Shown piece by piece: positions 1 through 35,034 of a stretch of 35,034 bases of DNA (positions within the stretch are counted from its first letter, which is position 1; each line of letters begins with the position of its first letter). The notes under the pieces are model-generated. The model had not been told where the DNA came from. It searched no databases and saw only the letters and a list, made by a program, of their open reading frames with translations. The translations under genes were made by a program, and so were the position numbers. Source of the DNA: a virus; the IMG/VR virus record IMGVR_UViG_3300029156_000010, positions 1 to 35,034 of that record; one strand, written 5' to 3'.

Positions 1-99
1 TTTCCCATTCAGCACATCCACGTCAAAAAGATAAGAAGTGTCTGAGTTGCCTACTATATCACCTGAAAGCACGCGCTCTTGCTTGGTGCCATTGTAGTT
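1..99. repeat. 99-bp direct terminal overlap, identical to 34936..35034. This is a circular-assembly closure or terminal redundancy.
   Basis: Bases 1-99 (tttcccattcagcacatcca...gtgccattgtagtt) recur exactly at 34936-35034. Confidence 0.95.
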
Positions 100-813
100 T
101 GTGTACCCGTTGTGAGCTATGTTTTGCGCTGATATTCTAAAATCTTCATTGTCTGAATCGAATCTAAAGCCACCGTCGTCATCTGTAAAAAGTGAAGCAC
201 CTGTTCCTAAATTAATATATACAAAATTGCCATTTTCACCCGCATTACGTCTCATGGTAGCTGAGTAATCAGAATGAACGCTGTTAGCTGTCGACCTAAA
301 ATCGAAGCCTGTGGTCGTTGCAAGTTCTGCTATGGCGCTTAAATAACCAAGTTCAACGATATTTGCATCACCCTTAACCATATGGTTAAAAAGGTTTATA
401 CGATCGGCATCGGTAGTTCCTTGAAAAGAGATTTGCTTACCGCCATGAGTAACAATGGTGTTGCTTGGCGTAAGAGATCCGCTACCCTGATAAATACTTT
501 GACCTAGACTAGAAGCTAAACCCCATGCGTAAAAACCACCCGCCGAAATAGGGACATAAAGATTTGCATCAATAGGGGCGTCAGGGAGCCCGTAGGTAAC
601 CACATCACCGGTAACATCAACTTCAGTAAAGTTCCCAGCTTCAAAAGTGTAGGATGATCCGCCAAGAGGTATATCGGTTGTGAATGTTGCAGGTTCGTCT
701 GTCAAGAGGGTTAAAACCTCTGTGCCTTGATTGTAGTTGAGGGATGTTACGTTTGACCCATCTCCACCACCACCGCCAGAGCCTTTTTTAGGATAGGTAG
801 CGTAGAAACTCAT
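1..813 (-). CDS. Tail fibre protein, N-terminal part. The gene continues across the circular junction into 33970..34935, giving about 592 aa in total.
   Basis: ATG at 813..811 overlaps the TGA of the upstream gene (ATGA). I checked all triplets from 813 down to 1 and found no stop. The frame is continuous with ORF 33970..35007 through the 99-bp overlap (..NYNGTKQERVLSGDIVGNSDTSYLFDVDVLNGK..). The N-terminus is MSFYATYPKKGSGGGGGDGSNVTSLNYNQGT. Confidence 0.8.
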   Translation of the reverse strand, partial: MSFYATYPKKGSGGGGGDGSNVTSLNYNQGTEVLTLLTDEPATFTTDIPLGGSSYTFEAGNFTEVDVTGDVVTYGLPDAPIDANLYVPISAGGFYAWGLASSLGQSIYQGSGSLTPSNTIVTHGGKQISFQGTTDADRINLFNHMVKGDANIVELGYLSAIAELATTTGFDFRSTANSVHSDYSATMRRNAGENGNFVYINLGTGASLFTDDDGGFRFDSDNEDFRISAQNIAHNGYTNYNGTKQERVLSGDIVGNSDTSYLFDVDVLNGK

Positions 814-1172
814 AGAGCTTTACCCCCAATAACTACGTCTAATTCGCCAGTTGACCCTCCGAGAGGGAACCATACAACCCTGAACAAGTAACCTTGATGC
901 TCTCTTACATTTAAGAAGCCTGTACCGCTTGAGCCATCAACCGAAAGCGTACCCTGTATGTCCATTTGGTTTTCAGGTATAGCACTCCAAACATTCCCAG
1001 AGTTTGAAACTTCAATAGAGAACTGCCCCACAATGTCCGAGGTAGTCCAAGAAAACTCAAGGGAAAACCCGCCAAGGTGCTGCATATTCATTGTTTGGGA
1101 AATTAACGCCTGGCTCATATCGGCTTTATCGAAAATTTTATTTGGTGTTAATGTGTTTACTCTTCCGCTCAT
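810..1172 (-). CDS. Small beta-rich virion-associated protein (120 aa), function unknown.
   Basis: The ORF is stop/start coupled (ATGA) to the fibre gene. Its composition is typical of beta-sandwich modules. Its C-terminus resembles the C-termini of both fibre proteins. Confidence 0.6.
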   Translation of the reverse strand: MSGRVNTLTPNKIFDKADMSQALISQTMNMQHLGGFSLEFSWTTSDIVGQFSIEVSNSGNVWSAIPENQMDIQGTLSVDGSSGTGFLNVREHQGYLFRVVWFPLGGSTGELDVVIGGKAL

Positions 1173-1179
1173 AGCTTCC

Positions 1180-3504
1180 TCACTTGTTACTTATTCTCGT
1201 TACATCTGTTTGCATGTCTTGAACTTTAACCGGTTTGGCTGCATTCTGCGCCTGCTGCTCTTCTTCATCGGCGTATGTTTGCTGAAAGAAGTTTATCATT
1301 TCCAATGAAGGGTCGGTAGGTTCTTCTAATAAAAGTGCAAGTTGCAATCTGAATGTATATGGCAATTCTTCGTCCGTATCCTGTAGAGATTCGATGAACT
1401 TGCCTTGTATTCTTTTAAAAATAGCAGGATATATGGCCTTTAAAGCCTCGACTGATTCAGGGGTTAAGGAGCCTTCCTCCATGTCGTCCAAGACGCTGAA
1501 AGGATTTTCAATGACACGTAGGCGCTGCTCAAAATTGGCAAGCTCAGCATCGTTGGGAGGGTAATCAGCCTTGTAATACGCTGTAGATGGTCGGCTTTTC
1601 TTGGGAATCATGTCACCAAAGTACTTTGACATTAACGCATTCTTACGCGCATAAGCTTCCGAAATCTGTGGAGCGCCAGTTGACGCCAAAACGCCCGTGA
1701 TGTCGCTGATTTCTTTAGCCGCGAAGTCTGGATTTTCCGTAAATTGGAGTACTCTGTCACGAATACGTTCGAAATTTTCAACTTTCTCTTCTTTTGTTTG
1801 CCCAAGGCGCACTCCGGTCAGTGTTGCTTTTTGTCTAATTTCGTCAACCGTCATTTTAGGCCGTTTAACCATGTTCGTAATGACGCTAGGAATTGTTTCG
1901 AGCTTATCGGAGACCCTTTTCATGGCATTTTCACTGTAAAGTATGCCAAAGTTTCGGTAGTTTCTGAAAATAGGGGACAAAGCAATACCGCCAGCAACAC
2001 CAAGGCCCATGGCAGTTTCATCACCAACGAGATCGCCTACCGCACCCCCAACAAGGGCGCCCGTACCAAGAGATGCTGCGCTTCCGACGCTTGCAAAAGG
2101 TCTTTTGATGTCTCTGCCCGCTTTTCGCCTCAAAGGCTCCATAACATCAAGCAAAATAGACACTTCACGGTTTGCCCCACGCCATGCGTTAGCAATATCC
2201 GGGTTGTTCTTGTCCACAATCTCTTCGATTGCCTTGTCAAACTCTCTTACGGCCTTACTTTGACCAGCGTCTTGCGTGGTTCTCTTGCCTATTTCTTTAT
2301 TAAAGTTGATTTCAGCAGAGGTCGCACGCTTTAGCTCTAAAAGCTCAGAAGCATTAACTTGCCTTGCGTTCTGTACAAACCTATCGTCCACTTCATCAAT
2401 CAATTTATTCAAGGTGTTGACTGAATTTGTTCCACCGACTGCTTTTGTGGCGCCAGCCTTCATTGCGCTTAGCTCTTGAATTACTTTTCGACCCACTTCC
2501 GCACTATCTGTGGTTCCTTTTGCGTTTACGGCAAGGTCATCAAGCGCCGCTACTCTGTCATCTAGGTATGATTGAACGCGTGGAAGGAAATCTTCAGGGT
2601 CTACAGTCTCAAGATCCATCCCGATCTTCTTTGTGATGTCCAAAAGGTCATCCTGAAAGTCGTCACCGTGCCTTTTTGTAAACTTGCGTAACTCTGTAGG
2701 CGTTGGGTCAAAAACATTCACTACCACGTCGCGCGGATTAAACTGTTTTTTAATGGGGTTTACGACTGCTTTACTTAAACCTTTAACCGGTTTGGCCATA
2801 AAATCTAACGCGCCTTTGCTCGCACGACTGCCAAGACCAAAAGTAGCTGACAACAATCCGCCAGCAGCAAGAGACTCGGCAGCTATACCAAACCTTTCCA
2901 TTGGGTCTGCATTGTCTGCTAGAGCGGCTTCTGTAATTGCGTAGGGTGAAGATAAAAGAACACCTTCAGTTGCTAGTTGTGCTGTCTTGTCGATGGTTTT
3001 AGCTGCAATTGATTTAGCCGCCGCCATCTTTCCGGTCTGCTTGAGACCTTGCTCTGCCAGTTTTGCAGTAAATAGCTTCTGCACACCCTTTGTAGCTACC
3101 TGACCGCCTTTACCTATTGCTTTAAATATAGGGCCACCATAAGCAAGAGAGCCTAAGAATCCAGCAGTGCCACCAATGGCATTTGAAGCCATGTGTTCTT
3201 TCTTCAAAGCTTCTTTTTTAGCAACTTCTAAAGGATCTTCTGTCTGATCGTAGATCATTTCAGGTAAACCTATGGCCAATTCATCAAGAGCTTGTACAAG
3301 TCCTGTCTTAACAGCACCTTTCAGACCTTTGTTTTCATCCACGTATTCGCGTGTAGCCGCCTGCGTGGGGGTCTCTAGTTGAAATCCGCTGTTCAGAGCT
3401 TCAGATACGTGCTGGTCTGGTATAGAATAAGGCTCCCCGTCGGAATTCCGCATGCGGATATTCCCAGTTTTCTTATCCCGTAATGCTTTTAGGCTTCCGG
3501 ACAC
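1180..3504 (-). CDS. Large internal virion / DNA-ejection protein (774 aa).
   Basis: GTG start preceded by AAGGGGA. It has Gly/Ala-rich hydrophobic segments (GGTAGFLGSLAYGG, AAGGLLSATFGLG, GTGALVGGAVGDLVG..GLGVAGGIALSPIF). It lies downstream of the needle-like gene and upstream of the fibres. Confidence 0.55.
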   Translation of the reverse strand: MSGSLKALRDKKTGNIRMRNSDGEPYSIPDQHVSEALNSGFQLETPTQAATREYVDENKGLKGAVKTGLVQALDELAIGLPEMIYDQTEDPLEVAKKEALKKEHMASNAIGGTAGFLGSLAYGGPIFKAIGKGGQVATKGVQKLFTAKLAEQGLKQTGKMAAAKSIAAKTIDKTAQLATEGVLLSSPYAITEAALADNADPMERFGIAAESLAAGGLLSATFGLGSRASKGALDFMAKPVKGLSKAVVNPIKKQFNPRDVVVNVFDPTPTELRKFTKRHGDDFQDDLLDITKKIGMDLETVDPEDFLPRVQSYLDDRVAALDDLAVNAKGTTDSAEVGRKVIQELSAMKAGATKAVGGTNSVNTLNKLIDEVDDRFVQNARQVNASELLELKRATSAEINFNKEIGKRTTQDAGQSKAVREFDKAIEEIVDKNNPDIANAWRGANREVSILLDVMEPLRRKAGRDIKRPFASVGSAASLGTGALVGGAVGDLVGDETAMGLGVAGGIALSPIFRNYRNFGILYSENAMKRVSDKLETIPSVITNMVKRPKMTVDEIRQKATLTGVRLGQTKEEKVENFERIRDRVLQFTENPDFAAKEISDITGVLASTGAPQISEAYARKNALMSKYFGDMIPKKSRPSTAYYKADYPPNDAELANFEQRLRVIENPFSVLDDMEEGSLTPESVEALKAIYPAIFKRIQGKFIESLQDTDEELPYTFRLQLALLLEEPTDPSLEMINFFQQTYADEEEQQAQNAAKPVKVQDMQTDVTRISNK

Positions 3505-4779
3505 TTATTCCCCTTTAAATTGTGAAAAATCTGTACCACCCTGGAAGCCACGCGCTTTCAAAAAGGTTCTTTCTTTTCTTTCTAGCATGTTTTCAAGGTT
3601 TTGAAGCTTTGTCATTGTTGTCGGAGAGAAAGAAAGGGGGTCCTCTGGGATCAATTTATTTAAAAGATCCATATCAGGTCCAGCCAAAACGCCCAGCTCA
3701 GCAATGTTTTTCATAATCAATGCAGCTTCCGTAGCCAATTGCTTACCCTTAGCCACAGACGAACGATTCAAAATTTCTCCGCCGCCTTGTTTTTTTCGCA
3801 GGCCCTTCATTTCCTTAACAAGCTCTTTTAAAGTTGTTGAGTCAGATAGGTATGATTTTGTTTTTTTAGCATCGTCTTTTGTCAAAGCCATGCCCTGACC
3901 AGGAACAAACCGCTCTAAATCCATTTGTTGACGACGGTTTTTCATGAGGTGCATTTCCATTTGCTGGTTATTCTTGTCCATCTGGTCTTGGAGAACGCCC
4001 AAGCCTTTCTCAGTATTGGCAGCAATCAAAGGGTTTTCATACTTCTGCCCTTGTATCTGAAGCTCTCTTTGTAGTTTTTTGAGAATAGCATCTTGCGCGG
4101 CATAGCGAGCGGTTTGGCGGTCACCAAATTCGTCTTTAAGTTCGCTGTAAATACCCTTTGTGCCTTCAATCTCTTTCATTTGCTTGTCGAGATCAGCCTG
4201 GATACCACGCTCAATAACTTTAACTGCCTGGTTCTGACCCGTCCCGTTAGGGGCTGACCCCATAAAAAGAGCTAGACCCATAAGAATCTTTCCGCCCACA
4301 CTCTTATCTGCAAACATATCTGCCACATTTGCGTTAGATTGAGCGTATTTTTCAAGTTTTTGATCAATTTCGACGCGTTTTGAAGCAATTTCATTCTCTT
4401 CTTGCTGTCTTTTTTCGATTATGTCTGCTTGAGCCATATCTGCCTGACGTTGACCCTCGACCATTGTGTCGTAAAGTTCATCCGCACGGGCCGCTTTAAT
4501 GGAACCCTCTTTGGCAGTTGCCTCTTGCTGAATCTTTAATCCCTCATTGCGTGCGTAAGGCTCTGAAATGCCTGGAGCGTAGGATTCTTGTTCTAAAGGC
4601 TGAGCAGTCGGAGTGAAATCCACTTGCTGCGCAGTTTGTACCTGTGTCATGGGATCTACGGGACCAGGTTCAATACCTTCCATACGCTTTTCAAGTCTAT
4701 CGCTGATACTGGGAACTTCTTCTTCACCTTCAAACCTTTTTTTTAGTCTGTCAGCTACATTTGGCTCTAAAAATGGCAT
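3505..4779 (-). CDS. Internal virion / ejection protein, coiled-coil rich (424 aa).
   Basis: The ORF has a TAATG overlap with the upstream gene. It is rich in charged heptad-like sequence and has one hydrophobic segment (GGKILMGLALFMGSAP). The call rests on its position in the ejection-protein block. Confidence 0.5.
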   Translation of the reverse strand: MPFLEPNVADRLKKRFEGEEEVPSISDRLEKRMEGIEPGPVDPMTQVQTAQQVDFTPTAQPLEQESYAPGISEPYARNEGLKIQQEATAKEGSIKAARADELYDTMVEGQRQADMAQADIIEKRQQEENEIASKRVEIDQKLEKYAQSNANVADMFADKSVGGKILMGLALFMGSAPNGTGQNQAVKVIERGIQADLDKQMKEIEGTKGIYSELKDEFGDRQTARYAAQDAILKKLQRELQIQGQKYENPLIAANTEKGLGVLQDQMDKNNQQMEMHLMKNRRQQMDLERFVPGQGMALTKDDAKKTKSYLSDSTTLKELVKEMKGLRKKQGGGEILNRSSVAKGKQLATEAALIMKNIAELGVLAGPDMDLLNKLIPEDPLSFSPTTMTKLQNLENMLERKERTFLKARGFQGGTDFSQFKGE

Positions 4780-5735
4780 TATTTTTTCCCCATTTCTTTC
4801 ATTTTTTTATGAAGATGCGCATTGCTCGCAAGCATTGCTGATACAGCCTTAGCCATGTCCACGCCCTTACCCTTTTCAGTATCAACAACCATGTTTTTGC
4901 CTACTTTGGACTTCATAAGGTCTTGCGCTTTGATACCTAGCTGCTTTTCACCCTTCGGATCATCCTTGTATGAGAAGGAAATAGGCTCCAGTTTGTCCAA
5001 AAAGTCATCCATTTTGGCTGGTTTGATATCTTCTTTGACATTTTCATCTGACATAAGAACCGAAGCAAGCGCCTGACCACCCTGGGAAACAAGTTGCCCA
5101 CGTCTAGTTTGTCCAGAGTTGAATCGATCGCTATTAATTCCAGCCGAACCAAGCCTTTGATTTGCTTCAAGGCGTTCTCTTTCGATCTGCGCGTCTCTGT
5201 CTGTGTTAGCGTAATCCATTCCCTGGGTTCTAGCTTGTGTTGAAAGATTTCCACCCGCTGAAGTTGTGCTTGATTGTGCCCCACGTGCTGCAATCTCTTG
5301 AGATATAGCGTCGTTAACTTCCTGCATTCTTGCACGTGTACCCTGGCCCGCTGCCTCTTGGTTAATATCTGCGCCTACGCGGGCTGCGTTACGTGCTGCT
5401 ATAGCTGGATTCACTGCTTTATTGGTTACAGCAGATGAAACCTGACTCGCAAGGTTCTTTTGCATCGCTTGGTCAAGAAAGGATTGCGCCAAGGAAGGGC
5501 CTTCGCCTCTTGCGCGAGCTGACACAGCATCGATTAAAGGATCGTATCCAACAATTTGCTTATTGAGCTGTTCAATAAAGCGGCTTTGGATGCCTCGATC
5601 CTGATCCATCATCTCTTGGTTTTCAGGGCTTAGCTCGAAAGCTTCGTCTCGAAACTGATACGGATCCATACTGGATTGCTGTCCAGCTCCGATTGCGCCT
5701 GTAACACCTTTAACTGCTTTTTTTACAAATCCCAT
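4779..5735 (-). CDS. Fibre/needle-like protein with a C-terminal Peptidase S74 intramolecular chaperone domain.
   Basis: The C-terminus SDENVKEDIKPAKMDDFLDKLEPISFSYKDDPKGEKQLGIKAQDL..VDMAKAVSAMLASNAHLHKKMKE fits the S74 pattern. That pattern is SDxxxK, then YxYK, then GxxAQ(E/D), then a C-terminal helix. The N-terminal 228 aa are Q/A/N/R-rich and look helical. Confidence 0.75.
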   Translation of the reverse strand: MGFVKKAVKGVTGAIGAGQQSSMDPYQFRDEAFELSPENQEMMDQDRGIQSRFIEQLNKQIVGYDPLIDAVSARARGEGPSLAQSFLDQAMQKNLASQVSSAVTNKAVNPAIAARNAARVGADINQEAAGQGTRARMQEVNDAISQEIAARGAQSSTTSAGGNLSTQARTQGMDYANTDRDAQIERERLEANQRLGSAGINSDRFNSGQTRRGQLVSQGGQALASVLMSDENVKEDIKPAKMDDFLDKLEPISFSYKDDPKGEKQLGIKAQDLMKSKVGKNMVVDTEKGKGVDMAKAVSAMLASNAHLHKKMKEMGKK

Positions 5736-6118
5736 GGGTTTAAGTCCTTTGTTACCATTGTATATTTTTGTTCATGTTTTTGAAAATTAAATTTTTCTGC
5801 GCGATTTATAACCGCCTGCATCTCTGTGAAACCTATAAGGGTCTTGAACCCCATGCCCATAGCTTCCAAAACAACACACTCGATACATTCGTCTAAAGCC
5901 TCGGTTCTTGATTCTTTATCAATGTTCGGGTTGTATATAATGCTTTCGATAAGGCAAATAGAACTATCAGTCTGGTAAAGAAACGCCGCTGCAATGTTGT
6001 CAACGATGAATCCTACATCTGGATAGCTATGATTTGGAGGTGGTTTGACCCCATGAGACTGCCACCACCCTTCAAACTGGTCAAAGTCATCTTCTCTGTA
6101 TCTACGTGCGCCGATCAT
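5723..6118 (-). CDS. GNAT-like (acetyltransferase-fold) protein in the slot between the tail hub and the needle/ejection genes.
   Basis: 131 aa. RYREDDFDQFEGWW, AAAFLYQTD, LEAMGMGFKTL and RAEKFNFQK follow GNAT strand/helix order. The canonical R/QxxGxG/A loop is not obvious. Confidence 0.45.
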   Translation of the reverse strand: MIGARRYREDDFDQFEGWWQSHGVKPPPNHSYPDVGFIVDNIAAAFLYQTDSSICLIESIIYNPNIDKESRTEALDECIECVVLEAMGMGFKTLIGFTEMQAVINRAEKFNFQKHEQKYTMVTKDLNPWDL

Positions 6119-9078
6119 GATGTCCCAAAGTTGTTGACTGCTGAGTATTTTCGGAGAGTCTTTTTGACTCCGACCTCTAAAGCAATGTTAGAAAGGCTAT
6201 ATCCTTCGCCAAATGTATTCAAATGAGTTTGACTGTCTTGAAATCTGAATCTAAGGCTTGTGCACTTTTGCTGCGTCATGTGAGTCTTAAATTCGTACAA
6301 AGGGTACCCTCCGCCATAGCCAAAAGATGAATCATCGGAACCATATGGGGACGTGTCTCCATAAGCCTGGATATTATATACATCACCAATGTCGATAGTT
6401 GCAAACTGTGAGAAGTTAGGATTGAAATCATACCCGATAGCCACTTCCATTTTGTGGTCTGACTTGTAATCACCTAAGAAAATCATACGGTAAATACGCT
6501 GGAACCCCTGCATTTGAGCCATGGAGATCCATCCAGTAGTGATTTTCATTGAAATGGGTAGGTTGCCATCGGTAAATGAATCGTTTTCTTTCCATACCTG
6601 ACCGTCAGAGCGAAGATATACGAATCTTCCATCCCATACATCGGAATCTTCTGCTGGTTGGTTTGTGAATGTGCCCCACTGGTTAAAGTAGTAATCGTAC
6701 ATTAAGGTCGTACCTTCTTCAGTAACGTATCGAATCTGGTTAGTATCTGGAACAGATGCACCTGAAGAAATGGTTAATCCGTTAAAGCCTTCCACTCGGT
6801 CGCCTATGTATTGAACCTGTAGAGATCTATTTATAATGTATATGCCCTTTGATGACTTGAACATGATACCATCTGGGGTTTGCTCTACCGAGTTAGGGTC
6901 TACACAACCCGCGTCAGTGGTGATCAATTGAGCATCTCCATAATCAGAGCCACCGCCTGCACTGTTTGGTCCGTCTCCAGAGATGAAGAACACCGCTTGG
7001 CTCTTGAAAAGCAAGAGGTTTGAATCAAGTACAGCCAAAGCAGTAATCGGGCCGCCTTCAGCATCAACACGGTCGCCAAATTCGCTAACAAACTCCACTG
7101 GCAGCCCAGCTTCGCGCTCTTTTGAGTATGCGTAAGTAAGTTGGTCAGGCAATCCAGCAAGAAAGACTCTGTTTTTATACGTAACAACCAAAGAAGAGGA
7201 CGGGGGCGCAGTATTTTCAAAGATTCCGCCAGTTGTATAGAGCAAATCGTTTGTGATAATCGTTTCATCCGACAACGTGTCAGTGAAATTCAAAGAATCT
7301 ACATCCGTGTCATTTAAAAGCGGTGCTATGATGGATGTCACGCGGTAATAATTGGTGCCATCGGCTGTGGTTCTGTAAACAACAAGACGAACTGGAGCGC
7401 GGTTGTCTCGCTTGGCAGTAAGTCTCAATGTAGGGATGGTAATATCAACACTCTGCGATGCTCCTCCTCCAGATAAGACCAATTGCTCTGCAATAGATGG
7501 GGCTGATCGGTGAATCTGACCTAAATTGTCAGTCCATTCGTAACAAATTTGATATGATCTTGTTCCATCTGACAAAGATCCGCCTGCTGCTTGAGCTGTG
7601 AACGTCGATCCTTCTGGAAATAAATGGAAATTGTGTTCTGTCACGCTTACGCCGTCATAAGATTGAAGGATCCCGCCCACAATATGAAGTTGACCAAGCT
7701 GCGCGTTTTGAAATTTGTTTTCGCTGGAGAAATCTAGGGAAGTGGCGAAGATGCCGAACGTAGAGAAGATCTCGCTGTCCTCTGTATCAATAGAAGTCTT
7801 TTCTTGGTGGCCAAATAGGAAAGTACTAGGACCAATTTGGGGCACTTCAGTCAATAATGAGTTGCCAGAGTGATCTCCAGAGGTACCGTATGACATTTTT
7901 GCAACGATGTTACCCTCATTTGAGACAGTGAAGTAGGTAGATTGGAACTGACTGACGTGTACTACGTTCACATAACATAGATCATTGAAGATAAAGACCT
8001 TGGACGCAAGCCCAACGCTTCTTTTAAACACTCCAAGGACTGAAAACGATCCAGTGATGTCAATTGTACTGGTTTGGATCAAGTAATCCTGCGTTTCAGC
8101 GTTAGAAATCGTATACCAGAGCTGCATCTGGTTACCCACAACACATCCAGTCATGTTTACAACATCCGCAATCGTTTCAATAACCGTAACCGGAAGCAAT
8201 TCAGCTAGAAGGAAGTTATATACAGTGACTGCAATTTCATCTGAGGCATTCGAGAAGGAAATCCATACATTTTGATTTTCGTCAGTGGTGATGAAAAGAG
8301 CGTTTGTAGCGTTTTGGGGTATAAAAGTAGGGGCAGAAATAACAAATCCGTCCGTGATTGTTCTTACGCTGACCGTGCTCGTATCATCATGGTACGCAAC
8401 AAATTGACGATCGCCAACAAGCACTACATCATAATTGTTTGAAGCATTCATGTCATTTGTGAATATAAAAGGCCCTGCGATGTCTGAAGGGGTGTTCTTA
8501 GACACATACTGATATCGAAGTGAGGTGTCACCGGCTTCGGTGTACCAAATAACCAAGAAGTCACCGAGTTTGGTTACTTTAGGTGCTGACGCGTCCACAG
8601 ATAGCTGCTTATCGAACACGTAAACAGTTCCGAACTGCTGGTCTATAACAGAGAAACGAACGCCGCCACGGTCATCCTCCCAAGCATAACAAGTAATGTT
8701 ACCCAAAGAGTCGCAACTTACGTTGTTTTGATCATATCCGTTCTTGATAATGGGTGCATCCTTGGCAATTACAGATACAACGTTTCCTTTTTCGACCCAT
8801 GAGCGGTTAGTTTTCCCGTAGGAATACATTTTTTTGCCTGTGTAGAGGTTTAATTCATCGTTATATATGCCAATAGCTTCCCCGGCTTCGATTTCACCAC
8901 CACCTGTAATGGTTTTGGGCAGTGTTTCGTATCCAAATCGCTTGTTAAGAGCCCCTGCTTTTGTAAATACAGCATTTTCAAGCTCTAAAAGTTCAGCAGG
9001 CGTGACAAGCTTTTCATCTTTCTTGGTGTTGATACCGCTTGTCATCGACACATTGACTGTTTGGCGCATTAAAGGCAT
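6115..9078 (-). CDS. Large tail hub / nozzle-type structural protein (987 aa).
   Basis: It is the longest ORF, beta-rich, with repeats that suggest a propeller. It has an ATGA overlap with the next gene. The call rests on position after the adaptor and fibre genes; no enzymatic motif was seen. Confidence 0.5.
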   Translation of the reverse strand: MPLMRQTVNVSMTSGINTKKDEKLVTPAELLELENAVFTKAGALNKRFGYETLPKTITGGGEIEAGEAIGIYNDELNLYTGKKMYSYGKTNRSWVEKGNVVSVIAKDAPIIKNGYDQNNVSCDSLGNITCYAWEDDRGGVRFSVIDQQFGTVYVFDKQLSVDASAPKVTKLGDFLVIWYTEAGDTSLRYQYVSKNTPSDIAGPFIFTNDMNASNNYDVVLVGDRQFVAYHDDTSTVSVRTITDGFVISAPTFIPQNATNALFITTDENQNVWISFSNASDEIAVTVYNFLLAELLPVTVIETIADVVNMTGCVVGNQMQLWYTISNAETQDYLIQTSTIDITGSFSVLGVFKRSVGLASKVFIFNDLCYVNVVHVSQFQSTYFTVSNEGNIVAKMSYGTSGDHSGNSLLTEVPQIGPSTFLFGHQEKTSIDTEDSEIFSTFGIFATSLDFSSENKFQNAQLGQLHIVGGILQSYDGVSVTEHNFHLFPEGSTFTAQAAGGSLSDGTRSYQICYEWTDNLGQIHRSAPSIAEQLVLSGGGASQSVDITIPTLRLTAKRDNRAPVRLVVYRTTADGTNYYRVTSIIAPLLNDTDVDSLNFTDTLSDETIITNDLLYTTGGIFENTAPPSSSLVVTYKNRVFLAGLPDQLTYAYSKEREAGLPVEFVSEFGDRVDAEGGPITALAVLDSNLLLFKSQAVFFISGDGPNSAGGGSDYGDAQLITTDAGCVDPNSVEQTPDGIMFKSSKGIYIINRSLQVQYIGDRVEGFNGLTISSGASVPDTNQIRYVTEEGTTLMYDYYFNQWGTFTNQPAEDSDVWDGRFVYLRSDGQVWKENDSFTDGNLPISMKITTGWISMAQMQGFQRIYRMIFLGDYKSDHKMEVAIGYDFNPNFSQFATIDIGDVYNIQAYGDTSPYGSDDSSFGYGGGYPLYEFKTHMTQQKCTSLRFRFQDSQTHLNTFGEGYSLSNIALEVGVKKTLRKYSAVNNFGTS

Positions 9079-9106
9079 TTAAATCCTCCAAGGTTAGGCG
9101 ATAAAA

Positions 9107-10477
9107 TCACAGTTCAAACGCTACCAATCTACATGAATCAAAATCAATTTGAGAATCAGCAAAAGGGATGGAGTTTGTGGCTGCCTGCACTCTATAAACG
9201 TATGTCCCCGCTGCAACTATATCAATAGCCCACACGCTTGATGGTGGAATTGTGATACGTCTATTGTTCTCCGTGCTTAATTCATCATCATATTGGATTG
9301 TTGAACCGCCAATGGTCGTAGAATCTCGTCTTAATCGAATAAATCCTAGTGCATTTTCGTCCGATTCAGAGTTAACAGTGATCTGTGAACAGTCCAGAAA
9401 GTCGCCCTTGGAACCAAAGATACCAACAAAGACCGGCCTTCCGGTTGTAGTTAAAGTGACTGTATCCCCAACCGTGCCAAAATCGTCATTTTCCCTTGAA
9501 TCAGTCCAAGTAGCGCTTATCGCGACCCCTCTTAGCCCGACACTTGTTCCATTTGGCCGCGTATATTTCTCCACAACCTGATTAGCAAATTGAGAAGTCA
9601 CGTTATGGTTTCCTGTGCCGAGAATTGTCACCTCATTTGTAACAATAAGATCATCACCGGCAATAACATCTTCGGCAGCCTCTAAGTTACCCGTTGTGAC
9701 TAGGTTTCCTGAACTATCGATAGTAGCTGGGGACTGCTTAAGGAATCCGCCCACGCCATCATAAACAGGTATTCCCTCGTTCACAGATACCGCAGCCGTG
9801 ACCTTCTTATCTGTTACAAACCAGCCGGAAGCTCCGTCAGAGACGATAACCAAAGCGCCATTGTTAGAGTCAATTACCACTGAAGCGTTTACGCCGTCGA
9901 TTTCATCCACGCCATTAGGCAGCAAAGTGATGTTGTTAAGTCCTGCAATGCCCGTTACGTCTTTAATAAAGTAGAACCTACCATTAGCCACCGCATTAGC
10001 AGGGGGCAAAGACAATTGAATGCTTGTAGTGGTATCTGCCTGAATAAATGAATACGTATCTGAAGGGTTGATGGTTGTATTCGAAGCTACTGACACACTC
10101 TCAAACGATCTTGAGATACCGTCGGAGGAAGATTGCACGCTTGTGCCCGCTGTAATTTGCACGGGTGTTCCTGCGCCGTTATTGTAATACAGATCTCCAT
10201 TTACCACATAAACAGAGCGAAGATCGGCTGGATCAGTCAAGACTGCGCCGTTAGAAATGAACCTAATTGAGTTGGCGAGGTTAATGTTGTTGGTATTGAC
10301 TGAAAAGTCTGTGTTGATGTTCATTCCAGCAGGGGTAATCTTCACCCCTTTGCCTGTAGAGTGATCGTGGGTGTCGAGATTGTTTATAATGAGGTTGTTC
10401 AGCTTCTGCGCCCATTCAGGCCCCAACGTGATTGAAACTGTAGGTACATCCATACCCATATTTGGTGTAATTGCCAT
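9107..10477 (-). CDS. Tail fibre / receptor-binding protein (456 aa).
   Basis: The N-terminus MAITPNMGMDVPTVSITLGPEWAQKLNNLIINNLDTHDHSTGKG is typical of short-fibre N-termini. The body is G/N/T/S-rich and beta-rich, and the C-terminal module looks like a jelly-roll. Confidence 0.6.
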   Translation of the reverse strand: MAITPNMGMDVPTVSITLGPEWAQKLNNLIINNLDTHDHSTGKGVKITPAGMNINTDFSVNTNNINLANSIRFISNGAVLTDPADLRSVYVVNGDLYYNNGAGTPVQITAGTSVQSSSDGISRSFESVSVASNTTINPSDTYSFIQADTTTSIQLSLPPANAVANGRFYFIKDVTGIAGLNNITLLPNGVDEIDGVNASVVIDSNNGALVIVSDGASGWFVTDKKVTAAVSVNEGIPVYDGVGGFLKQSPATIDSSGNLVTTGNLEAAEDVIAGDDLIVTNEVTILGTGNHNVTSQFANQVVEKYTRPNGTSVGLRGVAISATWTDSRENDDFGTVGDTVTLTTTGRPVFVGIFGSKGDFLDCSQITVNSESDENALGFIRLRRDSTTIGGSTIQYDDELSTENNRRITIPPSSVWAIDIVAAGTYVYRVQAATNSIPFADSQIDFDSCRLVAFEL

Positions 10478-10486
10478 GCTATCTCC

Positions 10487-10801
10487 TTAAAAAACCCATA
10501 TTTTTGTTTTGGTTGGTATATTTGATCCAGACTGAACGTAGATATACTTGTCCCTTTTCTTCTGATCGGCCAAACCAAAGAAAACGGCATTTTCTAATTC
10601 AGAATCAACGCAAATCCAGCCGATATAATTTCTTCCAAGCCTATGCTCCACAACATTAAGCCCAGTTTCAAGAACTGTTTCGATGATCTGGCCATCCAGA
10701 ATGGGTGTAGCTGTCAAAATATCAAGAACCGATGCTACATTGTCTTGCAATGTGCTTGTTTCACGGTCTTTCATGTCTAGTTTACGGAACTTTTTCACCA
10801 A
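10487..10801 (-). CDS. Hypothetical virion-module protein (104 aa).
   Basis: The ORF overlaps the upstream gene by 7 nt and sits in the structural operon. Confidence 0.5.
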   Translation of the reverse strand: MVKKFRKLDMKDRETSTLQDNVASVLDILTATPILDGQIIETVLETGLNVVEHRLGRNYIGWICVDSELENAVFFGLADQKKRDKYIYVQSGSNIPTKTKIWVF

Positions 10802-11772
10802 GGCTCCCCACCAAATGAATCATCATAGCCACCGCTTACGTCAGTGACTTGCTCTGGTTCGCCTGAATCACGGTTTGCGGCCATGTTTTCGATACGATCA
10901 ATCAAAGCTTGCTTTCTAGCGAAGAGAATTGAAGTGTCAGACTCTTCTTTGTTTAAACATTTGATTGCAGCATCTACAACAACGTACTCTTCCCAGCCGT
11001 TGTAGGTTCTTCCGTCCACCTGAACGATGGATCCTGTTAAATTGGTCGCGATGACTACTTCCTGCGCATTACTGGCAGTGCCAGAAAGGATGACACTAAC
11101 CAGCGCCAGTGCATCTTGGGAGGCATTCACCGCGTTCTGTACTTGTTCAGCAGTGGAAACTTCATCCTCTATTTGAATGAAGATTGCATTGTCTGTGACA
11201 GTAACTACTTCCGATCCAGCCGTGGCACCTCCGGTATATTCTACCGAAACGAGGTTCCCATCCGAGTAAATATCTACGGCTTGAAAGGTTAAATCTTGTA
11301 TTGTGGCTGTTCCTAGCTTGCCCGTGATCATATCTGGGGCAGAAGGGGTATACCAAAGTCTGTAATTGCCCGTTGCTTTTGCTTCTGGAACGATTTCTAT
11401 TGTCTGATCAATAAGCCGATACCTACGATAATCAATACGGGTGCGGCTAAGTAGAGAAGTAGGTCGGTCAAGGTAATTGCGGTCTCGAAAGTTCCACTTG
11501 GATAGTTCCGCATAAGATCCGCCAAGGTCATAGTCAACGCCTCTAGCTTTGTAGAAATTATCTGGCAAATCATAGGTGTTTCCCTCTGAAATTGTGAAGA
11601 GAGTCTTGACTGTGTAGTAATCTTCAAAGCGTGAAACGATAATATCGTACATTTCTTTGAATGAATTGTTAATATAGACGTCTAGTTCGTCATTGGTGAC
11701 AAAATTAGACCGTTCCATATCGGCTCGTTGCCTTACTTGGTCTCTTAATGATGATAAAGTAACAGTGCCCAT
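10795..11772 (-). CDS. Virion structural protein, candidate head-tail adaptor (325 aa).
   Basis: It lies between the head genes and the tail genes. The N-terminus is LSSLRDQVRQRADMERSNFVTNDELDVYINNSFKEMYD and the C-terminus is helical. A central beta-rich segment (aa ~150-250) looks like an insertion. Confidence 0.45.
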   Translation of the reverse strand: MGTVTLSSLRDQVRQRADMERSNFVTNDELDVYINNSFKEMYDIIVSRFEDYYTVKTLFTISEGNTYDLPDNFYKARGVDYDLGGSYAELSKWNFRDRNYLDRPTSLLSRTRIDYRRYRLIDQTIEIVPEAKATGNYRLWYTPSAPDMITGKLGTATIQDLTFQAVDIYSDGNLVSVEYTGGATAGSEVVTVTDNAIFIQIEDEVSTAEQVQNAVNASQDALALVSVILSGTASNAQEVVIATNLTGSIVQVDGRTYNGWEEYVVVDAAIKCLNKEESDTSILFARKQALIDRIENMAANRDSGEPEQVTDVSGGYDDSFGGEPW

Positions 11773-11781
11773 CTGGTATCC

Positions 11782-12051
11782 TTACTTTTCCAAGTGCAAT
11801 TCTACATCTTCTTCTTCCATGTCGCACATTTTGATGAAGTTTTTCAAAGAGTGTGCAAAATTGAGTGCATCACCGCTTTTTACTGCGGTGATCATCTCAT
11901 AAGCTGCCTGTTCATAACCAGATTGATACTGTTTTTCTGGCATTGAGCTTGGCGGCCCCAATTCAGTCATCTCTTCGACGAAGCCTGGTTTGCCTTTTTT
12001 GATCTTGCCACGAATTACCGTGACCAATGCTTTGTTGTCGAAGAGTAACAC
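11782..12051 (-). CDS. Hypothetical head-module protein (89 aa, GTG start).
   Basis: The GTG lies immediately after the upstream TAA and in frame with it. An AGGGG motif lies 8 nt upstream. Confidence 0.5.
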   Translation of the reverse strand: MLLFDNKALVTVIRGKIKKGKPGFVEEMTELGPPSSMPEKQYQSGYEQAAYEMITAVKSGDALNFAHSLKNFIKMCDMEEEDVELHLEK

Positions 12052-12381
12052 TTAAGCGACCCCTGAGTTGTTGAGCATAATTACAACGTGAATGATACAC
12101 GCTGATGGCAATCCATCAAGATCAATGGTTCCTGTTCCCTGAACATCTTCGCTTAGAATCTCTACAGTAGCAGAAGCACCTTCTATGCCGAACGTCGCAG
12201 CTAGCAAAGTTGGGTATTTGTCTTCTAATACGATTTGATGAGATCCAGCACCAGCTTCAACAATGTTGAAACCTAAGCCAGAAAGCTTGGTTGGGACACT
12301 AGCAACGAGTTGAACTCGACCTGCAATGATTTTGGTTTGGTTGTTTAGTGATTGTACTCTTTTGAAATTTCTGTTTGCCAT
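12052..12381 (-). CDS. Head accessory protein, possibly capsid decoration (109 aa).
   Basis: It has a strong SD (GGAGGTG) and is the first gene after the capsid gene and its terminator. It is small and beta-rich. Confidence 0.4.
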   Translation of the reverse strand: MANRNFKRVQSLNNQTKIIAGRVQLVASVPTKLSGLGFNIVEAGAGSHQIVLEDKYPTLLAATFGIEGASATVEILSEDVQGTGTIDLDGLPSACIIHVVIMLNNSGVA

Positions 12382-12417
12382 GTGGCACCTCCGTTTAGTC
12401 TCGCCTTTCGGGGAGCG

Positions 12418-12453
12418 TTTAAAAATAATAGGGGGCCATTATTGACCCCCTAT
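12418..12453 (-). terminator. Intrinsic terminator just downstream of the major capsid gene.
   Basis: In minus sense the sequence reads ATAGGGGG-TCAATAATGG-CCCCCTAT followed by TATTTTTAAA. The stem is 8 bp and perfect, and the T-rich tail exists only in the minus sense. Confidence 0.7.
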
Positions 12454-12465
12454 CATGTTACCAGC

Positions 12466-13704
12466 TTACGCTAGTTGAATGTTTCCGTTGTAGCCTGGAG
12501 CGTTACACTGTAGCTGACCGTAGTAGCCGTAGCGAACTTCCACACCATCGGATGATGCTTGACGCAACATTTGTAGACCATCGGTATCGATGACTCGAAC
12601 TGCTTTACCCATGGAGCAAAGCTTGAAAGTGCTTAATTGCACCATGAAAGCTCTGTCAGATGGACAGTTTTGATCAGGGATTACGTTGATCGGGCCTTTA
12701 GGACCGTTCACGAGAATACCGCGGAAGCCAATTTCTGGGTTCACTTTAAGATCTACATATTGCAATTTAGACTCCAAAGCTTTCTCAAGAGCTGCATAAC
12801 GATCGTAAGACATGAATGCGTGGTCAACTTTACCACCTTCACGTGCTACTCGGTTTGCACCTTCAATAAGGGCTTCTTCAATTGGATCGCCTGAACCATC
12901 GTAACGAATTCCGCCTAAGCGAGTCGTATCTACAGAACGGTCAACACCAAAGAAAGGAGTTGCGGTTGGAACTAAGTTCGGGATCCATGCGCGTAGACCA
13001 GAGGTCTTAAGTGCGAATGGAGAAGCGGTATCCTGACGGTCACCTGCGACGAACATTGTATCACCTAGCGCAAGGCCGGTAACGGTGTTCAGTACAACGT
13101 TGACTGTGAAGGTACCTGCTGAACGATCAATCGTTTGGATGATTGCTTGAGAACCAGCATCGCGTAGTGCGCCTGTGTTTTCAAATTCAGCAAAGACCAA
13201 TACCTGGCCTACTTCGAAGTTAGTGATTGAATTTGGATCAGTCAAAACAACGGTCTGAGTTGCTAGGTCGGTTGCAGCACCAATGGTACCGATTCCGCCG
13301 AAGCCTGTTCCGTATAGTTCGATTGCCAAAGAACGGGTTAAAGTGTTGATTGCGCCGTCGATTTCGGTTGTGGCAGCTTCCATAAAGGCATTTTCGTTAC
13401 CTTTTGAAGCTTCCAAAGTTTCGTTGTCGATGGTTGCAATTGAATAATCTTTTACACGAGTCAAAGTGAATTGATCGATTAAAGAGTTAGTGACCTGTCC
13501 ACGAGCTTGTGCTTGCGCAAAGTTCGCTGAACGTCCTTGAGGGTTGCCGTAAATCAATGGAACGGGTTTATTACGTCCACGGAATTCGGTTGATTTTGAT
13601 ACAAGTGCCAAGAACGGGTTGTCTTGATACACCATGTTTTCAACGCGTTGATCTGTATAATGTTCTTTCAGAGCAGCGTCGAAGGAGACCATATCTAAAG
13701 CCAT
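12466..13704 (-). CDS. Major capsid protein (412 aa).
   Basis: The size fits, and the gene follows the scaffold gene. It has a good SD (AAGAAGG) and its own downstream terminator. The N-terminus MALDMVSFDAALKEHYTDQRVENMVYQDNPFLALV is typical of phage coat proteins. Confidence 0.8.
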   Translation of the reverse strand: MALDMVSFDAALKEHYTDQRVENMVYQDNPFLALVSKSTEFRGRNKPVPLIYGNPQGRSANFAQAQARGQVTNSLIDQFTLTRVKDYSIATIDNETLEASKGNENAFMEAATTEIDGAINTLTRSLAIELYGTGFGGIGTIGAATDLATQTVVLTDPNSITNFEVGQVLVFAEFENTGALRDAGSQAIIQTIDRSAGTFTVNVVLNTVTGLALGDTMFVAGDRQDTASPFALKTSGLRAWIPNLVPTATPFFGVDRSVDTTRLGGIRYDGSGDPIEEALIEGANRVAREGGKVDHAFMSYDRYAALEKALESKLQYVDLKVNPEIGFRGILVNGPKGPINVIPDQNCPSDRAFMVQLSTFKLCSMGKAVRVIDTDGLQMLRQASSDGVEVRYGYYGQLQCNAPGYNGNIQLA

Positions 13705-13934
13705 GTGAGCCTTCTTTCATGATTAAATTAAAAAAATGACTGAGTTATCTCAATCTTGTTTTTAATCACTCATTCTACTGGCAGCAGCTCTCTTTTAAGT
13801 ACCTTTAGCCTATTATCTCTCGGCATAGATTTGCGATTTATACTGTATTGTATGGCCTATGCATTAGATGTCAATCACTTTCTTTGAAGCGTTTGGATCG
13901 GTTGATTTCAGCGTACAAGCGGTTGATTCTTTTC

Positions 13935-14129
13935 TTATTCTTCTTTATCTTCAGCCTTACGAATAAGATACGGACTAGAGAAGCTCCTACCAAAAGCATC
14001 AACACGGTTTTCATGATAATCGCTCCATTTCGATATGTTCACCTCATACAAAACATCAAGAGCATTTGACCTTTGACGCTCTGGGATGTTCTCCAAGAAC
14101 GCTTTCAGGTCAAACTTTCTTAATCTCAT
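13935..14129 (-). CDS. Hypothetical protein (64 aa).
   Basis: It has a TAATG overlap with the scaffold gene stop. Confidence 0.5.
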   Translation of the reverse strand: MRLRKFDLKAFLENIPERQRSNALDVLYEVNISKWSDYHENRVDAFGRSFSSPYLIRKAEDKEE

Positions 14130-15124
14130 TACTTGTGGCGGAGCTTTGCGGCTGCTCTTTTCATAGACTCTTCTTTGGACAGAAGGGGCTCATACTCTTT
14201 TGCTGCCGTTCCTGCGCCTGAAACTGATTTGTTGGACAAAGACATGCTTTTTTTGGTTGGTTTTGGCTCCCCTATTAAGGATTTAACCTTAGAAGTACCC
14301 ATTGCCTTTTTAACTTCCGCTTCAATGATCTCTTCCACACGGTCAGCGGCTTCCTCGATGCTCATGATGCGGCCTGACTCTTCGTGTTCAGCTTCGATAG
14401 CTTCGTAGATAGAATCAAATGTGCTGTATGCATTGATCAATTCATATTTCTGAAGGTTGTCGCCTGTAGAAACAAATTCAGTGATGTCTTTTTTGGCCTT
14501 TTCAATGATCTTTTGGCTATGTGCCTCTTGAGCTTCTTTTTGTAGACGTTGCTGTTCTTCCTTTTCGGTTTCAAGCTTGTTCCATCTCTCTTCGTTCTTG
14601 GCTTCCATCTCTTTCATGAGCTGTTCGGGTGTTTTTTGCACCTCTTTGCCATCCATTTCATCAAGGGCAGCAGTAACAAATGAATTTAGATCCTTATAGC
14701 CAAGCTCTTCGATCAATGCTTTTGGGCTGTTTGTGATGCGTTCAAAGTTTTCATTGAAGTATTTGATCTTCTCCTCTGACTCTTTAATGGTTCTTTCCAT
14801 CTCCACAACTTGCTTTTCACGTTTGGCTAAGGCAGCAAATCTAGCGGACGATTGTTCTTCATCCTTTGCTTTCTTTTCCTCTACGTTCTTTTCAAAGTCT
14901 TTTGGGTTAGGTTCGTCACCTTCAGGATCTTCCGCTACTTCACCTTCAATAGGTTCTTTTGGCTCTGGGGCTGGATCGGTGTTGTTGTCGATTTGAGGGG
15001 CTGTATCATCTATTGCAGGTTCTGGTGCTTCCTCTACTGCTGTAGGTGGCAATTCAATCGTTGTGACTGGTGCTGGATCAGATGATGTTACAGGGTTTAT
15101 GGTTGTTGTTTCTACTGGTGGCAT
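14129..15124 (-). CDS. Scaffolding protein (331 aa).
   Basis: It is very acidic, E/K-rich and coiled-coil-like, with a Pro/Thr-rich N-terminus. It lies between the portal and capsid genes. Confidence 0.7.
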   Translation of the reverse strand: MPPVETTTINPVTSSDPAPVTTIELPPTAVEEAPEPAIDDTAPQIDNNTDPAPEPKEPIEGEVAEDPEGDEPNPKDFEKNVEEKKAKDEEQSSARFAALAKREKQVVEMERTIKESEEKIKYFNENFERITNSPKALIEELGYKDLNSFVTAALDEMDGKEVQKTPEQLMKEMEAKNEERWNKLETEKEEQQRLQKEAQEAHSQKIIEKAKKDITEFVSTGDNLQKYELINAYSTFDSIYEAIEAEHEESGRIMSIEEAADRVEEIIEAEVKKAMGTSKVKSLIGEPKPTKKSMSLSNKSVSGAGTAAKEYEPLLSKEESMKRAAAKLRHK

Positions 15125-15169
15125 TATGGCTCCTATTTCTCTTTAGGCCACTTTAAAGGGATTTGACTA

Positions 15170-17047
15170 TCACACCCCATCAAGTGGTAATAAATTGCTG
15201 GTAGGGTTCTGTTCTGGAACCGCTATCGGTTGTTCTTGTGCCTGCTGCGCTGCAATTGCTGCCGCGGCTTCAAGTTCTGCTGCCTCTATCATGGCTTTGT
15301 TTTGATTCATGAACTTCTGCAATAGGGCAAGTTTGTCCTCTGGGACTTTGTTCATTTTGGCCTGTAGATAAGCTCTCTGTGTATATTCAATGTTGTAGGT
15401 TAGATCCATGTAAGGTTCTGGGGAGGTGTAGCGCCCTTCCTCTATCATACCTTCAATGATTTCTTTCAAGATCTCGATACTTGCTGTCTTGTTATCTACA
15501 TAAGATTCAATGTCAGGGAAATCTAACAAATCAAGAGCGTATGCTTTATCGATGTATCCTGCCTGGGTTAATTCTTGAATGTGTTGCAATCTACCTTGTG
15601 GAGTTTTTGGCAGTTGGCTGACAGGGAAGGCTGTCATAACGAACTTATCATCTTCCAAGTCCACATCTTCCCATTTAATGGTTTCGATGAATTTCTTGCC
15701 TTTAACTTTTACTTTTAGATCATTGTCGTCTTGCTCATGAAGGTCACGGCTCATGTCAATGATGATTTTAGATGCGTCTAGGAACATTTTTTCGTATCGC
15801 TGGGCTGTCAGTGCAAAGCGTTCTGACTCGATATCGTTGTATTCACGAATAGCCACACCTGCATCAAGGCCAGATGGCTTCTTACCTGTGGATGAAAGCT
15901 GGTTAATGCCTACGTTTTCAAAGGCTTTGTTGTAAAGGTTCTCTAAGTGTTGGTAAACCTCTGGGGACATTGCTGGAGGGGTTACCGCTTGAGGGGGTGT
16001 GATGTTGAATTTAACTACCCCACCATCTAAGTTATTCAGATGCTGAGTATTTACCCCACTTGAGTTTTCGACCAACCATTTAGGGTGACACATGAGGTGC
16101 ATAGCTTTTTGAATGGTTCTGAGAAGTTTGTTAATCTCAATTTGAATGCCTTTGATTTCCTCTGGGATGCCTGCGCCATAAAAGCCAAGAACTTTGTCGC
16201 ACCACCTGAAAAACACAAACGGAAAGTATTCTTTGTCGTACTGCTCTTCAAACAATGTAGCAGTGCTGATTACGATTGCATGGTGGCCGTCGGATGCCCC
16301 ACCCCCACTTTTTAGATGCCATGCCTCTGTAACCTTTACTAGGTCAGCAGATGATTTGCTTGATGTGTCTCCGTCCACACCGCCTTCTGCTTGCTTGATT
16401 TCCGTGCGATACTTTGGAAACATTTCGTACAAAACGTCTCGACTGATGTACTTAGTTTGAAAGAGTTGTTGGGGGGACCCATACATGCCATCTGCTTGAT
16501 CTACGATGATTTCGTCAATGATGACGCGTTCGATTTCGATTTCGCCTGTGGAGTCGTTTCTAATGAATTTTAAGCAGCCTGTACCGAAGATTTCACCATC
16601 TTTAAAGGATTGTTGGGCTTTTGTGTACATGTCTTGAGATTCAAAGACACCTGCAATATATTTAGATAGTTTCTTGGCTCTGCTCTGCTGTGAGTAGTCG
16701 CCTTTTTCGGTTAAAAAGAGTGGGCGGGGTTTGTTTTTAGCTATTTTTGATTCTGCTGTGTCGACAATGGACTTGATTACGTTAAGTGTTACGCCTGTAT
16801 TTTTGGCGGATGTTTGAGAGGTTGGCTTTTGAACGCCATATAAGCCCTGAAAGGCTTCATTACTGTACAATCTTAAATGTTGGCGGTTTCGATTGATTCG
16901 ATATACCTGCTCTTGATTGATTAACTCTACAATGCCGTTGATATCGGCAAACATCTCTTTGCCTTTTGAGTGCCACCACTGATTTTGAATCTTTGTGGTT
17001 TTTCGTTCTGGATTGACTTGTTTTGTAGTTACTTTTGGTATTGCCAA
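15170..17047 (-). CDS. Portal protein (625 aa).
   Basis: The size fits, and it lies downstream of TerL. The C-terminal tail is Ala/Gln-rich (AAELEAAAAIAAQQAQEQ), as in many podovirus portals. Confidence 0.8.
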   Translation of the reverse strand: MAIPKVTTKQVNPERKTTKIQNQWWHSKGKEMFADINGIVELINQEQVYRINRNRQHLRLYSNEAFQGLYGVQKPTSQTSAKNTGVTLNVIKSIVDTAESKIAKNKPRPLFLTEKGDYSQQSRAKKLSKYIAGVFESQDMYTKAQQSFKDGEIFGTGCLKFIRNDSTGEIEIERVIIDEIIVDQADGMYGSPQQLFQTKYISRDVLYEMFPKYRTEIKQAEGGVDGDTSSKSSADLVKVTEAWHLKSGGGASDGHHAIVISTATLFEEQYDKEYFPFVFFRWCDKVLGFYGAGIPEEIKGIQIEINKLLRTIQKAMHLMCHPKWLVENSSGVNTQHLNNLDGGVVKFNITPPQAVTPPAMSPEVYQHLENLYNKAFENVGINQLSSTGKKPSGLDAGVAIREYNDIESERFALTAQRYEKMFLDASKIIIDMSRDLHEQDDNDLKVKVKGKKFIETIKWEDVDLEDDKFVMTAFPVSQLPKTPQGRLQHIQELTQAGYIDKAYALDLLDFPDIESYVDNKTASIEILKEIIEGMIEEGRYTSPEPYMDLTYNIEYTQRAYLQAKMNKVPEDKLALLQKFMNQNKAMIEAAELEAAAAIAAQQAQEQPIAVPEQNPTSNLLPLDGV

Positions 17048-17053
17048 GGTCGC

Positions 17054-17290
17054 TTACGCAGAGTGAAACATTTCTTCTTCTGAGTATTCTTCTAAATACC
17101 CGTCAAAGTCCTGTCCCTTCTGTCCTGGATCACTTATCTGGGGACCCGTAGCTTTAATATCTGATTGAAAAGATGTGATTTGTATTTCAACGCCATCCAT
17201 GGCCATCTGAGAAATGCGATTTTTTTGCATTAATTCCATCAATTTTTCTACATCTTTGATGGTTTTGACTCGTTTTTTGGGTTCTGGCAT
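17054..17290 (-). CDS. Hypothetical small acidic protein (78 aa).
   Basis: ORF located between TerL and the portal gene. Confidence 0.55.
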   Translation of the reverse strand: MPEPKKRVKTIKDVEKLMELMQKNRISQMAMDGVEIQITSFQSDIKATGPQISDPGQKGQDFDGYLEEYSEEEMFHSA

Positions 17291-17323
17291 ACCAAAGAAT
17301 TATTGTACGTTTTGTAATAAATG

Positions 17324-18721
17324 TCAATAATCATCTTCTTCCCAAAATGCCTTGGCTTCGTTCTCTTCCATTTTTTCCGCTTCTTTTTCCCACCATTGGT
17401 CTACAGCCTCCACAGAATGAGGTGAAACCGGTTTTTCTATTGGGCGTGAAAGGTAACTGTAACAGAACCTGTACCCATATAGAGCGGCATCTGCCAAGTG
17501 ATTTGGACATGATGCATTTTCAATACGTTTAGACCCTCTGTCATCCCATATTAAGTTTAGCCACTCATTGACAAGATCGTATGTTTCAGACTCTACAAGC
17601 TTGATTACCCCTTGGATAAGGTCACCGTTCATTATCTCAATGAAGTCACTTTTACCTGTTTTGTCAGCAGCTACCCATGGAACATTATGACGGCGGCGCA
17701 TCTCTTCGACTGCTTGCTTGTTTGCCCCATCAATGATCATTTTCATGGGGTTGTAATCTTTCATCAATACTTTTGCGTACTCAGCCACGTCCGTGACGTC
17801 CATTTTCTTCTTTTTGTACGTGTGAACTATGTACGGATGGGGGTGGTGCTCATTCCAAGCGTAAACAACATAGGCTGTGTCGTCCTCGTATCCAATATCG
17901 CAAGCCACAACGTAGTTCCATTTTGGCATTTCTGGCAATTTTGAAACAAGGTTTCGGGCCTCTTGATATTTGTAGACAAGTTTATCTTCATCAACAACCC
18001 ACTGATTGAGATACATTTGTTTGTAAAGCGGGGTCTCAACAATAGCGGGGTTTTTCTCTATTAAGCCTTTGATTTGCCTATTAACAGGGCCACGGGTGTA
18101 TGGGTTGTCATCAAAAGTCCATTTGTGAACATCCCAACCAGGCTCTTTGCCGGTGGTAACTTCATTGAAAAATGTTTTGGTTCTATTTCCTGTGGTACCG
18201 ATCATGCAAATCGTACCGTTGTAATCAGCTACAGCAGGCTGGAGGGTTTTATATACAATTTCTTTAAGATCCACTCGGAACGATGCACATTCATCGATCA
18301 CAACGAGTTTAAACTTCTGACCAAGGGCTTTTTCTTGCTCTTTTTCACTCTGGTCCATACCTACGCAGTAAATAATAGATCCGTTTGCGAAGGTGACTGT
18401 TAATTCGTTTTGATTAAATTTTACTTTTATTTTAAAGCGGCGGGCGATGTCTTTGAAAACATCTTTAAACATAATTCTTTTGGCTGAGGCGCTTGTTAAA
18501 GCTACATACAGACAGGAAACGCCTGGATTTTCCAGAGCTTCTTTAAAAAGATACAACCCCATGCCATAAGATTTACCAGCACGTCTTGAACACTGCGCTG
18601 CCTTAAGGGTTGAAGGGTTGTTTATGAATTTTGTCTGGGTAGGAAAAGAATCACGAAGAAGATCCACTGTTTTTTCAGCAGCGATATACCTCTTTATGAT
18701 TGCTTTTTCTTTTCGATTCAC
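17324..18721 (-). CDS. terL: Terminase large subunit.
   Basis: It has a Walker A-like motif (CSRRAGKSYGMG) and a Walker B motif (KFKLVVIDECASF). The C-terminal half is nuclease-like with conserved acidic residues (VACDIGYEDD, MIIDGANK). The size is 465 aa and the gene lies upstream of the portal gene. Confidence 0.9.
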   Translation of the reverse strand: MNRKEKAIIKRYIAAEKTVDLLRDSFPTQTKFINNPSTLKAAQCSRRAGKSYGMGLYLFKEALENPGVSCLYVALTSASAKRIMFKDVFKDIARRFKIKVKFNQNELTVTFANGSIIYCVGMDQSEKEQEKALGQKFKLVVIDECASFRVDLKEIVYKTLQPAVADYNGTICMIGTTGNRTKTFFNEVTTGKEPGWDVHKWTFDDNPYTRGPVNRQIKGLIEKNPAIVETPLYKQMYLNQWVVDEDKLVYKYQEARNLVSKLPEMPKWNYVVACDIGYEDDTAYVVYAWNEHHPHPYIVHTYKKKKMDVTDVAEYAKVLMKDYNPMKMIIDGANKQAVEEMRRRHNVPWVAADKTGKSDFIEIMNGDLIQGVIKLVESETYDLVNEWLNLIWDDRGSKRIENASCPNHLADAALYGYRFCYSYLSRPIEKPVSPHSVEAVDQWWEKEAEKMEENEAKAFWEEDDY

Positions 18722-19134
18722 TCTTTCTCAAACTCAATAACATTAAAAAGGGTGGTGTATTTCACTGAACCGCCATGAGATATTAAAACGATTTGATCCT
18801 GCAATACAATTTTGTATCCGTCAGATGATTTAAAGTTTGTTCTATCTGTAGAATTTCCCACTTTAACCGTCTTTGCCAGTTTCAATGACTTTAAAGCTAC
18901 GCCGCCAGCAATGTCTTTTTGCGTTTCACCTAAAACATTATGATAATCAACCGTTTTTTTAGATACGATTGGTGCATCAATTGAAGCGCGGAACTTGCTT
19001 TCTTTTTTGACAGCAGGTGCCTTTACTTGCTTGGGCTCTTGCACCTTTTCGGGAACAATTTCTTCCTTTTTAGCTAGTTTTTTTACTTCCAGTTTTTTTT
19101 GGCTCTTCTGTTTTTGGGGTTTCTTCTTTGGCAT
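18718..19134 (-). CDS. Hypothetical protein with a Lys-rich N-terminus. It may be a small terminase or DNA-binding protein, by position only.
   Basis: The ATG has an SD (AGAGGAAATCA-ATG). There is an ATGA-type overlap with terL. The first 45 aa are K/P/E/Q-rich. Confidence 0.5.
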   Translation of the reverse strand: MPKKKPQKQKSQKKLEVKKLAKKEEIVPEKVQEPKQVKAPAVKKESKFRASIDAPIVSKKTVDYHNVLGETQKDIAGGVALKSLKLAKTVKVGNSTDRTNFKSSDGYKIVLQDQIVLISHGGSVKYTTLFNVIEFEKE

Positions 19135-19315
19135 TGATTTCCTCTTTTCCGATTTTAATTAAAGCACATGTGTTCTCGCTGTATTTGGCAAAAAGCTGCT
19201 TTTCAATGTGGTCCAACTCTAACCTTTGTACGGCAATTGTTCCAACTTTATGCAAAACCTCTTGATTGCTCTTCATAAGAGCTTCGATAATTGTTTTCTT
19301 CTCTTCTGGGGTCAT
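19070..19315 (-). CDS. Hypothetical protein (81 aa).
   Basis: The ORF has an ATGA overlap with the upstream gene. Its last 65 nt overlap the next gene in an A-rich tract. Confidence 0.5.
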   Translation of the reverse strand: MTPEEKKTIIEALMKSNQEVLHKVGTIAVQRLELDHIEKQLFAKYSENTCALIKIGKEEINAKEETPKTEEPKKTGSKKTS

Positions 19316-19737
19316 TTTGTTCCTTTCATGAACGGGTTATACATTAAATTGTATTTCTCTCTCAAGCAATCAAAGTAGCCTGTGGCATATGTGCAAATAA
19401 TAGGGTTTTTAGGGTTTGGCAATATAATGCCCAGTAGTTCGTTGAAAATGCCATATCTTCGATAAGAGTATTTTGTATATGCGTAGTGGATAACAAGAAC
19501 GTCATCAATGGTGGTGTAGGCTATGTAGGCAAAAATGTGGTTATGATCCTCTGGATTTACTGCAACAATGAAATTGCATGTATCGACTCTTTGCTCTACT
19601 TCGATCGATGTATTGTCAAAATACACCTGGTTGATCATTCTTTTGTTGTCCTCGGTCTTTCGATAGGACTTGATCCAAGTGCTTAGAAAAAAGTTTTTAT
19701 CCTTTGGTTCAGGGGGTCGTGTCTCAAAAATACTCAT
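19312..19737 (-). CDS. GNAT-like acetyltransferase-fold protein (141 aa).
   Basis: VLVIHYAYTKYSYRRYGIFNELLGIIL resembles GNAT motif A (hYVxxxxRrxGIxxxLL). The N-terminus is FFLSTWIKSYRK. Confidence 0.5.
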   Translation of the reverse strand: MSIFETRPPEPKDKNFFLSTWIKSYRKTEDNKRMINQVYFDNTSIEVEQRVDTCNFIVAVNPEDHNHIFAYIAYTTIDDVLVIHYAYTKYSYRRYGIFNELLGIILPNPKNPIICTYATGYFDCLREKYNLMYNPFMKGTK

Positions 19738-20006
19738 TTTTTACGCGCCAATATCTCTTTTGCACGAATACGAAGCTCTTCATTGGTCATGTTTTTGATT
19801 TCGTCATCGTCATCGTCTGGATTGTCTTTTAGGTTTTTGTCGATCATGACCAGTGTTTTGGCCATGTCTGTAACTGATCGGATATCATCTTTATCAAGAG
19901 TTGATAAGGAAGAGGCTTTGGCGTGGCGCGTGAGTTGCTCGTCCATAATAGAAATGGCTTTGTCTAGGGACTCTCTTGCATCTTTATCTTCTTCTTTGAG
20001 GCTCAA
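19734..20006 (-). CDS. Hypothetical acidic protein (90 aa), the first gene of the late unit. The start is a TTG.
   Basis: The ORF-track start codon is TTG, preceded by TAAGGT. It is helical and acidic, with a DDDDDE run. Confidence 0.5.
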   Translation of the reverse strand: MSLKEEDKDARESLDKAISIMDEQLTRHAKASSLSTLDKDDIRSVTDMAKTLVMIDKNLKDNPDDDDDEIKNMTNEELRIRAKEILARKK

Positions 20007-20165
20007 TATCTATACCTTATGTTTGTCGGGGTCTTTTCAAAATACAACCAATAACTAGACCCCTGTTCCCATATTGGAGAGAGAATATAATGATTTTAGT
20101 TGTTTTTTTCTCTATGTCAAATAGAATCTATTCTTAAACATAAAAGTGTTTTTACTTTGTCTTTT

Positions 20166-20201
20166 AAACCCTGCTGGAATGGTTCTAGTGGGGTTTTTTT
20201 T
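20166..20201 (+). terminator. Plus-strand-specific intrinsic terminator inside the control region.
   Basis: The hairpin is CCCTGCTGGAA-TGG-TTCTAGTGGGG, an 11-bp stem that includes 3 G-U pairs, followed by T8 (20194-20201). In the antisense RNA the G-U pairs become C-A mismatches. Confidence 0.65.
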
Positions 20202-20242
20202 GGCGGAAACGCAATTTTTTTATACCATATTTTTTTGTAAAT

Positions 20243-20286
20243 AAAAAAAAGCGCCCTGTATTTCTTGACGAAATGAAGCGGGCGCC
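20243..20286 (-). terminator. Minus-strand intrinsic terminator inside the control region, upstream of the late operon.
   Basis: In minus sense the sequence reads GCGCCC..ATTTC-GTCAA-GAAAT..GGGCGC followed by U8 (the A8 run at 20243-20250 on the plus strand). Confidence 0.6.
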
Positions 20287-20379
20287 ATAACATGTTTGTT
20301 GTAGCTCAATCATTGTAGCAAATAACTGAGCAAACCACCATCTTTTTAGGTGTTCTAGGTGTAAAACAGTAACTTCCTA

Positions 20380-20400
20380 CCCGTTTCGGGGGCGTTTTTT
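20380..20400 (+). terminator. Weak terminator-like hairpin with a T6 tail.
   Basis: The hairpin is CCCG-TTT-CGGG, then GGCG and TTTTTT. The stem is only 4 bp. Confidence 0.3.
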
Positions 20401-20631
20401 AATTGGTGAATATAGGGCAGACATAACAAGGCGGTCTGTAACCACAAAAGAGCGTAATTTATACAAGTTGCAATAAAAAGAGAGTGCCTACCCCAGCTTT
20501 TCTTTTCGGCGTGATTGCGGACACCACGAGCCCCCAGCCCCCAGCTCGAAGCCCCGATAGATAGGGGTATTAGCCTTGTATTACCTAAAGTAAACTAGAC
20601 CAAAAAAACCAAATAATTTTTGCCTTTCTGT

Positions 20632-20661
20632 TTGACATTGTGTAATTACACATGGTAGAAT
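20632..20661 (+). promoter_or_regulatory. Early sigma70-type promoter with an embedded 14-bp palindromic operator.
   Basis: The -35 is TTGACA (20632-37), the spacer is 18 nt, and the -10 is TAGAAT (20656-61). The spacer contains the perfect palindrome TGTGTAATTACACA (20639-52). Confidence 0.75.
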
Positions 20662-20686
20662 GATTACATCAACAAGAAAGGATTGT

Positions 20687-20968
20687 ATGATAGCAGGAAA
20701 TAGAAGTTATGACGTCGATGTGGACGGTAAGGAATATGAAATTAGATACAAGGTTTCATGCTCTAAGGCATCTACAGAGGCATACGGAGTAGTGAAGTGG
20801 CATTGGGACATTGAACTATATGATCTAGAAGTATGGGAGTATGACGAAGCAAGTAATACAGACGAAAACATTACAAAAGAATTGTCGGTAGAAACCTTTG
20901 ATAAGTTTTTTGAGAAAATGCAAAACACTTTCGGGGGGCACGAAGATGACGCAGAATACACCATATAA
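20687..20968 (+). CDS. Hypothetical early protein (93 aa).
   Basis: I prefer the start at 20687 (SD AAGAAAGGA) because the ATG at 20660 lies inside the -10 hexamer. Confidence 0.6.
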   Translation: MIAGNRSYDVDVDGKEYEIRYKVSCSKASTEAYGVVKWHWDIELYDLEVWEYDEASNTDENITKELSVETFDKFFEKMQNTFGGHEDDAEYTI

Positions 20969-21071
20969 GGAACAAATTGAAGATTTGGTAGAATCAGCCA
21001 TTATTTTTTTTGAAGATTACGAAGAGTTAAGGAAGCAATGGAAAACAACAGAAGAGGTGACAAATGAATAA
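20946..21071 (+). CDS. Hypothetical small early protein (41 aa), below the ORF-track length cutoff.
   Basis: My own translation is MTQNTPYKEQIEDLVESAIIFFEDYEELRKQWKTTEEVTNE. It fills the gap between neighbouring genes and overlaps both. Confidence 0.4.
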   Translation: MTQNTPYKEQIEDLVESAIIFFEDYEELRKQWKTTEEVTNE

Positions 21072-21423
21072 GGTTTTACTTTTAATTGTGGTGATTTTAT
21101 TAGGAGCTTGCGGGACACAGCCGCATATTCCACAAGAAAATGAAGAGGTGGTGGAAATACCAAACCCAAGAGTTCCTTTTTTTGGCGAATGGCCTGGTTT
21201 TTTGATCTCAGATGATTGCACTTACCCTAAATTATACATCTACGATAGCCAGGTTACTGCTTCAAAATCATCTTGGGGAGTTAGATATTACAGCGCATTG
21301 TCTTTTCAAGAGTGTGGGGAGAACTGCTTTGAATCAAGGGAAGATTTTTTTTACATAGAAGGTGACAAGTATATTGTCGATTATGGCAATGAGGTTTGTT
21401 TTTACACGGAGGAATCAGAATGA
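21064..21423 (+). CDS. Early-expressed lipoprotein (119 aa).
   Basis: The signal peptide is MNKVLLLIVVILLGAC, with a canonical lipobox L-G-A-C. The mature part has 4 further Cys. Confidence 0.75.
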   Translation: MNKVLLLIVVILLGACGTQPHIPQENEEVVEIPNPRVPFFGEWPGFLISDDCTYPKLYIYDSQVTASKSSWGVRYYSALSFQECGENCFESREDFFYIEGDKYIVDYGNEVCFYTEESE

Positions 21424-21719
21424 CTAAAAAACTAAACCTACCCCACCTACGATCTGTAGGGGGTAAAAGGATAAAGGATTATGGCACTCTTTTATTTGAT
21501 TATACACCAGAGTTTATAACTACGGCAGATGACAACTGGGACGCTATGCTTGATGCTTTGGAAGAGGCTAAAGAGATAATGCAAAACATGTCCCATGAAG
21601 TGGACTGTAGGCAAGGAAAGCAACATTCAAAAGAAGGTTATGGCTACCCCGATAGGTGCAAGTGCGATGTAGATAATGAATGTAAGGATTGGTTATCTCA
21701 ATTTGAGGGAGAAGAATAA
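21420..21719 (+). CDS. Hypothetical early protein (99 aa), Cys-containing.
   Basis: The SD is GGAGGA, and the start has an ATGA overlap with the lipoprotein stop. Confidence 0.6.
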   Translation: MTKKLNLPHLRSVGGKRIKDYGTLLFDYTPEFITTADDNWDAMLDALEEAKEIMQNMSHEVDCRQGKQHSKEGYGYPDRCKCDVDNECKDWLSQFEGEE

Positions 21720-22033
21720 TGACTGATTTTCAATTTGAAGTATTTATACGAAGACATCAAGGTGAATCTTTTAAGTCCATTGTAGAGGTAAACAAAGATA
21801 ACCGATTTCGTGGGACTATGCACTATGTAAGAACGGCTTTTGACAAGGCTTGTGTAGAGATTGTACGATCAAGAACAAATGAGTGCAAAAGGTTTTATCT
21901 TGAGGGGATTTTTAAACAAAAGTGGGCTGACATTATAATGATTTTAGAGGATGTTGCGCCAAGATGGAAAGAACACGATTTAAGCATTCCTAAAAGCTCA
22001 TTTAAATGTCCATGTAAAGGAACCAACCAATGA
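21719..22033 (+). CDS. Hypothetical early protein (104 aa), possibly an HTH protein.
   Basis: It has a TAATG overlap. FEVFIRRHQGESFKSIVEV loosely resembles a LuxR/sigma region-4 type HTH. Confidence 0.5.
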   Translation: MTDFQFEVFIRRHQGESFKSIVEVNKDNRFRGTMHYVRTAFDKACVEIVRSRTNECKRFYLEGIFKQKWADIIMILEDVAPRWKEHDLSIPKSSFKCPCKGTNQ

Positions 22034-22194
22034 CTAACCACCAAAAGACCATAGAAGAGATTAGGGCAGTAGCAGAAAGCATCTTTCACGAGGGTTTTGA
22101 AGAAGGTATGTCTCTTGAAAGTAAGTACACAGAGCTTTTAAACACTATGGAAAAAATCCTATCCATAATCAAACGTAATGAGGGGGAAGAATAA
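22030..22194 (+). CDS. Hypothetical small early protein (54 aa), below the ORF-track cutoff.
   Basis: My own translation is MTNHQKTIEEIRAVAESIFHEGFEEGMSLESKYTELLNTMEKILSIIKRNEGEE. It has an ATGA overlap upstream and a TAATG overlap downstream. Confidence 0.55.
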   Translation: MTNHQKTIEEIRAVAESIFHEGFEEGMSLESKYTELLNTMEKILSIIKRNEGEE

Positions 22195-22415
22195 TGGAAT
22201 GGAAAGATGAACAAAAGCACTTGAAACCCGTTTCAATTGAGTGGATTGAAGAACAAATCCAGCAAACCTTAACCTTAAGGGATAATGATCCTGTTGTGTA
22301 TAGATCCCCAGAATCCGCATATGAAGCTAAAACACTTTATACAGGACAGGTCATAGGATTGCAGCGAGTAAAAAACCAGATAATCAAACGCAATGAAGGG
22401 GAAGAAGATGAGTAA
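22194..22415 (+). CDS. Hypothetical early protein (73 aa).
   Basis: The SD is GAGGGGGAAG. The protein ends in IIKRNEGEEDE, sharing the junction cassette with the previous gene. Confidence 0.6.
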   Translation: MEWKDEQKHLKPVSIEWIEEQIQQTLTLRDNDPVVYRSPESAYEAKTLYTGQVIGLQRVKNQIIKRNEGEEDE

Positions 22416-22617
22416 AACGACGCATATGGTTTCAGTTGTAGGGGAACTAAAAAACTTAATAGACCCGAAAACAAGGCACATCGGAGTCACTTTTAACGAA
22501 TCGGAAGCTTCACAAGCATACAAAAAAGGCTTAGATGAAGCGTATGACACAGTTAAATCTATAATTGATAAACACAAAGCTGTATTTGTTATGCATATGA
22601 AAGGGAATGAGAGTTAG
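22408..22617 (+). CDS. Hypothetical early protein (69 aa).
   Basis: I prefer the ATG at 22408, which follows GAAGGGGAAGAAG. Confidence 0.55.
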   Translation: MSKTTHMVSVVGELKNLIDPKTRHIGVTFNESEASQAYKKGLDEAYDTVKSIIDKHKAVFVMHMKGNES

Positions 22618-22628
22618 GTTGTTATATG

Positions 22629-22752
22629 AATGAACTAGGTCGGTGTGGAAGGACACACGGGGAAATTAGTGTTTGTAACCGCTGCCTTGAACACACCTAA
22701 GACTGTTAGGAGAGAATGGCAAGCCAGAATCAAGCCTGGCACCTAGTTCATT
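22629..22752 (+). other. Structured non-coding element closed by a 12-bp long-range inverted repeat.
   Basis: AATGAACTAGGT (22629-40) pairs with ACCTAGTTCATT (22741-52). Internal hairpins are GTGTG-gaagga-CACAC, GTGTT..AACAC and GCCAG-aatcaagc-CTGGC. Confidence 0.5.
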
Positions 22753-22760
22753 GATATAAT
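22752..22760 (+). promoter_or_regulatory. Candidate extended -10 promoter element (TGaTATAAT).
   Basis: TGATATAAT lies at 22752-60, overlapping the right arm of the inverted repeat. No good -35 is present. Confidence 0.35.
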
Positions 22761-22779
22761 AACTAAGAAGGGAATGAAG

Positions 22780-23022
22780 ATGACCAGTAAAGAGAGGGTA
22801 AATATGCTCAGAGAGGATCTCGATAGTCGTAGTGTTTATAGTGTTGAAGATAGTGAGGATATGGAGGTTTATTGGCCCGCTAAAGACTTTAAGTGGCTCA
22901 TATCCTGTGCTGATAAGTTGGAAAAAGTGGATGAATACTTTTCTATGTGCCGATGGAATGGTTTTAGTCAGGAAAAAGTACACAATGATGTGATGGAAAT
23001 TATAAAAGAAGGTGGTGAGTGA
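22780..23022 (+). CDS. Hypothetical early protein (80 aa).
   Basis: The second ATG (22780) has better spacing from GAAGGGA than the ATG at 22774. Confidence 0.55.
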   Translation: MTSKERVNMLREDLDSRSVYSVEDSEDMEVYWPAKDFKWLISCADKLEKVDEYFSMCRWNGFSQEKVHNDVMEIIKEGGE

Positions 23023-23297
23023 TGAATGAAAAACAGCATTTAAAATGGTTCGGTAAAGTAGTAAAAAAGACAGAAACCACTCTTAGTGAGAAGCTGAATA
23101 TGACCATGAAATATCATTACTCGGTATGGCGACCAAAGCCAATATGGAGGGTTCCTCTTAGAGAGTGGCTAGAACATCCTGACAACAATAAGGATGAAAT
23201 GTTTGATCGTCGTTTGATAGAGGGGCTTGTGAGGGGGCCAGTAAGCCTTTTTGATGCAATGACACGTAATGAAGGGGAAGAGAATGGGCGCATATAG
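23019..23297 (+). CDS. Hypothetical early protein (92 aa).
   Basis: It has an ATGA overlap, and its C-terminus carries ..TRNEGEENGRI. Confidence 0.6.
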   Translation: MMNEKQHLKWFGKVVKKTETTLSEKLNMTMKYHYSVWRPKPIWRVPLREWLEHPDNNKDEMFDRRLIEGLVRGPVSLFDAMTRNEGEENGRI

Positions 23298-23898
23298 CAG
23301 TGATTTCGAGGAGATTTACAAGCTTTATCCTAAAAAAAAGGGCAAGGCTGCTGGATACAAGCATTTTTTAAAAATCAAAAAGAAAGAGCCTTTAACGATT
23401 CCATTGATCAAAAAGTATATTGTTCAGAATTGGTGGGACCCTAGGGATAATTATCAATATGTGCCCTACTTCTCTTCATTTATGTGTCAACGCGGGTGGG
23501 ATGACGAAATCCAAGTAGACCCAAATAAAAAGCAAGGCGTTAACTACGAAGCCCAGAAGCAAGCATATATTGATCAGCAAAAGAAAATGGATCAAAGGTT
23601 TGTTGTTCATGACACTCCCATAGAGAAGCTAGCCAATACCATAAAGTCAAAATACGATAGAGACATGAATTATGATGACTTGAAGGCCGAAATCAGACGA
23701 ATGAAAGCGGTTTCTTTAAAAGGTGATCATATTATCAGGCTAAAGCGAAAAACAGCAGAGGCTTTAATTATGCTGTTCAGTAAGGAAGATTATCTAAAAG
23801 CCTGGAAGGAGCTTGAGGTTAAGCCAAGAACCAAAGAAGATGAACTTGAAAGAAAAAACATTCTGCATAAACAAGCAGAAATGTTAAAAAATGTTTGA
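23284..23898 (+). CDS. Hypothetical basic protein (204 aa), possibly replication-associated.
   Basis: The start at 23284 follows GAAGGGGAAGAGA. The N-terminus FEEIYKLYPKKKGKAAGYKHFLKI resembles a motif common in phage replication-region proteins. This comes from memory and is not verified. Confidence 0.55.
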   Translation: MGAYSSDFEEIYKLYPKKKGKAAGYKHFLKIKKKEPLTIPLIKKYIVQNWWDPRDNYQYVPYFSSFMCQRGWDDEIQVDPNKKQGVNYEAQKQAYIDQQKKMDQRFVVHDTPIEKLANTIKSKYDRDMNYDDLKAEIRRMKAVSLKGDHIIRLKRKTAEALIMLFSKEDYLKAWKELEVKPRTKEDELERKNILHKQAEMLKNV

Positions 23899-23923
23899 CA
23901 ATGTTAAATACATGTTCTACATT
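23895..23923 (+). promoter_or_regulatory. Second sigma70-type promoter, upstream of the HTH gene.
   Basis: The -35 is TTGACA (23895-900), the spacer is 17 nt, and the -10 is TACATT (23918-23). CATTGTGTAA (23920-29) is identical to the operator-flank 10-mer at 20636-45. Confidence 0.65.
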
Positions 23924-23946
23924 GTGTAAATAGGAAGTAGATAAAA

Positions 23947-24129
23947 ATGGAAGCAAATATAGCAAAAGAAATAAGATTGGCAAAAGGTTACGAAGTGAAA
24001 GAGTTGCACTTTTTGAAAGGATACAGCACAAGCGCTATTTACTCATATGAGTCTGGCGACCGTGAAATACCCGATCATTACGCAGCAATGCTTCTAGAAC
24101 TAGAAGAGAATAAAAAAGGTCGTAGCTAG
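23947..24129 (+). CDS. XRE-family (Cro/CI-type) helix-turn-helix regulator (60 aa).
   Basis: IRLAKGYEVKELHFLKGYSTSAIYSYESGDREIP fits the HTH_XRE pattern. Confidence 0.8.
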   Translation: MEANIAKEIRLAKGYEVKELHFLKGYSTSAIYSYESGDREIPDHYAAMLLELEENKKGRS

Positions 24130-24147
24130 GTGAAGTTAGCTACGACC
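24118..24147 (+). other. Perfect 11-bp stem hairpin that encloses the HTH gene stop codon.
   Basis: The hairpin is GGTCGTAGCTA-ggtgaagt-TAGCTACGACC. No T-run follows it. Confidence 0.6.
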
Positions 24148-24231
24148 GGATATAGTTTGGTGAACATCCCGAAGGACATAGTCTGATTTTATACCAGATT
24201 GTGCCCTCCGGTCAACAAGGAGAGCAAGAAA

Positions 24232-24801
24232 ATGAGTTTATACGCAAAATTAATTACAATACAAAAGCAAGTCAGTGGTTTAAAAAAGGATTCTACTGGA
24301 CATCGATATAACTATGAATCACTCGATTCAATTATTCAGTTATTACACCCAAAATTAAAAGAACAAAACTTGGCTATTATGCATACAGTTGAGCCTTTAG
24401 GTAACAATGAGTCAGTCTGCGTGACCACTTTGTTAAACCCTGAAGGGGAAATGATTCAATCTAAATGCCCGATCGGTGATGTATCTAAGATCTTGGCAAA
24501 GGGGAATATCATGCAGGGCATGGGGTCAGCGATAACCTATGCCCGCAGATATAATATCAAAAACCTGTTCAATCTTTACAGTACGGACGATGACGCAGCC
24601 ATTCTAGATCATAATCCACTTTCTAAAAATCAAGAAAAAGAGATTTACCAACTACTTAAAGAGCTTGAAGGTGTAAAAACTTTTGATCAGAATGCTTTTT
24701 ACGGATGGTTAGAAACGGACGACGTAACAACCCTTTCAGAGTCTAAGGCAAAACAAGCCATATCTTTCATGAGAACAAAGAAAGTGGCAGGTTCTAAGTG
24801 A
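24232..24801 (+). CDS. erf: ERF-family single-strand annealing protein.
   Basis: Three segments parallel P22 Erf: LYAKLITIQKQV, YNYESLDSIIQLLHPKL and GSAITYARRYNIKNLFNLYSTDDD. The SD is AAGGAGAG. Confidence 0.85.
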   Translation: MSLYAKLITIQKQVSGLKKDSTGHRYNYESLDSIIQLLHPKLKEQNLAIMHTVEPLGNNESVCVTTLLNPEGEMIQSKCPIGDVSKILAKGNIMQGMGSAITYARRYNIKNLFNLYSTDDDAAILDHNPLSKNQEKEIYQLLKELEGVKTFDQNAFYGWLETDDVTTLSESKAKQAISFMRTKKVAGSK

Positions 24802-25460
24802 TTGGCGAACGTGTAAATGTAATCCAAGGTTCAGATGAATGGCACCGGCTTCGGCTTGGTGTCATCACTGCCAGTAAGTTGCAAAAATGCTTTACTGGGA
24901 AACTAGCTATAAGCAAAGCAGGGTGTAAAACTTTGGCAAAAGAGTTAGCTGCTGAACTTGTTTACAAGAAAAATGAGGAAATCCCGCAAAACTTTTCAAC
25001 ATATGCCATGGACAGGGGCAACTTGTTGGAACCAGAAGCCGTAGAGACAATTGCTGAAATGGTTAAACAAGACTCTCCAGAATTAATTTTAAAGCCTGGA
25101 GCTTTTTATTTAAACGACTTGATCAATGTTGGAGCTTCTCCAGATGGTGAATTTTTTGGCCCCGAAAAAGTTATTGATATGGGCCTTGAAGTTAAATGCC
25201 CACTACCCAAAGGACATTTGGAGTACCTTCTTCAGTGCCAAGAGGAAGAAAGGGAAACTCCTGTAGAGCATTATGCTCAAGTTCAGCTTAATATGATGCT
25301 GACTGGAGCTAAAAAATGGCTTTTTGCTTCATATTGCCCTGGAGCAGTAATGCACCTGGGATACCAAGAGCGAGACGAAGAGTTTATTTCTTTGATTATG
25401 CTAGTGGTTGAATCAGTTAACAATCAATTAAACCATTTCAGACGTGTTCTGGGGGTCTAA
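24798..25460 (+). CDS. YqaJ-type (lambda Exo-like, PD-(D/E)xK) recombination exonuclease.
   Basis: The N-terminus is QGSDEWHRLRLGVITASK, and later motifs are SPDG and LEVKCP. The GTG start overlaps the erf stop. Confidence 0.85.
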   Translation: MIGERVNVIQGSDEWHRLRLGVITASKLQKCFTGKLAISKAGCKTLAKELAAELVYKKNEEIPQNFSTYAMDRGNLLEPEAVETIAEMVKQDSPELILKPGAFYLNDLINVGASPDGEFFGPEKVIDMGLEVKCPLPKGHLEYLLQCQEEERETPVEHYAQVQLNMMLTGAKKWLFASYCPGAVMHLGYQERDEEFISLIMLVVESVNNQLNHFRRVLGV

Positions 25461-25834
25461 TGCAGAAAAATATCGACATATTAAAAGTATATGAAGAAGA
25501 GCTTCTGAAGCGGGACCGGCACGCATCCAAGTGCGCAGAGGATTACGCGCAATACATGTATCAAGAAAGAATTTTTAAACAATTGCGAGACGACATGCTT
25601 GCGAGTTTGAAAAGTAAAATAAGGGAGGATAGCGGTGCCAACATTAGCGAGGTGAAGCTTGAAGCTTTGGCCCGTTCTACTCCAGAATGGCTCCAGTTTA
25701 TCGCAGAGCAGTTAAAGGTTTTGCGAGAAGCTGGGCACGCAAAAACCAGATATGACAATGCAGTTCGTTCTGTGGATGTTTATCGGTCTTGTGTATCTTT
25801 AAAAAAAGCAGAAATTGAAAGGTTTGGTGGTTAA
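25460..25834 (+). CDS. Hypothetical helical protein (124 aa).
   Basis: ORF with a TAATG overlap. Confidence 0.6.
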   Translation: MQKNIDILKVYEEELLKRDRHASKCAEDYAQYMYQERIFKQLRDDMLASLKSKIREDSGANISEVKLEALARSTPEWLQFIAEQLKVLREAGHAKTRYDNAVRSVDVYRSCVSLKKAEIERFGG

Positions 25835-25835
25835 A

Positions 25836-26069
25836 ATGAAACAATTGTGGAGAAAAATAAGGAAAAAAATGGGTCGCATTCATGAATATGAGTCAGTTCA
25901 GCACGGTAAAATTATTTTAGATCTAATGGAGATGTCTCGAAATGAAGCAAAACATAGATTTCAAAAGACTGTCCCTTTGGTTGAGCGATGGGCAAAGATA
26001 GGTAATGATCAAAGGTTAATCAAGCTTGCAAGACTTGAGAAATTGAAAAAAAGAGGGGTAATCAGCTAA
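25836..26069 (+). CDS. Hypothetical basic protein (77 aa).
   Basis: I prefer the ATG at 25836, which follows GGTGG. Confidence 0.5.
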   Translation: MKQLWRKIRKKMGRIHEYESVQHGKIILDLMEMSRNEAKHRFQKTVPLVERWAKIGNDQRLIKLARLEKLKKRGVIS

Positions 26070-26464
26070 TGAACGATAGACAAAAACTTGAAGAAATTCA
26101 AAAGCGAATCGAAAAAATCATAGAACTAGAAAAAGAAGGAGTCAAACAGGATCTAACCCCCTCAAACTTAGACGATTTAGGCACCCAGGCGGCCTTTGCT
26201 TTCTATAAATTTTACAAAACAAGAGACAAAGTGATTAGTGAAATGGCTTTAAACTCAGAAAGCATGGACTCAAATGAAGTTAAAGCGTTTGTTACATCGT
26301 TGGACATTACCGAAGATGTCATGGATATGCTTTACAAAAAATGCAACCTGCACGAGAGAGCCATTAAAACAAAACTTGCTGAGGAAAAAATCAAAGAGCT
26401 TTTGGATGATGGATTCGAGGAAGGAGAAGAGCATGTACACAGAAGAGAGAGAACAATTAATTAG
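26069..26464 (+). CDS. Hypothetical acidic helical protein (131 aa).
   Basis: ORF with a TAATG overlap. Confidence 0.6.
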   Translation: MNDRQKLEEIQKRIEKIIELEKEGVKQDLTPSNLDDLGTQAAFAFYKFYKTRDKVISEMALNSESMDSNEVKAFVTSLDITEDVMDMLYKKCNLHERAIKTKLAEEKIKELLDDGFEEGEEHVHRRERTIN

Positions 26465-27689
26465 CAAGGCATGGAGAGACCTTTCTGCCTGCGAGCCCCC
26501 TAAAAAAGGCACTGCTATGTACCGAGAAGTGGAGTCTTTACGTCAAGAATATGAAAAATATCTTCGGTTAAGGTCCTGCGGTTGGGATGGTTCAGATTTA
26601 AATGATGAAAAGGCAAAAGAAATCGTTGCGAGAAACAAGACCTTGCCAGATCCTCGTGGATTACCACCGTTTTCGGAACCTACAATCACTTTGGATACAT
26701 CGGATCCGCTGAAGCATATGTTTGATCCACTTCTGAATAGCTTAATGAACAGCATTTCAGAACCAGAACCAAAATTAAAAAAGAAATCAAAAAAAGGAAA
26801 AAAAACAGTGAAACAAGAAAACTACCTAGGCGATGCTTTAATCAAGGACATTACAAAACACATACAAGACAATATCGTTTTGCCGATAGATCGCATTGAA
26901 AAAATGGTTAATAACTGTATGAAAAAAAACTTGCCAACCAGAATATCTATAAAAAAGAAGGGTTCCAAAAAGCACTCTATAGAATTGGTTCACAAAAACT
27001 TTGAAACACTTCTTAAAATAGCTGAACAGCGTATCCCTGCTTTTGTTGTCGGGCCAGCAGGATCTGGCAAAACAAAGGCGGCCGAGCAAGTAGCTGTAGC
27101 CCTTGCGTTGGAGTTTTCTAGCATCTCTGTCGGGCCACAAACAACACAATCTCAAATCATGGGGTATATGAATGCCACCGGTAAGTACGTTAAAACGGAA
27201 TTTAGAGAGCGCTTTGAAAAGGGCGGTGTTTATCTTATTGATGAATTTGACAGTGGATCAGCTCAAGTATTGACTTGCTTAAATTCTGCCCTTGCGGGTG
27301 ATTTGTGCGCATTCCCAGACGGTATGATTAAAAAGCATGAGGACTTTATCCCAATTGCCAGCGGTAACACCTTTGGGAATGGAGCTGATAGAATTTACGT
27401 TGGCAGAGCCCAGCTTGATGGAGCGACGCTTGACCGATTTGCCTTCCTTGAATGGGAATATGACGAGGCTTTGGAGCTACAAGTTAGTGGTGCAATCCCT
27501 GAATGGCACAGAACGGTACTTAGCTTTCGAAAACGTGCAGAGGAAAAGGGGATGCGTCATATTGTTTCGCCTCGTGCAACAATATACGGACAAAAACTTA
27601 TCGAAGGCGGAATGCATCCAGAGGAAGTGAAAAAGCTTCTTATCTTCAAGGGTCTTTCTCGCGCCGACATTGAACGGTTGGACGTATAA
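26433..27689 (+). CDS. AAA+ ATPase, MoxR/CobS (AAA_5)-like (418 aa).
   Basis: It has Walker A (VVGPAGSGKT), Walker B (VYLIDEFD), and GNTFGNGADRIYVGRAQLDGATLDRF. The start at 26433 follows GGAAGGAGAAGAG. The upstream part of the ORF-track frame overlaps the previous gene and is probably not translated. Confidence 0.8.
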   Translation: MYTEEREQLISKAWRDLSACEPPKKGTAMYREVESLRQEYEKYLRLRSCGWDGSDLNDEKAKEIVARNKTLPDPRGLPPFSEPTITLDTSDPLKHMFDPLLNSLMNSISEPEPKLKKKSKKGKKTVKQENYLGDALIKDITKHIQDNIVLPIDRIEKMVNNCMKKNLPTRISIKKKGSKKHSIELVHKNFETLLKIAEQRIPAFVVGPAGSGKTKAAEQVAVALALEFSSISVGPQTTQSQIMGYMNATGKYVKTEFRERFEKGGVYLIDEFDSGSAQVLTCLNSALAGDLCAFPDGMIKKHEDFIPIASGNTFGNGADRIYVGRAQLDGATLDRFAFLEWEYDEALELQVSGAIPEWHRTVLSFRKRAEEKGMRHIVSPRATIYGQKLIEGGMHPEEVKKLLIFKGLSRADIERLDV

Positions 27690-27690
27690 A

Positions 27691-28566
27691 ATGTTTGACG
27701 AAGTTCTAAAAAAGCATCCAGAGGTTATGTATCGAGGGTATGATAATTACTGGGATTTTCTTGAAAAAGCCAAAAGAAAACCATTAAGCGATATGGACTC
27801 TTCCAGGGATCCTGGAGGTAGATGTTGGTCAGGATCTACTTCTTTTGAAGAAACAGTAGACTGGGCTGAGCGCGGTTGGAACAAAGAAATAAAGTGCGAA
27901 CAATTTATCCCAAACAGCGTCAAAGAGTACGTTAAGGAAGTATCTGGAACGTCTTATAGTTGGGATACATGTGGAGCAATACCAGATGTTGAAAGGTATT
28001 GCTCTGGATTGCCAGAGGACATGATTGACTTTGTTCAAAGCCCTATTCAAAAAAGAATTATTTCCCTGGGCTTCAATGGAGCTATTCTCGGAGGTATTGA
28101 CCCAGAATCAGTTGAAAAAAGAGGGTCTTTTATATGTGAATGCATAGATTTAATCGAGTCTATGGGGTTTCAGTGTAACGTTACGGCCATTTTTCTTTCA
28201 GCCGGTCAGGTAGATATGGGAAAAGGGGACATTGACGATGGATTTAGCTTGATTGGAGTAGATCTTAAGAACGCTGGATACGTAATGAACCCAGACATTA
28301 TCAAGTTTGCCGCCTGCAACGCTTCTTTTTTCAGAAGATTGATTTTTTCCATAAGAGAAAATGATGAAATTATGTACCCAAAGTACCTGAAGCATACAGA
28401 TTCCTATGGAAGAACCTCGGAATTTGAAGATATCGGAGACGTGGAACATGGTTTTGATGTGTATTTTCCTCACTTGGATGACAATGATTTTGATGAAATT
28501 GTTCAAAAAACTTTAGAGCAAATGGAAGAGTGCGGCGTTGTAAAGAAAGGGGTCATCAATGGATAA
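27691..28566 (+). CDS. Hypothetical partner protein of the AAA+ ATPase (291 aa).
   Basis: Its ATG lies 2 nt after the ATPase stop. It is a Cys-containing alpha/beta protein. No MIDAS DxSxS motif was seen. Confidence 0.6.
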   Translation: MFDEVLKKHPEVMYRGYDNYWDFLEKAKRKPLSDMDSSRDPGGRCWSGSTSFEETVDWAERGWNKEIKCEQFIPNSVKEYVKEVSGTSYSWDTCGAIPDVERYCSGLPEDMIDFVQSPIQKRIISLGFNGAILGGIDPESVEKRGSFICECIDLIESMGFQCNVTAIFLSAGQVDMGKGDIDDGFSLIGVDLKNAGYVMNPDIIKFAACNASFFRRLIFSIRENDEIMYPKYLKHTDSYGRTSEFEDIGDVEHGFDVYFPHLDDNDFDEIVQKTLEQMEECGVVKKGVING

Positions 28567-29011
28567 TTGTCAAGAATGTCCAACCTGTGGACACAAAGTA
28601 AAGACGTATAAGTTTTCTTTGGGCAATGGGTATGTTGCTCCTTTAATAAGGGCTTTCAAAAAAGGAGAAGGAGTCGCTTTTAAAACCGCTGACGTAGTGG
28701 GGGGGAATCAAAGCGCGTATACAAACTTTCAAAAGTTAGCATATTGGGGCCTTATAGAGACAGCCTACTCCGTTGATACAGCTAAAACAAAAGGCTTATG
28801 GTCTTTAACTGACCAGGGTCGCATGTTCGTGCTTAACAGCGTTGCAATGCCAAAAACAGCCGTTCGCATGAACAAAAAAACCATGGGCTTTGAAGGTGAA
28901 GAAGTTTTCTTTGCTGACCTTGTTGACGATTGGCAGGTTTATGCGGATTTTAGACAGCAGGCAATGGACTCTTTAGAGGGTCAAAGGAGTTTATTTTTAA
29001 AAAGAGAATGA
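28559..29011 (+). CDS. Zinc-finger plus winged-helix-like DNA-binding protein (150 aa).
   Basis: The N-terminus is CQECPTCGH. KLAYWGLIE..GLWSLTDQGRMF resembles a wHTH recognition helix and wing. Confidence 0.55.
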   Translation: MDNCQECPTCGHKVKTYKFSLGNGYVAPLIRAFKKGEGVAFKTADVVGGNQSAYTNFQKLAYWGLIETAYSVDTAKTKGLWSLTDQGRMFVLNSVAMPKTAVRMNKKTMGFEGEEVFFADLVDDWQVYADFRQQAMDSLEGQRSLFLKRE

Positions 29012-29538
29012 TCAAGTTTCTTTTAATTGAATTTATCCCGATAGCTACAATTTGCGTACTCATAATTCTGAGCGGAATAAATAAGCGTAGTGAAACCTTA
29101 GTCTTTATGGGTGTTTTAGGTTTAATTTTAACAATTATATCGCTCTTTTTGGAGGTCCGAGTTGGGCGATTAATGCAAAAAATAGAAAAGGAAGAAAATA
29201 AAATGCAAGAAATGTTACAAGAACTAATGGCGAAAATGGTAGGTGGTTTAGACCCAAAAGATGTTGAAAGGCTCAAAAAAAGAGAAGATTTTTGGAACGA
29301 AATCAAAGAGCAATCCGATCTTCAATACAAGTGGTCAGAGGGGTATTCTGCGTTTAGAGTAGATTTAAAAAGAGAAGGGCGTCCAAATGATGGCGCAAAA
29401 AAAGGAGTCGTATTTGAATCAGGCGAAAGAATGTCTTTTTTTACTGACGCAGAGATGCGAAAACTTCACTCTTGGATTGAAAAGAACATTCCTGTCATGA
29501 AAAGTGTTCCACGTGAAACATCGGAAGAGGGCAAGTAA
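29008..29538 (+). CDS. Membrane protein with two N-terminal TM helices (176 aa).
   Basis: The two hydrophobic segments are FLLIEFIPIATICVLIILSGI and LVFMGVLGLILTIISLFL. The C-terminal domain is charged. Confidence 0.65.
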   Translation: MIKFLLIEFIPIATICVLIILSGINKRSETLVFMGVLGLILTIISLFLEVRVGRLMQKIEKEENKMQEMLQELMAKMVGGLDPKDVERLKKREDFWNEIKEQSDLQYKWSEGYSAFRVDLKREGRPNDGAKKGVVFESGERMSFFTDAEMRKLHSWIEKNIPVMKSVPRETSEEGK

Positions 29539-29723
29539 TGAAATCAATGAAAACCTCTGTACTCGCAGACGAAAAAAAACAACAAGAGATAACCGACATC
29601 TGCACTACGTTGGCTAAATGTATTGGAGCATACTGCCCAAACAACCAACAAAGAACGATGGCTAAAAAGAAACTGAAAAACACTCTTTTTTGGGCTCTTA
29701 AAAGCATTGCGGCGGATAAGTAA
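29538..29723 (+). CDS. Hypothetical protein (61 aa).
   Basis: ORF with a TAATG overlap. Confidence 0.5.
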   Translation: MKSMKTSVLADEKKQQEITDICTTLAKCIGAYCPNNQQRTMAKKKLKNTLFWALKSIAADK

Positions 29724-29726
29724 GAC

Positions 29727-29972
29727 ATGGACGATCAAGACAAAGCTGTTTTGGACCTGTACTACTGGCAACGCGGAGGTGACAGTTCGAGCTTCACCTC
29801 CATGTTGTACAATCTTTTAATGAAAGCTGATTCACGGAACAGCGCAAAGCTCGCTTTGGGATTTCGTGAACACTGGATCGCCCTTAAAATGTGGCAATCA
29901 GCAGAAAAAGAGGGTGACGACCTCTTTGATTTATATAGAGAAAAGGGAGTGATCCCAAAAGAGAAAAAATAA
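29727..29972 (+). CDS. Hypothetical protein (81 aa), the last gene of the early unit.
   Basis: Its stop at 29970-72 abuts the stop of the converging minus-strand gene. Confidence 0.6.
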   Translation: MDDQDKAVLDLYYWQRGGDSSSFTSMLYNLLMKADSRNSAKLALGFREHWIALKMWQSAEKEGDDLFDLYREKGVIPKEKK

Positions 29973-30362
29973 TCAATTAACCGAAAAAGGCATGTCGTCA
30001 AGATCGTCTAATTTTTCTGATTGGTAGTTGTCAAACATTATTTCAGCTACCTTTCGGAAAGTTTGGCGGTTTTCTGTTCCGCTTCCTTCAAATTTCTCGT
30101 GACATGTCGGGCAATGGGGTACCAGATTGCCATATTCCTGCTTATTTGCCCCACCCATGCCTTTTGCTTTAACATGGCTGGCATGGACAAGGTAATCTCC
30201 GTACTTATCGACTGAGCCCTCGTTTCGGCACTCATGATCTAGTTTCCAACCAACACATTTGTGTCTACGAATCCAATGTGCATATTCTGGATGTTGCCAA
30301 TACGGCTTTTTCTTTGATTTCTTTTTCTTCTTACCTTTAAAAAACGTTTTTACTTGAGCCAC
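29973..30362 (-). CDS. HNH/NinG-like putative endonuclease (about 129 aa from the GTG).
   Basis: HASHVKAKGMGGANKQEYGNLVPHCPTCHEKF has an H..H..G.G..(D/E)..vP.C..CH..F pattern. I prefer the GTG at 30362, preceded by GAGGGGGG, over the overlapping ATG at 30398. Confidence 0.55.
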   Translation of the reverse strand: MAQVKTFFKGKKKKKSKKKPYWQHPEYAHWIRRHKCVGWKLDHECRNEGSVDKYGDYLVHASHVKAKGMGGANKQEYGNLVPHCPTCHEKFEGSGTENRQTFRKVAEIMFDNYQSEKLDDLDDMPFSVN

Positions 30363-30702
30363 GAAACCCCCCTCGCTTTGAAAAGTAGTCAATAACATCG
30401 TCTACGTTATCCACAATCAACGCTATGGCCCCTAAACCATTGGCCATGTGATGAAATTCTAATTGCTCTTTGCTGGCCACGCCCCCTGGCTTCTTCACTT
30501 CAATTCCAAGAAAGATTCCGTCGGGGAGTATGCCCATTATATCAGGTTTTCCCTTGTTGGTTGTTTGATCGCCCTTGTTTCTGGGCTTGGCTCTGGATTG
30601 TCGGTCTCTCCAGCAGTAAATTCCTGCTTTTTGCAGAAAATCTAGGATGTCTTTTTCGACTCCACTCTCTGTTACTGGCCTTCTGATTGATGCTCCGCTT
30701 TT
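30337..30702 (-). CDS. VRR-NUC domain nuclease. The boundaries given are the open frame, and the true start is unresolved.
   Basis: TESGVEKDILDFLQKAGIYCWRDRQ..GKPDIMGILPDGIFLGIEVKKPGGVASKEQLEF fits the VRR-NUC pattern (helix, PD, ExK, Q). The only ATG/GTG/TTG in the frame is at 30537, inside the domain. Confidence 0.75.
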   Translation of the reverse strand, partial: KSGASIRRPVTESGVEKDILDFLQKAGIYCWRDRQSRAKPRNKGDQTTNKGKPDIMGILPDGIFLGIEVKKPGGVASKEQLEFHHMANGLGAIALIVDNVDDVIDYFSKRGGFRGSSKNVF

Positions 30703-31085
30703 TTACACTTGATTTGATAAAATTTGCACTTTGATTTGGGTCTTTCTTTGGGAAGGCTGTCTTTGTTGTGCTTGTCGATAAGGTAAATGAAGCCTGTGAT
30801 GCGGCTAGAGTATTCTTTGATCGCCGCGTCCAGTACCTTGAAGTCTTTAAACGTGATGCACTTATATAAGTTCGACCCGCATTCGTAAATTCCCGTGTCC
30901 ATGCCCGCGGTGGGGTCCACGGTTTTCCTGTAGTGGGGTGGAATTGGGATGAAATCATCGACCACCGTCGATTTTTGCCGACTTGCGCAGTTGCTCATTC
31001 CAATCATCACGAAACTTAAGATCGTCAACTTCTTTGCGATACTCTTCAAGCTGCTTTTTTTGCTTGAGGGAAAGGGTCTCGACAT
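30672..31085 (-). CDS. Secreted or lipid-anchored protein, a candidate o-spanin (137 aa from M24 of the ORF).
   Basis: It starts inside the i-spanin candidate in another frame. It has a signal-like KKLTILSFVMIGMSNC and then a proline-containing DDFIPIPPHYRK. The lipobox is non-canonical (N at -1), and the mature part is unusually long at about 105 aa. Confidence 0.4.
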   Translation of the reverse strand: MSRPFPSSKKSSLKSIAKKLTILSFVMIGMSNCASRQKSTVVDDFIPIPPHYRKTVDPTAGMDTGIYECGSNLYKCITFKDFKVLDAAIKEYSSRITGFIYLIDKHNKDSLPKERPKSKCKFYQIKCKKAEHQSEGQ

Positions 31086-31230
31086 CGTTGAACCTTCGTT
31101 GCTGACGCCTGAACGATTCAAGTAATGATTCGTGTGATTTGGTGAGCTTGCCATCCTTCTGTCCTTTCTTGTACATCCATACGTAAATACCTATATTGGA
31201 AAGAACGATTAACGCTATGGCGTACCACAT
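30955..31230 (-). CDS. Candidate i-spanin (91 aa).
   Basis: It has an N-terminal TM (WYAIALIVLSNIGIYVWMY) followed by a charged coiled-coil. It lies directly after the holin candidate. Confidence 0.55.
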   Translation of the reverse strand: MWYAIALIVLSNIGIYVWMYKKGQKDGKLTKSHESLLESFRRQQRRFNDVETLSLKQKKQLEEYRKEVDDLKFRDDWNEQLRKSAKIDGGR

Positions 31231-31232
31231 GG

Positions 31233-31433
31233 CTATTTGCTTTTTGCGAACCCGCGGGAAATTCCGTATCCCATGGCAGCCAAAGCAGACCCTACAAATC
31301 CTGCGACCTGTAAAACCACTCCACCATCGGCAAAAGCACCGCTAGCGATGACCATGCCTACGATACCAGCGATAGAAGCCATCCAAAATTCAGTTGTTTT
31401 GTATCCTGGTTTAATGTTTTTCTGTGTTTCCAT
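31233..31433 (-). CDS. Holin candidate (66 aa, two TM helices).
   Basis: The two hydrophobic segments are FWMASIAGIVGMVIASGAF and VVLQVAGFVGSALAAMGYGI. The C-terminus SRGFAKSK is basic. Confidence 0.65.
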   Translation of the reverse strand: METQKNIKPGYKTTEFWMASIAGIVGMVIASGAFADGGVVLQVAGFVGSALAAMGYGISRGFAKSK

Positions 31434-31806
31434 TGTTTTTTCCTTCTTCGAATAGATGATAAACTAACGCAGCATCGTCCTTGTTCAAACTGGTTGTGCG
31501 CGGTCCTTTTCTAAGTATCAAGTATATCCCTGATTTTTCTTTTCGCAAGAACAAAACTTTCTCGCTTAGATCCGCGGGGTTGTAAGTGTATATCTCATTT
31601 ATGACGCGCTCCAGATAACGCACTCCATTTGTACCCGACCTAAAAAAAAGATCCATCGTCACTTCATTTCTTTCGATTTGCATTACAATTAGATCATCTT
31701 GGCAATACTTGTCCGCGATATAGGCGCAGGTTTCTAGCATTTGACGTATAAATAGAGATGTTTTTTTTAGGTCATCTTTTGCTTTTTGGTTTGCCGGTAT
31801 AATCAT
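31411..31806 (-). CDS. Hypothetical protein (131 aa) between the endolysin and the holin.
   Basis: ORF with an ATGA overlap with the endolysin stop. Confidence 0.6.
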   Translation of the reverse strand: MIIPANQKAKDDLKKTSLFIRQMLETCAYIADKYCQDDLIVMQIERNEVTMDLFFRSGTNGVRYLERVINEIYTYNPADLSEKVLFLRKEKSGIYLILRKGPRTTSLNKDDAALVYHLFEEGKNNGNTEKH

Positions 31807-32249
31807 ACCATTTTATATTTCTCAAGCATTTCCATGGACAATTTCTTGTATCTTTGAATTCCATCATCATCTTTGTAGCAAATCCAACGACCATGACCTT
31901 TTCTGTCATCCGCATGAACCCCACCAACAATGTTTTCTTGTTTTTTCCACCACCAATCACGATAAACACCGAGCCCGCCAAAGCCAAAACGCTCCGCTGC
32001 AAAGTATAAATCCATCGGCCTAACGCCTGGGGCTATTAAATCTGCTGCAATGCCGCGCCCGTGCTGGCCTGAATCATTGGGCCTATACGCGGATGTGACA
32101 AAAATTGGCACCCCAAGATGGTCTCTTAATACATCAAGCTTTAAAAGAAGTCCTCTTTTCATCTTCGATGGGTCGCCCCAATTATCTACCTTTGAATCGG
32201 GTCTAAAGTACCTTATCCCCGTCCACTGAATCATTCCCTTGGTTCGCAT
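31803..32249 (-). CDS. Endolysin, Peptidase M15-type (zinc D-Ala-D-Ala carboxypeptidase-like fold).
   Basis: LDVLRDHLGVPIFVTSAYRPNDSGQHGRGIAADL and later GGVHADD fit the H-x6-D ... H zinc-site pattern of M15A/VanY-like peptidases. The SD is GGGGGTGAG. Confidence 0.85.
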   Translation of the reverse strand: MRTKGMIQWTGIRYFRPDSKVDNWGDPSKMKRGLLLKLDVLRDHLGVPIFVTSAYRPNDSGQHGRGIAADLIAPGVRPMDLYFAAERFGFGGLGVYRDWWWKKQENIVGGVHADDRKGHGRWICYKDDDGIQRYKKLSMEMLEKYKMV

Positions 32250-32662
32250 CGCTCACCCCCGTTCTTAATCTCCAAAGCGCATAACCTTCTGTCATCACCT
32301 GAAAGCTTTTTGTCCTGCTCATTGTCTTTTGACTGCTGAACGGCCTCCATGGTGGTGAATTTTAGATTTATACTTTCTTTGTATTCTTTCAAAGCTTTAT
32401 CTCTTGGAAGCATCTTCGCATCTACAATGTCACCAATCTTATAAGTGAGTAACAGCCAACCGCCAATAAGAAGATACCTAACAATATCCTTAGCCACTTT
32501 AAAAAGGGTTTCTTGATCGAGTCTAAGAACTCTAGTGGTTCCAGATCCCCGCTTACTAGGTGCCTCTTGTGAGTGCTGACTGACTTCTCTATTCCCAGTA
32601 TTTTCGGAACGATCCAGACCTGTTCTGGGTTTCTTTTTTGAACTTTTTCCTCGATCATCCAT
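32231..32662 (-). CDS. Ambiguous ORF (143 aa) with one TM segment. It may start internally, for example at the ATG at 32413.
   Basis: The frame overlaps 32422..32796 by 240 nt. The region 32231-32421 is open only in this frame. Confidence 0.35.
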   Translation of the reverse strand: MDDRGKSSKKKPRTGLDRSENTGNREVSQHSQEAPSKRGSGTTRVLRLDQETLFKVAKDIVRYLLIGGWLLLTYKIGDIVDAKMLPRDKALKEYKESINLKFTTMEAVQQSKDNEQDKKLSGDDRRLCALEIKNGGERCEPRE

Positions 32663-32796
32663 CCTGGAATACCTTTCTTGGTAGCTTCTTTGACATACCC
32701 AGCGACCATAAGTTCATCTGTAGAATTGATTTCCTGTTCGAAAGTTTCGTCAACTTCCATTTCTTCAAAACTTCCCAATTCAATACCATCATTCAT
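32422..32796 (-). CDS. Acidic protein with a C-terminal TM anchor (124 aa).
   Basis: A strong SD (TAGGAGGACTG-ATG) lies at 32796, right after the upstream stop. The C-terminal hydrophobic segment is ILLGIFLLAVGCYSLI. Confidence 0.6.
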   Translation of the reverse strand: MNDGIELGSFEEMEVDETFEQEINSTDELMVAGYVKEATKKGIPGWMIEEKVQKRNPEQVWIVPKILGIEKSVSTHKRHLVSGDLEPLEFLDSIKKPFLKWLRILLGIFLLAVGCYSLIRLVTL

Positions 32797-32804
32797 CAGT
32801 CCTC

Positions 32805-33122
32805 CTATGGTGCTACCTTTCTGAAACCTTTCCAGTGGCAATTCATGCACCGAATGTAGCGATCAGTGTCTTTAAAAAAATGATTCATGTTGCCTTGGGC
32901 AAATAAACAGGAAAGAGAAACCTCCCAGAGCTTAGCTCGGCAATGTGGGCACTCAATGGGAAGCATGACCATATCAAGAGTGCTTTGTTTTTCGGTTTTT
33001 GTCGGGATATCGACTTTTATTTCAGAAGTTTTTAAACGCGTTTGGTCGAAATCTTCTTGTATTTCGCCTGTAGAAACCTTTTCGTTCCATTCTTTAAGTG
33101 TATGTATTTTACTATATGGCAT
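32805..33122 (-). CDS. Zinc-ribbon protein (105 aa).
   Basis: CPHC ... CMNC cysteine pairs are about 36 aa apart. Confidence 0.6.
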   Translation of the reverse strand: MPYSKIHTLKEWNEKVSTGEIQEDFDQTRLKTSEIKVDIPTKTEKQSTLDMVMLPIECPHCRAKLWEVSLSCLFAQGNMNHFFKDTDRYIRCMNCHWKGFRKVAP

Positions 33123-33155
33123 TGCATGGTCTTTTTGGGTGTTTTCCTGACAAGA

Positions 33156-33389
33156 TTATACTACATCAACCTTTACTTTCTCAAATTTATAATACTCGAA
33201 GCCTCGAATACGAACTTCTTTAACGTCAAATAAGGCTGATAGAGCTTTTTTAATTAACAAAACATTTTCATTATTCAATGTTATGCCAAGTGTTTGACAA
33301 ATGACGCTGTGTACTTTCCCTCTTGGAACTTTCTTTTGATCAGAAAATATAGAGGCTACTTGAATCATTTTTTCAAACTTTTCACTCAT
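33156..33389 (-). CDS. Hypothetical protein (77 aa).
   Basis: It has a TAATG-type overlap with the upstream gene. Confidence 0.55.
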   Translation of the reverse strand: MSEKFEKMIQVASIFSDQKKVPRGKVHSVICQTLGITLNNENVLLIKKALSALFDVKEVRIRGFEYYKFEKVKVDVV

Positions 33390-33973
33390 TATTTACCGCC
33401 CTTAGAAGATTTACTGCCAGAAGCACTCACTTTAGTTGGCAAAGAGTAGTTTAAGTCTTGCGGAAAGTGGCGGTGTCGCCAGTACATAATTTCACCGTCG
33501 TTCTTTAGATACTGCTTTAGATCAGCATCCCGCAAATAATCCTCTGTAATGTCAACCCATATAAGATCAAAGCATTTTAAAACAAACTTTGTTGTGAGGT
33601 TTACGTTGTTGACGTCTCCATTGACAACGGTTTCACCGTTCTTAGGAGGGAACATTGATATCACGCTCGCATCTTTTTCAATGATTGTGATTGATACGTT
33701 TGGGTGGCATATGTAGTCGTTGACCATGCCCATACCATGACCTATCATAAGTACACTTACTTGTGATTCATTTTGAGCAAGTTCCGCCACTTTATCAATT
33801 AACGGCTGGTTAGTGAAATACTCATAGGGTAGATCACTCATTATAATTTCATCACCATCACGAAGGATGTTATACGTCTGACCCACTACTGCATTTTTAA
33901 AATAAGCCCCCCATGAATCAGGATAACTTTGCGGGGTAGTGTTTTTGTAGGATATTTGTATTTTTTCTATCAT
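33389..33973 (-). CDS. Spermidine-synthase-like / class I SAM-dependent methyltransferase-fold protein (194 aa).
   Basis: Five segments are collinear with E. coli SpeE motifs. ILRDGDEIIMSDLPYEYF aligns with LDGvvQttErDEfiYHE. VLMIGHGMGMV aligns with VLIIGGGDG. ITIIEKD aligns with ITMVEID. VVNGDV aligns with VIDDG. FDLIWVDITED aligns with FDVIISDCTDP. Confidence 0.6.
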   Translation of the reverse strand: MIEKIQISYKNTTPQSYPDSWGAYFKNAVVGQTYNILRDGDEIIMSDLPYEYFTNQPLIDKVAELAQNESQVSVLMIGHGMGMVNDYICHPNVSITIIEKDASVISMFPPKNGETVVNGDVNNVNLTTKFVLKCFDLIWVDITEDYLRDADLKQYLKNDGEIMYWRHRHFPQDLNYSLPTKVSASGSKSSKGGK

Positions 33974-35034
33974 TGTGGCATTTTCACTTCCGCATCAATG
34001 GACAAACCTTGTGGAGGTATTCCGCCAGTCAACGTCCCAAACCTTACTTGTAAATAATCGTTTTGTGCGATTGTATTGTTGGTACAAATTAAAGTTAGCG
34101 TGGTTTCAGTTGTAAGTGTACCACTTGCAATGGACACACCTGATTTCCATATTTGTATAGCAATAGAACCACCTCTTGCAAGACCCTGTGTAAAAGTAAC
34201 TTCCACAGATTCAACGCGACCCCCAACCATTGTTCTATGGAAGTTTATGTATTCTGGGTAAACAATGCTTGGGGTTACGTCAACCCCTTCACCAAGTATA
34301 CTTATATTCAAAAACTGGTTTTGGATCTCCACGGCGCCTAAAACAGAGGCCACCGTTCTTTGAGAAATTTCTTTTGTAGTAGGGTTTCTAACAAGCAAAG
34401 ATGGTGCAGTATCGAAAGTTGGTGGGGCTTGCTCAAGTATTACGTCAGGAGCATCCAAAACAAGGTCAAGTCCAGCCCTATAAGTTGCGTTACCCGTGTT
34501 TGACACCATTAATATGTCGCCCGACTCGGTGTAGTAATCTATGTTTCCGCTATCAAGCCCAACCGTAAAAGAGTTTGTAGTAGTTGAGAAAATTTGAAGC
34601 TCACCACCGCCAACAAGTTCCACCTGTCTATTGGGAACTGTGCCATTTGCATTGTAAAGAGTGTCAACCGACCCACCTCCACCGCCGACATTGCCAGGCT
34701 GGATAAGGTAAAATTTACCATTACTGGGGTTTAAGAAAGCTACAACCACATGGTTTCCCGTACCTAAAGGAGTTAAGTCCCCATCAAATAACGCAGCATC
34801 AAAAGTTATATCGTTTGGCGAATCGTTGTTTATATACATGTTGTAGCGTTGACCAGCATTAGACCCCCACCTTGTGTCGGATGCCTGCCATCCAATAACC
34901 AAGCCGCCACTGTGGCCTGAATTTAACGAAAGAATTTTCCCATTCAGCACATCCACGTCAAAAAGATAAGAAGTGTCTGAGTTGCCTACTATATCACCTG
35001 AAAGCACGCGCTCTTGCTTGGTGCCATTGTAGTT
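33970..35034 (-). CDS. Tail fibre protein, C-terminal part of the wrapped gene (same gene as 1..813).
   Basis: The frame is open to the window end. The GTG 'start' at 35007 in the ORF track is internal. A second GGGGG motif (QPGNVGGGGGSVDTLYNANGT) is present, and the C-terminus is beta-rich. Confidence 0.8.
   Translation of the reverse strand, partial: NYNGTKQERVLSGDIVGNSDTSYLFDVDVLNGKILSLNSGHSGGLVIGWQASDTRWGSNAGQRYNMYINNDSPNDITFDAALFDGDLTPLGTGNHVVVAFLNPSNGKFYLIQPGNVGGGGGSVDTLYNANGTVPNRQVELVGGGELQIFSTTTNSFTVGLDSGNIDYYTESGDILMVSNTGNATYRAGLDLVLDAPDVILEQAPPTFDTAPSLLVRNPTTKEISQRTVASVLGAVEIQNQFLNISILGEGVDVTPSIVYPEYINFHRTMVGGRVESVEVTFTQGLARGGSIAIQIWKSGVSIASGTLTTETTLTLICTNNTIAQNDYLQVRFGTLTGGIPPQGLSIDAEVKMPQ
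34936..35034. repeat. Second copy of the 99-bp terminal overlap (same as 1..99).
   Basis: Exact identity with bases 1-99, read directly from the sequence. Confidence 0.95.

What the first reader, a model, noticed from the sequence alone, without database searches (positions are those of the whole stretch)
20007..20686. 680-bp control region with face-to-face strand-specific terminators upstream of the whole late operon
All genes diverge from this one non-coding region, so the late (minus-strand) promoter must lie inside it. Two intrinsic terminators sit inside the region, 40 bp apart and pointing at each other.
- The plus-sense terminator is at 20166-20201. Its 11-bp stem uses 3 G-U pairs and is followed by U8, so it can only fold well in plus-sense RNA.
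- The minus-sense terminator is at 20243-20286. It has a GC-clamped hairpin followed by U8.
Any minus-sense transcript that starts between 20290 and 20650 would stop at about 20243, before reaching the first late gene at 20006. This resembles the lambda pR'-tR' (6S RNA) arrangement, where late expression needs a Q-type antiterminator.
An alternative is that the region encodes about 100-nt small RNAs. One candidate unit is the perfect TATAAT at 20086-91 with the terminator at 20201. A second is TTGACG-17-TAACAT at 20265-93 with the weak terminator at 20400.
A compact 35-kb phage keeping 680 bp non-coding is notable in itself.
Basis: partly seen in the sequence, partly recalled or inferred. Interest (0 to 1): 0.7.

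Follow-up and report, generated by a model that had tools for sequence, protein, structure and literature searches.

The report
Phage divergent promoter region with terminators
The 680-bp gap is the start region of an uncultured phage's two gene blocks; the two terminators inside it are real sequence features but lie upstream of the best late-promoter candidate, so they more likely end short internal transcripts than gate late genes as in lambda.

Summary
Window 20007-20686 has no credible ORF. It contains two strong hairpin+U8 intrinsic-terminator signatures that point at each other, 41 bp apart: T(+) at 20166-20201 and T(-) at 20286->20243. T(+) is made strand-specific by three G-U pairs.

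The lambda pR'-tR'/Q reading is not supported. The best late-promoter candidate is TTGACA-16-TAAAAT at 20120->20093 on the minus strand. It is one of five 11/12 sigma-70 matches in the genome, against 0.7 expected by chance. No Q, sigma or RNA polymerase family was found.

The most likely picture is an insulated divergent control region. P_late and P_early (20632-20661, with a 14-bp palindrome in its spacer) sit at the outer edges. The two terminators end short transcripts that start inside the gap: about 62 nt on the minus strand and about 70-105 nt on the plus strand. This shields each operon promoter from polymerases coming from the other side.

The central 340 bp is unexplained; it could be an origin or the genome ends. 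No alignable relatives exist, so conservation could not be tested. This is an ordinary kind of element in a new phage lineage.

The parts
20007..20686 (.). Non-coding divergent control region between the first late gene (minus strand, start 20006) and the first early gene (plus strand, ATG 20687).
   Evidence: ORF lists. Gene calls on the source contig. No family hit for the 58-aa ORF.
20093..20120 (-). P_late candidate: TTGACA-16-TAAAAT, predicted TSS about 20086, 80-nt leader.
   Evidence: 11/12 match. Five such matches in the genome against 0.7 +/- 0.8 in 100 shuffles; all lie in gaps and are co-oriented with genes.
20028..20066 (-). Hairpin GGGGUCU...AGACCCC in the predicted late-mRNA leader, with no U tract.
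   Evidence: Fold of 20007-20090 on the minus strand. The fold is not better than shuffles overall (z -0.6).
20120..20132 (.). 13-bp perfect palindrome AATAGAATCTATT abutting the -35 box of P_late, centred at about -41. Candidate regulator site.
   Evidence: Palindrome scan. The position is read from the sequence. Palindromes of this size are not enriched genome-wide, so only the position is suggestive.
20086..20091 (+). Perfect TATAAT with no -35 and no TG, face-to-face with and overlapping P_late. Candidate start (about 20098) of a plus-sense RNA of about 104 nt. TAGAAT at 20122-27 is an alternative that would give about 68 nt.
   Evidence: Fold of 20095-20206 gives z -3.4, driven mainly by the terminator.
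20166..20201 (+). T(+): plus-sense intrinsic terminator, 14-bp stem with 3 G-U pairs followed by U8.
   Evidence: dG -17.5 against -8.4 on the other strand.
20202..20242 (.). 41-bp spacer rich in T runs (T7, T7). It holds a GCG-GAAA-CGC mini-hairpin followed by U7 in the plus sense.
   Evidence: The mini-hairpin is not significant (z -0.4).
20243..20286 (-). T(-): minus-sense intrinsic terminator, GC-clamped hairpin with an internal loop, followed by U8.
   Evidence: dG -16.6 and z -3.3 to -3.5.
20312..20320 (-). Extended -10 TGcTACAAT. Candidate promoter (TSS about 20305) for a minus-sense RNA of about 62 nt ending at T(-). A near-repeat GCTACAAC follows it.
   Evidence: Fold of 20240-20305 on the minus strand gives z -3.45. 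The -35 box is poor (2/6).
20265..20293 (+). TTGACG-17-TAACAT, a 9/12 weak plus-sense promoter candidate. Its -35 box lies in the loop of the T(-) hairpin.
   Evidence: 9/12 matches are at chance frequency.
20294..20631 (.). Central 340 bp of unknown function, relatively GC-rich (0.42), with no ORF above 30 aa.
20632..20661 (+). P_early: TTGACA-18-TGgTAGAAT (11/12 plus extended -10), TSS about 20668, SD GAAAGGA, ATG at 20687.
20639..20652 (.). 14-bp perfect palindrome TGTGTAATTACACA in the P_early spacer. Candidate operator.
   Evidence: The 11-mer ACATTGTGTAA is shared with the internal plus-strand promoter at 23919.

Best explanation
The gap is the divergent transcription control region of a circular, roughly 34.9-kb podophage genome that appears to be transcribed by the host sigma-70 RNA polymerase.

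Layout:
- The two operon promoters sit at the outer edges, each next to its operon. P_late is at 20120->20093 on the minus strand. P_early is at 20632-20661 on the plus strand.
- The two intrinsic terminators lie between them. Each lies upstream of the operon promoter that fires in the same direction.

Consequences:
- The terminators cannot attenuate operon transcripts made from those promoters.
- They end short non-coding transcripts that start inside the gap. One is a minus-sense RNA of about 62 nt, from the extended -10 at 20320-20312 to T(-). The other is a plus-sense RNA of about 70-105 nt, from TATAAT 20086-91 or TAGAAT 20122-27 to T(+).
- They thereby stop any polymerase that comes from the other half of the region, or from round-the-circle read-through, from running into and occluding P_late or P_early.

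Shown by computation:
- The hairpin energies, U tracts and strand asymmetry.
- The positions and statistical enrichment of near-consensus promoters.
- The absence of ORFs.

Inferred:
- That these promoters and terminators are used in vivo.
- The RNA sizes.
- The insulating role.
- Whether the short RNAs have a function of their own.
For: 1. Both terminators are strong and strand-specific. Two of the four best hairpin+U-run sites in the genome lie in this gap.
2. 11/12 sigma-70 matches number 5, against 0.7 +/- 0.8 in 100 dinucleotide shuffles. All five lie in intergenic gaps and are co-oriented with the downstream gene: 20632+, 20120-, 17327-, 13874- and 33184-. The consensus therefore has predictive value in this genome. 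P_late and P_early share flanking sequence (TTCTnTTTGACAT; inverted repeat I1).
3. P_late lies 123 bp downstream of the U tract of T(-). P_early lies 431 bp downstream of the U tract of T(+).
4. There is a precedent in the same genome. A 10/12 minus-strand promoter (24215->24186) is followed after about 30 nt by the strongest terminator in the genome (24147->24110). This gives an RNA of about 70 nt with z -6.5.
5. There is a precedent in a relative. L008 (terminase 56% identical) has a 665-bp gap at the same place. It contains one 10/12 promoter plus terminator unit of about 75 nt.
6. No ORF, Rfam family, tRNA, iteron or DnaA box offers an alternative content for the terminator-flanked parts.
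Against: - The promoters proposed for the two short RNAs are weak or incomplete. One is a perfect -10 without a -35 box. The other is an extended -10 with a 2/6 -35 box.
- No conservation test was possible. The only other copy is 100% identical. The next relatives (terminase <=66% identical) do not align in the gap.
- The face-to-face pair is not reproduced in L008, which has one terminator pointing towards the early genes, or in L001, which has none that is strong.
- No complementary target for either RNA was found in the phage genome.
- Divergent promoters normally need no terminators between them, so 'insulation' is a functional guess.
- A near-consensus promoter on a 'late' operon is itself odd and may mean the timing logic is different from what is assumed.
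Confidence: 0.45

Rival explanations
1. Lambda-like late control. A constitutive minus-sense promoter upstream of T(-) makes a short terminated RNA, like 6S RNA. An early phage protein then makes RNA polymerase terminator-resistant, so that it reads through T(-) into the late operon.
For: - T(-) is strong and is correctly oriented upstream of the late operon.
- An extended -10 (TGcTACAAT) lies 19 nt upstream of the hairpin and is followed by a -10-like near-repeat (GCTACAAC) in the initial transcribed region.
- The late block contains at least one internal strong terminator, just after the capsid gene (12450->12423), that a processive antiterminator could override.
- Several early proteins are orphans of unknown function.
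Against: - An 11/12 sigma-70 promoter lies between T(-) and the first late gene. Two more lie inside the late block.
- The near-repeat lacks the T at hexamer position 6, which by established knowledge of sigma region 2 is needed for a sigma-dependent pause.
- No gene is co-oriented upstream of T(-).
- No Q, sigma or antiterminator family or PDB match exists for any early protein.
- The arrangement is not seen in L008 or L001.
Confidence: 0.08
2. The gap, especially its central 340 bp and the A/T-tract spacer, is a DNA-level element. It could be a host-dependent replication origin with a non-coding transcript, as in lactococcal c2-type phages. It could also be the physical genome ends or packaging site, as in phiEco32/7-11-type podophages. 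On this reading the terminators delimit the transcripts that cross it.
For: - In Ceduovirus phages the ori lies in the non-coding region between the divergent early and late modules. It is flanked by two early-sense promoters, has no ORF or RBS, and works without phage proteins (PMC7150918).
- In 7-11/phiEco32 the long divergent intergenic region is formed by the genome ends (PMC4331800).
- This phage has SU10-type structural genes.
- No recognisable replication initiator, helicase, primase or polymerase was found among the proteins scanned.
- The region holds 5 of the genome's 37 homopolymer runs of >=7 nt within 150 bp.
- The cumulative GC skew starts to rise here, but this is confounded with gene orientation.
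Against: - There are no iterons or tandem repeats beyond a 2.4-copy heptamer, and no DnaA boxes.
- There is no similarity to any of 50,697 phage records, which include Ceduoviruses.
- The upstream early-sense promoter candidate scores only 9/12, which is chance level.
- The assembly is circular with arbitrary ends, so the physical termini are unknown.
Confidence: 0.17
3. The terminators are pure backstops with no dedicated short RNAs. They stop transcription that has escaped the unterminated convergent junction at 29972/29973 and travelled antisense around the circular or concatemeric genome, before it re-enters the promoter region.
For: - The convergent gene ends abut with no terminator between them.
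- T(+) is the only strong plus-sense terminator in the genome.
- Further minus-sense hairpin+U sites lie inside the plus-strand early genes at 26163, 24147 and 21476. They sit along the path of late-operon read-through.
Against: - Untranslated antisense RNA running for 9-25 kb would normally be stopped by Rho long before it arrived (established knowledge).
- A terminator at the convergence point would be the economical solution, and none is there.
- At least the 24147 terminator has its own 10/12 promoter 30 nt upstream. This favours dedicated short units.
Confidence: 0.15
4. The region encodes a small protein. The candidate is the 58-aa minus-strand ORF 20293->20117, which was called as a gene on the JGI contig. 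On this reading the hairpins are incidental.
For: The JGI gene call at L004 4445-4621.
Against: - The ORF has no SD.
- It runs through both hairpins and the A/T runs, which explains its Lys- and Phe-rich sequence.
- It was not called on the identical Logan contig.
- It has no Pfam hit.
- It ends inside the -35 box of P_late.
Confidence: 0.03

Closest known systems
Lambda pR'-tR' (6S RNA) late-gene module with Q antitermination
   Same: A strong intrinsic terminator lies upstream of, and co-oriented with, a long late operon. A possible short promoter-proximal terminated RNA of about 62 nt is present.
   Different: - A near-consensus sigma-70 promoter lies between the terminator and the late genes.
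- No Q-like gene is present, and no gene is co-oriented upstream of the terminator.
- The upstream promoter is only a -35-less extended -10.
- The -10-like repeat lacks the conserved final T.
- There are further strong promoters inside the late block.
Lambda oop RNA and similar short, terminator-ended phage RNAs
   Same: The units are promoter plus intrinsic terminator, 60-105 nt long. The same genome has a clear oop-like unit at 24215->24110, antisense to the 3' end of a small HTH gene.
   Different: The two RNAs predicted in the gap are not antisense to any gene. Their promoters are weaker. No target was found.
Origin region of lactococcal c2-type (Ceduovirus) phages
   Same: Both are non-coding regions of about 600 bp between divergently oriented early and late modules. 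Both are flanked by early-sense promoter candidates and lack ORFs and RBSs. Both phages lack recognisable replication genes.
   Different: There is no sequence similarity. The upstream early-sense promoter is weak. Replication activity is untested. The c2 description does not involve face-to-face terminators.
Long divergent intergenic region of phiEco32/7-11 (SU10-like C3 podophages)
   Same: The structural genes are of the same Pfam families (SU10 portal, capsid, adaptor). Two divergent gene clusters are separated by an unusually long intergenic region that carries the promoters.
   Different: Those phages are about 77 kb, encode their own sigma factor, and have repeated phage-specific promoter motifs. 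Their intrinsic terminator pair is reported at the convergent end of the clusters, not in the divergent region (PMC4331800).

Membership tests
Intrinsic (Rho-independent) terminator | A stable GC-containing hairpin immediately followed by a U tract on the transcribed strand. | tested here: met
   T(+) has dG -17.5 and U8. T(-) has dG -16.6 and U8. Their z-scores are -3.9 and -3.3.
Intrinsic (Rho-independent) terminator | Strand specificity: it works in one sense only. | tested here: met
   The opposite strand of T(+) folds to -8.4 and has no U tract, because the three G-U pairs become C-A. The T(-) hairpin folds on both strands, but only the minus sense has the U tract.
Intrinsic (Rho-independent) terminator | RNA 3' ends at the U tract in vivo or in vitro. 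| not testable with these tools
   No transcript data are available for this uncultured phage.
Intrinsic (Rho-independent) terminator | Conservation or covariation of the stem in relatives. | tested here: inconclusive
   The only other copy is 100% identical. More distant relatives do not align. Exact-pattern scans of the viral and genome collections found nothing.
Lambda-type Q antitermination module (pR'-qut-tR') | A constitutive sigma-70 promoter directly upstream of the terminator. | tested here: inconclusive
   Only TGcTACAAT (20320->20312) is present, with a 2/6 -35 box.
Lambda-type Q antitermination module (pR'-qut-tR') | A -10-like sigma-dependent pause element in the initial transcribed region. 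| tested here: inconclusive
   TACAAC lies at about +3 to +8. It has the A at position 2 but lacks the T at position 6.
Lambda-type Q antitermination module (pR'-qut-tR') | A Q gene, normally just upstream and co-oriented. | tested here: not met
   No co-oriented gene lies upstream of T(-). No Q family hit appears in Pfam, PHROGs or NCBIfam, and there is no PDB sequence match for the early proteins. The AF2 model of 28559-29011 was unusable (pLDDT 32), so a fold-level relative is not excluded.
Lambda-type Q antitermination module (pR'-qut-tR') | The late operon has no independent promoter downstream of the terminator. | tested here: not met
   An 11/12 promoter lies at 20120->20093, and two more lie at 17327 and 13874. 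These are predictions only.
c2-type phage origin in the divergent early/late gap | A non-coding region between divergently oriented early and late modules, without ORF or RBS. | tested here: met
   The family is defined as in PMC7150918.
c2-type phage origin in the divergent early/late gap | Flanked by two early-sense promoters (PE1, PE2). | tested here: inconclusive
   P_early scores 11/12. The upstream candidate TTGACG-17-TAACAT scores only 9/12, which is chance level.
c2-type phage origin in the divergent early/late gap | Sequence similarity to one of the known ori groups (c2, bIL67, 923). | tested here: not met
   A blastn 'distant' search of window 19700-21000 against 50,697 phage records found no match.
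c2-type phage origin in the divergent early/late gap | Supports plasmid replication. | not testable with these tools
   This needs cloning in the (unknown) host.
Known RNA families (Rfam 15) | A match at or near the gathering score. | tested here: not met
   The best hits score 13-19 bits against gathering scores of 39-100, with E >= 0.3. No tRNA or tmRNA was found.

The most novel reading that the evidence does not exclude
Late expression really is gated at T(-). A promoter-proximal transcript of about 62 nt from the extended -10 at 20320-20312 would be terminated early in infection. One of the orphan early proteins, for example the Zn-ribbon/winged-helix-like 150-aa product of 28559-29011, would be a new, non-Q family of processive antiterminator. 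The consensus promoter at 20120 would then be repressed or occluded by the overlapping face-to-face TATAAT promoter. A second unexcluded reading is that the convergent short RNAs control a host-dependent, RNA-primed origin (ColE1/c2-like).
Probability: 0.08. Interest if true: 0.65.

Novelty: new member of a known kind. Interest (0 to 1): 0.3.

Why it matters
If the model is right, this is a compact example of how a small phage without its own RNA polymerase lays out its control region.
- Near-consensus host-type promoters sit at the edges.
- Candidate operator palindromes lie in or next to both promoters.
- Strand-specific terminators between the promoters keep the two halves from interfering with each other.
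- Short terminated RNAs are produced as a by-product or as regulators.

This gives concrete, cheap predictions (TSS positions, 3' ends, RNA sizes) for an uncultured lineage with no isolated relative; the nearest isolated phage shares 25% terminase identity. It does not change any general concept. Its main practical value is to prevent the region from being annotated as a lambda-type late-antitermination module or as a 58-aa gene.

Tried and rejected
- **Conservation and covariation.** The only other copy (Logan SRR4039783) is identical. Terminase-based searches of the viral, metagenome and genome collections, and of the 5.8-billion-protein index, gave relatives of <=66% identity. Their gaps do not align by blastn or translated search. 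The first early gene and the candidate regulator have no homologues in the index. Exact-pattern scans for the operator/promoter and both hairpins found nothing.
- **Survey of 80 related loci.** I tried to survey the gap architecture automatically, but my simple ORF-based gene caller failed even on the window itself. I dropped the survey. Gene-called relatives L089 and L090 have a different layout, with lysis genes upstream of the terminase gene.
- **Rfam, tRNA and tmRNA.** Nothing was found.
- **Structured RNA in the central 340 bp.** The z-scores are only -1.3 and -1.6.
- **Origin signatures.** There are no DnaA boxes or iterons. The GC skew is confounded with gene orientation.
- **Q-like protein.** Pfam, PHROGs, NCBIfam and PDB sequence searches were negative. 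The single-sequence AF2 model was unusable, so no fold search was run.
- **Trans targets of the predicted RNAs in the phage genome.** No complementarity beyond chance was found.
- **Palindrome enrichment.** Genome-wide there is none. Only the positions of the two promoter-associated palindromes are suggestive.
- **The 'weak terminator at 20400'.** It is rejected as no better than chance.
Full report
**What the window is.** The window is a complete, circularly assembled phage genome of about 34.9 kb. Its first and last 99 bases are identical. It matches JGI contig Ga0168037_100018 from sample 3300029169, and a 4.6-kb Logan contig from SRR4039783 carries an identical copy of the region. The structural genes hit the SU10-type portal, capsid and adaptor families. 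The endolysin is a single-domain M15 peptidase. The early block carries ERF, YqaJ, an AAA ATPase and a 60-aa HTH_3 protein. No RNA polymerase, sigma factor, integrase or recognisable replication initiator or polymerase was found among the proteins scanned. The nearest isolated phages share only about 25% terminase identity. On the circular map, the minus-strand block runs 20006 -> 1 -> 35034 -> 29973 and the plus-strand block runs 20687 -> 29972. All genes therefore do diverge from 20007-20686. They converge at 29972/29973, where the two stop codons abut with no terminator between them.

- The gap has no credible ORF. The longest (58 aa on the minus strand, 46 aa on the plus strand) run straight through the hairpins and homopolymer runs, have no SD and hit no family.
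- T(+) at 20166-20201 has a 14-bp stem (11 bp without the three basal A-U pairs), three G-U pairs and U8. Its dG is -17.5 kcal/mol with z -3.9. The opposite strand reaches only -8.4 and has no U tract.
- T(-) at 20286->20243 has a GC clamp, an internal loop and U8. Its dG is -16.6 with z -3.3. Only the minus sense has the U tract.
- The two 3' ends face each other across 41 bp that contain two T7 runs.
- In a genome-wide scan, hairpins of <= -13 kcal/mol followed by >=7 T in 8 occur at four distinct sites, against 1.6 per dinucleotide shuffle. Two of the four lie in this 2% of the genome.

**Where the promoters are.**
- The consensus scan finds two 11/12 sigma-70 matches in the gap. P_early is TTGACA-18-TAGAAT at 20632-20661, with a TG extension. 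A minus-strand promoter, TTGACA-16-TAAAAT, lies at 20120->20093.
- I tested whether such matches mean anything in this genome. There are five 11/12 matches, against 0.7 +/- 0.8 in 100 dinucleotide shuffles, and no shuffle reached five. Matches of 9-10/12 are at chance level.
- All five are co-oriented with the next gene. Four (20632+, 20120-, 17327-, 13874-) lie in gaps between genes. The fifth (33184-) lies at the end of a small ORF just upstream of the next gene.
- The consensus is therefore informative here, and 20120->20093 is the best candidate for the late-operon promoter. Its predicted TSS is about 20086, which gives an 80-nt leader.
- This promoter lies 123 bp downstream of the U tract of T(-). 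In the same way, P_early lies 431 bp downstream of T(+).
- Each terminator therefore sits upstream of the operon promoter that fires in its own direction. Neither can attenuate transcripts made from those promoters.

**Consequence for the lambda analogy.**
That is what the prediction shows, though only in silico.
- No gene is co-oriented upstream of T(-).
- The single-sequence AF2 model of 28559-29011 was unusable (pLDDT 32), so a fold-level relative cannot be excluded.
- Upstream of T(-), the only promoter-like element is a -35-less extended -10 (TGcTACAAT, 20320->20312). A near-repeat GCTACAAC follows it in the initial transcribed region. This loosely recalls a sigma-dependent pause site, but it lacks the conserved final T.
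- Two further 11/12 promoters lie inside the late block (17327 and 13874), and there is a strong terminator right after the capsid gene (12450->12423). These features indicate several transcription units rather than one processive late transcript.
- I put this reading at about 0.08.

**What the terminators most likely do.**
- Convergent terminators between divergent promoters imply transcription that starts inside the gap.
- Candidate starts exist for both. On the minus strand, the extended -10 at 20320-20312 would give an RNA of about 62 nt ending at T(-); the fold of 20240-20305 has z -3.45.
- On the plus strand, the perfect TATAAT at 20086-91 would give an RNA of about 104 nt ending at T(+). 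It has no -35 box and overlaps P_late face-to-face. TAGAAT at 20122-27 would give about 68 nt.
- Such short units have precedents. In this genome, a 10/12 minus-strand promoter (24215->24186) is followed about 30 nt later by the strongest terminator (24147->24110). This gives an RNA of about 70 nt (z -6.5), antisense to the 3' end of the HTH_3 gene, with an oop-like geometry.
- In L008, a relative with 56% terminase identity and a 665-bp gap at the same place, a 10/12 promoter plus terminator form a unit of about 75 nt.
- My best model (0.45) is an insulated divergent control region. The terminators end short intra-gap transcripts and so keep polymerases from one half from running into the operon promoter of the other half.
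- Whether the short RNAs have a function of their own is open. I found no complementary target in the phage genome.

**Candidate regulator sites.**
- A perfect 14-bp palindrome TGTGTAATTACACA fills the P_early spacer.
- The 11-mer ACATTGTGTAA occurs exactly twice in the genome: at P_early, and at the internal plus-strand promoter in front of the HTH_3 gene.
- A perfect 13-bp palindrome AATAGAATCTATT abuts the -35 box of P_late, centred near -41.
- Palindromes of this size are not enriched genome-wide (23 observed against 20 expected). Only their positions are suggestive.

**What remains unexplained.**
- The central 340 bp (20294-20631) is GC-richer than its flanks and has no ORF above 30 aa.
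- It has no Rfam hit and no marked folding excess (z -1.3 and -1.6).
- It has no iterons or DnaA boxes.
- It shows no similarity to any related locus or phage record.
- Two literature analogies fit its position. In lactococcal c2-type phages, the host-dependent origin lies in the non-coding gap between the divergent early and late modules, between two early-sense promoters (PMC7150918). In the SU10-related phages 7-11 and phiEco32, the long divergent gap is formed by the genome ends (PMC4331800).
- Neither analogy can be tested here. Together I give them about 0.17.
- A pure 'read-around backstop' role for the terminators gets about 0.15. It is suggested by the unterminated convergent junction and by further minus-sense terminators inside the early genes.

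**Limits.**
- Nothing here is experimental.
- No relative is close enough for a covariation test.
- The face-to-face pair is not reproduced in the two relatives with the same layout: L008 has one terminator and L001 has none that is strong.
- The promoters assigned to the short RNAs are weak.

**Verdict.** The features are real, but the element is of an ordinary kind. It is a divergent promoter region with intrinsic terminators and probably short non-coding transcripts, in a phage lineage that has no cultured member. Novelty: new member of a known kind. Interest: 0.3.

Noticed in passing
window 24110-24215 (minus strand): A 10/12 promoter (TTGACC-18-TAAAAT) is followed by the strongest terminator in the genome. 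This predicts an RNA of about 70 nt (z -6.5) antisense to the 3' end of the 60-aa HTH_3 gene 23947-24129. The geometry is like lambda oop.
   Followed up: partly
window 20635-20645 and 23919-23929: The 11-mer ACATTGTGTAA occurs exactly twice in the genome, both times at plus-strand promoters: P_early, and the promoter of the HTH_3 gene. Together with the 14-bp palindrome at 20639-20652, this looks like an operator for a Cro-like repressor.
   Followed up: partly
window 29960-29985: The plus and minus gene blocks converge with abutting stop codons (29972/29973) and no terminator. Each block's transcripts should therefore read antisense into the other block.
   Followed up: partly
window 26127-26163 and 21424-21476 (minus strand): Minus-sense hairpin+U-run signatures lie inside plus-strand early coding sequences. 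The first is G-U-dependent and therefore strand-specific. They could be antisense terminators or ends of antisense RNAs.
   Followed up: no
window 12418-12470 and 13705-13934 (minus strand): The capsid gene (12466-13704) has its own 11/12 promoter (13874->13847). Its roughly 135-nt leader carries a weak hairpin flanked by A5 and U7. A strong terminator (dG -22) follows directly after the gene. This is a self-contained high-expression unit within the late block.
   Followed up: partly
window 17290-17327 (minus strand): The 11/12 promoter TTGACA-17-AATAAT ends 9 nt before the ATG at 17290. The mRNA for the 78-aa gene and the portal gene may therefore be leaderless or nearly so.
   Followed up: no
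window 20117-20293 (minus strand); L004 4445-4621: The JGI annotation calls a 58-aa gene that runs through both terminators and ends in the -35 box of P_late. It has no SD and no family hit, and it was not called on the identical Logan contig. It is probably spurious.
   Followed up: yes
L008 5684-6347: A relative with 56% terminase identity has a 665-bp non-coding gap at the same position. It contains one promoter+terminator unit of about 75 nt (5916->5808) that points towards the early genes, plus 430 bp of unexplained non-AT-rich sequence. It has no Rfam hit and no similarity to the window.
   Followed up: partly
window 1-99 and 34936-35034: There is an exact 99-bp terminal overlap, which shows the contig is a circular assembly. 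The window is a rotated copy of the 35,059-bp JGI contig.
   Followed up: yes
window 374-389: A 16-bp perfect palindrome TTAACCATATGGTTAA, the longest in the genome, lies in the distal part of the minus-strand block.
   Followed up: no

Follow-up and report, generated by a model that had tools for sequence, protein, structure and literature searches.

Introduction

Near-cognate start codons of the AUU, AUC and AUA class are known from the Escherichia coli genes infC and pcnB; -1 frameshifting of the dnaX type takes place on the sequence A AAA AAG, with a Shine–Dalgarno (SD) element upstream and a hairpin downstream. The VRR-Nuc proteins stNUC, saNUC and psNUC, for which structures are available, are dimers that cut four-way junctions, and they carry an E-PD-ExK motif together with a conserved glutamine (PMC4103454). 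In E. coli, AUC supports initiation at about 1–2% of the level of AUG and yields an N-terminal methionine (Hecht et al., bioRxiv 10.1101/063800), although these efficiencies are E. coli values and may not apply to the host of the phage described here. The window analysed below is a stretch of viral DNA of 35,034 nucleotides (IMG/VR record IMGVR_UViG_3300029156_000010), and it holds a gene that brings these themes together: a small VRR-NUC nuclease frame and the question of where its translation begins.

Genomic context of the nuclease gene

The window carries a 99-bp terminal direct repeat, which marks it as a complete phage genome, about 35 kb long and assembled as a circle; Table 1 collects its principal features. 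Genes for ERF and YqaJ recombination proteins and for an AAA protein, recognized by their Pfam marks, are on the plus strand. The nuclease gene is flanked by the lysis cassette on its upstream side and, downstream, by an HNH gene, the GTG start of which (context: gcgaggggggtttcGTG) overlaps the 3' end of the VRR-NUC frame by 26 nt. A scan for promoters and terminators around the locus gave no minus-strand signal stronger than that expected from shuffled sequence.

Table 1. Features of the window that bear on the nuclease locus, and other landmark genes
Feature	Position	Strand	Basis or remark
Major head protein	12466..13704		
Portal	15170..17047		
Large terminase	17324..18721		
HNH endonuclease gene, 129 aa (public call)	29973..30362	-	Downstream of nuclease; weak Pfam HNH and phrog_119 matches
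Putative full-length VRR-NUC nuclease CDS, 116 aa if started at AUC 30687-85	30337..30687	-	Translation, phrog_93, phmmer, Foldseek
GAA GTG AAG, Glu68-Val-Lys70, ExK of the active site	30493..30501	-	E68 and K70 invariant in alignment A1
First canonical start, ATG (Met56)	30535..30537	-	Used by public gene calls and ORF list, giving 66 aa
GAT, invariant catalytic Asp54 ('KPDI')	30541..30543	-	A1; aligns to PD of 4QBO and 4QBN
GAG, invariant Glu12 in helix 1, first residue of E-PD-ExK	30667..30669	-	A1 column; motif from PMC4103454
GTAA junction: GTA 30675-73 overlapping the TAA 30674-72 of the upstream ORF	30672..30675	-	Sequence and relatives
ATC, candidate near-cognate initiation codon, six codons ahead of the invariant Glu	30685..30687	-	Direct reading
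GGAG, SD-like core, spacer to ATC 5 nt (CATCA)	30693..30696	-	Direct reading
A6 run, encoding Lys-Lys in the upstream ORF; slip site suggested by the sequence-only reading	30699..30704	-	Direct reading
In-frame TAA bounding the VRR-NUC frame upstream	30703..30705	-	GTG 30708-06 directly before; direct reading
Upstream frame-B ORF, hypothetical protein	30672..31085	-	137 aa from ATG 31085, possibly from GTG 30964
Rz-like (i-spanin-like) protein, N-terminal TM segment	30955..31230	-	phrog_739, weak
Small two-TM holin-like protein	31233..31433	-	Upstream of nuclease
M15 peptidase endolysin	31803..32249	-	Upstream of nuclease

The ORF immediately upstream of the nuclease (frame B) has a signal-like N-terminus, in which the hydrophobic segment KKLTILSFVMIGM is followed by SNC, and this region is embedded in the Rz-like gene. 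The lipobox is atypical; as a guess, the protein may be an overlapped o-spanin. Homologues of frame B were sought in the protein database and in viral contigs, and none was found. Codon usage changes hands along the region: it is best for the i-spanin-like frame over 31250-31040, for frame B over 30950-30800 and for the nuclease frame over 30680-30410. The frame of the public 138-aa call (frame C) was also considered as a coding frame and rejected; its codon usage is never clearly the best.

The VRR-NUC reading frame

On the minus strand, the VRR-NUC frame follows a TAA at 30705-03, runs for 121 open codons and is closed by a TAA at 30339-37, as established by reading and translation. The sequence-only reading had reported that no ATG, GTG or TTG occurs from the upstream TAA down to the ATG at 30537, and both its coordinates and its geometry were confirmed by direct reading and by script: 55 codons follow the stop before the first such codon is reached. 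Two details of that description need amendment. The ATG at 30537 is indeed the first in the frame, but not, as had been stated, the only one, a second being found at 30447-45; and rather than preceding the catalytic PD, it falls after it, as Asp54 lies two codons upstream. Among the frames of the window with more than 30 start-less codons of this kind, that of the nuclease is the sole credible coding one. The remaining ones are shadows, either antisense or out of frame, apart from the i-spanin-like frame, the upstream part of which overlaps the holin-like gene.

The codons between the bounding TAA and the GAG of Glu12 read AAA AGC GGA GCA TCA ATC AGA AGG CCA GTA ACA, and the 3' end of frame B, which covers the same stretch in another register, reads TGT AAA AAA GCG GAG CAT CAA TCA GAA GGC CAG TAA, ending at 30672. 

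Family membership, fold and active site

Matching of the 121-aa translation to phrog_93 ('endonuclease') spans residues 11–107 (8e-20). The earlier proposal that VRR-NUC homology extends upstream of the ATG is thus upheld, given that the match begins at residue 11 and that the invariant Glu12 stands 44 codons before Met56. Taken alone, the nuclease scores 17 bits with the Pfam VRR_NUC model, short of the gathering score of 23.8; in the alignment of the window protein with its 19 closest relatives (A1; 20 members), PF08774 is matched by 19 of the 20. The A1 profile also matches the VRR-Nuc structures 4QBO, 4QBN and 4QBL, at 7e-8 to 1e-5. Nine columns of A1 are invariant, and the window protein keeps them all: E12, L23, W31, G51, D54, G62, E68, K70 and Q80.

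Run exhaustively against 1.84 billion representatives, phmmer gave 1596 relatives at E ≤ 1e-3, with alignments that start at residues 2–9 of the ATC-started protein. The best 150 of these 1596 cover the query from residues 2–14, three entries excepted (the 66-aa call of this phage and the atypical P0036 and P0051), and most of the 150 are 96–140 aa in length. The N-terminal helix is present in all of the related loci examined and, with the same three exceptions, throughout the best 150. As for the atypical entries, P0036 is a protein of 666 aa with ten repeated stretches, and the best stretch of P0051 spans the C-terminal half only.

An AlphaFold (AF2) model based on A1 has a pLDDT of 87, and its predicted elements are, in order, helix 12–25, strands 29–32, 55–58 and 64–69, helix 78–89, strand 93–97 and helix 100–110. 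The top Foldseek matches of this model are 4QBL, 4QBN and 4QBO, with TM-scores of 0.6–0.77 for 4QBL and 4QBN (matches with E below 1e-3). Judged by its predicted fold and active-site residues, the window protein is a divergent, previously undescribed member of the known VRR-NUC family. By analogy with stNUC, saNUC and psNUC only, it would be one of the standalone VRR-Nuc enzymes that act as dimers to resolve Holliday junctions.

All of the elements of the active site are present in the window protein: Glu12, Pro53-Asp54, Glu68 and Lys70 make up E-PD-ExK, and Gln80 is the conserved glutamine. The 66-aa product started at Met56 would lack an N-terminal helix and strand, as had been predicted, since in the AF2 model both helix 1 and strand 1 lie upstream of Met56; moreover, it would be without Glu12 and Asp54, two of the four residues that make up E-PD-ExK. 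An active enzyme needs Glu12, and its translation must therefore begin within the 11 codons that separate the TAA at 30705 from the GAG at 30669.

Start codons in related loci

No close relative, above 51% identity, turned up in any of the collections searched. Using blastn, the segment 29900-31300 had no match in 50,697 phage records; a word-indexed protein search with the 121-aa frame recovered only the phage's own 66-aa call and one relative at 38%; no relatives of the nuclease were found among 185,579 reference genomes; and close relatives of the phage, sought in viral contigs through the HNH protein and the endolysin, were likewise not found. Additionally, a metagenome scan yielded no relative of the nuclease above 51% identity, which is the level reached by the best ones (P0003 and L010–L012).

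A canonical start, ATG or GTG, is found 2–12 codons before the glutamate in all of the approximately 20 distinct loci that have the upstream region on the contig. The two commonest start positions among the relatives correspond to the ATC (30687-85) and the GTA (30675-73) of the window. The GTA-equivalent column is the start in 6 of the 19 A1 relatives, including most of the closest ones: five of these (P0003, P0004, P0006, P0012 and P0015) begin M-x-E (M-[TNK]-E) at that column, and P0010 begins there with a valine, implying a GTG start. The ATC-equivalent column is a methionine start, six codons before the glutamate, in two of the 19 (P0005 and P0011). The sequence-only reading had remarked that an ordinary ATG at this position in relatives would make the locus a simple variant, and this is the situation seen for P0005 and P0011 in A1.

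The nucleotide sequences of the start regions can be compared directly. L012 begins ATG ACT GAA TCA, and L013 begins GTG ACA GAG, with the TGA of its upstream gene overlapping the start as GTGA. The window reads GTA ACA GAG ('V-T-E-S'), and there the TAA of the upstream ORF overlaps as GTAA.

Probable loss of the canonical start

The best reading of these comparisons is that a canonical start was lost by one point substitution, such that the window would represent a one-substitution variant of an ordinary gene, the ancestral start being deduced from the relatives. The substitution could have been of either of two kinds. In the first, a G to C change would have converted an ATG at 30687-85 to ATC, removing the ancestral start; in the second, GTG would have become GTA at 30675-73, turning a GTGA start/stop overlap into GTAA. 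A G to A change of the latter kind preserves the stop of the upstream gene (TGA to TAA) while destroying the start of the downstream one, and the GTAA junction would then be a decayed GTGA overlap. Four-base overlaps of the ATGA/GTGA type are the habitual junction in this genome, where six more of them occur on the minus strand, including that of the large terminase, and TGA is frequent as a stop, accounting for 19 of 45. Together, the use of the GTA column by the closest relatives, the GTGA of L013 and the overlap style of the genome point to simple loss of the start codon.

The two histories are equally simple, and each requires a coincidence of roughly 2%. If the ancestral ATG stood at the ATC position, the GGAG 5 nt upstream of it would be explained; if the ancestral start was the GTG at 30675, the combination of ATC and GGAG would be a chance occurrence, with a probability of roughly 2%.

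Proposed initiation at AUC and its rivals

Whichever history applies, the question for the present-day phage is whether the nuclease is still made. There appears to be an even chance that the full-length 116-aa protein is produced at a low level from the AUC at 30687-85. The GGAG core would direct ribosomes to this codon, and further ribosomes could arrive from the upstream gene, the stop of which is 11 nt beyond the ATC; initiation would run at a few per cent of the normal efficiency and yield a 116-aa enzyme. Upstream of the essential glutamate, the near-cognates of AUG are the ATC and otherwise AGG alone. The ATC precedes all of the essential residues and occupies an N-terminal position that P0005 and P0011 also use. 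Of the three explanations offered by the sequence-only reading, initiation at ATC is therefore the one that remains viable and is preferred, by virtue of the SD-like core with its 5-nt spacer and the aligned methionines of these two relatives.

The SD-like context is also in keeping with the habits of the genome, in which such cores precede many genes. A strict GGAG, GAGG or AGGA core lies 4–9 nt upstream of 14 of the 44 likely gene starts (32%), compared with ~4% of ATC triplets, an enrichment of about 8-fold over background. Folding of 30610-30730 revealed no stable RNA structure over the SD/AUC region. Moreover, the gene is otherwise whole, with 121 open codons and every family-invariant residue retained, and the recombination genes ERF and YqaJ are present in a genome in which no other resolvase is recognized, a combination that fits a continuing need for the nuclease. 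A literature search for ATC starts in phages gave nothing relevant.

Tentatively, and with less conviction than for AUC initiation itself, one may go further and regard the AUC start as a working design: a nuclease that resolves junctions and is potentially toxic would be held back by pairing a good SD element with a weak near-cognate codon, and coupling of this start to the gene that ends the late lysis operon would let small amounts appear only at packaging time.

The rival that survives best holds that the start-codon substitution recently switched the nuclease off, that the ORF has not yet suffered further damage and that no functional protein is made. We consider this doubtful, but it has much in its favour: all of the relatives have a canonical start at their loci, and among the best 150 of the 1596 representatives, leaving aside P0036 and P0051, this nuclease is the only one that is cut short at its N-terminus. 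In addition, the change is carried by one lineage only (one study, two runs), and, as G to A at 30673 is silent with respect to the upstream stop, the upstream gene would exert no selection against it. An intact ORF is also expected of a very recently inactivated gene; nevertheless, the retention of all of the invariant and catalytic residues over 121 codons, with neither an internal stop nor a frameshift, argues against inactivation. The same is true of the SD-like GGAG, which stands at an ideal distance from the near-cognate ATC, a codon in register with starts used by relatives, and of the genome's having its own recombination module but no recognizable alternative junction resolvase.

A further rival would retain the nuclease but start it elsewhere, with ribosomes that terminate at the overlapping TAA (30674-72) reinitiating on the GUA at 30675-73 to give a 112-aa protein. 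The junction has the shape of the GTGA/ATGA coupling overlaps seen elsewhere in the genome and in L013, six A1 relatives start at this very column, and many codons that are not near-cognates support initiation at 0.01–1% of the AUG level in E. coli (bioRxiv 10.1101/063800). However, the initiator anticodon would be mismatched at position 3, in addition to a wobble at position 1, and the sole SD-like element nearby, GAAGG, is only 3 nt away, which is too close. Reinitiation on GUA is accordingly judged to be highly unlikely.

The sequence-only reading had also proposed a -1 slip on the A6 run, by which a programmed ribosomal frameshift on U AAA AAA G (30705-30698) would fuse the frame-B protein to the nuclease. 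The landing geometry is as described, a -1 slip from frame B entering the nuclease frame just beyond its TAA, but the fusion has no further support, and we regard it as very improbable. The heptamer is a poor one: the tRNA in the A site re-pairs perfectly, whereas slipping leaves UAA as the P-site codon, with a first-position mismatch. There is no stimulator, as no hairpin or pseudoknot lies 5–9 nt downstream (the fold z-score of 30610-30730 is -0.6, and the nearest stem is ~30 nt away) and direct reading discloses no SD-like element upstream of the run. Runs of six or more A are, in any case, common on the minus strand (n=51). Fused relatives are also missing: almost all of the relatives are standalone proteins of 96–140 aa with their own starts, and frame B is unlike any N-terminal extension among the best 150 of the 1596. 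Finally, a cytoplasmic DNA nuclease would hardly be expected to share a chain with a protein that has a signal-like N-terminus and lies in a lysis cassette. The N-terminal extensions of the longer relatives were considered as counterparts of frame B and rejected, there being no similarity. Transcriptional slippage, which is known for runs of about nine or more, was rejected as well, A6 being too short.

The same 66-aa product is encoded on further contigs, namely JGI 3300029169 (35,059 bp), Logan SRR4039784 (34,965 bp) and Logan SRR4039783 (3,587 bp). Over 11.6 kb, L001 matches the window at 100% identity, and the SRR4039783 contig (L003) has one mismatch in 3571, at 32562, far from the start site. 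An assembly or sequencing error, whether A5 or A7 in place of A6 or a wrong base call at the start codon, is scarcely credible: homopolymers are error-prone on some platforms, but the 71 nt that cover the A6 run, GGAG, ATC and GTAA do not differ among four assemblies, which stem from two runs, and a change in run length cannot create a start, since GTG-TAA would stay. The homopolymer indel that had been put forward earlier is unlikely for these reasons and gains nothing from A7, which would fuse the nuclease frame to frame B and so yield the same unsupported fusion, whereas A5 would put frame B into frame C.

Implications for annotation

Initiation at AUC or its absence apart, the analysis has a practical value. 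Public calls for this locus consist of a 66-aa fragment without half of the active site and a 138-aa ORF that is probably spurious and wrongly framed. What the locus really holds is a VRR-NUC nuclease frame of 116 aa, preceded by an upstream ORF other than the one called. Should AUC initiation prove true, the locus would be a natural phage example of a nuclease throttled at the level of its start codon, which would be pleasing rather than surprising, and gene finders, which ignore the minor start codons of table 11, could be tested on it. If instead the gene is dead, it would illustrate how the downstream start of a GTGA overlap can be lost without any effect on the upstream gene.

Comparison with known systems

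One system to which the locus may be likened is dnaX. The two have in common an A-rich run at a frame junction, but the register in the window is the wrong one, U AAA AAA in the zero frame, and neither an upstream SD element, nor a downstream structure, nor a conserved two-product architecture accompanies it.

A second point of comparison is provided by stNUC, saNUC and psNUC (4QBN, 4QBO and 4QBL; Pennell et al. 2014, PMC4103454). Like these, the window protein would be a small single-domain nuclease of about 100–120 aa; it shares their E-PD-ExK residues and conserved glutamine, and they provide its best profile and structure matches. It differs from them in being only 22–25% identical to the solved structures, in scoring by itself below the Pfam threshold, and in that its gene offers no ATG, GTG or TTG for the full-length frame.

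With respect to initiation, the window ATC resembles the near-cognate starts of other genes in pairing a weak codon with a well-placed SD-like core, GGAG at 5 nt. In those genes the start is a conserved regulatory feature; the ATC of the window, by contrast, looks like a lineage-specific substitution. Initiation at AUC is already known, albeit rare, and loss of a start codon is an ordinary event; the locus is thus a minor translational oddity rather than a new mechanism.

Reading frame upstream of the VRR-NUC gene

Codon usage on the minus strand supports frame B, the ORF lying upstream of the VRR-NUC nuclease gene, against frame C, the alternative reading frame annotated publicly. The start of frame B sits within the Rz-like gene of the lysis cassette, where it encodes a signal-like segment, KKLTILSFVMIGM-SNC; given this arrangement, its product may be an overlapped o-spanin, albeit one with an atypical lipobox that carries Asn at −1. 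No homologues of frame B were found in any collection searched.

Genome context

The 99-bp terminal direct repeat (positions 1–99 and 34936–35034) indicates that the phage genome, about 34.9 kb long, is complete and was assembled as a circle; independent assemblies of the same genome exist in SRR4039784, SRR4039783 and JGI 3300029169. Across the whole minus strand, there are 51 runs of six or more A residues, about 2.6-fold more than the approximately 19 expected from base composition, and several reach A8. The prevailing junction in the minus-strand operons is a four-base ATGA/GTGA start/stop overlap, which suggests that translational coupling is widespread among them.

An HNH endonuclease gene adjoins the VRR-NUC gene in the window, and at least two unrelated relatives (contigs L008/L009 and L013) share this pairing, with both gene orders represented. 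Elsewhere, the genome encodes a recombination module, and the proteins scanned included no other recognisable junction resolvase. The 987-aa protein, in which an internal-virion-protein-like segment (residues 510–752) precedes an amidase-like one (residues 795–915), may be a virion-associated peptidoglycan hydrolase.

Features of the window and of related contigs
Feature	Position	Strand	Basis or description
138-aa ORF, frame C	30542-30958	−	Public gene calls (JGI and Logan)
Frame B ORF	30672-31085	−	Preferred over frame C by codon usage
A8 runs (several)	e.g. 31768, 21352, 19100, 4744	−	Run count, whole window
ATGA/GTGA junctions	6118, 18721, 19737, 31806, 33389, 33973	−	Four-base start/stop overlaps
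HNH/VRR-NUC pairing	window 29973-30362 (HNH gene)	−	Direct neighbours
HNH/VRR-NUC pairing	L008/L009 5511-6360		Direct neighbours
HNH/VRR-NUC pairing	L013 3699-4309		Direct neighbours
ERF single-strand annealing protein and YqaJ exonuclease	24232-25460	+	Recombination module
987-aa protein	6115-9078	−	Two segments, internal-virion-protein-like and amidase-like

Follow-up and report, generated by a model that had tools for sequence, protein, structure and literature searches.

A predicted compact class I methyltransferase fold encoded behind a putative fibre gene in a circular phage genome

The 194-amino acid protein encoded near the end of the window (the whole stretch of 35,034 nucleotides analysed here) is predicted to have a compact class I Rossmann methyltransferase/SpeE fold. 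It is probably a minimal class I SAM-dependent methyltransferase, which belongs to an uncharacterised family of phages and mobile elements and is presumably co-expressed here with late genes. In the proposed mechanism, the protein would consist of an N-terminal three-strand/helix module followed by strands β1 to β5 only, and the catalytic competence of this short core is assumed. SAM, and not decarboxylated SAM, would be held by the loop G78-x-G80-M81-G82, by E99, which would contact the ribose, and by D120, which would contact the adenine. At the β4 end, the invariant D141 would position and deprotonate the nucleophile, aided in the window protein by T143, E144 and the conserved N-terminal M45...E51...N55 segment. 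The methyl group would most probably be passed to a cationic nitrogen of an amino or guanidino group, and the enzyme would be produced during virion assembly through its coupling to the gene for a 592-amino acid putative fibre protein. On present evidence, it would be another uncharacterised small SAM-dependent phage methyltransferase; the analysis corrects the automatic annotation 'spermidine synthase' in the family, defines the invariant family residues and identifies an unusually short methyltransferase core, which is easily testable in vitro.

The gene and its transcription unit

The window represents a circular phage genome of 34,935 bp with an exact terminal overlap of 99 nt, in which positions 1-99 duplicate positions 34936-35034. 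The gene and its neighbours are arranged around the junction as follows:

33389..33973, minus strand: methyltransferase-fold gene, 194 aa, ORF from ATG to TAA (stop codon included), recognised from its relatives, AlphaFold, Foldseek and PHROG
33156..33389, minus strand: 77-aa ORF, the ATG of which overlaps the methyltransferase stop codon as TAATG
33970..35034, minus strand: upstream 592-aa ORF, C-terminal 354 codons (putative fibre/receptor-binding protein), from ORF reading
1..813, minus strand: upstream 592-aa ORF, N-terminal part across the circular junction, from the 99-nt terminal overlap and ORF reconstruction

The 194-aa reading frame, first pointed out by a reading made from the sequence only, is a genuine gene with 41 relatives (E-values down to 1e-26) and an AlphaFold pLDDT of 90.6. 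Its start codon (33973-33971) overlaps the TGA of the upstream ORF (33972-33970), so that the ATGA described in that reading is indeed present at 33973-33970. No terminator-like site was found between the upstream ORF, the methyltransferase gene and the 77-aa ORF; a promoter-like site occurs only beyond the 77-aa ORF, which is the final gene before this site. Together with the ATGA and TAATG overlaps, this absence of an intervening terminator-like site is consistent with late co-expression, as had been claimed for this gene and the virion genes. The methyltransferase gene would hold the penultimate place in the late structural transcription unit of the window phage; it is presumably expressed late, and its translation is probably coupled to that of the 592-aa putative fibre gene ahead of it. 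The 77-aa ORF has no family match in Pfam or PHROG, and no homologue of it adjoins the relatives of the methyltransferase gene.

The length of 592 amino acids for the upstream ORF was also called independently on a differently permuted contig. The ORF is an orphan without homologue, PHROG or PDB match. The sequence-only reading had presented it as the tail fibre gene, an identity that was not borne out by any relative or database match and that is suggested solely by its poly-Gly linkers and its location where the tail module ends.

Predicted fold and conserved residues

Using an alignment of the 41 relatives, AlphaFold yielded a model with a pLDDT of 90.6 and a pTM of 0.83; the model calculated without an alignment had a pLDDT of 42 and was unusable. 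Class I methyltransferases possess a sheet of seven strands in the order 3-2-1-4-5-7-6. The model of the window protein contains three N-terminal strands (residues 2-8, 33-39 and 42-46) and the strands β1 (72-77), β2 (93-99), β3 (115-118), β4 (135-140) and β5 (156-164). Only β1 to β5 follow motif I, and the canonical strands β6 and β7 are absent from the chain, which in the family ends about 0 to 10 residues past W165, directly after β5. In the model, the N-terminal strands might complete the methyltransferase sheet in place of β6/β7. Foldseek searches retrieved 166 PDB chains at E<=1e-3, essentially all of which are class I methyltransferases or SpeE, and the viral library (BFVD) agrees. The top matches were the T. 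cruzi SpeE 4yuy in the PDB (E 1.7e-5, TMq 0.49, 152 columns) and a Tupanvirus SpeE in BFVD (E 4.1e-5); the margin of SpeE over other methyltransferases is small, and its top rank is nominal. Guanidinoacetate N-methyltransferase, NodS, NTMT1 and coclaurine N-methyltransferase are among the best profile and fold matches. Fold prediction, which the sequence-only reading had named beforehand as a refuting test, thus gave the class I Rossmann methyltransferase/SpeE fold.

The following segments of the protein, all encoded on the minus strand, are referred to below:

33728..33742, minus strand: motif I loop G78-H-G80-M81-G82, read from the sequence, aligns to the GGGDG of E. coli SpeE
33677..33679, minus strand: E99, invariant acidic residue closing β2 (motif II), paired in the alignment with the Glu of SpeE 'MVEID'
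33614..33616, minus strand: D120, invariant Asp after β3 (motif III, putative adenine N6 contact), aligns to the second Asp of SpeE 'IDDG'
33539..33553, minus strand: motif IV D141-I-T-E-D at the end of β4, aligns residue-for-residue with D158-C-T-D161-P of SpeE
33809..33841, minus strand: residues 45-55, M-S-D-L-P-Y-E-Y-F-T-N, N-terminal signature with the family form M-[SC]-[ND]-T-x-x-E-x-x-[TS]-N
33392..33475, minus strand: C-terminal tail, residues 167-194 (28 residues), basic and Ser/Lys-rich, found in the window protein only

The residues G78, G80, E99, D120, D136 and D141 are invariant across all 41 sequences. The absence of cofactor-binding residues had likewise been named as refuting; their invariance in relatives at 25-38% identity argues against a structural or chaperone relic. 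In class I methyltransferases, the acidic residue of motif II contacts the ribose hydroxyls, and both E99 and D120 also align to the corresponding residues of PEAMT and 8vyd. D141 is presumed to be the acceptor-positioning or catalytic Asp. While D141 itself does not vary, position 143 is T/S and position 144 E/D in 20 of the 41 sequences each, and the remainder of motif IV varies; the pattern D-x-[TS]-[ED] is present in 10 of 15 close relatives. In the N-terminal signature, M45 is conserved in 40 of 41 sequences, N/D at position 47 in 40 and E51 in 39. A profile alignment sets E-x-x-T-N-x-P of this segment against E-M-M-T-H-V-P of SpeE with low confidence, and the signature may form a lid over the active site. 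The C-terminal tail (pLDDT 61-71) is missing from 14 close relatives. It has a pI of 10.2, the core of the window protein has a pI of 4.5, and the family is acidic with a median of 5.2.

The loop at residues 78-82 reads G-H-G-M-G and lacks the Asp of SpeE, exactly as the sequence-only reading had stated. At position 81, the family members carry Ile (31), Leu (5), Met (4) or Val (1), and Asp occurs in none of them. The Asp of the GGGDG loop selects decarboxylated SAM and excludes SAM in SpeE, and the exchange D103I in a plant SpeE abolished spermidine synthase activity and created putrescine N-methyltransferase activity (PMC3725402). Since position 81 is never Asp and the equivalent exchange switches the plant enzyme to methyl transfer, the window protein is expected to use SAM rather than decarboxylated SAM. 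The earlier proposal of a different substrate, in particular SAM-dependent methylation, gained support from the change to a hydrophobic residue in 41/41 sequences and from the published mutagenesis. N-alkylating enzymes make up nearly all of the best matches by profile and by fold, which points to N-directed chemistry, and the acidic character of the family would suit a cationic acceptor; this assignment follows from resemblance and charge and not from a defining motif.

Relatives, neighbourhoods and possible acceptors

The 41 relatives are about 165-200 amino acids long and share 21-37% identity with the window protein; the family as a whole has roughly 300 members. With the window protein alone, the best Pfam match was RrnaAD (E 0.19), NCBIfam matches remained far under the cut-offs, the PDB gave nothing below 0.46, tblastn of 50,697 phage records gave no match, and a word-indexed search of 5.8 billion proteins retrieved only the protein itself. 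Single-protein searches of IMG/VR gave no close relatives, and the wide alignment gave no usable pattern. The window protein matches PHROG 15480 'methyltransferase' with an E-value of 1.9e-8; the family profile retrieves the relative P0048, and tblastn of P0048 led to 'methyltransferase' genes in cultured phages. P0030, a 2697-aa surface protein with PKD repeats that matched residues 15-77 four times, was judged to be a repeat-amplified chance match and was excluded from the family alignment. P0040 is a 340-aa fusion of a methyltransferase-family domain with a β-rich C-terminus; the idea that the latter is a head-decoration-like domain was dropped, as nothing came up in the PDB, in tblastn against phages or in hhalign comparisons with the small pre-capsid proteins of the loci L001/L002.

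The methyltransferase gene is the sole gene common to the window and the related loci, which supports the view of a mobile accessory gene; the family is carried by diverse phages and other mobile elements. A conserved partner gene was sought, but the neighbours up- and downstream are non-homologous between lineages, and a Pfam scan of the immediate neighbours in the IMG/VR loci gave only an RNase H-like match. Since the relatives reside in DNA-metabolism, anti-restriction, early or fibre-like neighbourhoods, the coupling to a fibre gene is not a family trait. With respect to function, these contexts conflict with each other. In a rough division of the possible acceptors of the window protein, each of which is unlikely when taken singly, a protein amino group, for example of a fibre-like or virion protein, ranks first, a small amine or polyamine shares the second rank with acceptors of other kinds, and nucleic acid comes last.

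Among the specific alternatives to this general methyltransferase reading, the one that survives best, yet is itself unlikely, is a nucleic-acid methyltransferase, which would either modify DNA against host restriction or modify rRNA/tRNA of host or phage. Many neighbourhoods fit this proposal. A C5 DNA methylase and a PAPS-reductase-like gene accompany the relative on a C. botulinum replicon; elsewhere the neighbours are Lar/DndB/HTH genes, or QueD together with a PD-(D/E)XK nuclease. Other relatives adjoin clamp loader/exonuclease, nuclease/DNA polymerase or ligase/endonuclease genes, primase/dNMP kinase genes, or early genes beside repressor/HTH genes, followed at some distance downstream by a recombination gene (essential recombination function protein). 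Furthermore, the best PDB match of the family profile is an archaeal rRNA m4,2C synthase (8vyd, 2.9e-10), and KsgA/Erm enzymes match as well. However, the similarity to KsgA/Erm is limited to residues 52-128, which represent the SAM-binding half. Methyltransferases acting on exocyclic amines of nucleic acids are defined by a motif IV of the form (D/N/S)-P-P-(Y/F/W) or N-[IL]-P-[YF]. Neither form is found in any family member (D-I-T-E in the window protein, variable in the family), and the C5 PC motif is absent. No target-recognition or RNA-binding domain was detected, the structured part of the chain ending after β5 at about residue 165, and the proteins are acidic.

Improbable to a somewhat greater degree is a virion-protein methyltransferase, which would methylate amino groups of Lys, Arg or the N-terminus during assembly, either in the 592-aa putative fibre or in another structural protein. 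In the window genome, the gene is coupled to the putative fibre gene at the end of the late operon. In an Aquimarina chromosome, the gene of a homologue comes immediately after those of two Phage Tail Collar (PF07484) proteins, and on a related metagenome contig a homologue follows an ORF resembling these Aquimarina proteins. The homologue of locus L014 overlaps the gene of a 263-aa protein with a weak 'tail protein' match, and those of L001-L003 and L011 follow unannotated 570-680-aa proteins, one of them weakly matching a tail fibre. The fold neighbours include NTMT1, a methyltransferase of protein N-termini, and capsid and tail-fibre proteins in phage virions are reported to carry methylated Lys/Arg (PMC13288928). 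On the other hand, the neighbours are non-homologous between lineages, many relatives are situated in early or DNA-metabolism regions that lack structural genes in the vicinity, the window neighbour is only a putative fibre, and the fibre-like matches in relatives are weak. The suggestion of the sequence-only reading that the enzyme might modify the fibre is thus weakened: it agrees with the minority of lineages beside fibre-like proteins, whereas most contexts have non-fibre neighbours. The methylation of phage structural proteins reported so far was attributed to host enzymes (PMC13288928), and methylation of fibre or virion proteins by the window protein, if true, would represent a rare phage-encoded protein-modifying enzyme for the host-recognition apparatus.

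A more far-reaching proposal, for which we see a lower probability again, is a new class of minimal five-strand SpeE-like N-methyltransferases, which phages and some Bacteroidota would use to methylate fibre-type receptor-binding proteins, or which would instead methylate polyamines packaged with the DNA. Under the fibre-methylation reading, candidate targets would be the 592-aa protein of the window phage and the Phage Tail Collar proteins of Aquimarina. If true, fibre methylation would amount to phage-encoded post-translational editing of the host-recognition apparatus, and polyamine methylation would be a new reaction in viral polyamine metabolism.

It is less likely again that the protein is a SpeE-derived small-amine enzyme, such as a polyamine N-methyltransferase (PMT-like) or another alkyl transferase, e.g., for the 3-amino-3-carboxypropyl group. 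Spermidine synthases are nominally the top Foldseek matches in both libraries, hhalign gives a probability of 96.4% to E. coli SpeE, D141-x-T-E matches the D-x-T-D of SpeE, and Ile/Met at the position of the SpeE Asp is the same switch as in plant putrescine N-methyltransferase. Some family members also have weak Spermine_synth/aminopropyltransferase matches and were named 'spermidine synthase' by JGI. Polyamine enzymes are known from phages, and wherever a functional speE has been described in a phage or virus to date, speD accompanies it (PMC9992855). However, the margins over other methyltransferases are narrow, and 8vyd and PEAMT are placed above SpeE by profile. The C-terminal third of SpeE is absent, there is no Tyr at the YHE position, and the scanned window ORFs and the surroundings of the examined relatives yielded neither speD nor any other polyamine gene.

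It is very improbable that the protein is a catalytically dead methyltransferase fold with a role as structural component or as chaperone in fibre assembly. Genes for such chaperones are often found directly behind the fibre gene, and the window gene is located directly after the putative fibre gene; the truncated Rossmann core and the unique disordered basic tail would also fit. Yet all cofactor-contacting positions are invariant in distant relatives, the gene is present in many genomes without an adjoining fibre gene, no similarity to a known chaperone family was found in Pfam or PHROG, and the neighbours vary between lineages. A genuine spermidine synthase/aminopropyltransferase using decarboxylated SAM, for which only the general SpeE resemblance and the automatic names of relatives speak, is effectively refuted by the absence of the selecting Asp in all sequences (the equivalent mutation inactivates SpeE), the lack of a match to any curated SpeE model, the short chain without β6, β7 and C-terminal region and the absence of speD among the scanned window ORFs.

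Comparison with SpeE and other methyltransferases

The sequence-only reading had described the protein as collinear with SpeE through all core motifs. In an hhalign comparison of the family with E. coli SpeE (E 1.3e-9), residues 71-171 align to SpeE residues 78-197, which covers motif I to strand β5 only; collinearity thus holds for this part, whereas it does not extend to the N-terminus or to the C-terminal third of SpeE. A permissive hhalign run lengthened the alignment towards the N-terminus and left the score unchanged, and N-terminal homology is not claimed. In both proteins, a class I Rossmann core lies behind a small N-terminal β module, and the acidic residues of SpeE for ribose, adenine and catalysis are matched by E99, D120 and D141. 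The D-I-T-E of the window protein aligns with D-C-T-D, which belongs to the catalytic and amine-binding SpeE motif D-[SC]-[ST]-D-P, but the Pro of this motif is missing. The window protein further differs in its loop (GHGMG instead of GGGDG) and in its length of 194 compared to about 290 amino acids; the roughly 100 residues absent here comprise the second N-terminal hairpin, β6, β7 and the C-terminal helices. The C-terminal third of SpeE, which helps to build the putrescine pocket and the gate-keeping loop, has no counterpart in the window protein. No Tyr aligns with the tyrosine of the SpeE YHE motif; E/P49 or Y50 is placed there loosely and with low confidence. The curated SpeE models PF01564 (Spermine_synth), TIGR00417 and PRK00811 do not match the window protein in Pfam or NCBIfam, and the best values among its relatives are 8.4e-5 in Pfam and 31.6 bits versus cut-offs of 250-472 bits. 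The shared motifs are generic to class I methyltransferases and other enzymes score equally or better, so the SpeE likeness is too unspecific and a SpeE-derived origin of the window protein is not supported.

Plant putrescine N-methyltransferase resembles the family in the replacement of the SpeE Asp by a hydrophobic residue, which is Ile in the plant enzyme and in 31/41 family members and Met in the window protein, and in the retained acidic motif at the end of β4. However, the plant enzyme evolved from SpeE, has a full-length scaffold and shares about 60% identity with plant SpeE, whereas the window protein is far shorter and very distant in sequence.

In profile comparisons, 8vyd and phosphoethanolamine N-methyltransferase outscore SpeE and KsgA scores about equal to it; the best profile matches include 8vyd (2.9e-10), AtPMT1 (1.2e-8) and GAMT (2e-5). 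The SAM-binding motifs and the Asp at the end of β4 are common to the window protein, 8vyd and class I N-methyltransferases (phosphoethanolamine N-methyltransferase, guanidinoacetate N-methyltransferase, NodS and NTMT1). In contrast to the window protein, these enzymes comprise 200-290 amino acids or more and have a full seven-strand sheet with substrate-specific inserts; 8vyd carries the motif IV DPPRF at the aligned position, which is absent in the window protein.

The same wider family includes genes of the Caulobacter phages CcrColossus and CcrPW, Stenotrophomonas phage Bhz59, Microcystis phage Mae-JY35, Thiohalocapsa phage LS06-2018-MD03 and Bacteroides phage BS-TP1, together with PHROG 15480. 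None of these PHROG 15480-type phage genes has been experimentally characterised. Their products are of similar size (about 185-220 aa) but share only about 25-30% identity with the window protein, and the genes are located in early or DNA-metabolism regions, whereas the gene in the window follows the putative fibre gene.

The gene and its place in the phage genome

The window is the genome of a tailed phage. Its bases 1-99 are exactly duplicated at 34936-35034, so that it represents a circular or circularly assembled genome of 34,935 bp, in which both window ends are contiguous.

Features of the window, with gene identities from family searches
4779-5735, tail-fibre-like protein of 318 aa
6115-9078 (minus), 987-aa protein with an internal-virion-protein-like (PHROG 511) and an amidase-like (PHROG 5107) region
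12466-13704, major head protein
15170-17047, portal
17324-18721, large terminase
24199-25460 (plus), Erf/YqaJ recombination pair
26274-28566 (plus), AAA_5 ATPase, then a DUF7192 protein (E 5.5e-34)
31803-32249, M15 peptidase
33155-33184 (minus), best promoter-like site of the region, sigma-70-like (TTGAGA-18-TATAAT, 11/12 matches)
33156-33389, 77-codon ORF
33389-33973 (minus), 194-codon ORF, ATG to TAA
813-1 joined to 35034-33970 (minus), 592-aa ORF, the putative fibre, crossing the junction

The 987-aa protein is probably an ejected virion protein which degrades the cell wall. The AAA_5 and DUF7192 genes form a conserved pair in the early region.

The start codon of the 194-aa ORF (33973-33971) overlaps the TGA of the preceding 592-aa ORF (33972-33970) in an ATGA, as the sequence-only reading had described, and its TAA overlaps the ATG of the 77-codon ORF in a TAATG. 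An independent gene call, made on a copy of the contig with a different permutation, gives the products in the same order (757, 120, 592, 194, 77, 105 aa, etc.). Within a long minus-strand late unit, the 194-aa gene is the last but one. No terminator-like site was found between it and the 592-aa ORF, and the promoter-like site lies directly past the 77-aa ORF, an arrangement that is consistent with co-expression of the 194-aa gene with the late genes. This site could start a separate unit including lysis genes such as that of the M15 peptidase.

For the 592-aa protein, neither a PHROG family nor a relative in the PDB was found, and a search of 5.8 billion proteins recovered only the protein itself. 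Two features alone, a location where the tail module ends and two poly-Gly linkers (GSGGGGGDGS and GNVGGGGGS), suggest that this orphan is a putative modular receptor-binding protein.

Fold and cofactor of the 194-aa protein

As a single query, the 194-aa protein is nearly without database matches, the exception being PHROG 15480, 'methyltransferase' (1.9e-8). Exhaustive searching of 1.8 billion cluster representatives with phmmer revealed 41 relatives, nearly all of 150-210 aa. In the alignment of the protein with these relatives, six positions are invariant (G78, G80, E99, D120, D136 and D141) and five are nearly so (M45, E51, L75, G160 and W165). Using this alignment, AlphaFold predicts (pLDDT 90.6, pTM 0.83) an N-terminal module made of one strand (2-8), one helix (19-25), a hairpin (33-39/42-46) and further helices (49-68), and a core of five strands (β1 72-77, β2 93-99, β3 115-118, β4 135-140, β5 156-164). 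The invariant residues fall at class I methyltransferase sites, namely the G-x-G-x-G loop past β1, the Asp at the end of β4 (motif IV), and acidic residues at the end of β2 and past β3, which by class I analogy would contact the ribose and the adenine, respectively. At E<=1e-3, Foldseek matched 166 chains of the PDB, almost exclusively class I methyltransferases or spermidine synthases, and the viral library gave a similar picture. The Rossmann methyltransferase/SpeE fold and the cofactor residues, whose absence had been set beforehand as grounds for refutation, are thus both present in the model, the structural matches and the alignment; that the protein is a dead chaperone relic is unlikely.

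The GGGDG loop of spermidine synthase (SpeE) reads GHGMG in the 194-aa protein (residues 78-82, 33728-33742), as noted previously. The Asp of this loop holds the aminopropyl amine of decarboxylated SAM (dcSAM) and is thought to repel the carboxylate of SAM (Junker et al., PMC3725402). The earlier claim that it is missing extends to the aligned family members: its position is hydrophobic in 41 of 41 sequences (I 31, L 5, M 4, V 1). Plant PMT has a conserved Ile here, and the substitution D103I alone abolished spermidine synthase activity and conferred measurable putrescine N-methyltransferase activity (Junker et al., PMC3725402). Generic methyltransferases are likewise hydrophobic at this site, e.g., GAGIG in PEAMT. 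Functional SpeE genes of phages and viruses described so far are paired with speD (PMC9992855); the window ORFs scanned yielded no speD. Judged from these sequence features, the protein can practically be ruled out as an aminopropyltransferase, and its cofactor is expected to be SAM, in agreement with the proposal of a substrate other than dcSAM. The 194-aa protein is very probably a SAM-dependent methyltransferase.

Genomic context of the relatives

No gene other than the methyltransferase is common to the window and a related locus, and the relatives have no conserved downstream partner gene.

Settings of the gene in related loci
L001-L003, Mu-like head module; past paralogous 570-633-aa proteins (one with a weak tail-fibre match) and a 238-242-aa unannotated protein
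L010, past an ORF resembling the Collar proteins of L039
L011, past a 683-aa unannotated protein
L012, L013, L015, L020, L027, L028, second in an operon of small genes
L014, overlapping a 263-aa protein that weakly matches 'tail protein'; ligase and endonuclease genes nearby
L016-L019, flanked by RNase H-like and nuclease genes, with DNA polymerase close by
L021-L026, L029, between clamp loader/exonuclease and terminase
L032/L033 5475-9653 (C. botulinum CP013700.1 / CP013684.1, ~267-kb replicons), wider family; flanked by a 490-aa C5 DNA methylase and a gene with a PAPS-reductase-like product
L039 3689-12323 (uncultured Aquimarina sp., CANNBP010000002.1), one strand; Fmt-like formyltransferase, two Phage Tail Collar (PF07484) proteins, the homologue, 1898-aa adhesin
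Cultured phages (wider family), amid early or DNA-metabolism genes; annotated 'methyltransferase'
Other wider-family loci, beside Lar/DndB/HTH genes, or beside QueD, PD-(D/E)XK nuclease and sugar-modifying genes

In L001-L003, the methyltransferase homologue is preceded by the paralogue block (L001 1613-5993, L002 300-2926, L003 1852-4292), whose proteins are all unannotated and which lies on the upstream side of the major capsid gene. In L001 the block is flanked by head protease and capsid gene; it is an unusual insertion in a head module. The Aquimarina locus is chromosomal and non-prophage; its adhesin (Big_12/CHU_C) is type IX-secreted (T9SS), and its homologue is 33% identical to the 194-aa protein. 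L010 carries a 64%-identical homologue. The clostridial loci have IS elements and a Cas6-like gene nearby and look like a DNA-modification or defence-related island. One relative (P0040, L040 2091-3113) is a 340-aa fusion of a methyltransferase-like domain to a β-rich C-terminal region of ~175 aa, for which no match was found in the PDB or in phage genomes.

Taken together, these settings look like those of a mobile accessory gene. By raw count, perhaps three to five of the roughly nine close-subfamily lineages have fibre-like neighbours, which suggests that proximity to fibre-type genes may be recurrent there. The coupling to the putative fibre gene noted in the sequence-only reading is not a family-wide trait; relatives are also found in early and DNA-metabolism contexts.

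The acceptor and the resemblance to spermidine synthase

Four indications point to a cationic substrate with a nitrogen nucleophile as the acceptor. By profile and by fold, the closest matches are almost all N-alkylating enzymes, among them m4,2C synthase, PEAMT, SpeE, KsgA, guanidinoacetate N-methyltransferase, NodS, NTMT1, coclaurine and pavine N-methyltransferases, MtfA and BpumL. The Asp at the end of β4 is invariant, and in the 194-aa protein a second acidic residue stands three positions later, as in SpeE. Both the (D/N)PP(Y/F) motif of nucleic-acid amino-methyltransferases and a target-recognition domain are absent. Finally, the family is acidic (median pI 5.2), the core of the 194-aa protein having a pI of 4.5 and a net charge of -10. 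On balance, the protein is best read, with some reserve, as a minimal SAM-dependent N-directed methyltransferase encoded by a horizontally mobile accessory gene of an uncharacterised phage family and expressed here with late genes.

The 194-aa protein alone carries a basic Ser/Lys-rich tail of 28 residues (167-194; 33392-33475, minus; pI 10.2, predicted with low confidence), which is absent in 14 of 14 close relatives; nucleic-acid contact, virion contact or packaging are possible roles. A nucleic acid as target would fit the DNA-metabolism settings of the wider family, but is rather doubtful beside the missing motif and domain. An amino group on a virion or fibre-like protein, as the fibre-type neighbours of the close subfamily might suggest, is a doubtful target too, and the less probable of the two. 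A small amine or polyamine, recalling the activity gained by D103I, is improbable; the remaining weight goes to other or unassigned targets.

That the protein is a true spermidine synthase is unlikely. Spermidine synthase is nominally the top Foldseek match in both libraries (T. cruzi 4yuy in the PDB, E 1.7e-5, TMq 0.49, 152 columns; Tupanvirus SpeE in the viral library, 4.1e-5). The alignments to SpeE are longer than those to most methyltransferases (~125 columns), which suggests that the N-terminal module of the predicted model also superposes. By hhalign, the family matches E. coli SpeE with 96.4% probability (E 1.3e-9; residues 71-171 against 78-197). In this alignment GHGMG pairs with GGGDG, E99 with the MVEID Glu, D120 with the second of the two Asp in IDDG, and D141-I-T-E-D with D158-C-T-D161-P. 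The pattern D-x-[TS]-[ED] is retained in 10 of the 15 closest relatives. With the same family profile, however, archaeal m4,2C synthase (8vyd, 2.9e-10) and plant phosphoethanolamine N-methyltransferase (1.2e-8) both beat SpeE (1.3e-7), and KsgA (2.4e-7) is about equal to it. Pfam matches of family members are scattered over generic methyltransferase families (RrnaAD n=7, Spermine_synth n=5), and NCBIfam matches stay far below the cut-offs. Extending the SpeE alignment to the N-terminus added no score, and the family chains stop directly past β5, leaving the C-terminal third of SpeE entirely without counterpart. The collinearity with SpeE claimed for all core motifs thus stands from motif I to β5, but these motifs are generic and the resemblance is not specific. 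Since PHROGs and GenBank annotators already name the family 'methyltransferase', the 194-aa protein is a new, divergent member; notable in it are the very short five-strand core, and an acidic motif like that of SpeE joined to a loop like that of PMT.
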